A stretch of 52,547 bases of DNA from Welwitschia mirabilis (taxonomy: Eukaryota), in the NCBI GenBank assembly GCA_051453625.1, contig JBOZIK010000001.1, positions 27,582,359 to 27,634,905 of the forward strand. Reading direction: 5' to 3'. The position numbers were made by a program, and so were the translations under genes. Positions within the stretch are counted from its first letter, which is position 1; the number at the start of each line of letters is the position of its first letter. Under the pieces are notes generated by a model. It saw only the letters and a list, made by a program, of their open reading frames with translations. It was not told the DNA's origin and did no database searches. This document shows, piece after piece, positions 1 through 52,547 of this stretch.

Positions 1-812
1 TAAAGATGGAATATTTATTCTCAATCCAAATATGCAAGAGATTTGATCAAACAATTTGGTTTAGAAAATGCAAAAACAATTGATACTCCTATGTTTACAT
101 CATGTAAAGTAAGTTTAGATGAAAATGATAAATCATTAGATCAAAAACTTTATAGAAGTATGATTAGTAGTTTATTATATTTAAATACAAGTAGACCAGA
201 TATCATGTTAAGTATTAGAGTATGTACAAGATATTAATCCCAACCAAAAGAATCACATCTTCAGGCAGTAAAAAGAATAATCAGGTATGTAAAGGGCACA
301 TGTGATTTTGGCTTATGATATCCCATTATAACATCTTTTGAACTTGTAGGTTTTAATGATGTAGACTGGGCTACATACAAAGATGATAGAAAAAGCATAA
401 GTGGAAATTTCTTTCTTCTAGGTTCATGTCTAGTAGGATAAGCAAGTAAGAAATAAAACTCTATTTCTCTCTCTACTGTAGAAGTCGATTATGCTATGGT
501 AGGTAGTTATTGCACTCACATTTTATAGATGAAAGAAATGTTAAAACATTTTAGTGTTAATTTTGAGCAAGTTCCCATCTTTTATGATAATATAAGTACT
601 ATTAATATATCAAAAAATCTAGTTCAACATTAAATAATAAAGCATATTGAGCTAAGACATTATTTCCTACAAGACCAAGTTGAAAAAGGACACATCTCTA
701 TGAATTTTATAACTATAGACCAATAATTATCAAATATTTTTATTAAACCCCTAAATTTTAATACTTTTCTTCATCTCAGAAATGAACTAGGAGTTTCTCG
801 TTGTCCTATGAT
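1..812 (+). pseudogene. Ty1-copia (SIRE/Sirevirus) pol 3' end: RT C-terminus and RNase H, degraded
   Basis: Translates as KYARDLIKQFGL...YRSMISSLLYLNTSRPDI...HLQAVKRIIRYVKGT...DDRKSISG...SISLSTVEVDY...KHIELRHYFLQDQV...IFIKPL...LRNELG, with many in-frame stops. These are typical copia RT/RNase H motifs. Confidence 0.92.
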
Positions 813-1372
813 TAATTATAGGATAGCTGGCTAAATTTGTTAGTCAGTAGACTCAAATGGGTTAGTTAACCAATTTTTAACTTAGTCACCCAGTCACTCA
901 AGATTCTTCTCTACTTTGTCATTGATGTCAAAAAAAGGAGAATCAGTTATTTATTTGTTAAATATTTATGCATAAAATGCTATTTTATTTGGTATCTTAA
1001 ATCTATTTGTGACTTTTAAAATTATATGTGCTAAATATGTTTTCCTTTGGTATCATAAGTACTTAACTTGAAAATTTTAAAGTCTTTTTAATATTTGGTT
1101 TATTTGTGACATCTGATTTAATGTTAAATAAATTTACATGATCACATTATGTTTATCATAAAGTTGTGCCTCCTTTTTTTTTCTTTTAAAAAAACTTTCC
1201 AATGTGTATATTGAATTAGTTCATTTAGAGCACAAAATTTATTTATTCAAAATGCTTTTACTTGTCTCAAATGGAATATTATTTTATAGTCATTTTATAA
1301 GGGGGAGATTTTCTATGAATTCTAGTTTGTCACAACTAAGTATTGTTTGCTATCAATATCTAAAGAGGAGAT

Positions 1373-2429
1373 TATTAGATTATATTTTGTCAATTGATAT
1401 TAATCTAATGTTCTCTATATAGTAAATTTTATGTATCTTGTACAAAATATGTTAAATTACTTGTAGGTTAAAAGATGAAACTAAAATTGTCAACTTCTAA
1501 GCATTAGAAACCTATTAGTTCATTTACCCTTAAGAGGGGTCAACCAGATTTTGATGAGGTTGACTGGACCTATAACTTAAAAAACTAGTTTCTCATAATT
1601 GAATAGAAAAGAGTCGACCAGACCTTTATGGGATCAACTGGATTTGAGAACCTAATAAATAGTATCCCTAGACTAAATAACAAGGGGTTGACTAGACATA
1701 TAATGAAGTCAACTGGACCTAAGCATTGTGTAGCTGGTATGCTTGAAATAATTGTTATGAAGTCAACCAAACACCTAAAGGGATTAACCAGATTCAATGC
1801 AGAAAATTGAAAAGAAATTTTATCAAAGGAGCGGGTAACTAAATAAAGTAGCAAGTGACCAGACTAGGGTCGACTGGACCCAAATGGAGTCGATCAGATA
1901 GGGAGCCATATGAAATTGAGGTGCCAAATTTCTCACTTGGATGACCTGTGTAAACTCACAGCACCATATGTGGTCGATCAGATGGAACAAAAAGTAAATT
2001 TTTCTAAATGTTATGTATCTATTATATAGCCATTAGGTAACTATTTTCTAGCTATTTATAGTAGTTGAAAGCACATTTCAAATGTAAGAAACCCTAAAAG
2101 CCTTTCATTATAAAGGGCTAAGACATAGATGACCAAAGTATCTTTTGGAACCATTTTCATTTAGAAAAATCTATTGGATCTGAAGGATCCAGCATTATAT
2201 TTGGAGTGACTTTTACTATTGTATCTTGGCATCTATATTTCTAACCGAAGGAGATCTACTATTGGCATCCTCTCTACATTCAAGAATGGATTAAGAGCTT
2301 CATTTGTTTTACTTCTAAAGGAGGAGAGCTCCATCAAATTTACTGATTCAAGAACGAGTGATATTCGTGCTCTAAAGGCATCATTACATCACTACCTTGC
2401 TTTGTGAAAGGTTGAGACTAAGCCTTAAA
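1373..2429 (+). mobile_element. SIRE 3' LTR, copy 1, truncated by assembly gap
   Basis: Follows degenerate PPT TAAAGAGGAGAT (1361-1372) and an upstream extra PPT AAGGGGGAG (~1299). Collinear with the LTR at 3498-4992 and carries GGTCGAC-type motifs. Confidence 0.8.
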
Positions 2430-2529
2430 NNNNNNNNNNNNNNNNNNNNNNNNNNNNNNNNNNNNNNNNNNNNNNNNNNNNNNNNNNNNNNNNNNNNNNN
2501 NNNNNNNNNNNNNNNNNNNNNNNNNNNNN

Positions 2530-2853
2530 AATATATTATAGCAGGTAATTATTGCACTCACCTTTTATAAATGAAAGAAATGTTAAAAGATTTTGGTATT
2601 AATTTAAAACAAGTTCCTATTATTTATGATAATACAAGTGCTATTAACATATCAAAAAATCTAGTTTAGCACTCAAGAATAAAGCATATTAAGCTGAGAC
2701 ATTATTTCCTATGAGATTAAGTTGAAAAAGGACATATATCTATGAATTTTATTACTTTAGACTAATAATTGCAAATATTTTTATTAAACTCTTAAACTTT
2801 GATACTTTTCTTTATCTCAGAAATGAACTTGAGGTTCTCTCACTGTCCTATGA
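2530..2853 (+). pseudogene. Second SIRE RNase H C-terminal remnant
   Basis: Directly homologous to ~490-812 (MKEMLKDFGINLKQVPIIYDNTSAINISKN...KHIKLRHYFL), with stops. Confidence 0.88.
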
Positions 2854-3497
2854 TTGATTGCAGGACAGTCGATCAAATTTGTTATTCAATCAACTAGAAT
2901 AGATTGGTCGATTGGTTTTTAACTTGGTCGCCAGTCACTCAAGGTTCTGTAGCTATCCCAGCAATAATACAAAACACCAAATTATCATTTTTTTATGACT
3001 GTCATTTATATTTTGATTTCTTGGTAACTATTTCCTCTCTTCTTTATTATTAATGTCAAAAGGGGAAGAATTCGTTGACTTTTTATTAAATATTTATATA
3101 CAAAATGGTGTTTCATTTGGTATCTTAAATCTTTTTGTGCTTTTTAAAATCATATATAGTAAATATGTTTTTCTTTTAGTAACACAGGTACTAAACCAAA
3201 AAAGTTTTGTAGTCTGTTTGACATTTGGAAATAAACCAAAATTTGTCACATATGATTCAATGTTAAATAAGTTTTCATGATCACATTATGTCTATCATAA
3301 AGTTATGTATTTTAAACTCTCAAATGTACATATTAAATTATTTAATTTTGAGCACAAAATTCATTAGTTCAAAATGATTCCACTTGTTTCAAATGGAATA
3401 TTATTTTACAAATAGGCATTTTGTAAAGGGGAGTTTTCTATGAGTTCTAAATTATTACAAATAAGTATTGATTATCATCAATATCAAAGGGGGAGAT

Positions 3498-4992
3498 TAT
3501 TGAATTATGTTTTACCAATTGATGTCAAACTAATGTTTTCTATATAGAAAATTTTGTGTATTTTATACAAAATATATTAAATTACTTACAGGTTAAAAGA
3601 TGGAACTAAAATGGTCAACTTCTGGGCACTAGAAACTTGTTAGTTCATTTACCCTCAAGATGGAGTTGACTGAATTTTCAAGGGTTAATTGCACTTGAAG
3701 CAGATAGAAAATAAACTATATTCAAAGGGGTCAAACAAATTTTTAATGGGATTGATTAGACCTATAACCTTAAAAACTAGTATCCCTAAATTGATTGAAA
3801 AGGATTCGACTAGATCTATATGGACTCGACTAGATTTGAGAACTTTATAAATAGTATTCCCAAACTGAATAACAAGGGATTAACCAAATCTATAATGGGG
3901 TTGACTGGTCCTGAGCACTATGTAGCTAGTGCACTTGAGCTAATCATCATGGGTCAATCAGAGACCAAAAGGGATCAACTAGACTCAATGCAGAAAATTG
4001 GAAAGAAATTTTATTAAAGGAGCGGACGACCAGATGAATAGTAGGTAATTAGACTAGGGTCAACTAGACCCAGATGGGGTTAACAGGATAGGGAGCCATA
4101 AGAAATTAGGGCAACCAAATTTCTCACTTAGTCAACTTGTGTAACTTATGATACCACATGGGTCAACCGAATTTTTATGGGGTTAACCAGACGGAGAAAA
4201 ATAAATTTTTTCTAAACATTATGCATCTATTATATAGCTATTAGATAGTCATTGTATAGTCATTTATAGCCGTTGGAGATGAATTTAAAATATAATAAAC
4301 CCTAAAAGCCTTCCAATATAAATAGCTAAGACATAAATGATAAAAGAATCTTTTGAAACTATTTTTATTTAGTAAAATCTACTGAATTTGAAAGATTAAG
4401 TATTAGATTTGAGTGATTATCACTTTTTGTATCTTGGCATCCATATTTCTGATTGAAGGAGATCTACTATTAGCATACTCTCTACATTCAAGATTGAATT
4501 AAGAGATTTAATTATTTTACTTTTATAAGAGGATAGCTCCATCAAATGTACTGATTTTAGAATGAGTAATATTTGTGCTTTTGAGGCATTATTACATCAC
4601 TACACTATTTTGTAAAGCATTGAGATTAATCCTTAAAAATTCTATTCTAAAGGTTGAGACTAAGCCTAGAAAAGTCTATTTGTAGAGGTTACAGTAAACC
4701 TAGAATACCTAATGGAGTAAGAAGATCTAAGATTTAGCTTGGGGATAAGCTAATCATCAAGAGTAAAGTATGGGATTTCTCGAACTACTATAAATCCTAT
4801 TTGCATCAAATTGATATTTTTGTGCTTTTAGTTTTTATTTCTTTACTTTTATTATTTTTCTCATTGTGTACATTCTAAATTAGTTCATTTTTATATGCAA
4901 GTTTTTGTTTCAAATTGAATTTATTTACAATATTGTATTGGATTTTTTTAAAAGAAGCTATTCATCCCCCTCTAGGGTTCTCAATCCTATCA
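3498..4992 (+). mobile_element. SIRE 3' LTR, copy 2 (~1.5 kb, complete)
   Basis: Preceded by Sirevirus PPT signature TCAAAGGGGGAGAT and upstream PPTs (~3058, ~3427). TATA-like TATAAATAG at ~4317. Ends with C-rich CTATTCATCCCCCTCTAGG...CCTATCA. Confidence 0.85.
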
Positions 4993-5176
4993 GTTGTAAA
5001 GTTTTAAATCAAATTTATAGGATTGTAATCTACCTCTTTTTATTTTAACTCATTTAAATCTTTGATAATTTAGCCTACAATATGATTTTCTTTTGATGTT
5101 GGCCAAGTTTGACTAACATCTGCAAGTTCTTCTAATTTTGTCCAAGCATTTTCTAAGATGGGGTTCATAAAGTTTC

Positions 5177-5600
5177 CACTACAAGAGAAATCTATAAGTT
5201 ATTTTATGTGGTGATTTAAACCACTATAAAAGTAGCTTACATAGTTCTTATCATGAAAAATCATCTACCAGATTAGAATGGGTTCCTATAAAGAAACATT
5301 CATATGTGGAAGCGTACATACAATATAGGTAAAAGTGGGCGCTACCCCATAGTATGGTGGGCCCTACCCTCAACAACAGGAACACTGCCCCGTATGACAG
5401 TTATTGAGGTGGGTGTATGCATGGGTTGGGTTGCTAATGAGGGGAGGGAAGGGAGGAAAAGCATCATGGTTTCGTGTTAGTGCCTCCATGAAACCATATG
5501 TCACAGGTTAGTGTTAGGTCCCCGGGAGCATTTCAGAACAAACAACGCGTACGCGTCACCTGTACATGTGCTCTGTGCCTGTACTATAATCTTTATTTAG
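5177..5600 (+). mobile_element. CACTA (En/Spm) left-end remnant
   Basis: CACTACAAGAGAAA at 5177 matches the CACTA TIR consensus and is followed by a short GTGGT/ACCAC inverted motif. No partner TIR identified. Confidence 0.5.
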
Positions 5601-6049
5601 TTTTTATTAAAAGTTTATTACTTTTTTTTTCTTTTTATCATAATTTCTTCACTCATGAATGTTTTAATGAAGTTTTCCAAGACTTCATCCCAAGTTTTTA
5701 AGCTTTTGTGAGGTATGGTTTTTAGCTAATTTTTAACTCTACCTTTTAATGTCATGGAAAAGATTATAATGTAGGTTCTATCACTAATTGTTTTCCCCAT
5801 TTCTTGAGGTAAGGATTAATTGTCTAATATTTGTAATATGTTGAAGAGGCTCCTCATCATTTTCATTACTAAATGTTAGATAGACATAAAGGTTTTTTTT
5901 TTTTTTTTACTTCAATACCATCTCCTAGGGATAGATCAAAAGAGGTTTAAATATCTCATTTCTTTTTATCTAATAATTCCCTTAGGGTCAGGTTTGTATT
6001 AGGGTTTGCAGTAAAAAGCCCTCTAACTTATTTTTATTTTTCGACTATA

Positions 6050-7782
6050 CTTGACATATTAAACTATTTTTTTTCTTATACAAGGTTTTCTTTAAGGGGT
6101 TTTGATTTAGAAAAAATAAACTTATAAGGAGTATTATATGCACCTGAAGACTATTTTTCTAATTCTTTTTTGATGTCTACTAGTCCTTCTCTAATATTTT
6201 TCTCTTTCAGTAGTTGTTCTCTCTAATATCTCTCTTCTATGTTGACCCTATCATAGCATTGTGCAAATAGAAAATAACAGAAAATAAATGAAAAATAACA
6301 CTACCATATTGTCTATCATGCAAACGATATAATGGATGACTAACAGAAAAAGTAGAAAATAAAAATAGATTAGAAAGCTAAAAACTAAAAAGAAATGCTA
6401 TCTATTATCCTCCTAATCATCTAGATGATATAGAATATAATAAATACTTATTATATTAACAAAAAACTAAACATAAAAATTGGAAATAAAAACTAAAACT
6501 CCAAACTATCGTCTTATTTGTTGTGGGAATGATAGAAGGAATAATGACTATTTTCCTATAGAAAACTAAAATTGAAACTAAAAAAAAAATAAAAAACTAT
6601 AGTTCCTAATAAAATATAATATTGTTATAGATAAATAACTTAAAAAAATTGATATACTCACCCAAACAATGATAATCCTTATACTTCTCAATAGTCTTTC
6701 CTAAAAATGGTGCCAATTTATTGCAGTGTATATTTGTGCAAGCATTTATATTTAAAATGATTATATCATTTATAAAATAAAATAGATTTTTCACATAATA
6801 TAATACATTAATATGAGTGAAAGTTAATCCAAATGTCGTATTCTCATTAAAGACTATAATATAAGATTGGAACTACTTTTTAAAAAGAAATAAAGTGAAC
6901 AGGACTAAAGAATAATGTAGAAAATAAAGAATGCAATGTAAATTCAAAATGCAACTAATCTACATGCAATGTAAAATGAAACTACACTACTTCCTTTCAG
7001 CCTTAACAAAGGCTACCTTAATAATCTATATCATCTAAGAAATTATCACCAGATCAAGGGCAATATAAACAATAAGAGAGATCTAAGAAACTAATATGCA
7101 AATAAGAAAATAAAGTTTTATATTTAAGAATTAATAACATCTAGGTATAAAATAGTCAAGCCTTAATGGAGGATACATAGCCCTCCACTAAGAGAATTTC
7201 TTTCTACAACTCTCAAGATAGATCTTCCACCTTTTGATCTCTCATTATGAGAATTTTCAGTGTAATGAAGATAGAGAGAAGAGTCAAAGGAGGACTTATT
7301 TATAATAAAATATAGCAAAAAATGATAGATAGAAGGTGCTCTAAAAATACACTCTTTTATATAAAAGAAATAAATAAAATGATTAAGGGATTACTATCAG
7401 AGTTGGTTATAATGTTAGTATCATCCTGATGGTCATCCAGATAATGATGGATATGAGAGCTCACTACAAAAATATTACTCAAAAGTGACTTAGTAGTCCA
7501 TCTCAGTTATCATTGTCCTACATATCATGAGGATGACAGAGAAACAATGACTTCTTTAATCATTTTGTTGAGGAGAAACAAGCATTTTTATCAGAAATCT
7601 TCCTCTAAATATTTGTGTATCAAAATCTACCTTAAATACCTTAAATATTTTTAATAATTTCACATTTCCAAAATTTTCTATTAAATATTTAAAATCCTTA
7701 GAATTACACCTAAACTTATGCAAATGTCCTATAAAATATATCATAAAACCCCATTAAATAACCATAAACTGATAGTGTAATA
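6050..7782 (-). mobile_element. Athila-like gypsy element: 5' LTR (6719-7782), degenerate PBS and truncated 5' internal region
   Basis: LTR termini TATTGCAGTG (6719) and GTGTAATA (7782). The minus strand reads TTGGCACCATTTTTAGG next to the LTR, a decayed TGGCGCCGTTGCCGG-type PBS. The LTR is the reverse complement of 9170-10182. Confidence 0.7.
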
Positions 7783-10182
7783 GTTAGCATCTTTTGTTTA
7801 TGTTACATTTTATCCATTATTTTTGTTTTATTTTATGGTTTGATTAGTTGTTTCAAAGTCATTTCAATATTATCTTATCATTTCATGCTTTCCTTCTTAA
7901 TTTTCAATAAAGAGTTCATTTCTTTCTTGAATCATATTGTGATGTTTCTTTTCTGTATTTGGATTTTTTATTACTACTCTTAATTATTTTATAANNNNNN
8001 NNNNNNNNNNNNNNNNNNNNNNNNNNNNNNNNNNNNNNNNNNNNNNNNNNNNNNNNNNNNNNNNNNNNNNNNNNNNNNNNNNNNNNNNNNNNNNNNNNNN
8101 NNNNNNNNNNNNNNNNNNNNNNNNNNNNNNNNNNNNNNNNNNNNNNNNNNNNNNNNNNNNNNNNNNNNNNNNNNNNNNNNNNNNNNNNNNNNNNNNNNNN
8201 NNNNNNNNNNNNNNNNNNNNNNNNNNNNNNNNNNNNNNNNNNNNNNNNNNNNNNNNNNNNNNNNNNNNNNNNNNNNNNNNNNNNNNNNNNNNNNNNNNNN
8301 NNNNNNNNNNNNNNNNNNNNNNNNNNNNNNNNNNNNNNNNNNNNNNNNNNNNNNNNNNNNNNNNNNNNNNNNNNNNNNNNNNNNNNNNNNNNNNNNNNNN
8401 NNNNNNNNNNNNNNNNNNNNNNNNNNNNNNNNNNNNNNNNNNNNNNNNNNNNNNNNNNNNNNNNNNNNNNNNNNNNNNNNNNNNNNNNNNNNNNNNNNNN
8501 NNNNNNNNNNNNNNNNNNNNNNNNNNNNNNNNNNNNNNNNNNNNNNNNNNNNNNNNNNNNNNNNNNNNNNNNNNNNNNNNNNNNNNNNNNNNNNNNNNNN
8601 NNNNNNNNNNNNNNNNNNNNNNNNNNNNNNNNNNNNNNNNNNNNNNNNNNNNNNNNNNNNNNNNNNNNNNNNNNNNNNNNNNNNNNNNNNNNNNNNNNNN
8701 NNNNNNNNNNNNNNTTTCTTTTCTGTATTTGGATTTTTTATTACTACTCTTAATTATTTTATAATAGAACATTTTCATTATTTACTTTTATTTGTTTTTC
8801 AGAATATTTCATTCATCTATATTTTTAAATCAAACATTTCTTTACTCAGCTTCACAATTAATTTAGAAAGTTGTCCAAATTCAAAAACACCCATTATTTG
8901 CCTTCTTACTTCTATTTGCTTTCTTTTCTTTATTAACCAATATATAATGTATTATTTTTCTTGGGGGAAGTAGCTGTTTCCAAGATTTCATGATATAAAA
9001 TTTTAAAATTTTAGATACATTATGCATTACTTGTTATTTTTCTATGAGATGTGTTTTATGAGCCTATTTTATAATTTTTAGATTGATTTTTTATAAAACA
9101 AATTAGCTTGCATTTGGGGTTTTTCACCTAGTTTTTATCAGGAACTGACAAAGGTTAAGTATGAGGCTATGTTACACTACCAATTTTTGTGTTTTTTATG
9201 GGGACTCATGTGCTATTTTGTAAGAAATTTACACATGTTTAGATGTAATTCTAAGGATTTTAAAGAATCAATAGAAGATCTCAAAAATATGCAATGCTTA
9301 ATATGATTTGAGGAATTTAAAGAATATTCTAATACACAAAGCTTTAGAGGAAGATTACTCATAGAAAGGCTAGCTTCTCCTTACTATAATAAACAAAGAA
9401 GATTGTTATCCCTCTCTCGTCCTCACAATAGAAAGAACGATGACTATATTTAATGCTGATGTAAACTACTAAGTCAACTACTGAGTTATCTATTAAGTCA
9501 TCTCTTATAAAAAGATATCATCGCTATGTCATCTAGATGATAGTTAGGATGACCACTGTAACTAACTCTAATAGTTGATCTTAACCATTTCATCCATTTC
9601 TTATCTATAATGGAGTATATTTTAGATCACCTTTTAAGTGCCATTTTTTGTTGTGTAACCCTCTAAATAAGACCACCTTTAGCTCTTCTATTTATCTTTG
9701 TTGCACCAAAAATTTTCATGACAAGAGATCAAAGGATGAAAGATCCATCTTGATAGTTGTAGAAAGACATTCCTTTGGTGGAGGCCTGTGCATCCTCCAT
9801 TGAGGACTGACTATTTTGTAACCCATATGTTATTCCTTTTAGTATAACTTCTATTTTCATTAATACATTTAGATTTGTTAGATGTCCCTTATGGTTTATA
9901 TTGCCCTTGATTTAATGACAATTTCATTAGTAATATAGGTCTTAAAGGTAGCCTTCGTTAAGGTGGAAATAAAATAGTTTAGTTTCATTTTGCATTGCAT
10001 TTAGTTAGTTGGCATTTGTATTTGCATTGCATATTTATTTTCTGCATTGTTCTTTAAGTTTAGTTACCATTTTCTTGAGAAAATCAATCCTCAGACTCAT
10101 CTCATAGTCTTCAATGAGATACAACATTCAGGTTCACTACCACTCATACTAATGTCCACATGCATAAATATGAACTATAACA
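7783..10182 (+). mobile_element. Athila-like element: 3' non-coding region and 3' LTR (9170-10182)
   Basis: LTR runs TGTTACACTACC...ACTATAACA and is preceded by PPT-like AAGTATGAGG. It is an inverted homolog of 6719-7782. Confidence 0.7.
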
Positions 10183-13100
10183 TTGGCATTCAGATGTTGT
10201 TGCTCATCAGTGTCATCCAAATGATGGAAGGGATGATAGTCTTTTTGAAGATTTTTTCAAAGTAAATTTGGCTTTATAAATAATTAATTTCTTCTCAAAA
10301 TGTAAAGTATATGAATTAGTTCAAAATGCCTCTAAATATGCTGGTATTTGTGAATTTCCATGATTTCTTTCTTGATTCTTAATAATCATTATTTTTTATT
10401 TAAATCTATCTAAATTTCTTACAAAACTAATCAAAATATCACATCAAAAACATACAATTTGGCATCACAACGTAACTTTCCACTTAGTATTATTAGTCCC
10501 TAATAAAGTAGGTGAACAACTATAATTGCAAACCAAATTGGCTAAGATAAACACTAAGTAGGGATATGTAAATTAATTTTAGAAATATCATAATGTAGAA
10601 TTAAATTTCAAAATCAAATAAACTAAATGTTTTACCTTTTTAGATGATGTAGCCATGATGTCATCTGATGTATCATCTAGAAGATAAGCGAGACGACAGG
10701 CTTTAAAAATATAACTATAAAATCAAGTTCTTATAATTATTCTCATCAAAAAATAAGATTAAAGTAGTTACTAGTGCATTATCCCTTTACTTAAAATAGT
10801 TATCACATTAAAAAGATAGATTTTGATTATTATAATAAAAAGAATCATCATAAAATATAATCATAATAGCTTAAATAAATGTTGTGCATGTATAATTAAA
10901 AATGTAATAACTCAAAAATGATATTCAGGAATCAAACATTAAGGTTTCAAGCACAATCCCCAAGGGGATATATATAAAAAATAAATAATCATAACATTAT
11001 TCCCTTCATCCATGATCTCCTAAATTATTTAGATCATTCTTAAAAGGAAAACCTATAATTATTATAATATTAAGTGCATGGTTTACTAAATAATATCCAT
11101 AATGCATATCACTCAAATAATAGGTGATTATAATTGGATTTAGTAAATTAAATATATGTATTATTTAAATTTGAAAAGGGTCCTATAAAATTTTAATTTT
11201 TTTTCAACATATATGTTCCTCCTCCCCCAACTCTAGCTCCCACTCCATTCCTCCTCCCCTTTCCCAAGAGTGAATTAATACATCTCATACTGCATTAACA
11301 TAAGAAGAAAAAGATCAATATGTAAGTTAAGTAAAAGTAAGAAAAAAATGTAGGCTTTGAAGTAGTATTCTTTATGTGAAAGAAAGGAAAATAATATTCA
11401 AGAAAAGATGAAAGATGAAAAAGATAATGCTTAGAAAGTATCTTTGTATTATCTGCCTAGTTGTCTGGATGACAAGATGAATGATAGGAACTTTTAAAAG
11501 ATTAGGAAAATGAAAGTACCAATAGAATAAGTTAAGTTCAAATGGTAATATAGAGTTTAAAAAAGGTATTAGAAAAACCAAAAAATGGAAAAAAGCTAAG
11601 AATAATCATAAATCAAGATATGATACAAAGTAAATTTATAATGCACCAAGCTAAGAAAGATGATAAAATGTGCCATGAAGTCACAATTATTTGAAATATT
11701 AGATGTGTTAAAAATCAAAAATAAAATTAAAGGACTTAACTTAAAAAAAAATGCTAAAATTATCATCATAAACTAAATAAATATTATTTGTTAAAATAAA
11801 ATCAACTCCTATAAAGAAAAATTGTGAATGAAAATAAAAATCAATAAGAAAATTACTAAATGATCAAGTCCCAAGAATTTATGATGAAAACCTATGGAAA
11901 TGATTTTAAAATACCAAATAAAATAACTAATGAAAACAAAAAAAAAAATTGGAAAACCTAGAAACATGAAGAATATTGTATGCCAATTCTAAATCTAGCA
12001 TATACTCATGGAATAAATCATAAAATCACCTGATTAATGATGCATGATATAATGAAAAAGCTTCATAAAGTACTACTCGAACAACTATTGACTATGATAA
12101 TGCTAAGCAATTAATCTTTTCAAACAATGAATGATAAGATCAAAATCTAGTTAGAAATGGACACATCTGTTTACATCCAAAAATACATCCAAATCCTCAA
12201 ACATAAAATGATTATGCAAGATCATTGTAAGCTCAATGAGTCTAGGAAATAAGTAATTCCTTTGATTATACCAGGGATACCACTAATCTCATAGCCTTAA
12301 AGTATTTACTATTATCCTATGATAAGGGGAGTTCAATCATACTTAGAAAAGTAAGAACCCATGAAACATGACCAACTAAACCCCTAGTAAAGTTCTCATG
12401 AAAAAAACATTGCTCAAGATACCTCTTAGAAAAATATACCTTAGTGTGGTAGGACATCATGGTGATTATGTATTTAGCATAAAAATAATAGATCATGGGT
12501 ATTATTCTTTCCCTCTCTCTTTCTCTCTTTCTCTCTCTTTCCTTTTTTTTTTTGAATACATTTTTCAAAATAAATCCCACATAATCATACATTCTCAAAT
12601 AAAAGATAAATAAATGAGATGAAAAATAAGAAAGAACACCCCTAAAAAACTAAATACTTATACTATTGAGAAAAAACACAAAAACCCAAAGCATCTTCCT
12701 TCAAAATGAAGTTCATAGATGTTTGAATGTTTTAACATCAGATGAATCTAATATTATCATGGTAGCATGCCTAAGTAAAGATCACTATTCATGGTAACTT
12801 CATGAAGTAAAACATTAATCAAGTAAAGAATATTCAAGTAATAGCATAACATTTGCCAAAAAGAATCAATCAAGAAAGAATTTAGATAATGGTAGAATGA
12901 CTTTTAAGATAATTGCTTCTATGATGTTTGAGGTTTTTTTCCTTTTCTTTTTTCAATAATATATGGATCTATAACCATTTTCTAGTTTTTCTAATTTTCC
13001 TAGTGTTCAAATCAGAAATCTCAATAAAGCCATTACAAAATGTACTTTTTTAAAAAGATAATAACCTAACAATCTAGAGGTTATAAAAATAAAATCTAAG

Positions 13101-14871
13101 GACAAAAACATAATAAGATAAAATAAAAAGGAAATATCAAAGTAAACTAAAAATGTATTTTATTCAAATCCTAACTCTTATTTAATACTTTATTAAAAGA
13201 AAGAAAAAGAAACATTTATTGCCCTGAGGCTATGATCCTAAGGTAGTGCACTTTCTCAAAAAAATAAGAAGCAAACCAAATATTAACTAATTAATAGAAT
13301 ACAAAAGGTATATAATCACCTTTTGGTAAAATCAATTGTAGGTAAACACAATAAAAGGATAAAACTTTGATAGCACAATTTTTAAAATTTAAATAAAAGA
13401 TGAAAAAGTGATAATTTTCATTGAAGAATAATCTCTTATTGAAATAATATAAATCACCATTATATAGTGTATGAAAGAAAGTACTCAAAGAAATAATTCA
13501 AGAAAATTTTAAGGGATCTTTAGAATTTATAATAAGATTAAGAAGCTTTCTATCAGTTATCTAAAGATAGGGGTTTTCATTAAGGAAGTAAGGCTCCTAT
13601 TAATTATCAAGCCCAAATGACATTTTTTCTCCATAAGATTTAGTATTAATATAAGAGATAAAAATTTTTATAATTCATGGAAAAATAATCTCTTATCAAA
13701 ATCATGATTTAAATAATTTGAAACATAGATTCAATTTAAGAATTAATATTAAACATGAAAGACATTAATGATGCTATTAGGGATCCTAGGATTTCGAGGG
13801 AACTTCTTAGAATGATTGATTAAGATAGTTTTAACATACTTAAGAAGATTCTTGAGGTTTAATTCTAAGCATAGGTTTGGATCAGGAACATAAGATTTAC
13901 TCCAATTTAGAGTTCCAAGATATTTCAAGTCTTGTTTTTGAAAAGAGTAATCATTAAAAACAAAAGGTAAAGTTAACTTTNNNNNNNNNNNNNNNNNNNN
14001 NNNNNNNNNNNNNNNNNNNNNNNNNNNNNNNNNNNNNNNNNNNNNNNNNNNNNNNNNNNNNNNNNNNNNNNNNNNNNNNNNNNNNNNNNNNNNNNNNNNN
14101 NNNNNNNNNNNNNNNNNNNNNNNNNNNNNNNNNNNNNNNNNNNNNNNNNNNNNNNNNNNNNNNNNNNNNNNNNNNNNNNNNNNNNNNNNNNNNNNNNNNN
14201 NNNNNNNNNNNNNNNNNNNNNNNNNNNNNNNNNNNNNNNNNNNNNNNNNNNNNNNNNNNNNNNNNNNNNNNNNNNNNNNNNNNNNNNNNNNNNNNNNNNN
14301 NNNNNNNNNNNNNNNNNNNNNNNNNNNNNNNNNNNNNNNNNNNNNNNNNNNNNNNNNNNNNNNNNNNNNNNNNNNNNNNNNNNNNNNNNNNNNNNNNNNN
14401 NNNNNNNNNNNNNNNNNNNNNNNNNNNNNNNNNNNNNNNNNNNNNNNNNNNNNNNNNNNNNNNNNNNNNNNNNNNNNNNNNNNNNNNNNNNNNNNNNNNN
14501 NNNNNNNNNNNNNNNNNNNNNNNNNNNNNNNNNNNNNNNNNNNNNNNNNNNNNNNNNNNNNNNNNNNNNNNNNNNNNNNNNNNNNNNNNNNNNNNNNNNN
14601 NNNNNNNNNNNNNNNNNNNNNNNNNNNNNNNNNNNNNNNNNNNNNNNNNNNNNNNNNNNNNNNNNNNNNNNNNNNNNNNNNNNNNNNNNNNNNNNNNNNN
14701 NNNNNNNNNNNNNNNNNNNNNNNNNNNNNNNNNNNNNNNNNNNNNNNNNNNNNNNNNNNNNNNNNNNNNNNNNNNNNNNNNNNNNNNNNNNNNNNNNNNN
14801 NNNNNNNNNNNNNNNNNNNNNNNNNNNNNNNNNNNNNNNNNNNNNNNNNNNNNNNNNNNNNNNNNNNNNNN

Positions 14872-14946
<75 letters not shown>

Positions 14947-17900
14947 GTTATCTTTATTAATATCACAAGGTAATGTAGAATAGAAGTAGAAGAAGAGATG
15001 TCATTTAAGGTTTTGGATGAAACTACAAGTGAAAGAGTGAATAAACATGTGTAGACTCTTTAAGTTTCTTTATTTCATTGGAAGGTATAAATTTATTCTA
15101 CATTAAGTTTGGTTGATTTTCTATAAGTTCTTCTTTATTCCTATTTTCCTCATTGTTGACTTTACCATTACTTGGTTAAATTCTTTATTCATTATTGGCT
15201 TGGATAATATCTCCCTCTTCTTCATTATCTTTATTAGTATTATTAATTATATTTTCCTCTTCTTTATTAAACTTATTATTTTTTATTAAGAATTATTTTC
15301 ATTCTCTAAGTTGGAAGAGTCATTAAAAAATCATTAAAAAGATCATAAAATAAAAAGTATTGTCTTCATTATGTAATGGACGATTTTATGATATTTCTTA
15401 AATGAAATATTCTTCCTCTGTATTGAATAATTCTATTAATTATGAACTATAATACTCATTTTCTATTATTGATATGTCACCACTGTCTATCATCTAGGAC
15501 TATCACCTAGACAATAAAGGTAGAGGACTCCCTTAACTATGTGAATTCTTCATTTATCTGGCCTCATTACATAATTTCTTTCTTAATCTCATAAATTGGA
15601 CATCTTCTAAAGGTTAAAGTCCTTCATCCTCATCACAAAGTAAGTAAAAACTAGGGATATGATTTAATATCTCCATATTGTTATCATCATCTTTTTCTTC
15701 ACCTTCCTTATTATTTTGTTGCATGTCATTATTTTCCAATTTATTAGATTCATTAGAAGGAGAAATGTGACATTAACTTTATCATGTATTAAAGAATTTT
15801 CAAATTTTTCATGAATTAATTCTTTTATCACATTTATATTTAAAAGGAAGTGAATGGATTATCCTATGATAAATAATCATCTTCATCTGTGTTAGTGAAT
15901 AATGTAATTGAATCATCATTGTTATAATTTTATTATCCATCTTTTAATAAGTGAGATGATGTAGGTAGATCCATAATTTATTTTATATGTTAAAGCAAGA
16001 ATTATTTCTCCATGATTCTAAGTTATCTTCATGATTCTCAAGGTGGAATGTAGTAGGATAGGTTTGAGCTATAAATGAACCTTGAGATAGTTGAACTTGT
16101 AACAAATTTTCTTGAAGCACCTCAATCATATTTTCTATCCTCATGTTTAAATATTCTAAGTTTTTATTGGTAATTTGTTTATTATTTTCCATTTTATTAA
16201 GCATTTTCAAAGCATAGTTATGTCTTCTTCATAGTAATTTATGATAGATGGATATTTTTCTTCAATAGATATTTTATCATTATTCTTTGAATTAGGAGAG
16301 AAGTATGAATAAAACAAAGTCTTGGTTCTAGGCTCTACATCATTTCTACGAGACAAGTTAAACTATTTTTATTTTTCATATCTACTTTTAGAAATTAAAT
16401 CTTTAACTATAACATTTACATTTGAATTCGAGGGTTGTATCATGCTTGTATTAAGTAACACTACTCATTAATAATAAGGGATTAAAACATGTTTTCTTCT
16501 ATTCCATTATTTTTAAGTTTTCTTTGAAAAATCTAATTCTAAAATAAAAAAACAAAAAAAACTTCTTCAAAACTTGGAAATTATGTCCTAGGGTGTGCAT
16601 AGCTAAATTTTACTTATTTTTAAGAAATACTTTTCTGATATTTTTCTTGATCTAGCTTTATTTCCTCAGATATTTTATCTTTCACTAGATTTTATCACAT
16701 CTTTGCATGTTTAGAAAAGATTCCTATTTATTCATCATCTTGGTAGTTATCTAAACAATATCCATGGTGACTAGAAAATAGGGAAAAAAAAAGAAATTAA
16801 AAAATAGATTTTTCAAAAATCAAAACAAAAACACACTGTTATTCATCTGTCTATCCCATATGGATGACATAGGAGATGATATTAACTTTATTACATGGAA
16901 AAATGAAAAGCAAAATTATAGAAAAATAATAAAAAACCCTAACCCTAGGACATTGTCCTCTTGTATCATCTAGATAGTAGATAGGATGACAAGAATAAAT
17001 AACATGGGAAAAAAATGAAAATTTGTGAAAAGAAAAACTATAGTATTTATAGTAAAAACACAATGTTATTTCAAACAAATACCTAAATCGAAATCCAAAG
17101 CACTTATCTAGATAATGATAATCCTCAAACTTCTTCTAGCCTTTCTCAACAATGGCACTAAGATGTTGCAGTGCATATTTATGAAATCATTACATCCTTG
17201 GTCACATCCTATCAATTACAAATATTTACACAAATACAACACACTAATACATATGGGAATCAACCCAAATGTCATAATTTGTGGAATGCACTAGGTGACA
17301 AGAAAGAGAATTGATTTTAAGTGATGTATTTTTTATAGTTTTCTTTTATTGTCTAATAATAAAAAAATAATGCAAGAAAATAAATACATAATTTAAAGAA
17401 ATGAAAACTTCTTTTTAATGCAATACCTATTCGACTATCAAATCTCTATTACCAAGATCATCCTTATATAACCTAGATCAATTAAGGAATTGGCACTAAT
17501 CCTAAACAACCTAAGCTATTAAGTGTTTAGAATAGAATATAAAGAATATGGAATGATTAAGCTAGGAAATATAAAATAAAAAGTAATGCAAGATCCTAAA
17601 CTAATAATTTCAACTTTGACAGAGGTTTCCCTTGGTGAGTGACTTATATCAAGTATGAAACTATTACAAAATCATAATCAACATAAATCCTAAGGAATAT
17701 ACACATGAATAAAACTTAAAAGAATATTTTCATTATTTCGTGAACCAACATTCTGTTACAAGATAGTAATACCTCAATGAAGGATACCTAGCCCAACATT
17801 AATGAAGAGTTATCCCTACAACTAATGGATAGATCTCTTGCCTTTTGATCTCCTGTTATAAGATTTTCAAATGATAAATAAGATTAAGTCAGATTTAAGG

Positions 17901-18425
17901 GTAAGCGAGGTATTTATTACAATTGGAATACTTTAAAAATAGCAAATCTAACTAATGTAACAAAAATCCTAATAACACATAGAAGATGCATAACAGATTA
18001 CACAAGTTAGTTGAAGTTTGGTACATTGACTAAAATTAGGTGATCATATTGACTATCATCTGAATAATGGTGGAGATAATGCCATACTAAGATAATTTCA
18101 CATCAATTTCCATATTTGATCAGTGAATATCCTTATTAGCATTCACATGTGGTCATCCATCAGGGCTGCCAGAAAAATGAAGGGGATGATAGTCTTTTTG
18201 AAGATTTTTTTCCAAGTGAATTTTCTTTACATATCATTAATTTCTCCTTAAAATATGAAATATTAGAACTTATTCAATATACCTTAAAATGTGCTCGTAC
18301 TTGTGCATTTTTGTAATTTTTATCTTGATTCTTAATAATCATTATTTTCTACTTAAAACTATATAAATTTCCTACAAAAATACTCAAAATACTCCATCAA
18401 AAACATACAATTTGGTATTGCAACA
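10183..18425 (-). mobile_element. Athila-like element, degraded or non-autonomous: 5' LTR 17164-18425, partial 3' LTR 10183-10472
   Basis: 5' LTR is bounded by TGTTGCA...TGCAACA, with a decayed PBS at ~17143-17160. 10183-10472 is a direct homolog of ~18136-18425. The internal region holds a decayed gag-like coiled-coil frame (15983-16210) and long A-rich non-coding tracts. Confidence 0.72.
14872..14941. repeat. (GA)n microsatellite
   Basis: Direct reading; abuts an N gap. Confidence 0.97.
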
Positions 18426-18519
18426 TGTTAACATCACTTGAACTCTTGTGATATTTAGTGGAATATTTATCTTTAAATAATAATACCATTCATAAGGAGG
18501 TCATAAATAATGTTCAAGC

Positions 18520-20154
18520 TTTAGTAAATAACTAGTATAACATTTAGATTTAAATTAAGTAAAACACTTCATATCATTCTTCTACATAGATGTAAAAGAT
18601 AAATTATACAAGAGAAACAAACTTAGTCTAACTTGTAATAAAACTCATACAAACTAAAAATTATAAAGTTGAAAGAAAATAAGTAGTCTTTAATTAGTAA
18701 CATAAGGCAACAGAAATTCTTCAAGGATCTAATGATTTATCCAAATCTCCTACTTTTCTCCAAAAATTTCTATATCCTAAAACATGTGCTTAAATCATCA
18801 AATCATTAAGGCTCAATATGGATGCATAATCTCCTCCACTACATAAGTATTAGTGAGTTATCAAGTCCTCTCAATATTTCACAATCCTTTATAAGTGTAA
18901 AAAGTATAAACCTAAGTGCACAAGATATATTAAATAATAGGAACTATAAATCATAAAAGTAACTTTAAATAACTTACGTGCTTTCAAAAAACTTGATAAT
19001 TTAATAGGCTTTACCTAAGTACAATTTACTATGCATTAACAATAAAATAATAAAACCTACTTTAAGAACTAGTTCTACATAAATATTGCTAATACCCAAT
19101 AGAGTTATGCATTAATAATTAAAGGATTCAACCAATTCTTTATTAAAGCTAAAATAAATATATTACATCAGTGAATAAACAAAAGAAAAAGATCACCTTA
19201 ACTAGCCATGGATCATCCTGCCCCTTAGAAAGATGTTAAAGTGAAATAATGTTAAAACATCCAAGTTATTCATATGATAAACCAACTAAAGATAAATATA
19301 ATAAAAGGTTCAAGATCCTTTTATATAAAGATATGAAAATGAGAGATGGTTACAAGCTCTTAGACCATAGAATTGGAAAGAATCTTCTCATTTAGTATTA
19401 GGAAGATAAGATTTTATCTTATAATATTTAGTGGAGGTTTTTATATAAAATTAAGTAGATGAGATCATGTCCTATAGCATTAGGTAGAGTCTTTATCATT
19501 TAGCATTTGGTAGAGGTTGTCTTATATCATTAAGTAAATAATATTTTATCTTCTAGCATTAAGTAGAATATTTACCATTTAGAATTCAGTGGAGGTTGTC
19601 TTGTAGTATTTGATAGATATTATCTTATAGCATTAGGTGGAATCTTTATCATGATGAGTTTAACACATATTCTTTGTAATCAGGTTCCTCTACCAACTAA
19701 TATAACTACCATATGTCTTTAGTACTATCTTTACATACCTTTACCACATCTGTTCTAATGTTGCTACTACATGTCACCACATCATATCTTCATTGTTATT
19801 ATTGTTTTATGTGGAATTTTATCCATCTTCTATCATGTTTGAAAACATGGCTAATGATGTAAAATTATCATGAACAAAAAAATAAAATTTTATTTTATTT
19901 TAAAAATAATAAAGACATATTTTATGATTAAATTAATTAAATTTATATCTTCATTTACAATAAATTGCCTTGAAACACTTGATATAAATGTAAATTTTTA
20001 CATGTCAGTGCACCCTCTAACTAGTCTTTTAATAGAGGTAAAAGTCAATAATGAAATTATTAAACATGAAAAACCTATTTATGTCAAAAGCACTCGAGTG
20101 CAAATGATATAAATTAAAAAAATTTATAACCACTTTTATGTGATTAAGGCATCA
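18520..20154 (-). mobile_element. Gypsy (Athila-like) LTR of a further family, with internal tandem repeats
   Basis: Direct homolog of ~24085-25110. Ends in GCATCA (TGATGC start on the minus strand). Array of ~22-27 bp TAGCATTAGGTAGA-containing repeats at ~19390-19650. Confidence 0.6.
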
Positions 20155-22118
20155 AATCAAAAAATTTAGTGAAAATTGAGTAAAAATCAAGATGTCATAT
20201 CCCCTAACCAAAATTAAACTCTATCTTTAAAGTTTATAAAAAAAGGAAAATTTATAGAAGGATTTGGAGAACAAGTTAATTACATGGGTTGTAAATGATA
20301 ATTATCAATGTATTTAGGGAAAATAATGCAATGCAAGTTTGAAACTAGAATATAATTTTTATGAAACATAAAACATAAAACCTAATAAAAACTTTATTAT
20401 CTATAAATTCGAAAGATGGAATACCTAAGTTAATGGTTACATTTATTAATAATTGCTGAAATTTTATTTGTAAATTTTAAAAAAATTACAATATCAAAAT
20501 AAATAAAATATCCTCTAAGTAAACCAACAAGTTATTAAAAGTTAGCTAAGCAAAATTCTCAAGTACATAAGTTAAGAAAAGTAAACACAAAAAGCATCTT
20601 CTAATTCAACCTTTTTCGTTCTCATTTTACCTTTTTTACAATCATCCTTTGCTTTTTTGTTTTAAGCATTTTGATTAAATTTGCCATTTAGTGTTATGAC
20701 ATATCCATATAATACAGTTAAACATGTTGATTTATGAAGGAGTCAGTTCTACATTACTAGTAAGCATTTATAGCCCCATTGTAGTTAAGCATGTCATAAG
20801 TTAAAGCATTATAGTTGCAATACCTGTAAGCATCCATAGCCTAATGTAGTTAACTAAATCCAATTTTAATTATTCATAAGATAATATAGTTTTGAATAGA
20901 AGACATTTTTATTTTCTTTTTTAATCAACTTTTTCATATTCAATACATGTTTATGAACACATAAGGGTCATTGACTCACTAGCCTAAACAAGATAATTCT
21001 TGTCCACACAAAAATTATTAAAGATAATTAACTTACAATGAAAGTATATTCCATCTTAATTCAACCATATTTTCCAATTAGAAAACCTTAAGCGAAACTA
21101 AACATTAACAAGTTAACTTAAAAATAAGAAAAAAATCTTTTTGAAAAACTATAGGTAAACTTAAATTTTATCTAATTCATAATAACAATACAATCAATTA
21201 TTAAAGATTTATTCATTTAGAGGTCATCAACTAGGATCATATAATCTAATGAATTCATGGATAAATGGAAGGGAATGATGGTCGCTAGACTTAAGGAGGT
21301 GAAGCAATGAAAATGAAAGGGATATAAGATGAACTCAAAGGAAGTGATGGTTTATTTGATGATGGGAATGAAATTTTGGATTTCTTACTTGCAAATGTTT
21401 AAAATAGTAGTTATATAAGTGGAAGTGCTTAGACAATATGAGGTATGAAATTGTGCCAAGCATAAAATGTTTAACCATTTTTAACATTTTTAAACCAAAA
21501 TCTATTCTAAAATGAAATCCTATTTTAAAAGAAAAATCTAATGTAAATGCATGCAAAAAAACAAGAATGTTTGCAAGGCCTTTCCCAAGGTGTTGTAAAT
21601 TTGAAGGTTTAAAATAATGAATGCCATGTTTAAATGATAAATAGAAATTATAAAATGCATTTAAAGAGGAGACTGAATCCATATAAACATTTATACATGA
21701 ATCTATAAAAATAAAAATATCATTAACACTAGTAATAAAATTAATTTATTCGAAATAAAAAATTTTCTAACCCTTGGCCTATTCCTATTTACTTAATAAC
21801 TCACAAAAGACATCATTTTTGGATGAAGACAAAGGTGAGGTAAAAACTATTGAAGGTAAATGATCATCAAAAGAATTATCAAAAAATGGTGCTAGAGGCA
21901 CCATTAAGATTTAAGTTTTGCTTAGAAGGTATAGATCAGAATGTCATTATTGATTTAAAGGATTATTAAGAAATAGATTTTTCAAAGGGTAAATCTTCAA
22001 ATGACTCTTGATTAATGTTTTCTTCTTTATTAAGATTACTAAGGGATTCTTCATCATGAGATGCATAGGTTACATGTGATATCCTAAATTTCTACAGTTG
22101 AAAAATCTTCAACTCAAT

Positions 22119-22150
22119 GCTCTGATACCAAATGTAAAATCCCAAATTTT
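22119..22150 (-). mobile_element. tRNA-Met primer-binding site and adjacent LTR terminus
   Basis: GCTCTGATACCA is the reverse complement of TGGTATCAGAGC. It is followed by TGTAAAATCCC, an LTR end that runs into the gap. Confidence 0.75.
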
Positions 22151-22250
22151 NNNNNNNNNNNNNNNNNNNNNNNNNNNNNNNNNNNNNNNNNNNNNNNNNN
22201 NNNNNNNNNNNNNNNNNNNNNNNNNNNNNNNNNNNNNNNNNNNNNNNNNN

Positions 22251-25110
22251 CATAACAATTACCATAATTGGGGTTTCAAGTAATTCAATATTTTTCAAAT
22301 ATTTCATTAAACATAAACTTGCAATTTATAAGAAAATAAAAAATGTGAACGTGACATTACATTGATTGAGTTCAAGGATAGGTTCAATTCATCTTTATCC
22401 ATGTTACTTATTGATTTGTCCTCTATTATGTAGCATTTAAATTTTTCTTCTCCCTAAAATGTTTTCTCACTTACTATGGATTGATCATCTTTGTCTAAAG
22501 TTTCTAATCCTACTCCAAAGTATACTCTACATTCATGCACTCATTCACTGTCTAAGTAAGGTTTAAATTCAAGTTTTTCTTGGATTTCATTATTAGTTTC
22601 TTCACAGTTTCTTCCTAATTCCTAATGAATAAGATTTAGATGTTGTTAATTCTAGTTTTATTAATCCTTCAAGGTTTTCTAATCTTGTAAATTCATGAAA
22701 TGTAGGAATAGTTTTTTCTTCTAGAGTTTCAAAGATTCTAGTAACGACTTAGATTAACTCTTAGATATCTTGCTCAAACTGTTAAATATCTTGCTCAAGT
22801 ATTTGGTCTATTTTCTTAAACCTTTCATTTATTTGCATTTGGTCTTTCATGAATTTCATACATATGTCTTCCATGAAATTTAAAGAAGTTTATTAATGTT
22901 TAGAAAATGAAGGACATCAAAAGGGAGATGAAGGATAATAATTAAAGGATAATGAATATGAAGTTGAAGGAAGAGGATCATAAGGGATGAAGGAAGAAGT
23001 GGAATTAAACTCTCCTAATTCATGATATAGATTTTCAAATTCAAAGTTATAAGAAGTTTAATATATGTATGGATAAGTTTAAGGGTACTTCTCAAAGATT
23101 TATCTATTTTTAAAAGGATCTAGAAATTATGATTAGTATGAGTTACATTGAAGATAATTCTCTAGAGTTTACTTTGGTCTAATGAAATCTCTTATGACTA
23201 CTTTATTATTATGCTGAAAACTATAGAGATAGAATAGGTTAAATATTGGAAGCTATTTGCAATGTATTTGAGGCCTAACTCATGGTTTAAGTACAAGAAA
23301 ATAGTTTACAATTTTAGCTAAAGATTCATGTTTTCTAGGTTTTCCATAGTTTTGGAGGAGGCCTACAAGTTGAAATGGACTAAAAAGGTCATAGAAGGAT
23401 TTGATTAAAGTTTTAAAGGCTTTGTAGTAAATATGTCAGTGATATCAGTCCAAGAAGGTGGCGGTGCTAGTTTGATTGAGAAAAGATGATTGAAAAAAAA
23501 AAATGTTGGGTTTAGTGTAGAACCAAATGGTTTTAATTAGAGAATATAAAAAAATGTAACAAAAACTCATAAACATCTAAACTTAAATTTTTTCAACCTA
23601 GGAAAATAAACCTAAAATTTTTTCCTTAAAATTCTTAATAAAAATAAAAACTAGCAGAAATGAAAAATGTATAAAGAATTTATAGAAATCAAAAAACACA
23701 CAAAACACATAAGTTCATAGAGTTTGATTTTATTTTAATATTCAAGATCTAACGTTTAGTTGCGCATATAGAAAATTCATTATACCTATAATATAAAATA
23801 TCAAATATAAAATGAAGTTTTAGATTTTAAAAAGATAATCAAACTTAACAATTTAGTCTAGTTCAGGTATTATTGGAAATGGACCAGTACCTATCACTAG
23901 ATAGAAAGGGAAATAATACTTAAAAGAAAAATAAAAATAACTAGTTCAAGTATTACTAGAAAGATGACTACCACCCACTACTAGAAAAATAAAATCTAAC
24001 TAAAAATTGAGGGGGAAAAACAATTATGTACTCTTTAAAAAATTAATATGCCAATACATCCATAGTAATAACATTATAATCTATTAATTGTAGTATAATA
24101 TAAAAACTTAAATTAAGTGAAATACTTAGTACTATTATTTCATAGGGATGTAGGAGGTAAATTAATCAAAAGAAACAAAATTTATATAACTTGTAACAAA
24201 AATCAAACAAACTAAAAATTAGAAAGCTGAAAGAAAAGAAGTAATATTTAATTGACAACACAAGGGAACAGGAATGCTCTAAGGATTTACTAATTTATGT
24301 AACTCTTCTCCTTTTCTCCAAATATTCCTATATCCTAAAACATGTACTTAAATTATCAAGTCATTAATTCTCAACATGGAGGCATAATCTCATCCACCAC
24401 ATGAGTGTTGGTAAGTTATTAAGTCCTCTCGATACTTTATAGGCCTTTATAAGCATAAAAGGTATGAACCTAAGTGTAAAAGATCCATAAAAAATAGGCA
24501 TTATAAATCACAAATTTAATTTTAAATAACTCACACAATTCCAAAAAACTTAACAATTAAATAAGCTTCACCTAAAAATTGCTAATACCATTCTTCTATG
24601 CATTAATGATGAAAAAATGAAATCTGCTTTAAGAAATAGTTCTACTTAAATGATGCTAGTATCAAATAAAATTATGCATTAAAAACTAAAGGATTCAAAG
24701 AAATTCTTTGTTAAAATTAAAATAAATGCATTACATTAGTGAAGTAAGAAAAGAAGAATAACTCCTCAACTAGCCATGGATCATTCATCCCCTAAGAAAT
24801 ATGTTAGAGTGCTATGACATACAAGCCTCCAAGTCTTCCTCATAATAAGATAATTAAAGATATGTAGTGAGGAATGGTTATAAGAGCTTGACTTATAGCA
24901 TTAGGTATAACCTTCATCATTCAGCACTAGGTAGATAAGATTTTGTCTTGTAGCATTTAGTGGAGGTTTTGTTATAATGTTAGGTAGATGAGTTTTTTTT
25001 CCTATAGCATTAGGTAGGATATTCATCATTTATCATTTAGTGGAGGTTATCTTATAGAGTTAGGTAGATAAAAATCTATGTTCTACCATTAGATAAAATC
25101 TTCAACATTT
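22251..25110 (-). mobile_element. Athila-like fragment: decayed gag-like region plus truncated LTR (~24085-25110)
   Basis: The LTR part is homologous to 18520-19650, including the tandem repeats. Minus-strand coiled-coil-like frame MEDICMKFMKDQMQINERFKKIDQILEQ near 22700-22875. Confidence 0.55.
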
Positions 25111-26336
25111 AGAATTTATTAAAATAAATGCCTTAAATAACTTATATTTTTAAAGCATTTAGAGGGGGGAAAAGCCTTAAAAGATAGCTAAAATCAATCT
25201 GCGCTTTATAAAAAAATTTAGTTCTTTTATTTTTTGTGTTTCATCTTTTTTCTTCAAACCATGGTTACCCTAATGCCTAAGTTAGAAGATGGAGACCTTT
25301 ACAATGCTATAAGCATGCTATTTTTAGCTTCATTAAGAACTTAGTTATTAGTTCATAAACCTTTGAGTGGTATTTACTAACTACTTTTTGGGCTATCTTC
25401 CTTATCTATGTATGTTCTTTACTTTAGCTTGCTTTCTAATAAATTGATTTCATTATTATGATTTACTTTGATAATTTTTTAAAATTATTAAACTTTCACT
25501 TTCTTCTATTAGAAAAGAGGTCTGATCTTATGTCAAATAAAGTTTTTTGTACAAACATTATGTGAAACTTCACATAAGGCACTAAATAGTGTTGTTTTTT
25601 ATTTTTGTTTTTTAGTTTAAACCAAAAGATATCTTTTTTTTAAATAGAATAATAACTATTCCAAAACTTATTCAGAACATATTCCAAGACTTCCAACTAT
25701 TTTCTTCACCACTTTACTATTGTGCATGCCTAGTTTGTTTCCTTTTACTTACTTGTAAGTTTTAAGAACTTTTATTTACAACAATCTTTGATAAAAATCT
25801 GTAATTCTAAATGCATGATTATAGTATTTCATTTTTGAATGTCATAATAAGCTTGTTATGAAAATTGAGTCATTGAATATTACCTCATTAGAATGAAGTA
25901 AAAAGAAATATATTTCATAGATAAAACTCTAGTGACCTAAGTGGTGAGAGAAGGTTAAGATTACTCAAATAAATAAACATATGCTTTATAATCTAAGGGT
26001 TTTACTACCATGTACACATATGATAAAGTAAAAGCAATGGAGTGAAAATAAGAAAGAATGAAAACATAGTTCACAGAATGAACGTCTGCCTAGGTTTTGA
26101 TTTAGTGATTGGGATGCAATGTGGTGTTTTCTAGTTTCTGGAATGAAGATTGTCCATTCTTAGATAATGAATAATAATTCATATAATGGTTCAAGTAATG
26201 AGGAATATTTACAAATCTAATTATCATGGAATTTTAGTAGTCTAGTTTAGAAAACTAATTCGCTAATGCCATGTATTATAGAGTCATCTTCATTTATAGT
26301 GAAAGCCTTTCTAAGGCCATGCTTTATGCTTCATGG

Positions 26337-26639
26337 CATTGCTTCTAGGACATGAATGTATTATTTAGATAAATTACTAGTTAAAGTATTGCTATCTAAT
26401 TTATGAATCAGATGGTTTAACTTTGCTACTATTTGTTTTACAATTAGATTGCCATTTCTTACTAATCACAACAATGTAGGAACAACATCTGCACTTTCAA
26501 TACATGCCCAAATATCCTCACTATAACTATAGAGATTACTAAGAATAGTGAAAGCATCTTCTTTTATCTTGAAAACCCCTATTTCCAAAATTTTGAGGAG
26601 GAGAAATATGTCACTTGTAGTAAAAATGGCACATTTACT
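26337..26639 (-). pseudogene. CSI1: Fragment of CELLULOSE SYNTHASE INTERACTIVE (CSI1/POM2-like) armadillo-repeat gene
   Basis: Translates as SKCAIFTTSDIFLLLKILEIGVFKIKEDAFTILSNLYSYSEDIWACIESADVVPTLL*LVRNGNLIVKQIVAKLNHLIHKLD...TSNLSK*YIHVLEA. Matches recalled CSI1 [63 protein letters not shown]...LNHLIHKSD. Confidence 0.88.
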
Positions 26640-26979
26640 AAGGAATATGTAATTTTCTTGTAAATTGGTATTATGATTATAATATCTATCATTTGTATCT
26701 ATCTTTTAAATGAATCTAAGATTTTTAACAGTGCTCATAGCTAGAAGACTTTTAGTATAGTGGTGATCTAGTCCTCAATATAATAATCCAAGCTAGATTA
26801 GTGTATCACTAAATAGCAATAAGGCTTGGAAGCAATGGAAGAATTATCAAAAGGAAACTAAAGAGCATAAAAGCAAGCTCCTTAATCTTCAAATTCACCT
26901 ACCATGATACCCTTTTAATAATAGGAATTTTTCAAGACATACTCTTTCTTTAAATGTTCTTGGATCTAACTTTATAGTA

Positions 26980-27870
26980 ATATGACAATTTCTTACAAGG
27001 AAAACAAGACTCTATCACCAAGTTTTTTTAATGATCTAAGTAGTTAAGCATAATCCAATTAACATAGGACTCGAAATCCTTGGTAAGATCCAAGGCATAA
27101 TAGTCTAATAATTTTAGAATAAGCAATTTTTTTTTGTGTGGAGAATACTAAGTTTTGCTTGTAGATACTTCCATTTTATACTTTATAGTTCCATCATAAC
27201 ATTTTTTGCTATATAAACATGCACTGTAATGTAAATGTTACTAATGGCTTAAGATACTCCAATCCATGTACACTTCAAATTATTGTTTTTGTGTCCATTT
27301 TCCCACTTTTTTGAGAAACATCCTTAAAATAATATAGTAATCATAGTATGAAATGTTTAATAGCTAATGTATTGAAAAGTTATTCATCCACATTAATCAC
27401 AATGTTTTACATAATGGCCACATTCATATGATGATTGATTGAAATCCCTTACTGAATATGAGCATTTACCATGTAAGCATTATTTACATTAATCCAAAAT
27501 ACTAACTTCTATTAAGATTCATGCCTTTCAAATTCATAGCATTTAATTTTTTAATATGAAATATTAGCCTTTTTATTAGATAAGAGGAATTTTGTATCTC
27601 AATCATGTTGTAAGGACTAATATATTTAGGATCAGAATTGAGAAAAATTACTTATGAGTCTTATAATTAATCTATATTTTCAATGTCATCTCATGGCTAA
27701 AGGGGTTTTCTACATCCAAATCTCTAGTGAGTAGTGGTAGGGGTGAAGTTAAATTTGCATTATGCTCTAAAATAAGGCTTTGCTTCTTTAGCTTCAAAAC
27801 AGATATGCAATAAGCATCTTACTATTTCTTCAAAAAGTTTGATGGCATCAATAGCAATTAAGTAATATGA
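26980..27870 (-). pseudogene. DUF547-domain intron-less fragment, tandem unit 1
   Basis: KLFEEIVRCLL...GLEYLKPLVTFTLQC...ILKLLDYYALDLTKDFESYVNWI. Homologous to units 2 and 3. Confidence 0.85.
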
Positions 27871-28785
27871 TAATCTCTTACAAGATGAATGACAATATAT
27901 CACTAAGTTTGACAATGATTCAAATAGTTGAGCACAAATCTAGTTGATAAAGGACTTTGAATTCTTAATAAAATTCAAGGCATATCAATCTAGTAATTTT
28001 GGAATAAGTAATTTTTTTTTAGAAATAACACCAAGTACTACTTGTAGATTCTCTCATTTTGTAGCTTCTAATTCCATCCCAACTTTGGCTATTATACAAA
28101 CATGCATTGTAATGCAAATGTTAGCAATGACTTAGGACACTGAAAGTCCATACACACTCTAAATTGTTGTTTCTGTGTCCCTTTTATCACTTTTTAAAGA
28201 AGCATCTTTAAGATGATATGACAGTTGTGGTATGAAATGTTCAATATATAATGCATCAAGAAGGTATACATTCACATTAATTATGACCTTTCACATGAAG
28301 GCAATCATCATATGATGATTGGTTGGAATCCCTTACTTAATGAGAGCATTTACCATGTAAGCATTATATACATTGATCCAAAATGTTAACTTTTGTTGAA
28401 GATTCATGCCTCTTAAATTCATAGTATTTAATTTTTTAATAAGAAATCTTCACCTCTTTATTACATAAGAGGAATTTTAAATCTAAGTTATGTTAATGAA
28501 ATTGGCGCTGATATTATGAAGATACTTATAAGGACCAACGTCTTTAGGATCAGAATTGAGATAGATTCCTTATAAATCTTATAAGTCATCTAGATTTTGA
28601 ATATCACCTCCATGGTTTGGAGTTCCTTTTATGCCCAAATATTTAGTGAGTAGTGGTAGGTATGAAGTAAAAGCTACATTGTGTTCTAAAATAAAGCTTT
28701 GCTTCTTTAGGTTCAAAAAAGATATACAATAAGCATTTTACTATTTCTTCAAAAAGTTTACTAGCATCCATAGTAGTTGAGCAAT
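27871..28785 (-). pseudogene. DUF547-domain intron-less fragment, tandem unit 2
   Basis: SKLFEEIVKCLL...DPKDVGPYKYL...[30 protein letters not shown]...IEHFIPQLSYHL...MELEATK...LLIPKLLD*YALNF. Shows DUF547 hallmarks KLAFWINxYN, IEHFILRLPYH and IPKLLDWY. Confidence 0.9.
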
Positions 28786-29166
28786 ATGACAAACTCTTAC
28801 AAGAATAATAATACTCTATCACCAAGTTTTACAATGATCTAAGTAGTTGAGCACAAATTGAGTTAACAATAAACTTTAAGTCCTTATCAAAATCTAAGGC
28901 ATATCAATCTAATAATTTTGGAATAAGTAATTTCCTTTTAGGAATAATACCAAATGCTACATATGTATACTTCCATTTTATAGTTTCTTCTTTCGTCATG
29001 ACACTAGTTGTTATACACACATGCACTATAATGCAAATTTTACTAATGGCTCAAGATACTCTAGTTCATACACACTTCAAATTGTTGATTTTCTATCCCT
29101 TTTACCACTTTATAGAGAAGTATCTTTAAAATGATAAGGTAGTCATAGTATGAAATGTTAAATAGG
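28786..29166 (-). pseudogene. DUF547 unit 3, 3' half (separated from its 5' half by a CACTA insertion)
   Basis: I*HFIL*LPYHFKD...LEYLEPLVKFAL*C. Joins seamlessly to 43859 when 29167-43858 and one TSD copy are removed. Confidence 0.87.
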
Positions 29167-29174
29167 TACCACAA

Positions 29175-29585
29175 GAAATTTAGGCTTTTAAAGCATTTCT
29201 AAAATGCCTTTAAAATGCCTTAAATGCTTTTAAGGTGTTTCTTCATAAAACGCTTTAAAAACCATAACCTTTAAGACATTTGCCTTAAAAGATCTTTTAA
29301 GGCATTTTTAGAAGAAATGACTCAGAAGGCTTTTGAGACATTTTATTAACTCAACGCCTTAAATGGCTTTTAAGGCACTTTCTCATATAAATGCCTCAAA
29401 ATCTTTTTAAGGCGTTTACTAAAAAAAGCCTTAAAATCCTTTTAAGGCATTTTTTTATAAACGCCTTAGAATAGTTTTGAAGTGTTTTCTAATATGAACG
29501 CCATAAAAGGCATTTAAGGCATTTCTTTTCATGAACACCTCAAAATGTTTTTAAGGTTCTATAGCAAATAAACACCTTAAAATAT
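29175..29585. repeat. CACTA subterminal repeat array (GCCTTAAAA / TTTTAAGGC)
   Basis: Many direct and inverted copies of AAATGCCTTAAAA-like units. The same motif occurs at ~43710-43840 and ~25115-25185. Confidence 0.88.
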
Positions 29586-30147
29586 GTAAGTTTGGAAAAA
29601 AAATTTACCACAAAAAGGAATTAGTGGGTTAGTATTACTATTGGCTCTACTCTAGTAATTATGTTATTATTATTGATTCTACTCTAGTTTTATTTCAAGG
29701 GACTTACTCCTAATATAAACACATACTTTAAAATGAAAAGGATATAAGGATGGAAACTTAGCTTAGTCTACATAAGTTCATAGTCATGATTATATTTGTA
29801 TTTTAAATTACTTTTATTTTTAGTGTAAACTTTACAACACCATTCTAACATTTTAGAAGAATTTAAATTCAAATAAACAAATATAATTATTATGTTAAAA
29901 TTAACTAAAATAAGTAAAGGGCTCAAATCCAATTCTAAATAATATAGTTAATTGTTCTAACTCTTAGTTTGTCATTGGCCCTATTACCCAATGAATTATA
30001 AAGTACCATGTATATTATCTAATGGCATATGACATTTTGTCTTTGTAGTTAAAATCATAAAGTATTTATTTATTAATGCTAATAAGCAAGATGGTAAGGA
30101 AGCAAGTGGTCCTTTAAAGGTTCCTTGTTTTAACCCTGTACTTGACA

Positions 30148-33100
30148 TGCATACATACATCAAATCAAAATTGCAACACCTATACCTTCTCATCCTTCAT
30201 CAGTGTCCACCATTTCTATGCTTATCAACAATCACACAACCTACCCCAAGGAAAGGAGAGAAGGTTGTTCTTAGCAGGCTAAATTCTCTCTTTGAGGAAT
30301 CTGGACTTATAACCATAACCTATAAGACTATTGAGGTTTTCATATTAAGAGCTACTATGGCTCTAAATCCAAAAATGACACTAGTGCAATAGCGAAGAAT
30401 GGAAACACTAACTATGTAGAGAAGAGATAGGAGTCATTTTTTCATCATAGGTATTAAGAAAATGTCAGTTAAAATCAATAACTAAAAATGTCAGCTAAAA
30501 ATTTTATGGTTCTAAACCAAAAAATTGCTGACTTTTTCAAAATGTCAGCTGGAAATGTTAGTTGACTTAAAGATACTTTTAGATTCAAAAAAAGGGTACA
30601 TGTTGCCCATTTTAAATCTATGGTTAATAAACACTTTAATATGTTATTTAAAAACATTAAATTAAGAAAAACCAAAATTAAATAATCATAACAAAGTTTG
30701 TTTGAGAAAGAAAGGAGATTTTCATGTAGTGTTGTTGTGTTAGGATCAACATATTAAATAATAAAAGAAAAGAATAACATTTGGTTACATTTCAATGATA
30801 ATTGAAGAGGATAACAAATTTCTTTTAAACACTACTATTCCTAGTTTCTTTTACATGCAACAAACCAATAGGTGATAAAGTCCTTTAGCTTTAATTTTAT
30901 TTAGTTATAATATAAATGCTTTGGCATTTTGTGACAACCAATATATAAGATATGGGTAAATAAGGGAAGTTGGTTTGTAAGATTTATTATTAAAGGTCAT
31001 GGATCATAGTCCCATGAACATATAGTAAAGAAGGAGATGTATTATATATTCCCTATTTTTAATTTATTTTGTATTGTAAAACAAGTATTTTTATAATTCA
31101 TGCCATTTAACATAGAAAAAAAGAAGTGGCATGGAAATTCATCAAAAATATTTGGTTATATTGCAAACAATCAAGAGATGAAAGATATCCCCTATTCTAC
31201 TTTAGTATTGGGTTATAAAACAAGTATTATTATGGCTTGTGATGGTTTATAATGAAAGATATCCCCTGTTCCACTTTTATACCGTGTTAGAAAATAGATA
31301 AGGAACACTAGTTTTGGGTGATAAATGAGTGTGTCTTAAGTAATAGTAGTAAGAGATACGATAAATAGTTCCTTTATTGGGGTGAAGTGAATAAAAAATC
31401 AGTTACTATTGGGGGTGAAATTCATAGCCAATAGGAAGCTACTTTGGGTGACAGCATGGAAATCATTTTCTGATTAAAATGCATTGTGAAATTAGAAAAG
31501 TAATATTAGTATTTTGTACCATAAATGTGGGATGAAATATTGCAACCATTAATTGAATAGAAAATTGGAAACATGAGACTAAGTAAATTTGATAAATGAT
31601 TGTCTTAAAATGCTAGGGGGTTCATAAGCTTGGGTTCAAAGGTTTAGTGTTGAGAGTCTTTTTCTTTAATATGAAGGATTTGATGGCCGTGGTAGACAAA
31701 TTCAATGGACTTAAATTATGAGCTTTGGGAATTAGAGCTAGTGGACATACTCTTTAAGCAGACATGCAGTTGCTTATTTAAGGGTTGACTAAATTTGTTA
31801 CAAAGGTATAGGATGAAACTTTTGCATATTGCTTCTAGGAAAGGATGGATAGAATCCATCAAATCAAGACTATGACAAATAAAGTGTTCTTGCATTGTAA
31901 GTTGCATACTTTTAAACTAGAGCCAAATGATAATTATTAACAATGATTCAATACTATTCATTCTTTAAATGGTAGTTGTAAGAGTAAAGATGTCTATTAA
32001 GGATCAAATGTTGACTCTCCAATGTTCATTTCTCAAGTGTTCAGATAAGTTGGTAAGATCACCAAGCAATACATGTTTTTGTGATGAAAGTAAGCAATAG
32101 AAAAAGAATGTTCAAGATGCTTGACATTGTAAGAAATTAAGGCATATTGGGAGGGATTATCCTACACCAAAATATGAGGATTTATTTAGTGAGGTTGATT
32201 CTTAGAAGATGCTAGCCTTATGGAGGAGGATATCACTTATGATAGCATTAGGAGTTATGTCATTTATTCTTCTGAACAATGATAGTTATAGTTATGGGAG
32301 GTTTTATGTTGTGTATCATTTCAAGTTTTGCTAGTTGCGAAATTCCTAGAGAGATGTTCTTATGCAAAGATATTTCTTAGAAATGATACCCATCCCTTAA
32401 AACCTCTGATATAGTCTAGTTCATATAATAAGCTATGGACAAAAAATTTTATAGAAGTTGGAATTTCCAACTTTTGCTTCATTAATTTGTTCATGTTGGA
32501 AAGCAACATAGAGTTGTCTTCAAGGGGCAGTCATCAGAGAGTTTTAAAGTCAAATGTTTTTGTTATTGTACTTCTAGTTGAAACACCCTCTTCTTGCATT
32601 AAGCATGACAATTAAAACTTAAACTAATATTCTTTTTATGAGTTAAAATAAAGGAAATAAATATTAAATTTTGATTAAATTTATATTTGACAATATGTGA
32701 TGGAATTAGATTTAAATCTCATGTGAATTTAAACAAATTGTAAGTTAGCAAAATTATTTTGGAAATGGAAGGATTGCAAATTGAAAGTGAATTAACATTG
32801 AGAATAGTTCAATCTAGATTGAAGAAGAATTTATTTGATTTTGATCAGATCTAAATTTCTATATAAATTGGAAATTAAGGTAATAAAATCACTACAAGAT
32901 TAATTTATTATTAAAAATTGATGAAGAATCCGGTTAAAAGCTATTGAATTGAGTTAGAAAAATCCTCTTGAAAATGTATTTAACTTGATTTCATTTGATT
33001 AAGATAGATATAAAATATGAATTTATGATTAAAAAATTTTGAATTATAACAAGCAAAATTATGACAATCATATTGGTGGAAATTTGATTGAAATGAAAAC

Positions 33101-36100
33101 CAGTTTAGTTTTTTGTCCTTTAGGATGTTAATTAGTTCTAGAGTTACACTAATTAGACCTAGAGTTTATGACATCCTTACTATGAAATTTACATTAAAGG
33201 AAATACATCAAAATGTTTAAGGGATGTTCAAAAATTGTTAAAGTATAAAGCAAGCTGGTTAGAAATCATTTTTTTAATGTTTGAATTTTGGGTGAGTACT
33301 ATTCATAAAAGGGTGGAAAGGCATGCATGCTAGGATCATCACAAAAAATTCTATTCATTATTGTTCTTCAAATTGAGCATTACAACTATATTAAATTATG
33401 AGAAACCTATAGAATCCATGAATCTTAGGCCCTACAACAAAAAGAGTAAGGAATAAGGGATAGATTTGGCTTAACCAAAGAATGAAGGCATGACTTCTTC
33501 TTCACTTTAAGAGTAGTGAAACCTCAAACTTCCTGCATAATCTGGCTACTATCACATGTGACTTGATTTATCTTACCCTACAAGAAAACATTTAATAGTG
33601 ATAGAAAAATAAAACAAGAAGGACAAATTCAAAAAACATAAAGAAAATAAAAGAAGGAAAAAAATATTTTTATGAATAAACCTTCATCAAGGACAAACTT
33701 TATATTTGTATGTCATGTGTGGAAATGATGACCTTAAAACTTGGAAATTAAAATATTCTCTATCTTATGCATTACAACCAAAATGGGAAAAAAGTTGAAA
33801 CTCAAACTTTCAAATCTTTCATCAACTCTGCTTTTAAAACTTGAGTGCTTCTAGACTTTAGCAATAGTGTCTTACAAACTTTCAAACAAAATACTCAAAT
33901 ACTCTAGTCTTAATCTGTGCTCCTTTATCTTATTGAAGTTTATCTTTAGGAGAGTCACTGCTCATCATCAATGCGTGAAGATGCATATTAGTTGAAGAAA
34001 CAACATAATAAGGCTACTGGACTACCACTGGACATACCTCATATCTTTTGATATATTCTAAGATTCTTGACTTTAGTGGTTGGCAGAGATATTTTCATGG
34101 AAATTTTTAAATAAGGAGTTAGAGGGAGGATGTGAATGCCAAAAAGGAAAGATACCTATTTGTCATTTATGTACACCTACTTTTTAAATTTAGCAATGCA
34201 GGCTGTGTACGTACCTTTATTATTGCATATCTTACATGAATTCCATTATGTTCTTTCTTTCTTGTTCCTTGATCATGGGTTTTCTAGTGTATTCTATAAA
34301 TTCTTCTCTACCAGAAGCACATTGATATAAGTCTTTTGATATCTAATTTTTTTAATTTAAAATTAATTCTATAAGATAAATTTTATTCTTGGAACATGAA
34401 TTGTTAGCTCTTCCATGCCTCCACTGAAGTGTCCTATTTTGATTAGTAATGTTGGAACTCCATTATGTATTATAGCATATTTTCCTCCCATTAGGAAAGA
34501 GTTTGTATTGCCTCAATTAGTCATACTCTATGAGAAAGAAGAAGAAACTTCTCAAAGTTTTTCTTCATGAGGAGTCCATATGGGTGGCTACCGGTTGGAT
34601 CAATCATTTGTTATAAAATGAAAATAAATAGTGTTGAATCAAGAAACGTATATCCAATAGATCAAGAGAAAAGACACAATGATATTAATTGGAAAAACTT
34701 TTTAATGTAGAGGTAACATCCATGGGAAAAGAGGTTAGAGCACTATAACTTTGCAATAGAAAAATGAAAATAGACATAAGAAGCAAAGATTTCCAACTCT
34801 TNNNNNNNNNNNNNNNNNNNNNNNNNNNNNNNNNNNNNNNNNNNNNNNNNNNNNNNNNNNNNNNNNNNNNNNNNNNNNNNNNNNNNNNNNNNNNNNNNNN
34901 NTGCATACATACATGAAACCAAAACTGCAACACCTACATCTTCTTATCCTTCATTAGTATTCATCATTTCTGTGCTTATCAATAATCACACAACCTAGCC
35001 CAAGGAAAAGAAAGAAGATTGTTCTTAGTAGGCTCGATTCTCTCTTCGAGGATTCCAGCCTTACTACCATAACCTGTAAGACTGTTAAGGTTTTCATGTT
35101 AACAGTTATCATGGTTCTGAATCCAAAAATGGCTCTAGTATAGTAGAGAAGAATGGAAACACTGACTGTGTAGAGAAGAAGGAGGAGTCATTTTATGACC
35201 ATAGGTATTATGAAAATGTTAGCTAAAAATGTTAGTTGAAAATATGCTTCTAAACCAAAAAGTTGCTAACTTTTTCAAAATATCAGCTAAAAATGTCAGT
35301 TAACTTAAAGATACTTTTAGACTGAAAAAAGGTACATGTTTTCCTTTTTTGATGACATGTTACCCATTTTAAATCTATGGCTAATAAACACTTTAAGATG
35401 TTATTACATAACATTGAATTAAGAAAAACAAAATTAAGTAATCATAATAAAGTTTTTTTAAGGGAGAAAGGAGGTTATCATGTAGTGTTGTTATGTTCGG
35501 ATCAACATATTAAATAATAAAAGAAAAGAATATCATTTGGTTATATTCCAGTGATAATTGAAGATGATAACAACTTTCTTTTGAATACTACCAATGCTAG
35601 TTTCTTTCACATATAACAAACCAATAGATGATAAAGTCCTTTAGCTTTAATTATATGTAGTTATGATATAAATGCTTTGGGGTTTTGCAACAACTAATAT
35701 ATAAGATATGGGCAAATAAGGGAAGTTAGTTTGTAAGATTTATTATTGAAGATCATGGATCATAGTCCCATGAACATATAGTAAACAAGGAGATGTATTA
35801 GATATTCCTTGTTTTTAATTTATCTTATATTACAAAACAAGTATTTTTGTGATTCATGTCATTTAACATAGAAGAAAAGGAGAGGCATAGAAATCCATCA
35901 AAAATATTTGGTTATATTCATGCTAGTGGGAATGAAAGATGATAATGTTTTATTATTGAAGATCACAATTTACGGTTCCTTTAGTATACTACAAACAATC
36001 AGGCGATGAAATATATCCCCTATTCTACTTCTATATTATGTTAGAAAATAGGTATTCTTATGGCTTGTGATGGTCTATAATGAAGAAAATGATGGCTAAG

Positions 36101-36773
36101 GAATACTATTTTTGAGTGAGAAATGACTATGTCTTAAGTAATAGTAGCAAGAAAGATGACAAATAGTTCCTGTGTTAGGATGAAGTGGAAAAACAATCAG
36201 TTATTGTTGGGGGTAAAATGCATAGCTAACAAGAAGCTATTTTGGATGATAGCATGGCAATTATTTTTTGATTGAAATGTATTGTGAAATTAGAAAAGCA
36301 ATATTAGTATCCTATACCATGAATGTGGGATGAAATCTTGCAACCATTAATTGTAAAGAAAATTGGAAAAATGAGAATAAGAAAATTTGATAAATGATTG
36401 TCTCAAAATGCTAGTGGGTTCATGAGCTTGGGTTCAAAGGTTTGGTGATGAGAGCATCTTTCTTTGATGTGGAGGATTTGATGGCCATAGTAAACAAATT
36501 CAATGGACTTAAATTATGAGCTTTGGAAATTAGAGGTAGTGGACCCAGTCTTTAAGCAGACATGCATTTACTTATTTAAGGGTTAACTAAATTTGTTGCA
36601 AAGGTATAGGATGAAACTTTTGCATAGTGCTTCTAGAAAAGGATGGATAGAATCCATTAGGTCAAGACTATGATAAATTGTTCTTGCATTGTAAGTTGCA
36701 TACTATTAAACTAGAGTGAAATGAATCTATGTTTGATTACTGACAATGATTCAATATTGTTCATTCTTTAAAT
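30148..36773 (+). repeat. Direct duplication: 30148-31970 repeated at 34902-36773
   Basis: Collinear and visibly diverged, with many substitutions and small indels. The second copy begins right after a 100-N gap. Confidence 0.9.
31650..33320 (+). pseudogene. Highly degraded copia gag-pol remnant
   Basis: VDKFNGL/NYELW (gag N-terminus), C*HCKKLRHIGRDYP (zinc knuckle, ~32118-32162) and GKQHRV (pre-integrase, ~32500). Confidence 0.55.
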
Positions 36774-37776
36774 ATCAATTCAGTTATAATTCTTTTAGTA
36801 CTAATGTTCTGCATTCATCCAAACCTTAAGGAGAAAGTAGCCTTCAAAAAAGGCATATATAATTTGCTAGAAAAATAACTCTAAATGAAAAATGTTTGAA
36901 ATGTATTGAGTATAGGTCATATCACACTTCAGATGTGATTTAATAATTCACAAGAAAAAGTAGCATGAAAATACTTATTACATTATTTAATTTGAATATC
37001 CTTTTACATGGAACGATAATTTAGGGGAGGTATATTCCACTAATTGTTATGAATGCACCTGACTTGTATGTGAAGCTCTTTTCTTAATTTTTTAACCACA
37101 CAGGAGAAAGTAACATGTGTTAAATAGAAGAGAGGCCTCACCTGGTTACAACCAATTTTGATATGATATTATCTCTAATGTTTGATATGATCTCTTGGTC
37201 AACTCAATGTGATCTCCTAAGTTGTAGGAGAATATTGTAGCCTCAGGTATTACCAAGCCTAGAGTGTTATATTATTTCATGATGATACATTATTGTTCTT
37301 CAAATTGAGCATTACAAGTGTATTAGAGTATGAGAAACCTACGAAAGCCATGCATCTTAGATGCTACAACAAAAAGAGTAAGGAAGAAGGGATAGATTTG
37401 GTCTAACTAAAGAATGAAGGCATGACTTCTTCTTTACTTTAAAAGTAGTGAAACCTCAAACTTCATGCATAATCTGGCTATTACCACATGAAAGTTATTT
37501 TACCTTACCCTATAAGGAAACATTTAACACTAATAGAAAAAGAAATAAGAGGTAAAAAAATCAAAAAACACAAATAAAAAAAGAAGGAAAAAAATTTTTT
37601 TTTTACTAATAAACCTTCATTAAGGAAAAACTTTATATTTGTATGCCATGTGTGTAAATGATGACCTTAAAACTTAAGAATTTAAAGATTCCCTATCTTA
37701 TGCATTACAACCATAGTAGGGAAAAAGTTGCAACTCAAAGTTTCAAATCTTTCATCAAATCTACTTTTACAAGTTG
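33356..37776 (+). repeat. Direct duplication: 33356-33843 repeated at 37288-37776
   Basis: Both copies start CATTATTGTTCTTCAAATTGAGCATTACAA and stay collinear for ~490 bp. Confidence 0.9.
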
Positions 37777-38128
37777 TAACCATTTTGAAAGGAATTTTAT
37801 ACCATTTGTTGTCTAAAATCTAAATAGTAATTAATGAAAGCAAAAAATTAACTAAACTATAGATCAAGAACTAGCATAAAGTAAGCCACATAAATCATTT
37901 ACTAGCCAGCTATTCTCTTCCAATAAAATAAAACATTAGCTAGCTATATATCATTAAGCATTATCTAGATCATACATAAGTTCTCAAAAATCTTTTTCCA
38001 CATGTTAACCCAAATAAACATTATAACCCTTTACAAAAAAGAGAGGAAAAACGTAAAAGCTAATTGCAAGTTCACATTCTCAATAAATGCTAATTATATA
38101 CTTATGATTTAAAAGTCATATATTAAGG

Positions 38129-38131
<3 letters not shown>

Positions 38132-38171
<40 letters not shown>
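38132..38171. repeat. (CA)n microsatellite
   Basis: Direct reading. Confidence 0.97.
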
Positions 38172-38175
<4 letters not shown>

Positions 38176-38799
38176 AATAGAGAAGAGACTTACACACAAT
38201 GGGTCAAAAGGAATAGGGAACAAAATACTTACTACTTAAAACCCTAAGATAAAGTCTAAAATATGATGGCCAAAATCAAGAATCTTGAATTCTCAGTTCT
38301 TTAAATGTTTCTCAGTAATTTCTATATAAATGTCTTTTAAATATACATAAAATAATAAAGTCCCCATAAATAAAATATTAAAATCATTCAAAGAAATAAA
38401 GCCTCATCCCTTAAGTACAAAATTAAGATTTTGATACCTTCTGCTAGATTCAAGTTTGGGAGTAAGACATTCATGCTAAAAATGTTCATGAAGTATTATT
38501 AGGCAGCACAATTTCTCTTATATTTCTTAACTTCCTTTGATAGACATGAATTCTCTACCTTAATGGAAGCCATTTTGGTAGAATTATGACTGATAAATTC
38601 TGATTTTGATTCCAATTTTACCTCAAGACACATCAACCCATCAATTATTTTCTTTTTGTCTTCAACCTAATTTAGTAAAATTGTGTTCTCTTTTTGAAGA
38701 GAAATATTACATTTAGCAATTTTATCCAATTCTGTAAACTTTGAATTATTATTAAAAGCATCACAAATAGCTTCATACTTTGCACATTCCTCTACTAAA

Positions 38800-41700
38800 A
38801 ACAAATTCTTATTAAGAGAATCTTTCAATAATGACTTTATCTAAGCTAAATCCATTTTTAAACTCTTACCTTTAAGAAGTAAATGTTAGTTTTCTTAGCA
38901 AACAAAGGAATGAGGAAATGTAAAAAGGATGCAAAAATTAAATGATGTAATATATTTTCTTCTGGACTAGAAACAAAGTAAGTGTTATAAACCAAACTGT
39001 AATAGACGTGATAAAGTAGTGATAATAAAAACAACCTTAAAAATAAAAACTTGTGTTTGAATCAGACCCAAGTCAAACTATTAAAAAGTAGAGGAAACAA
39101 TTGAGCTAAAGTAAAGTGGTACACAAGCAGTAACTAGTGAATATTAAGGAGAGATTTAAAAAGCACTAGTAAAGTCTAAATTTTCTATTCTTATAAACTA
39201 GGTATTACTAATAAATATTTTGATATAATACATATCCTAACTTCACACTAAATCATCATACTAGTCATAAGACAAAGCTAGGTTATGAAGTATTATGTTA
39301 ATGACTCTATAAGTGCTTATCTAAGAACTGAGATTTTAAAAAGTTTATTACCATGCATGGAAAATCTAAGGCCCTCATCACATCTTTTAACAAAAGATGC
39401 CTACAAAAAAGAAGCTTGTATTTAAACTAGTTATAACCATTACCAATTATAGGATCATCTAAATGCTTGTAAATTTTATTTTGCTAGAAATGAAAAGTTA
39501 ACAAGTATTTGACTAATAAATAATTAATATTTAATAAAAAAATGAAAGGAATGTCATCAGATGCTTTAAGCATTATCATATCTAAATAAAACTAGATAAT
39601 AAAACTCAAAAGGCAATTTCAAAAATGAAGAAGCTCAATCAACTAATAGGGACCATTCAAAATATCAATGAATTCATTAGCAAGAATCATCCTAAATATT
39701 TTATATCAAAACATCTTTAACTAAAAGTACCAATTCAAATTTCCCAAAAGAGAAATCATTTTCAGAAGTAATCAAATTATACTAATTAATATAAAAGCAT
39801 TATTCTATTTTTGAACTTATCCAACTTAAATCATAAAGAATATTTTTGACATTTATAAGAAACAATGCTATTAGTGAAGTAGCACTAAAACAAAAAGAAT
39901 AACTTTGGCACAAAAATATTCTAGAGGTAATTGGGTAGGAGAATCTTTATCGAGAAATGTGATGTATCTTGTCTACCATTCTACTTTTCTTGAACCCCCG
40001 TTTTCCTTTAATAAATAAGTGAATGAATGGATGATATTCCTATAACAAATCCACTACACTGACCCCTTAACATCTTCATGCTATCATCATAGGATACCTG
40101 ACTTAAATACCATGCATCATCCTATTCCTAGCACTCATGTTTTAGTCAATAATTTCAAACCAACAGATTCTGTTAACATGTGGTAACTAAATTCTATCCT
40201 TTTCTCAACTCCATTTTTAACATGTTTATTCTAGCACTTTGATGAGATTTTATCAAATATGCATCAGTGATATTTTTGTCTAGTTCCCTTGAATTATGTT
40301 GCATTGGTATACATCCAATGAATATGCATTTTATTCCAATGTTAAGAAGTATGGTATGTTCCCCTTCTAAATCATATCCATTTGCTTTGCTTTCATTTGC
40401 TAATTCNNNNNNNNNNNNNNNNNNNNNNNNNNNNNNNNNNNNNNNNNNNNNNNNNNNNNNNNNNNNNNNNNNNNNNNNNNNNNNNNNNNNNNNNNNNNNN
40501 NNNNNNCTAAAATCAAATTCTTATTAAGAGAATCTTTCAATAATGACTTTATCTCAGCTAAATCCATTTTTAAACTCTTACCTTTAAGAAGTAAACGTTA
40601 GTTTTCTTGGTAAACAAAGCAATGGGGAAATGTAAAAAGGGTGCAAAAATTAAAGGATGTTATACATTTTCTTCTAGACTAAAAAAAAGGTAAGTATTGT
40701 AAAAAAAAATCCAATAGATGTGATAAATTAGTGATAATAAAAACAACCTTAAAAATAAAAAGTTATGTTTGAATCATACTTAAGTAGAACTATTAAAAAG
40801 TAGAGGAAAGAATCAAGCTAAAATAAAGTAATACACAAGCACTGACTAGTGAATACCAAGGAGAGATTTAAAAAGAACCAGTAAAGTGTAACTTTTCTAT
40901 TCTTATAAATTAGATATCTTGATATAATACATACCCTAACTTTACATTAATCATCATAGTGATCATAAGACAATGCCAAGTAGTAAAGTATTATGTTAAT
41001 GACTCTATAATTGCTTATCTAAAAACCAAGATTTTAAAAAGTTTATTGCCATGCATGGGAAAACTTAAGGCCCTCAATGCATCTTTTAACAAAATATGCC
41101 AACAAAAAACAAGCTTGTATTTAAACTATTTATGACCATTACCAATTGTAGGATCATCTGAATGCTTGTAAATTTCATTTTTCTGGAAATCAAAAGATAA
41201 TAAGTATTTGACTAATAAATAATTAATATGTAATAACCAATTGGAAGGAATATCATCAGATGCTTCAATCATTACCATATCTAAATAGAACAAGACAATA
41301 AAACTCAAAAGACAATTCCAAAATGAAGAAGCTCAACCAACTAATAGGGGTCATTAAAAATATTAATGCATTCATTTGCAAGTGTCATCCTAGATTTATT
41401 ATATCACAACATCTTTGACTAAAAATGCCAACCCAAATTTCCCAAAAGAGAAATCATTTTCAGAAGTAATCACAATTATACTGATAAATATAAATGCATT
41501 GTTAGGTTTCTAAAATTGTCTAGCTAAAGTCATAAAGAATATTTTTAATATTTATAAGAAAGAATGCTATTAGAGAAGTAGCACTAAAACAAAAAGAATA
41601 ACTTTTAGACAAAAATATTCTAGAGGTAGCTCAGTGGGAGAATTTCTATTGAGAAATGTGGCATATCTCATTTAGCATATTACTTTTCTTGAACCCCTCT

Positions 41701-42103
41701 TTTCCTTTAATAAATAACCAAATGGATGAATGGTATTCTTGTAATGAATCTACTACACTAACCCCTCAACATTTTCATGCTATCATCATAGGACACCTTA
41801 CTTGAATACCATGTACCATCCTATTCATAGCATTCATGTTCCATTCAATAATTTCAAGCCAACGGATTCTATTAACATGTGTAACTAAATTCTACCCTTT
41901 GTCTAACTCCATTTTTAACATGTTTATTCTAGCACTTTAGTGAGATTTGATCAAACGTGCATTAGTGCTATTTTTATTTGATTCCCTTTTATGTTGCATC
42001 AATATACATCTAATGAATATGCCTTTTAGTCCAACATTAGGAAGGATGGGATGTTTCCCCCTCCTCAATCATTTTCATTTGATTTGCTTTCATCTACTAA
42101 TTC
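38800..42103 (+). repeat. Tandem duplication across gap: ~38800-40406 repeated at ~40510-42103
   Basis: Both copies start AAATTCTTATTAAGAGAATCTTTCAATAATGAC and stay collinear with scattered substitutions. Confidence 0.9.
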
Positions 42104-42950
42104 CCTAATTATTAACTAAATTTCACTATGACTTATTATCTAAGTTTGAGCACATAAATTTTTCTCATCATGCTTACCCCAATTCATCCATTTTAAAACA
42201 TGTACCTCACTAAAATACTTCTTTTTCTTCCCATGTGATTTTTTATTTTTCTCATTCACACCGTCTATTAGTGGTCAGCATGTTTTCTTCTCTACTAAAA
42301 TGGATAGAATGTTATTCCTTCTTACATGTCAGATTTGTCAAATAGCCATCTCCACTATAAAGAATTAAACACAAAAAAAAATATTACTCTTTTGAGATGA
42401 CCAACAATCTTCCTTTTTTCTTAAGTTGGGCATTTCACGATTTGTTAGTCCAATTGCACATTCTATTCTTCTTAGTGGTAGATAACCATGCCTTCTCCTC
42501 TGACTCATGTGTTTTCTTAACAATAATGTATGTAAGCATTTCATTCTTCTCCTCTCACTCAGCCCTTTATTCCTAATGTATGTTGCTATAAATAACTCAT
42601 CTATGCAGTGCATTCATATCAAGCTTAATAATCATAATTTTTTATCCATAAAAGCCCCTTGTAAGCAAATCATTTTACCTACTTAACAACATATGTTATG
42701 ATATTTTATTAGATAAAGAATATTTTTGATTGGCCATTTGTGGAAATGGCTAATATAAGAAAAAATAACTTTGGGACAAACCAATATCTATAAGAACATA
42801 TCCTTCTCTCTTTTCTTCAACCACCATTTTTGCTATAAAATCCTTCATTTCCCATAGTATTGCCTCTTGAATCTTTAGCCAAGCCAAATCTTATGCCCAA
42901 AATGCAATAAAATATTTTATCTACTTGAAATTAGACTTCTAAAATTTATT
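39950..42950 (-). pseudogene. Probable decayed copia pol fragments
   Basis: Short motifs only: KCIFIG (integrase-adjacent), RRHGYL (LWHRRxGHL-like) and DIGLSQ/FVP-like segments. Weak. Confidence 0.35.
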
Positions 42951-43858
42951 TTCTCTTTTCCTAAAAAAGAGGAAGTCATTTATTTTGAAGTTATGTACAT
43001 GGCATTTATTATATCAAAAATAAGAACATCTCACCAAATGATGAAAAGTTCTATAGATCCAACTACCTTGGCTGATCTGTTATGAAGACATTTATGTACT
43101 CTTAAATTCAGAAACTTGGGTACCAACAAAGATTTAGCAATAATTTCCTTCTAATTCCTGAAACCTAGATGTATATCTTTGTTAAACTTTTGAAAGAAAC
43201 ATCAAAAGTTTTAGCTGGAAATCTTACAGGAAACAATTGACAATCAATATGATAGTGATAAATATAACCTTTGACCTTCAATCCCTACCTGCAATCACTG
43301 GTTTTCAAAGTCTGACCACCAACGGCACTGAAATTAAAGGTAGAATCTTTGAAAATGCTAGCACACCCATCATACTTTTAAGTATTATTTTCTACATTAT
43401 AGTTCTGAAAAATATTTTTAAATGCTTGACTAATCAAATCTTCTTCAAATTCTTGCCTTGTCATTCGATGCTCCTTTTTCTTGAGTCTCGTATAAGTTTT
43501 CATGTGGTTGTGGTTGCCATGATATTCCATAAATATTTTCTTTAATTTACAAGAACTTCCTGTGCACACATCAACAAGCTGCAGCATTAGGGCAAATGAA
43601 ATGTGTGAAGTAAAACTGAAGCACGTGAAATGTAAAAGGATGTCTCTTTTTATGTAAAGCAACTAAACTATTTAAGAACTGGGTTTTTTTTAATTTTTTT
43701 TTGCATTGTTTTTAAGGTGTTTATTTTAAACAAATGCCTGAAAAGGATCTCGAATAGCTCTTTTTTTAAGGCTTTTATTATAATAAATGCCTTAAAATGC
43801 TTTATACTTAAAGTACTTATTAAAATAAATGTCTTAAAATCTTATATTTCTCATAGTA

Positions 43859-44995
43859 AGCTAATGCATTGAGAAGGTATCCATCCATATTGATCACAGC
43901 CTTTCACATAAAGGCAATCATCATATGATGATTAATTGGAATCCCTTACTTAATAAGAGCATTTACCATGTAAGCATTATATACATTGATTCAAAATGCT
44001 AACTTCTATTGAAGATTCATGCCCTATAAAGTAATAGTACTTAATTTTTCAGTAAGGAATCTTAATTTCTTTATTATACTAGAGGATTTTGAATCTGAGT
44101 CATGTTGATGAAACTAGCTCTTATATTAAGGACCAACATCTTTAGGATTATAATTAAGATAGATTCTTTATGAATCTTGTGAGTCATCTATGGAATATCA
44201 CCTTCATGGTTGGGACTTCCTTTTATGTTCAAATATCGAGTAAGCAGTGGTAGATATGTAGTCAAAGCTACATTGCATTCTAAAATAAGGCTTTGCTTCT
44301 TTGGCTTTAAAAATGATACATAATAAGCATTTTACTATTTCTTTAGAACGTTTGCTAGCATTCCTAGTTTTTAAATCCTTGAAGTAAAACTTTACATGCA
44401 ATCTAGATTACAATTACAAGTTATAAGATCATGTTCTACATGTGCTTTCAATGATTATTGTGTTCTTATTTCCTTGCCTTCTACTGAATAAGGTAGCCTT
44501 TTAGGTGCAATTCTTGGTTTTGAAACTCAAAAAATAGAATTTTGCATATTTGTGATTCTATACAACTAATTCTCTTTACCATGATTAATATCAAATGAAC
44601 CTAGATTATTTTGTAATGTTTTTAATTATTTTATGTTATCTTTTATAAATTTATTATTAAGGGAATTCTTTAATGATTTCATGATTTTAGTTAAAGAGGT
44701 AGAATAATGATTTCATAATCAAATATAAGTATTACTTTTCTTTTTCTTATCCCTAATACTTATGGAGCAACATCAATGGAGTGCTCCATTATAGTGGGAA
44801 GTAGATTTCCTATACAAAATCTCTTTTATTATGTCCTCATGGACTAGGTAGCTCTAACTTGTTAGCCGCAAACTAGTCAACATTATTAATAGAATCTAGT
44901 TACCTTTTTGATAATGAAATGTAGAGAGATTCTTGATACAATCCTTGAATAATTTATTCTTCCAATCAAATAACTTCCTCCTTTAACATAACTTT
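43859..44995 (-). pseudogene. Lzipper-MIP1 / DUF547 retrocopy, 5' part (unit 3)
   Basis: LKEEVI*LEE*IIQGLYQESLYISLSKR (MIP1 leucine zipper, cf. LEEEVVRLEEQVVxFRQGLYQEAVYISS), HGKEN (~44570), SKRSKEIVKCLL, and [12 protein letters not shown]...KAVINMDGYLLNALA. No introns visible. Confidence 0.87.
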
Positions 44996-45548
44996 AACTA
45001 ATTCAAAGAAAATTTCTTTGAAAAGTTTATCTATTGGGCTAATAAAATCTAAAGAATCTACAATCACCACATCATATTTCCTTTTGGGAGAGTCCTTTAG
45101 AAATGCTACTCCATCACCAACATGAATAGTAGCTTCGAAATCCATAGTAAGGCTAGAAAGAATTGTTCAGAGATATTTATAAATTATATTCACATCATCA
45201 ATTTCACATATGTTAATATGCTCCATGGGCTATTCCTAAATACTTCATGAAGTCCTCCACCATCTCCACCACTTGTAACAAGCACATTTTTGACAGTTGG
45301 ACTAGAGAAAAGGGGAAGATGGGGTATCATCTATTGATAGGAATATTCATTCTTTTCAATCAGCTAAATGATACCTTAAAATATAAGGACTGTGTCATAA
45401 ATTACTGATTGAAACATCATTACGTCTTGATACTCTAATTGACTTTGATATAAGATTTTCTCCACTTTTAAGGAATCAACCTCACTAGGCCACATGAAAC
45501 TAACTTTAATCAAAGGATATGAAGGTTAGGCTTTACTTATGTATCCAT
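44996..45548 (-). pseudogene. SPDS: Spermidine synthase processed pseudogene fragment (N-terminal ~two thirds)
   Basis: MWPSEVDSLKVEKILYQSQLEYQDVMMFQS...SYQ*MIPHLPLFSSPTVKNVLVTSGGDGGGLHEV...CEIDD...IHVGDGVAFLKDSPKRKYDVVIVDSLDFISP..LFKEIFFE. Continuous across positions where plant SPDS genes carry introns. Candidate ATG at 45548 with a CTT-rich leader. Confidence 0.93.
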
Positions 45549-46058
45549 GGCATATATAGAGAGCTTACAATCAAAAGAAGAAGAAGAATGGGTGCTTACA
45601 TTCTCTCATTTTGAGTGCCACAAAATTGTTTAAAAGAGGAGCATTGCTATGTATGTTGATCTTACTATTATGTTCTTTACCAGAGAGGTAACAACCACCA
45701 TGAACTACTACAATGTCCTGGAATCCTGGAATGCTTTATTATAAAAGCCATGAAGAGATAAGATGGAAAGATTATCAATTGGATGATAAAGAAGGTTATA
45801 ATCCTTTAGTCAATTAGCCTGTTAATTCAAGTATTCTTTCTTAACTATCATAGACTTGTGTATTTGGATAGACATCAAAGTTTAATCAAACTTCTACTTC
45901 AAATCTACTTCAATCATCTTCATTAGTTAACTTCTTTGGTGCTAAATCTACACACTTTGATAACATGGCTTCATATGGTTTACTTGGTCTTGACATCTAA
46001 AGCATATTTTTATCTAGTATATTATCTAAGAAAAATCTTGTGGTAAATTCCTTTTCAT

Positions 46059-46153
46059 TTTATGTATAATGCCCATATTGTAAAATGCCTTAGCATATAT
46101 GAGCCTTTGGATTCTACCTTTTCATAGTAGCTAAGAGTCAAATCATATTGCAT
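46059..46153 (-). pseudogene. SPY: SPINDLY-like TPR fragment (may extend ~45800-46330)
   Basis: MQYDLTLSYYEKVES-(frameshift)-RLIYAKAFYNMGIIHK versus recalled SPY MQYDNALSCYEKAALERPMYAEAYCNMGVIYK. Confidence 0.72.
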
Positions 46154-46704
46154 CCTACAAGATTTGAATCCTATGGCATTCTTCCTTTCTATCATTTCTA
46201 AGCAACCCTAAGTTTATCTGCTATGTGTTTGTCATACAAAACTGCATTACAATATCCCAGTTTATACAACTCTAAAATTTCTTGAAACACATATAATTAA
46301 TCTCATCCTTATCTTGTGCATTAAAGCTATATTATAATAATAGATAAGAATAATTACTTTTTGCTAGGTAAGATTCTAGATAAATTTTAAATCCATAATT
46401 AGTGATTGAGCATTATCACTATAGTCAGCTATAACATTATATTAGTATTTGACTACTTAATATTTATTCTACATTCTTATAATTGTTGATGTTCCTTTAC
46501 TATAATTTACTTAGTGTTGAAACTACTATAGAAATGCATTAAATGACATCATTACATCCATCATCATCATGTAATAAATCCATTTATATGAGAAACAATG
46601 GCTACATGTTTATGAACTGGTAATACATAACCAATTACATTTAAATTTATATCTATAACTTCAAAAATTATTATGTACTTATTTGTCTAATATTAATATG
46701 TGTA

Positions 46705-47550
46705 GGTCATGTAATGAGTATGCGAATGGCGTAAATAAGTTTAACAATTATTTTAATTCTTAGTGCATACTCTGTCCATGTGTGAAATGCTATAACACAT
46801 TTTGTTAATAGTCAAATATAGCTTTTTAGCATCTTTTATGCAAATGCATGAATCATATTATGTAAGGGAGAACATTAAAAGAACACTATGACCAATGTAA
46901 TGGTAAAAATATAATATAATATGATCCTATTTCCATGGTGAAATAATTCTTTATGTTCTTTAATTATGGCAAGCAATTACATGAAGGAAAAGACACCAAG
47001 TATTTCTCAAATTATGATAATTTCAGTGGTGATGTAAAAAAATAAAAAATACAATAATTTAATCAAAGAAGCTAACGAGCCATTGTACCTTAGTTGCACA
47101 AAATATTAAAAGATTTCTATGATTATCAAATTGGTTAACATCAAAGTAATGTGTTGATGGTAAAATTCAACATTTTTAATGTTGCTTGATCTCTTGCATG
47201 ACTCTTTTCTAAAAGGTAATACAATTTCAAGTTTTTATGATTAATTGAAAAGTATACTTCACTCCCTAAATATGAAATGTAATAAAATACATGCATGCCC
47301 TAGTGATTATGTCTTACATTAGAAGGATCATAACAAGTAACATGAATGTCCTCAATGTAGCGCATCTTGATGGATATTATAGAAAGGTCCCAAAGATAGT
47401 AAGCTAGACAAAAGATTATTTGCCAAAGTATTGCAACACTTTCTGTTAATTCCAAGGCTACAAAAGCTTTATTCATCACCCATAATAGTTAAAACATATG
47501 ATATGACATTCAAAAAGGTAGATAGACCATGGCATTATGTGTCATTCAAT
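46705..47550 (+). pseudogene. CACTA TnpD transposase N-terminal remnant (Transposase-associated domain and following region)
   Basis: EYANGVNKF...ILCPCVKCYN...HLLC; LIKEANEPLYLSCTKY*KISMIIKLVNIK...LLDLLHD; KIHACPSD; LIPRLQKLY. Confidence 0.85.
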
Positions 47551-47999
47551 AGATAGACTATGCTAATAGACCCTTTTGTGGATAGCTTTTCAAAGTTAGA
47601 AAACAAGAATTCATCAAAAATTTATTTAGTCCTAATAGGACAGATCTCAAGAGTAGGACTACAAGTTGAGCTAACTTCATTTTTAGAACATGTACCTCAA
47701 AGTCCCAAAACAAAATTCCTCTAGCTCATAAAAGAAAGAGAGGAGAATCAAAGTAGCTAAGGGTTCCTTCAAGAGGGAGAGGCAGAAGCAAAGAGCAAAT
47801 AACTTAAAAACCAACACATACAGAAACTATAGATTTGAACGATCCTAGTTTTACAAGAAGAACAAAGGAAAATTAAAGCTTCCTTGGAATAAGAAAAACA
47901 ATTAGCACAATTGGCTAAGAAATTAGAAGAATTATAGTTCAATGAAAAGAATCCTTTTGTCTTTAAAAGGAGAAAAAAATTGGTAAGTCTATTTTTCTC

Positions 48000-48002
<3 letters not shown>

Positions 48003-48059
<57 letters not shown>
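48003..48059. repeat. (TA)n microsatellite
   Basis: Direct reading. Confidence 0.97.
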
Positions 48060-48063
<4 letters not shown>

Positions 48064-51000
48064 GGTCTAACAAAATCTTGAGCTTAGGGAAACTGATAAG
48101 TAAATATAATGATGTAAACTTTTCTTATTAATGAAACATTTTTATTCTTATAATTATATATTTGAGATGGTACTTGATATTTCTCTTTTGCATTGAGGTT
48201 ATATACTAGTCAGTTAAAAGATTAGTTAGCTAGTATATTAGTAGGTTATCTTATAAGTTATATCATTATGTTACAAGTACAAAATGCCATTTAGCATGAG
48301 GATGAGAGAGAAGACCAAGTTGATGGAAACATAGCAACAACTCCAACCATACACCTATTCTTTAAGATCAAAGAAAGGAAATGCCAAAACAGAAACAGGC
48401 TAAAGCAGTATAAGAAGGAGAACTCCACAAATATTAGGAATCTTTTAGCAAAAAGGCTCTAGAAATAGAGCTAAATCAGAGGTCACGTGAAAGCTTCAGT
48501 TATCCTGAAGAGGGTGCAGTAGAATCTCAAATGTTCTAATGTTACCTATAAAGGAAAATACAAACTTATTAGTACATGTCTGTATAACATTCTAGTATTT
48601 TAATATAAAGCTAAAAAGCTAATATTCTTAAAGTACTGTGACCATGTTTTATTACTTAAAAAAGTAATATTCCTTTTTTACTTGCTTCTGCTCATGCAGT
48701 TGAACATGAATTAGGGTAATTAGTAATACTTAGAAATAAGTATTATTTAGCATTTAATGAAACTCCTATTATGTTTTTCCCTTTTTTCATTCCCCCTATG
48801 TAACATATGTATATAGCAAACTTATCAATTATTAACCTAGCTAGTTCAAGTAACTTCATCATAAGATTATGTTGATGATTTATTTCGAACTAAATGGTTG
48901 AAGTGTTAGTGTCTCAACTAGTTATTTATTAAACTTTTAATTTTTATTTAATGATTACGATTATTTTAGTTTAATAACATCATATTTTTTTTGCATTTTT
49001 TAGCATAATTTGTTACTATTTTTTGCAATTATTTCATAATATAAGCTTTTATCACCTCTTTAAAAAAAATTCTATGAGTAGAATTATTAAAATCTCATGG
49101 AAATTTATTCATAATTAGGATTATATTATAACTAGACATAATAACAAACAAAAGCAAAAGATGTTTTATATGCTTAAAATATAATCCTAATATACATTTT
49201 TCTAAAGAATAAAGTAGAAATATTTACATAAGTCAACTGAGTCATTATGTAGCCTTTGAAGCTCATAAAATGAAAATACAATGTCAAAAGATTAAATAAA
49301 GTTAGTCTTATTTGGTAATTACAAAAATATGTTGATCTTTTGATAGATGATGAAAAATCTAGAATTATTAGTATTATAGATAACATGTATTTTCTAGGAT
49401 TAAAAGGGCTATCATTAGATTTCATTACTAATGAAAACTCATACGAATGCTACATTAAGAAACGACTTTCTGATTACCATAAAGAATGTTCATTATGCTA
49501 ATTTAAATTTATAAGTTGGTAGTATTCCATTTTTTTCAATTTTAGGTATTGAGTTTATTAACAAGATAATGGAACAACACTTGATTATCTATATTACATA
49601 CATACATGATGATGGGCTTGGACTTCCAAAAACAAAGTTCATCAAACTTTTGAAAATTAAATATGGAGCCTAATCAGTGATGTTTAATGCAATTAATAAA
49701 CTATTAGTAGAAATGGGACTTTCAAAGGCAAAAATTGGCTGTATTTAGACCAAATGAGCATCAACAATGAAGGGTCCATAAGAGGGGCTAGCTACGAAGT
49801 TGGTTTATGAATTTCTAGATTTCTTACTTGTACATTGCATAACACATCATTAAGCTTTCATCATAGCTAAAGCTTCTGTTCATTTTCTAGATTTTCAATT
49901 AGCTAATAAAGATTGCAAATAATGCTTACACATGATTATGGAAGTCTTTAAATAGAAATTTTACATTTTAACAAATTAAGTAAACTCTTTTAAGGAGATA
50001 ACCTTTCTTCAATGGAATTGCAAATAGTGCATTGGTTAGCTAGATGATAAGTAATGTTAATGCTAGTCAAACTGATACCTACCATCTTACATAAATGAAG
50101 AGAAGACGGTAATGGATTGTATGAGCAAGCTATAATTTTTCAAGTTTAATTTTGCATCTTCTTACTTGATAATGTCTTAATAATGATAAATGAATTAAGC
50201 AAAAATTTTCAATTACAAGGTGGTGACATAACATCAACACAAACACAAATTCAAGTTCTTTCCCTACTTTTTGGTGGAACTCATACATCTAATTTTTTAA
50301 CAATGCACAATTTGTGTTTTTAGAACTTGTTGATAAATCAAATGTCATTCAGAAATATATGTTAAGATTTGAATCTATTCCCAAAGCACTTGGATTAGGT
50401 AGTTTAGAATCTTATATTGAATTAGGAAAATAATTTGTAATTAAAAGTTATCCAGCATCTCAAAAAAAAGTTTGGAGTAGAAATATCTTTCAAGCAGCAA
50501 AATTATTCAGTCCTTATTCCTTCAATGATGGAGATACATTAAGAGATATAGAATTAAGAAAATGGTTAGAATGCTTATGTAGTAAGTTTGATCTCGGAAG
50601 TACCTTCTCATTATAAGAAAAATTTATCTTAATGAGATGGAGGAATGCATTATAATGATGCAAAAAATAGTTTCAATATAACCTATTAAATGTAGGATAA
50701 GATGTAGATAAAAAACATAATGGTTAGAGTCATTTCCAAATATTATGAAACTTTGGCAAGCTCTCCTCACACTTGTCACAAGAACTACTAAATGTGAAAG
50801 AGGGTTTTCCAAATGAAGGGAATTGGAAAGAAATTTTTGAACTATGGACTAAGCTGAGAAGTGTAGTCCTATTTCTCTTGAAATGAAACTACTAAGTTAA
50901 ACAATTTAAAATTAAATTTATTAGGTAAGCATAGTAATTTCGAGTCATTCTATTTCTTTTAATTTAACAAGTTAGAGGGACTTTAACAAGACATGCGGAT

Positions 51001-51283
51001 TCTCTAGTTATAAGAGAAAACATGTCATTAAATGTCCATATTTTGAATTTCATTCACTATTATTGTGAACAAGTTAAATAGTTCAATTATCACTTTTTAA
51101 AACAGTTATCAGGAAATAATATTAGCATTACCTTAGACATAATATACTCTGTTTTATATGTTCAAACATATTTATGTTTACAAATTTGTTTATGCTAATT
51201 TTAGATTTAAGTATTACAGTTGAGAATTCTATACTGACCTCTTTGTTTAAGATTAAATTAAAATTTTGGGAATGAAATTTTTT

Positions 51284-51546
51284 ACGTGTCAACTTTAAAA
51301 TGTATTTGGACAATGCTTATCAACCACAAAATACTACCTTGTCTTTTCGTGTCAAATTCGTTCACTGTTAAGAATGTCTTGACTTTTCAAAATCCGGAAA
51401 CGCAGTAAGTTGCAGCGTCTCTTTTTGACCACGTATACAATTTAATTCTGGCTGGGAGTCTTCCATTATTGAACGCACGCCAGTTAATGCCGATCCCACT
51501 CACTCTCGCTGCCATTGCCATTGAAATGTGTAATTGCTATATAAAC
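51284..51546 (+). promoter_or_regulatory. Proximal promoter of the beta-glucosidase
   Basis: TATATAAA at ~51538-51545, about 90 bp before the ATG. ABRE-like ACGTGTC at 51284; W-boxes TTGACT at 51379 and TTGACC at 51425. Confidence 0.6.
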
Positions 51547-51629
51547 AGCTCTGGAACGGCAACTGCATCACCACCATCGTTCTCTCATATTCTTTCATTC
51601 GGCAATTGCAAAACACTGCTCAAGCATTG

Positions 51630-52547
<918 letters not shown>

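Follow-up and report, generated by a model that had tools for sequence, protein, structure and literature searches.

We report that a 52,547-nucleotide window of Welwitschia mirabilis DNA probably holds a chimeric processed pseudogene, dead and apparently present in a single copy, in which parts of four or more spliced mRNAs were joined in one cDNA, most likely by a template-switching reverse transcriptase, and integrated once. With an insert at 29167-43858 set aside, the cassette reads on the minus strand in the order SPY, SPDS, DUF547/MIP1 and CSI. All four gene pieces, which come from unrelated transcripts, lie on the same strand and are rich in stops and frameshifts; each is internal to its mRNA, and none reaches an mRNA 3' end. 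The original prediction had placed four such pieces on the minus strand between 26337 and 46330, and all four were recovered at about these positions using Pfam, PDB, a protein library and tblastn.

Identity of the gene pieces

The spermidine synthase (SPDS) fragment occupies 44981-45605 on the minus strand. The Spermine_synt_N and Spermine_synth families (PF17284 and PF01564) were above the Pfam cut-offs in three of 54 minus-strand ORF pieces (E 1.4e-7, 3.7e-7 and 2.4e-12; 31.7, 30.3 and 47.3 bits against gathering cut-offs of 22.1 and 22.9), and PDB spermidine synthases were matched with E 1e-10. By tblastn, the fragment is collinear with aa 34-250 of P0058, a 363-aa SPDS protein from a W. 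mirabilis transcript assembly, covering 625 nt where 651 nt were expected. It carries at least two frameshifts and seven in-frame stops, and is a pseudogene, not a working spermidine synthase.

The DUF547/MIP1 piece scored 29.4 bits with the Pfam DUF547 model (cut-off 27) and matched P0003, a 656-aa W. mirabilis transcript protein with DUF547 and Lzipper-MIP1 domains (PF04784 and PF14389), with E 1.1e-35 in a homologous-protein search. Overall, it maps gap-free to aa 107-619 of this protein. A threefold DUF547 segment had been predicted, and three units are indeed present, but tblastn with P0003 resolved them as a single long copy with two additional tandem units, all on the minus strand. The 5' part of the long copy (43859-44989; aa 107-493, spanning 1131 nt where 1161 were expected) ends at the insert, and its 3' part, which constitutes tandem unit 3 (28781-29166; aa 496-618 at 29157-28814), was placed by tblastn and the self-blast register. 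The P0003 matches across the 5' part are collinear, with the pieces spread over four frames. Unit 2 (27862-28780; aa 318-619 at 28774-27892 by tblastn, 883 nt) is the best preserved, with 59% identity over 284 aa, and contains the Pfam DUF547 match at 28336-28449. Unit 1 (26976-27861; aa 316-618 at 27861-27010, from tblastn and self-blast) has ~35 bases of a fourth unit junction after it.

The final ~0.9 kb of the DUF547 piece is therefore present in tandem three times, the units being 78-81% identical in the unit alignment. The same breakpoint, from aa ~619 to ~304, was seen four times in the array, a recurrence more readily explained by unequal crossing-over at a later stage than by template jumps occurring repeatedly. 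Substitutions polarised across the three units comprised 95 C>T plus G>A, 84 T>C plus A>G and 74 transversions, although majority-rule polarity from three copies is weak and the excess of the first class exists only per G/C site.

The CELLULOSE SYNTHASE INTERACTIVE (CSI) Arm-repeat fragment (26337-26639, minus strand) corresponds to about aa 476-584 or 559-667 of CSI proteins and reads in a single frame with three in-frame stops. Its 79-aa ORF had no homologue among proteins of up to 2000 aa; a search of the entire library of 1.84 billion proteins then found 37 at E<=0.001 (best 1.5e-17), those of ~2100-2150 aa being matched at residues 506-597 and 558-667. The best match is named CELLULOSE SYNTHASE INTERACTIVE, and the cluster of another includes Arabidopsis CSI3. 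Tblastn put the fragment at 26639-26337, so that its end coincides exactly with the start predicted for the cassette.

The SPINDLY (SPY) TPR fragment (46040-46153, minus strand; about aa 198-238 of Arabidopsis SPY) is the weakest piece, with about 40 recognisable residues, one frameshift near 46118-46121 and a best single stretch that is not significant alone (i-Evalue 5.8). In a phmmer search of 177,635 PDB sequences, the SPINDLY entries 7y4i and 8dtf were the top matches (E 1.2e-6; next unrelated protein 0.16), and in a longer read-through SPINDLY entries were the sole PDB matches at E<=1 (9e-4). Placing the frame-2 translation beside the SPINDLY target line revealed MQYD..LS.YEK directly upstream of the match; the frame-2 ORF at 46058-46207 itself gave no SPY match in the PDB search, the match having come from the adjacent frame. 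From these alignments, the match appears specific to SPINDLY over TPR proteins in general. Of the profiles proposed for recognising the four pieces, the spermidine synthase and DUF547 models matched, but the Pfam TPR and Arm models (E<=5, read-through) missed both the SPY and CSI pieces. The predicted upper limit of 46330 lies ~130-180 bases past the last recognisable SPY residue.

Two minus-strand spacers of unexplained origin separate some of the pieces. The spacer between SPY and SPDS (45607-46039, 433 nt) had, across three read-through frames, no PDB match other than the SPY stretch and also no Pfam match, and that between the DUF547 array and CSI (26640-26975, 336 nt) gave no Pfam match in three read-through frames and no tblastn match to P0003.

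A later CACTA-like insertion

The long DUF547 copy is interrupted by a 14.7-kb CACTA-like non-autonomous insert (29167-43858), recognised by its terminal inverted repeats, target-site duplication and empty sites; the boundaries originally predicted fit both the repeat register and the terminal inverted repeat. Read against the uninterrupted units 1 and 2, the target-site duplication is AGG on the left (29164-29166) and AGC on the right (43859-43861). The empty site in unit 1 has a single AGC, and the diverged site in unit 2 is uninterrupted too. The terminal repeats agree at 25 of 34 ungapped positions, a score equalled by none of 20000 random pairs, and resemble the consensus CACTACAAGAAA type. 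The insert shares with non-autonomous CACTA (En/Spm) elements a 3-bp target duplication, terminal inverted repeats and short subterminal repeats, but its ends read TACCA (left) and TACTA, with TAC in place of the CAC start at both termini, and no transposase family was matched by its ORFs of at least 50 aa (part of 128 window ORFs) or by 114 ORFs of 33-49 aa, so that the insert would be either decayed or non-autonomous. Two 100-N gaps within it have near-duplicated sequence beside them.

Given that the insert lies inside one DUF547 unit with its own target-site duplication while the other units are empty, its insertion postdates the cassette, and the insert is not the carrier of the cassette. 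This order bears on a conceivable capture of the pieces by a DNA transposon (a Pack-CACTA, Pack-MULE or Helitron), possibly from older retrocopies, with the cassette as its cargo. Plant Helitrons and Pack-type elements, as described in the passages available of three papers, contain fragments from several genes, frequently in a single orientation (PMC2575219, PMC1947982, PMC13317346). A CACTA-like element is also on the spot, but it is the later arrival, it does not enclose the cassette, and no pair of terminal inverted repeats was found around the latter. The GC-rich hairpins of Helitron ends would have been erased by decay of this kind. DNA-level fragment capture by Pack-MULEs, Pack-CACTAs or Helitrons is expected to retain parental introns, whereas none is seen in the pieces, and we consider transposon capture very unlikely.

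Evidence for an origin from spliced mRNA

The pieces had been claimed to read without introns, which was borne out by tblastn for SPDS and DUF547: both are collinear with transcript proteins with no intron-sized gap, and this gap-free mapping leaves no room for introns. SPDS has nine exons in pepper (PMC10003509) and Spirodela (PMC8545783), according to the parts of those papers available; the corresponding passages of polyamine papers on Ginkgo and Scots pine give no SPDS exon count. A literature search on DUF547 gene structure gave nothing useful, and the transcript isoforms P0003, P0056 and P0057 differ solely at the N-terminus and therefore provide no internal DUF547 splice positions. CSI genes have few introns, so the CSI piece is uninformative in this respect.

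RNA reads, in both of the two runs, fit the cassette only in part. Each of the 191 reads covering 45104 and 45214 (34+35 and 51+71) has C in place of the T of the window. Similarity to the parental SPDS mRNA ends sharply at 45606, where the loose end of the reads, read by eye, encodes the ten residues of P0058 that immediately precede aa 34. The C alleles and this loose end indicate that the reads represent the spliced parent mRNA, not the cassette, whose own alleles occurred in no RNA read (two runs, about a quarter of each). Comparison by eye of three loose ends, of which two are in SPDS (~45061-45156) and the third is in DUF547 (28118-28144), showed the parent mRNA to be collinear with the window. 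The protein-level tblastn alignments of the SPDS and DUF547 parents overlap by 9 nt (44981-44989), and the two pieces are 50-52% and 33-67% identical to their parent proteins, respectively, a similar decay that fits one age for both.

From this evidence we infer an RNA intermediate, with template switching as the joining step and a single integration. It is unlikely, in our estimation, that the pieces were instead joined as DNA, either as free cDNAs used as filler in break repair or as several independent truncated retrocopies at one spot. The hallmarks of a single retroposition were not found: there is no A-run on the minus strand downstream of 26337, that is, after the CSI piece, and no target-site duplication of the cassette, whose outer ends are not defined to the base. 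Together with the unexplained spacers, this would suit joining at the DNA level. However, a common orientation of all four pieces would arise by chance once in eight, and SPDS abuts DUF547 without filler, their alignments overlapping. The lack of mRNA 3' ends further argues against separate ordinary retropositions, in that each independent LINE-type retrocopy should have kept its 3' end along with an A-tail, which is true of none of the pieces.

Copy depth, assembly and signs of mobility

Contigs of two runs, X1 and X2, from two independent DNA studies match the sequence with 0-2 differences. The SPDS/DUF547 junction near 44990 is crossed by a 966-base X1 contig (two differences) and a 587-base X2 contig (no differences), and the left insert junction is also crossed by contigs of both studies, with 0-2 differences, which argues that the cassette is not a misassembly. 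The window does contain six N gaps, and near-duplicates of 76-85% identity adjoin three of its four 100-N gaps, as might be expected if the chimera were an artefact of a gapped scaffold. We regard this as extremely improbable, since the cassette arms are free of gaps, depth was present in 30 of 30 bins in both DNA runs, and the right arm was found, whole or in part, in 13 run rows from four studies. No RNA run was among the sequencing runs listed for the right arm. The cassette DNA is AT-rich, and the host genome is extremely GC-poor.

Word depth in the cassette bins away from the insert was the lowest of the stretch examined in both DNA runs, at 0.5-4.3 (X1) and 3.4-8.7 (X2) compared with 300-530 at the insert ends; such depth is not a copy number. 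Self-blast of the window revealed no LTR pair around the cassette, and flank-to-flank blast revealed no LTR or terminal-inverted-repeat pair, the best matches being 24-38 nt at chance level (E 0.005 or worse). No reverse transcriptase, integrase, transposase or gag was matched among 128 ORFs of at least 50 aa in the window outside the cassette arms, the 114 insert ORFs of 33-49 aa, 88 flank ORFs of 34-49 aa and 12 read-through frames, such small read-through sets and plain ORF lists being less sensitive than a full six-frame Pfam scan of 17 kb.

These results bear on whether the cassette is the internal cargo of an LTR retrotransposon similar to maize Bs1, filled by template switching in the particle, with the LTRs and coding parts since lost or become unrecognisable. 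As far as the available passages show, LTR-mediated chimeric retrocopies are likewise intron-free internal mRNA pieces in one orientation (PMC5470649), Bs1 holds segments of three host genes (PMC13317346), and the likely source genome underwent retrotransposon bursts (PMC8275611). Set against this are the lack of element protein remnants and the low word depth, as well as the fact that the window still has recognisable repeats of 75% identity; we hold this origin to be doubtful, with a small chance of being correct. Slightly less probable still is an origin of the cassette as the core, now stripped, of a gnetophyte retroelement that had transduced pieces of at least four host mRNAs, a Bs1-like exon-shuffling vehicle that lost its LTRs. 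If true, the vehicle would be larger than any described, and the genome may contain a transcribed relative or additional copies elsewhere.

The original prediction had proposed both an mRNA origin and a mobile gene-shuffling vehicle. The first part is supported by intron-free collinearity, the single orientation and the internal position of the pieces; the second found no support, in that flanking LTRs or terminal inverted repeats, poly(A) and transposable-element protein remnants were not found, word depth was low and RNA reads came only from the parent genes. The cassette is now non-coding, without sign of activity or mobility. It is probably what remains of reverse-transcribed mRNAs, belongs to a known kind of relic and points to no new mechanism.

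Proposed history and comparison with known systems

In the history that we favor, pieces of at least four spliced mRNAs and two short spacers would have been copied sense-wise into one cDNA, the likeliest route being several template switches by a reverse transcriptase, and the chimeric cDNA would have integrated once. The 0.9-kb DUF547 part was then amplified to three tandem units, after which the non-autonomous CACTA-like element entered the third unit and the whole region decayed under the C-to-T drift of a GC-poor genome. The cassette provides a clean, well-delimited case of a chimeric retrocopy with several parents, from a genome that is gymnosperm-like and extremely poor in GC, and a small natural timeline from chimera through tandem amplification and transposon insertion to C-to-T decay. 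Its value lies in annotation and as a case for surveys; the extent of RNA-mediated shuffling in this lineage is described as largely unknown in the available part of PMC5470649.

Among known systems, captures by Pack-MULE, Pack-CACTA (Tgm-Express) and Helitron elements resemble the cassette as mosaics of fragments from several genes in non-coding DNA. They are bounded by transposon ends, whereas the cassette has no enclosing pair of terminal inverted repeats and is collinear with mRNA. In the bi- and tripartite chimeric retropseudogenes generated by LINE reverse transcriptase in mammals and in Magnaporthe (PMC2104539), copies of cellular transcripts are directly fused in the same orientation. 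The cassette likewise joins DNA copies of different transcripts in one orientation. LINE-derived chimeras usually have target duplications and terminate in a poly(A)-bearing 3' part; the 3'-most piece of the cassette, by contrast, is an internal CSI segment without an A-run.

LTR-mediated chimeric retrocopies, including maize Bs1, resemble the cassette in joining, in one orientation, internal segments without introns from several unrelated host genes, and are usually explained, in the parts available of two papers, by repeated template switches of the reverse transcriptase (PMC5470649, PMC13317346). Bs1 and its kin sit between LTRs, and none was found for the cassette; Bs1 is transcribed and translated, whereas the cassette is riddled with stops and its alleles are in no RNA read. 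Finally, Bs1 has three parents, whereas the cassette combines four with a subsequent tandem amplification.

Gene pieces in the cassette

The minus strand of both arms, which lie above and below the insert at 29167–43858, was translated from stop to stop, and 54 of the 91 pieces of at least 22 aa, all between 25989 and 46412 and chiefly the longer ones, were scanned against Pfam. Spermidine synthase (SPDS) domain matches above curated cut-offs were obtained at 45379–45525, 45193–45330 and 44969–45166 on the minus strand, and one piece (28336–28449) matched the DUF547 domain. With a 66-aa SPDS piece as query we found P0058, a 363-aa Welwitschia SPDS, whose aa 34–250 align with 45605–44981 (minus strand), the match being broken by two shifts of frame, seven stop codons and some small deletions, with 81% identity over the first 21 residues. 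The read-through of 43859–44398, with X at stops, retrieved at E 1.1e-35 a 656-aa Welwitschia protein, P0003, which carries Lzipper-MIP1 and DUF547 domains. Both proteins, the full-length ones nearest to the cassette, belong to the Welwitschia mirabilis transcriptome in EukProt; judged by this homology, the window would derive from the same plant or a near relative.

On the minus strand, tblastn placed aa 107–493 of P0003 at 44989–43859 (a long copy reaching up to the insert), aa 496–618 at 29157–28814 beyond the insert (unit 3), aa 318–619 at 28774–27892 (unit 2) and aa 316–618 at 27861–27010 (unit 1). The lengths, 387 aa in 1131 nt and 302 aa in 883 nt, are those of uninterrupted coding sequence; the long copy has at least three frame changes, and nine stops fall in its final 180 codons ahead of the insert. 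Self-comparison of the window revealed a repeat of about 890 bp in three tandem copies, which are 78–81% identical pairwise and have a GC content of 28–30%. The junction that joins aa ~619 to aa ~304 was found between units and once more after unit 1, for about 35 bases; this recurrence would be explained if a single short duplication had arisen first and unequal crossing-over had then acted on it.

The read-through of 26250–26705, searched against 1.84 billion representative proteins, matched 37 of them at E ≤ 0.001, the top one (E 1.5e-17) being a Salix protein named CELLULOSE SYNTHASE INTERACTIVE (CSI); Arabidopsis CSI3 lies within the cluster of another match. By tblastn, the CSI piece occupies 26639–26337 (minus strand) in a single frame with three stops, and corresponds approximately to residues 476–584 or 559–667, depending on the CSI protein.

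Of the four pieces, SPY is the one identified least securely. ORF 46058–46207 alone as query gave no SPY match in PDB. The adjacent frame, 45969–46121, read through, put SPINDLY at the top of 177,635 PDB sequences (E 1.2e-6; nearest unrelated protein, E 0.16), an E-value boosted by the repeated TPRs in SPY. A longer read-through matched SPINDLY only (E 9e-4), its other two frames had no PDB matches, and Pfam TPR models did not match the piece. Directly ahead of the best-matching stretch (aa 212–238), the SPINDLY target reads MMQYDNALSCYEK and the window, in frame 2, has MQYDLTLSYYEK in the same place, so that about 40 SPY residues are covered, with one frameshift. No Pfam match was found in the spacers at 45607–46039 and 26640–26975 or in 1.2 kb on each side of the cassette. 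Collectively, the Pfam, PDB, protein-library and tblastn matches bear out the original prediction that pieces of SPY, SPDS, DUF547 and CSI genes are present here.

Independent DNA and RNA reads

The right arm, whole or in part, was present in 13 run rows from 4 studies. Two DNA contig sets from different studies (X1 and X2) and two RNA runs (X14 and X17) were compared with 26250–46249, and DNA depth was present in 30 of 30 bins in X1 and X2 alike. The SPDS/DUF547 junction is spanned by an X1 contig at 44589–45553 (2 differences, 1 gap) and by an X2 contig at 44589–45175 (0 differences), and the left insert junction by an X1 contig at 28544–29222 (0 differences). Since these contigs match the window, the stops and frameshifts do not stem from assembly errors. 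The possibility that the chimera is a scaffold artefact is ruled out by the contigs crossing the two junctions. Word depth in cassette bins away from the insert was 0.5–4.3 (X1) and 3.4–8.7 (X2), compared with 300–530 at the left end of the insert and 6–123 inside it; because depth is not a copy number, all that is drawn from the low cassette values is that nothing indicates a high-copy family.

The RNA reads (112 in X14 and 97 in X17, from about a quarter of each run, with a partial fit in 98 and 81) were located on short conserved stretches within the SPDS and DUF547 pieces; neither run contained reads in bins lacking parental similarity or reads with the cassette's own alleles. All 191 RNA reads over positions 45104 and 45214 show C against a T in the window. 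Loose read ends are collinear with the window near 45061–45156 and at 28118–28144, with mostly C/T and G/A differences. At 45606 the reads diverge, and the unlike part translates to the ten residues preceding aa 34 of P0058, which defines the SPDS piece's 5' breakpoint with single-base precision. The RNA reads on the cassette come from the parental mRNAs. At 45104, 45214 and 28160–28168, the window mostly has T/A where the parent has C/G (of the listed differences, 7 of 10 in X14 and 7 of 8 in X17), the direction expected of deamination decay.

A CACTA-like insert in the third unit

The third unit is interrupted exactly at 29166/43859 in the self-comparison, and the intervening 14.7 kb (29167–43858) is therefore an insertion, as had been proposed. 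Its ends, TACCACAAGAAA and TACTATGAGAAA, are inverted repeats of each other (25 of 34 positions identical without gaps, a score reached by 0 of 20,000 random window pairs) and resemble a plant CACTA terminus with C-to-T changes. The flanks are AGG and AGC; the site is uninterrupted in unit 1, with a single AGC, and also in unit 2, but diverged there. The triplication preceded this insertion. The insert is enriched in short subterminal repeats, and no transposase was found among its ORFs of at least 50 aa (within the 128 window ORFs) or its 114 ORFs of 33–49 aa. Duplicated blocks at its two 100-N gaps leave its true length uncertain. In a 44-aa ORF of the insert (39586–39717, plus strand), similarity to the TECR ubiquitin-like domain stays below threshold (E 0.001; 19.4 bits, cut-off 27); this could be a scrap of a captured gene or a chance match.

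Setting of the window

The window is AT-rich throughout (GC per kb 23–37% outside its six N gaps). The only gene in it that is clearly native belongs to glycosyl-hydrolase family 1 (beta-glucosidase-like) and is represented by its start, at about 51.5–52.4 kb: its first exons lie at 51534–52423 (plus strand), where three ORF pieces match Glyco_hydro_1 profile positions 3–19, 19–62 and 60–87 with E down to 8.6e-14. At three of the four 100-N gaps, sequence just after the gap repeats sequence before it at 76–85% identity: 495–2429 and 2537–4637 across gap 2430–2529, 38795–40406 and 40507–42103 across gap 40407–40506, and 30148–31970 and 34902–36773 at gap 34802–34901, where the earlier copy lies about 2.8–4.7 kb before the gap. 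Either artefacts of scaffold joining or genuine tandem duplications may account for these repeats. The 720-N gap is flanked by the two arms, each about 1 kb long, of an inverted repeat (6805–7780 and 9172–10155, 73% identity). Two directly repeated copies of about 1 kb (18533–19586 and 24091–25116, 75% identity), which stand 5.5 kb apart on either side of a 100-N gap, might represent an old pair of LTRs or else a duplication; both copies lie on one side of the cassette, and an ORF search found no retroelement protein pieces between them.

Origin of the cassette

Four features favour an origin from cDNA synthesised with template switches over DNA-level capture or serial ordinary retroposition: the collinearity of the pieces with spliced mRNA, the single orientation that they share, the internal position of every piece in its mRNA, and the direct contact of SPDS with DUF547, whose alignments overlap. 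In a dicot (PMC10003509) and in a monocot (PMC8545783), SPDS genes comprise 9 exons, according to excerpts of these reports, so a gap-free stretch of 217 residues would be hard to get from genomic DNA. An RNA origin, as originally predicted, is accordingly the best explanation of these features. The cassette lacks the marks of both known routes: no LTRs flank it in self-comparison or flank-to-flank comparison, Pfam found no retroelement protein remnants in window ORFs, flank ORFs or read-through frames, and it has no poly(A); the kind of reverse transcriptase is thus not assignable, and the further proposal of a hidden gene-shuffling vehicle finds no support within the window.

Chimeric retrocopies joining several transcripts are known from plant LTR elements, including Bs1, with three host segments, and examples in rice and Arabidopsis (excerpts of PMC5470649 and PMC13317346), and, in mammals and fungi, as products of LINE enzymes (excerpt of PMC2104539). 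Whereas Bs1 contains three host segments, the cassette has four parents; it is another chimeric retrocopy of this known sort, old and dead, in a gnetophyte-like genome.

Follow-up and report, generated by a model that had tools for sequence, protein, structure and literature searches.

The minus strand of the window, by which we mean the whole stretch of 52,547 nucleotides analysed here, carries a unit in which part of a spermidine synthase (SPDS) mRNA and part of an Lzipper-MIP1/DUF547 mRNA are joined head-to-tail and in frame. This unit is probably a chimeric processed pseudogene that originated from a template switch of a reverse transcriptase. A processed chimera is a known type of genomic fossil and not a working fusion gene. 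Over its whole length the chimera carries 21 stops and 11 frameshifts, and there is no sign that it was active as a fusion protein at any time. The features discussed below are summarized in Table 1.

Table 1. Coordinates of the chimera, its parts and the neighbouring features in the window (aa, amino acids of the respective parental protein)
Feature	Position	Strand	Remarks
Putative SPDS 5'UTR-derived sequence	45702..45845	-	probable extent; parental RNA reads
SPDS-derived coding part	44993..45701	-	parent aa ~1-246; 4 stops, 4 frameshifts, no introns
Chimeric junction	44990..44996	-	tblastn matches with P0004 and P0147
MIP1/DUF547-derived part	43859..44992	-	parent aa ~106-493; 17 stops, 7 frameshifts
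Lzipper-MIP1 remnant	44930..44992	-	parent aa ~106-129; TGA at R114, TAA at Q118, 3-codon deletion (aa 121-123)
DUF547 domain remnant	43859..44026	-	parent aa 438-493 of 438-568; ends at 43859
High-copy AT-rich repeat	43700..43850	.	adjoins 3' truncation of the chimera
DUF547 C-terminal pseudogene pieces, tandem array	26976..29168	-	aa 496-618, 318-619, 316-618

Results

Parental origin of the two halves

The plant SPDS P0004 (363 aa) and the Lzipper-MIP1/DUF547 protein P0147 (656 aa) were used as parental references. For the SPDS half, the alignment is secure for aa 34-250 of the plant enzyme, which fall on 45605-44981 (625 nt), and the codon identity to the parent amounts to 63.2% (129 of 204 aligned codons). 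The N-terminal 33 codons were placed by eye from the reading frames, and these probably begin with the ATG at 45701-45699. When the read-through translation was searched, Pfam recognized both Spermine_synth (PF01564, E=1.6e-14) and Spermine_synt_N (PF17284, E=1.5e-8), and spermidine synthases of the PDB matched this half with E-values down to 3e-11. The Spermine_synth domain spans aa 127-313 in P0004 and the copy stops at aa ~246, so that this domain is incomplete. A representative search with an SPDS-containing query yielded 142 relatives and all 10 that were examined were SPDS-like; word-based protein searches with the decayed queries returned one relative per query. Upstream of the ATG, parental SPDS RNA reads match a patch at 45743-45795 with at least 90% identity. 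Depth in the bins 45698-45845 came from the RNA runs X12 and X15, and loose ends occur at the two limits of the patch.

The DUF547 half runs 1.1 kb downstream of the join and its codon identity to the parent is 62.4% (232 of 372 aligned codons). In P0147, Pfam places Lzipper-MIP1 (PF14389) at aa 48-129 and DUF547 (PF04784) at aa 438-568. The DUF547 remnant in the window is partial and contains stops, but it was still recognized as PF04784 (E=1.2e-7, 32.2 bits at a cut-off of 27), covering profile positions 3-57 of 125. The Lzipper-MIP1 remnant aligns to aa 107-129 of P0147, which is roughly the last quarter of the domain, and when searched alone it had no Pfam match at E<=10. Its identification is based on the pairwise match to P0147 and not on Pfam.

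The junction

The minus-strand frame 44887-45223 passes from an SPDS-like stretch directly into a tail of 31 residues. In tblastn, P0004 aa 168-250 matched 45226-44981 and P0147 aa 107-167 matched 44989-44816 (66% identity), both in frame -2, and the two matches share 9 nt (44989-44981). Clear SPDS sequence ends with the codon GTT at 44998-44996 (V245), and clear DUF547 sequence starts with GTT ATG at 44992-44987 (A106, V107); the single AAA codon between them cannot be attributed to one parent. Two unrelated transcripts in the same orientation are thus joined here with no spacer. The breakpoints lie inside domains on both sides, at aa ~245 of Spermine_synth (127-313) and at aa ~105 of Lzipper-MIP1 (48-129).

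The tail is closer to P0147 than to SPDS. Against P0147 it scored 79, which was matched by none of 5000 shuffled sequences, and against SPDS it scored 26, which was matched by 652 of 5000. We had also considered the tail as an onward continuation of SPDS. This was suggested by HMMER alignments to human SPDS that reached residue 93 and by the lack of a Pfam Lzipper-MIP1 match, but the idea was dropped since the tail alone has no significant SPDS match and since a DUF547 match follows in the same frame 1 kb downstream. The two stops of the tail are TGA at 44968-44966 and TAA at 44956-44954; in P0147 they fall on R114 and Q118, respectively.

The original prediction had named SPDS and Lzipper-MIP1/DUF547 as parents, and the tblastn matches in one frame together with the shuffle test of the tail confirm both names. 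It had placed the junction at about 44990-45005, which is right to within a few bases (~44990-44996), and the in-frame, spacer-free join that it described is evident from the overlapping matches. Its reading of the two stops as deaminated CGA and CAA codons agrees with their positions on parental arginine and glutamine. An in-frame join arises by chance in one case out of three.

In each of two studies, a contig of a DNA run spans the join. The contig of run X1 covers 44589-45175 with 0 differences from the window and that of run X3 covers 44589-45553 with 2 differences and 1 gap. Since the contigs of both studies bridge the join, it is no assembly artefact. At the protein level, a word-based search of low power with the junction query found no related protein among proteins of near lengths.

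Introns and exon borders

To map the SPDS introns, we used 75 metagenome loci with SPDS relatives; 33 of them, with a plant-like SPDS, contain introns. Conserved intron sites are located near aa 81, 106, 148, 181-190, 207, 231, 296, and 340, and the SPDS copy in the window is uninterrupted at the first six of them. The DUF547 half measures ~1131-1134 nt for ~387-388 codons, which leaves no space for introns. For the SPDS half a spliced template is thereby established, and for the DUF547 half it is probable from the missing room for introns. Since both halves lack introns, the chimera is retro-derived, that is, processed.

The same map bears on the position of the breakpoint. None of the 33 intron-bearing loci has an intron within aa 238-254, and in 27 of them aa 240-252 are covered by one unbroken match. 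The SPDS breakpoint lies ~15 codons into the conserved exon aa 231-295 and this position inside an exon disfavours a chimera made by splicing. According to a wheat survey (PMC9618216), one SPDS gene has just one intron, so that intron number differs among plants.

Decay pattern

The two halves have decayed to a nearly equal degree (63.2% and 62.4% codon identity to SPDS and DUF547 parent, respectively) and, judged from these values, they look the same age. The changes behind the lesions are mainly C>T and G>A, in a CpG-poor genome (observed/expected CpG of 0.18). In the DUF547 half, 14 of the 17 stops fall on a parental Q or R, and the commonest amino acid replacements are V>I, E>K, T>I, and S>L. 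In a comparison of the window with the parental RNA reads of run X12, A or T in the window faced G or C in the RNA for 18 of the 25 kinds of difference. From this spectrum of changes, the decay is of the deamination type.

Flanking sequences and sister copies

The DUF547 half ends at 43859 beside a high-copy repeat. Here, the summed contig word depth is 564-5209 (43700-43850) compared with 2-40 over the chimera, and the repeat contains many joints. No poly(A) was found at the 43859 edge and the original 3' end of the copy is missing. No direct repeat that could represent a target-site duplication was seen around 43859-45850, taken as the approximate extent of the insert (repeat search and self-blastn). 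Neither direct repeats that would bracket the unit as an LTR pair within the 52.5-kb window nor terminal inverted repeats around the unit were detected, and Pfam searches of 38 ORFs and the read-through frames gave no reverse transcriptase, integrase, or other transposon domain. Searches of 42000-48000 for SPDS aa 251-363 and for DUF547 aa 1-106 or 494-656 returned only noise at E<=50.

Additional DUF547 pieces form a tandem array at 27-29 kb, and its segment 28249-28774 is 81.7% identical to 43862-44368. The array and the 44-kb copy have one frameshift and three stops in common: all three DUF547 copies contain the frameshift, which is of the +1 type, and are interrupted by stops at Y385, Q464, and R478. 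Within the common stretch the 44-kb copy has 10 disabling lesions, and 4 of these are the shared ones. The copies have diverged by 18-26% at the nucleotide level since their split. Because the frameshift and the stops are common to all copies, the DUF547 half was already broken when the copies split.

Expression

Two RNA runs, each read to about one quarter, had a depth of 0 over 44144-45031, and no reads crossed the join. No RNA run was listed as covering 44600-45400.

Discussion

Proposed origin of the chimera

The reverse transcriptase of a retroelement is the most likely maker of this unit. It would have started on the DUF547 mRNA from the 3' end, switched into the interior of an SPDS mRNA and continued to the 5' end of the latter, and the chimeric cDNA would then have been inserted into the genome. 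According to this scheme, the SPDS mRNA would have contributed a spliced sequence from the 5'UTR to about codon 246, and the DUF547 mRNA an internal part of its spliced sequence from about codon 106 on. Such a template jump fits the data because both halves have the same orientation, because the SPDS part reaches the start codon and a 5'UTR patch, and because the DUF547 part is truncated at its 5' end. After insertion, the copy was probably never detectably constrained and decayed by methylation-driven C>T and G>A changes together with small indels. Part of the DUF547 half would have been duplicated to 27-29 kb and then amplified in tandem, and the 44-kb copy may later have lost everything beyond codon 493, beside the high-copy repeat.

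Alternative explanations

The two halves might also have met at the DNA level. Two separate processed pseudogenes, neighbouring and in the same orientation, would have been fused by a deletion or by end-joining, with loss of the 3' third of SPDS together with its poly(A), of the spacer and of the 5' part of DUF547, and the frames would have become aligned by chance. In a variant of this scenario, break repair in a DUF547 pseudogene used a fragment of SPDS cDNA as filler. Two adjacent retrocopies fused in this way would give the same present-day sequence, the chance of one in three applies to the in-frame result, and no integration hallmarks bind the two halves to one event. Moreover, the window is rich in local rearrangements and duplications, and DUF547 retro-sequence is also present in several copies that have no SPDS part. 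However, on this route two retrocopies must have landed in the same orientation and a deletion is needed as well, and that both halves decayed equally would be coincidental. Neither DUF547 aa 1-106 upstream of the SPDS part nor SPDS aa 251-363 within 42000-48000 was found. We regard a join at the DNA level as unlikely, but as the strongest of the alternatives.

The frame and the common orientation of the halves would equally be expected if a chimeric transcript had existed before and was merely retrocopied, be it an SPDS-DUF547 RNA that arose by read-through or trans-splicing or the message of a genuine fusion gene. Fusion transcripts of plants have been reported (PMC11616359). For the present unit this origin is very unlikely, as the SPDS breakpoint lies within an exon and not at a splice site (no intron there in any of the 33 loci), both breakpoints cut Pfam domains and the low-power search found no fusion protein. 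An even lower probability is assigned to a chimeric retrogene that was once functional, in which an SPDS N-terminal/DUF547 protein would have been translated and kept for a time before it died. The original prediction had suggested that the join may once have encoded such a fusion. The in-frame join on which this suggestion was based has held up, and the unit also keeps the start codon of SPDS and a portion of its 5'UTR, but the breakpoints truncate the SPDS catalytic domain and the zipper, and the lesions common to the DUF547 copies predate their split, 18-26% nucleotide divergence ago. The decay of both halves to the same neutral-looking level and the zero RNA depth over the join in the two runs likewise speak against it. 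If this scenario were true, the SPDS tetramerization domain and half a Rossmann fold would have been attached to a DUF547 protein, and its death, together with the tandem amplification of the 3' half, would be the trace of an unsuccessful gene birth, in a genome that cytosine deamination is wearing down. Finally, the fragments might have been captured by a DNA transposon such as a Pack-MULE, a Helitron or a CACTA element. Multi-gene chimeras made by such elements are common in plants according to PMC13317346, and the DUF547 piece is multi-copy. Captured genomic DNA, however, retains its introns, whereas the six SPDS intron sites are cleanly empty here, and terminal inverted repeats and transposase domains were not detected. 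This makes transposon capture the least probable of the origins considered.

Comparison with known systems

Chimeric retrocopies made by template switching have been described before. A LINE-type example is the tripartite chimeric pseudogene of Magnaporthe (PMC2104539), and LTR-type chimeric retrocopies of rice, Arabidopsis, and maize are cited in PMC5470649. The unit in the window resembles such retrocopies in that two cellular transcripts are directly fused, in the same orientation and free of introns. A 5'-truncated 3' partner and a non-functional product are further common features, and the 5' partner, which is complete at its 5' end in such retrocopies, probably is so here as well. The present chimera differs in that it has kept neither a poly(A) nor a target-site duplication nor LTR flanks by which its reverse transcriptase could be typed. 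The pair of SPDS and MIP1/DUF547 was not met in our literature search, which did not target that pair.

Bs1 of maize is introduced in PMC13317346 as an LTR retrotransposon with spliced fragments of three host genes. By this description, Bs1 and our chimera both consist of spliced host-gene fragments that have one reading direction and passed through an RNA intermediate, but Bs1 lies within a recognizable LTR element and is transcribed and translated, whereas for the chimera no LTRs were found and none of the RNA reads spanned its join. The Pack-MULE and Helitron products covered there are also multi-gene chimeric pseudogenes of plants, often multi-copy, but they consist of genomic DNA with introns and element termini, and the chimera of the window has neither. 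A natural fusion that involves SPDS is the SPDS-saccharopine reductase of basidiomycetes (PMC10051792). Both this enzyme and our unit join SPDS in frame to an unrelated protein. The basidiomycete fusion contains the whole SPDS and is expressed, whereas in the window SPDS breaks off at aa ~245 of its 363, and many stops are scattered throughout the unit.

Our knowledge of polyamine synthesis and of DUF547 proteins is unchanged by these data. Annotators should beware that a predicted 'aminopropyltransferase-DUF547 fusion' at this locus would be spurious. The unit is a clean case of a retro-pseudogene that unites two spliced host mRNAs. The plant-like genome around it has a very high AT content and is depleted of CpG. 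Because of its in-exon breakpoint and the equal decay of its halves, this locus is of help as a marker of reverse-transcriptase template switching and for the calibration of neutral decay by deamination.

Identity of the two halves and position of the join

The original prediction held that one minus-strand frame passes in frame and without a spacer from spermidine synthase (SPDS) into a Lzipper-MIP1/DUF547 sequence. When minus-strand positions 45223-44887 were translated in a single frame, with stops written as X, the quoted frame was reproduced exactly, and the SPDS-like stretch continued unbroken into the 31 residues that follow the join (the tail). Judged by its sequence, the SPDS identity of the 5' side is beyond doubt. 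This side is matched by Pfam Spermine_synth (E=1.6e-14), slightly upstream and in a different frame by Spermine_synt_N (E=1.5e-8), and by solved spermidine synthases (best E=3e-11). Frameshift-aware alignment with P0004, a plant SPDS protein of 363 aa, gave 129 identical codons out of 204 (63.2%), with 4 stops and 4 frameshifts. An ATG at 45701-45699 starts a weakly recognisable SPDS N-terminus upstream of the aligned part (reading by eye).

For the DUF547 half, we used as reference P0147, a 656-aa plant protein retrieved with the DUF547 stretch as query (72% identity to the query), in which Pfam assigns aa 48-129 to Lzipper-MIP1 and aa 438-568 to DUF547. About 1 kb further in the frame of the tail, at ~43856-44023, a stop-containing remnant of the DUF547 domain (PF04784) was found above the Pfam cut-off (E=1.2e-7). 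The half shares 232 of 372 codons with P0147 (62.4%) and carries 7 frameshifts and 17 stops, 9 of them on Gln and 5 on Arg. It ends abruptly at 43859 against a high-copy AT-rich repeat.

The tail had alternatively been read as further SPDS, a reading that rested on a HMMER alignment to human SPDS extending to residue 93, on several library matches aligning beyond the claimed join, and on the lack of a Pfam Lzipper-MIP1 hit to these residues (E<=10). We rejected it: on its own the tail matched none of ten SPDS proteins significantly in a shuffle test. Its score was 26 against SPDS (equalled by 652 of 5000 shuffles) and 79 against P0147 (equalled by none of 5000). The 44 residues on the SPDS side behaved in the opposite way, scoring 151 against P0004 (0 of 2000 shuffles). 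Since the tail fits DUF547 better than SPDS, the fusion observation stands.

The final unambiguous SPDS codon is V245 (44998-44996) and unambiguous DUF547 codons begin with A106 and V107 (44992-44987); the parent of the single AAA codon between V245 and A106 is ambiguous. These codons place the join at ~44990-44996, inside the predicted interval of ~44990-45005. It cuts Spermine_synth (aa 127-313) at ~aa 245 and Lzipper-MIP1 at ~aa 105, so that roughly the final quarter of the zipper remains. The two stops of the tail, TGA at 44968-44966 and TAA at 44956-44954, fall on parental R114 and Q118, as expected from the proposed deamination of CGA and CAA. A GTAAC after LSKR, considered as splice donor, was rejected; it is parental Q139 mutated to TAA.

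Features of the window (P0004, SPDS reference; P0147, DUF547 reference)
Feature	Position	Strand	Remarks
SPDS half, P0004 aa 34-250	45605-44981	minus	frameshift-aware alignment
P0004 aa 34-54	45605-45543	minus	tblastn, collinear
P0004 aa 55-191	45546-45148	minus	tblastn, collinear
P0004 aa 168-250	45226-44981	minus, frame -2	tblastn, collinear
DUF547 half, P0147 aa 107-493	44989-43859	minus	frameshift-aware alignment
P0147 aa 107-167	44989-44816	minus, frame -2 (that of last SPDS piece)	tblastn, 66% identity
P0147 aa 167-204	44819-44706	minus	tblastn, collinear
P0147 aa 206-417	44703-44086	minus	tblastn, collinear
P0147 aa 314-493	44380-43859	minus	tblastn, collinear
Tandem array of DUF547 pseudogene pieces	26976-29168	minus	tblastn with P0147; ~0.9-kb units, intronless
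Very high-copy AT-rich short repeat	43700-43850		adjoins 3' truncation of chimera
Duplicated blocks at N gaps	495-2429 ~ 2537-4637; 30148-.. ~ 34902-..; 38795-40406 ~ 40507-42103		identity 76-85%
Glycosyl hydrolase family 1 (beta-glucosidase-like) exons	51534-52547	plus	Pfam E=1e-21, read-through frame

Sister copies and sequence context

The pieces of the DUF547 array cover P0147 aa 496-618, 318-619 and 316-618, and its units are 75-77% identical to one another. DNA identity with the chimera was 81.7% for 28249-28774 versus 43862-44368 and 74.3% for 27362-27848 versus 43859-44361. In a three-way alignment all copies have in common a frameshift near aa 335, caused by one additional T in a run of Ts, and stops at Y385, Q464 and R478; of the 10 lesions that disable the chimera in the shared stretch, these account for 4. 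A stop at Q444 is common to two copies only, so C>T changes have in some cases arisen in parallel, and the common frameshift is the firmer marker. The common lesions indicate that the DUF547 sequence was already dead when the copies separated.

The 52.5-kb window consists of plant-type nuclear DNA rich in AT (GC ~28%, CpG observed/expected 0.18, CCG/CGG 0.17, CAG/CTG 0.56). This composition is extreme for a plant-like genome and fits heavy methylation-driven C>T decay. Among its scaffold gaps, three of those with 100 N (2430-2529, 34802-34901 and 40407-40506) each lie exactly at the joint of tandemly duplicated blocks. The blocks represent either genuine, diverged tandem duplicates at which the assembly broke or redundant sequence next to the gaps. 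The repeat at 43700-43850 probably represents a small element present in very many copies: its summed contig word depth in two DNA runs was 564-5209 versus 2-40 in adjacent bins, and contigs show numerous alternative joints there. A long (TA)n microsatellite occupies 47990-48076. The glycosyl hydrolase gene has introns, appears intact and continues past the right edge.

Independent DNA, RNA and decay

The stretch 44600-45400 is present in DNA runs of three studies. We compared four runs with 43700-45900, reading about a quarter of each RNA run. A contig from DNA run X1 spans 44589-45175 with 0 differences, and one from X3, a run of a different study labelled with a different organism, spans 44589-45553 and shows 2 differences plus 1 gap. 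Both bridge the join, which is thus real DNA.

In the quarter or so read of both RNA runs, depth was 0 over 44144-45031 and no RNA crossed the join. Most RNA reads on 43700-45900 matched only partially: 215 out of 230 and 175 out of 186 in the two runs. After reverse complementation, the loose ends of these partial reads translate into P0004-identical residues beside the matched patches, and by sequence the partial reads are assigned to parental mRNA. Parental SPDS reads also match 45743-45795, upstream of the ATG, so some SPDS 5'UTR accompanied the coding part. Where RNA and window differ, the window mostly has A/T against G/C (in RNA run X12, 18 of the 25 types of difference). The strong CpG depletion and the most frequent amino-acid replacements in the halves (V>I, E>K, T>I, S>L, Q>stop, R>stop) point the same way as this bias, and together these lines bear out cytosine deamination as driver of the decay.

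Introns

In length, both halves fall slightly short of the parental coding sequence that they match, which leaves no room for an intron. For an SPDS intron map, we scanned metagenome contigs with P0004 and obtained 75 loci, 33 of which contain introns with visible GT..AG borders. Across these 33, the sites show striking conservation, lying near aa 81, 106, 148, 181-190, 207, 231, 296 and 340 (P0004 numbering), and the window copy runs uninterrupted across the first six. None of the 33 has an intron within aa 238-254, and 27 span aa 240-252 in one unbroken match, which puts the SPDS breakpoint in the interior of an exon, ~15 codons from its border. Published reports describe multiple introns in pepper and tomato SPDS genes (PMC12427771, PMC13025490), and a wheat survey lists an SPDS gene that has one intron (PMC9618216). 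The DUF547 half, too, appears to derive from a spliced transcript.

Origin of the chimera

Whatever made the join, the object is very probably an SPDS::MIP1-DUF547 chimeric processed pseudogene. We consider it fairly likely that a reverse transcriptase would have started on one mRNA and jumped to another, because the architecture is of the kind that such a jump yields. Two transcripts, the DUF547 one presumably spliced, lie in identical orientation without spacer; the 5' partner extends to its start codon and 5'UTR, yet is cut within an exon; the 3' partner is cut at its 5' side; and the halves are equally decayed. Such jumps are reported for LINE and LTR elements, in plants in particular (PMC5470649, PMC13317346, PMC2104539). 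The hallmarks of integration, namely poly(A), target-site duplications and LTRs, were lost together with the 3' end. Within 42000-48000 there was no remnant of DUF547 aa 1-106, DUF547 aa 494-656 or SPDS aa 251-363. The chimera is not flanked by an LTR pair, by terminal inverted repeats or by any transposon protein domain. It is rather unlikely that two neighbouring retrocopies were joined at the DNA level or that filler-DNA repair made the chimera. That a pre-existing chimeric RNA was retrocopied is very unlikely given the exon-internal SPDS breakpoint, and capture by a DNA transposon is scarcely plausible with the introns missing.

The further suggestion that the locus once encoded a functional fusion is highly improbable. 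An in-frame join is a one-in-three event, and here the breakpoints cut through domains on both sides. The DUF547 half was broken before its copies diverged, and the neutral-looking decay is the same in the two halves. A protein search of low power did not find the fusion protein, and the join lacks reads in the portions of the two RNA runs covered. Nothing suggests a past role as fusion enzyme. The near-invariant SPDS intron positions may serve as an exon map for spotting SPDS retrocopies elsewhere, and the locus itself is modestly interesting as a clean chimera of the template-switch type and as a record of deamination-driven decay.
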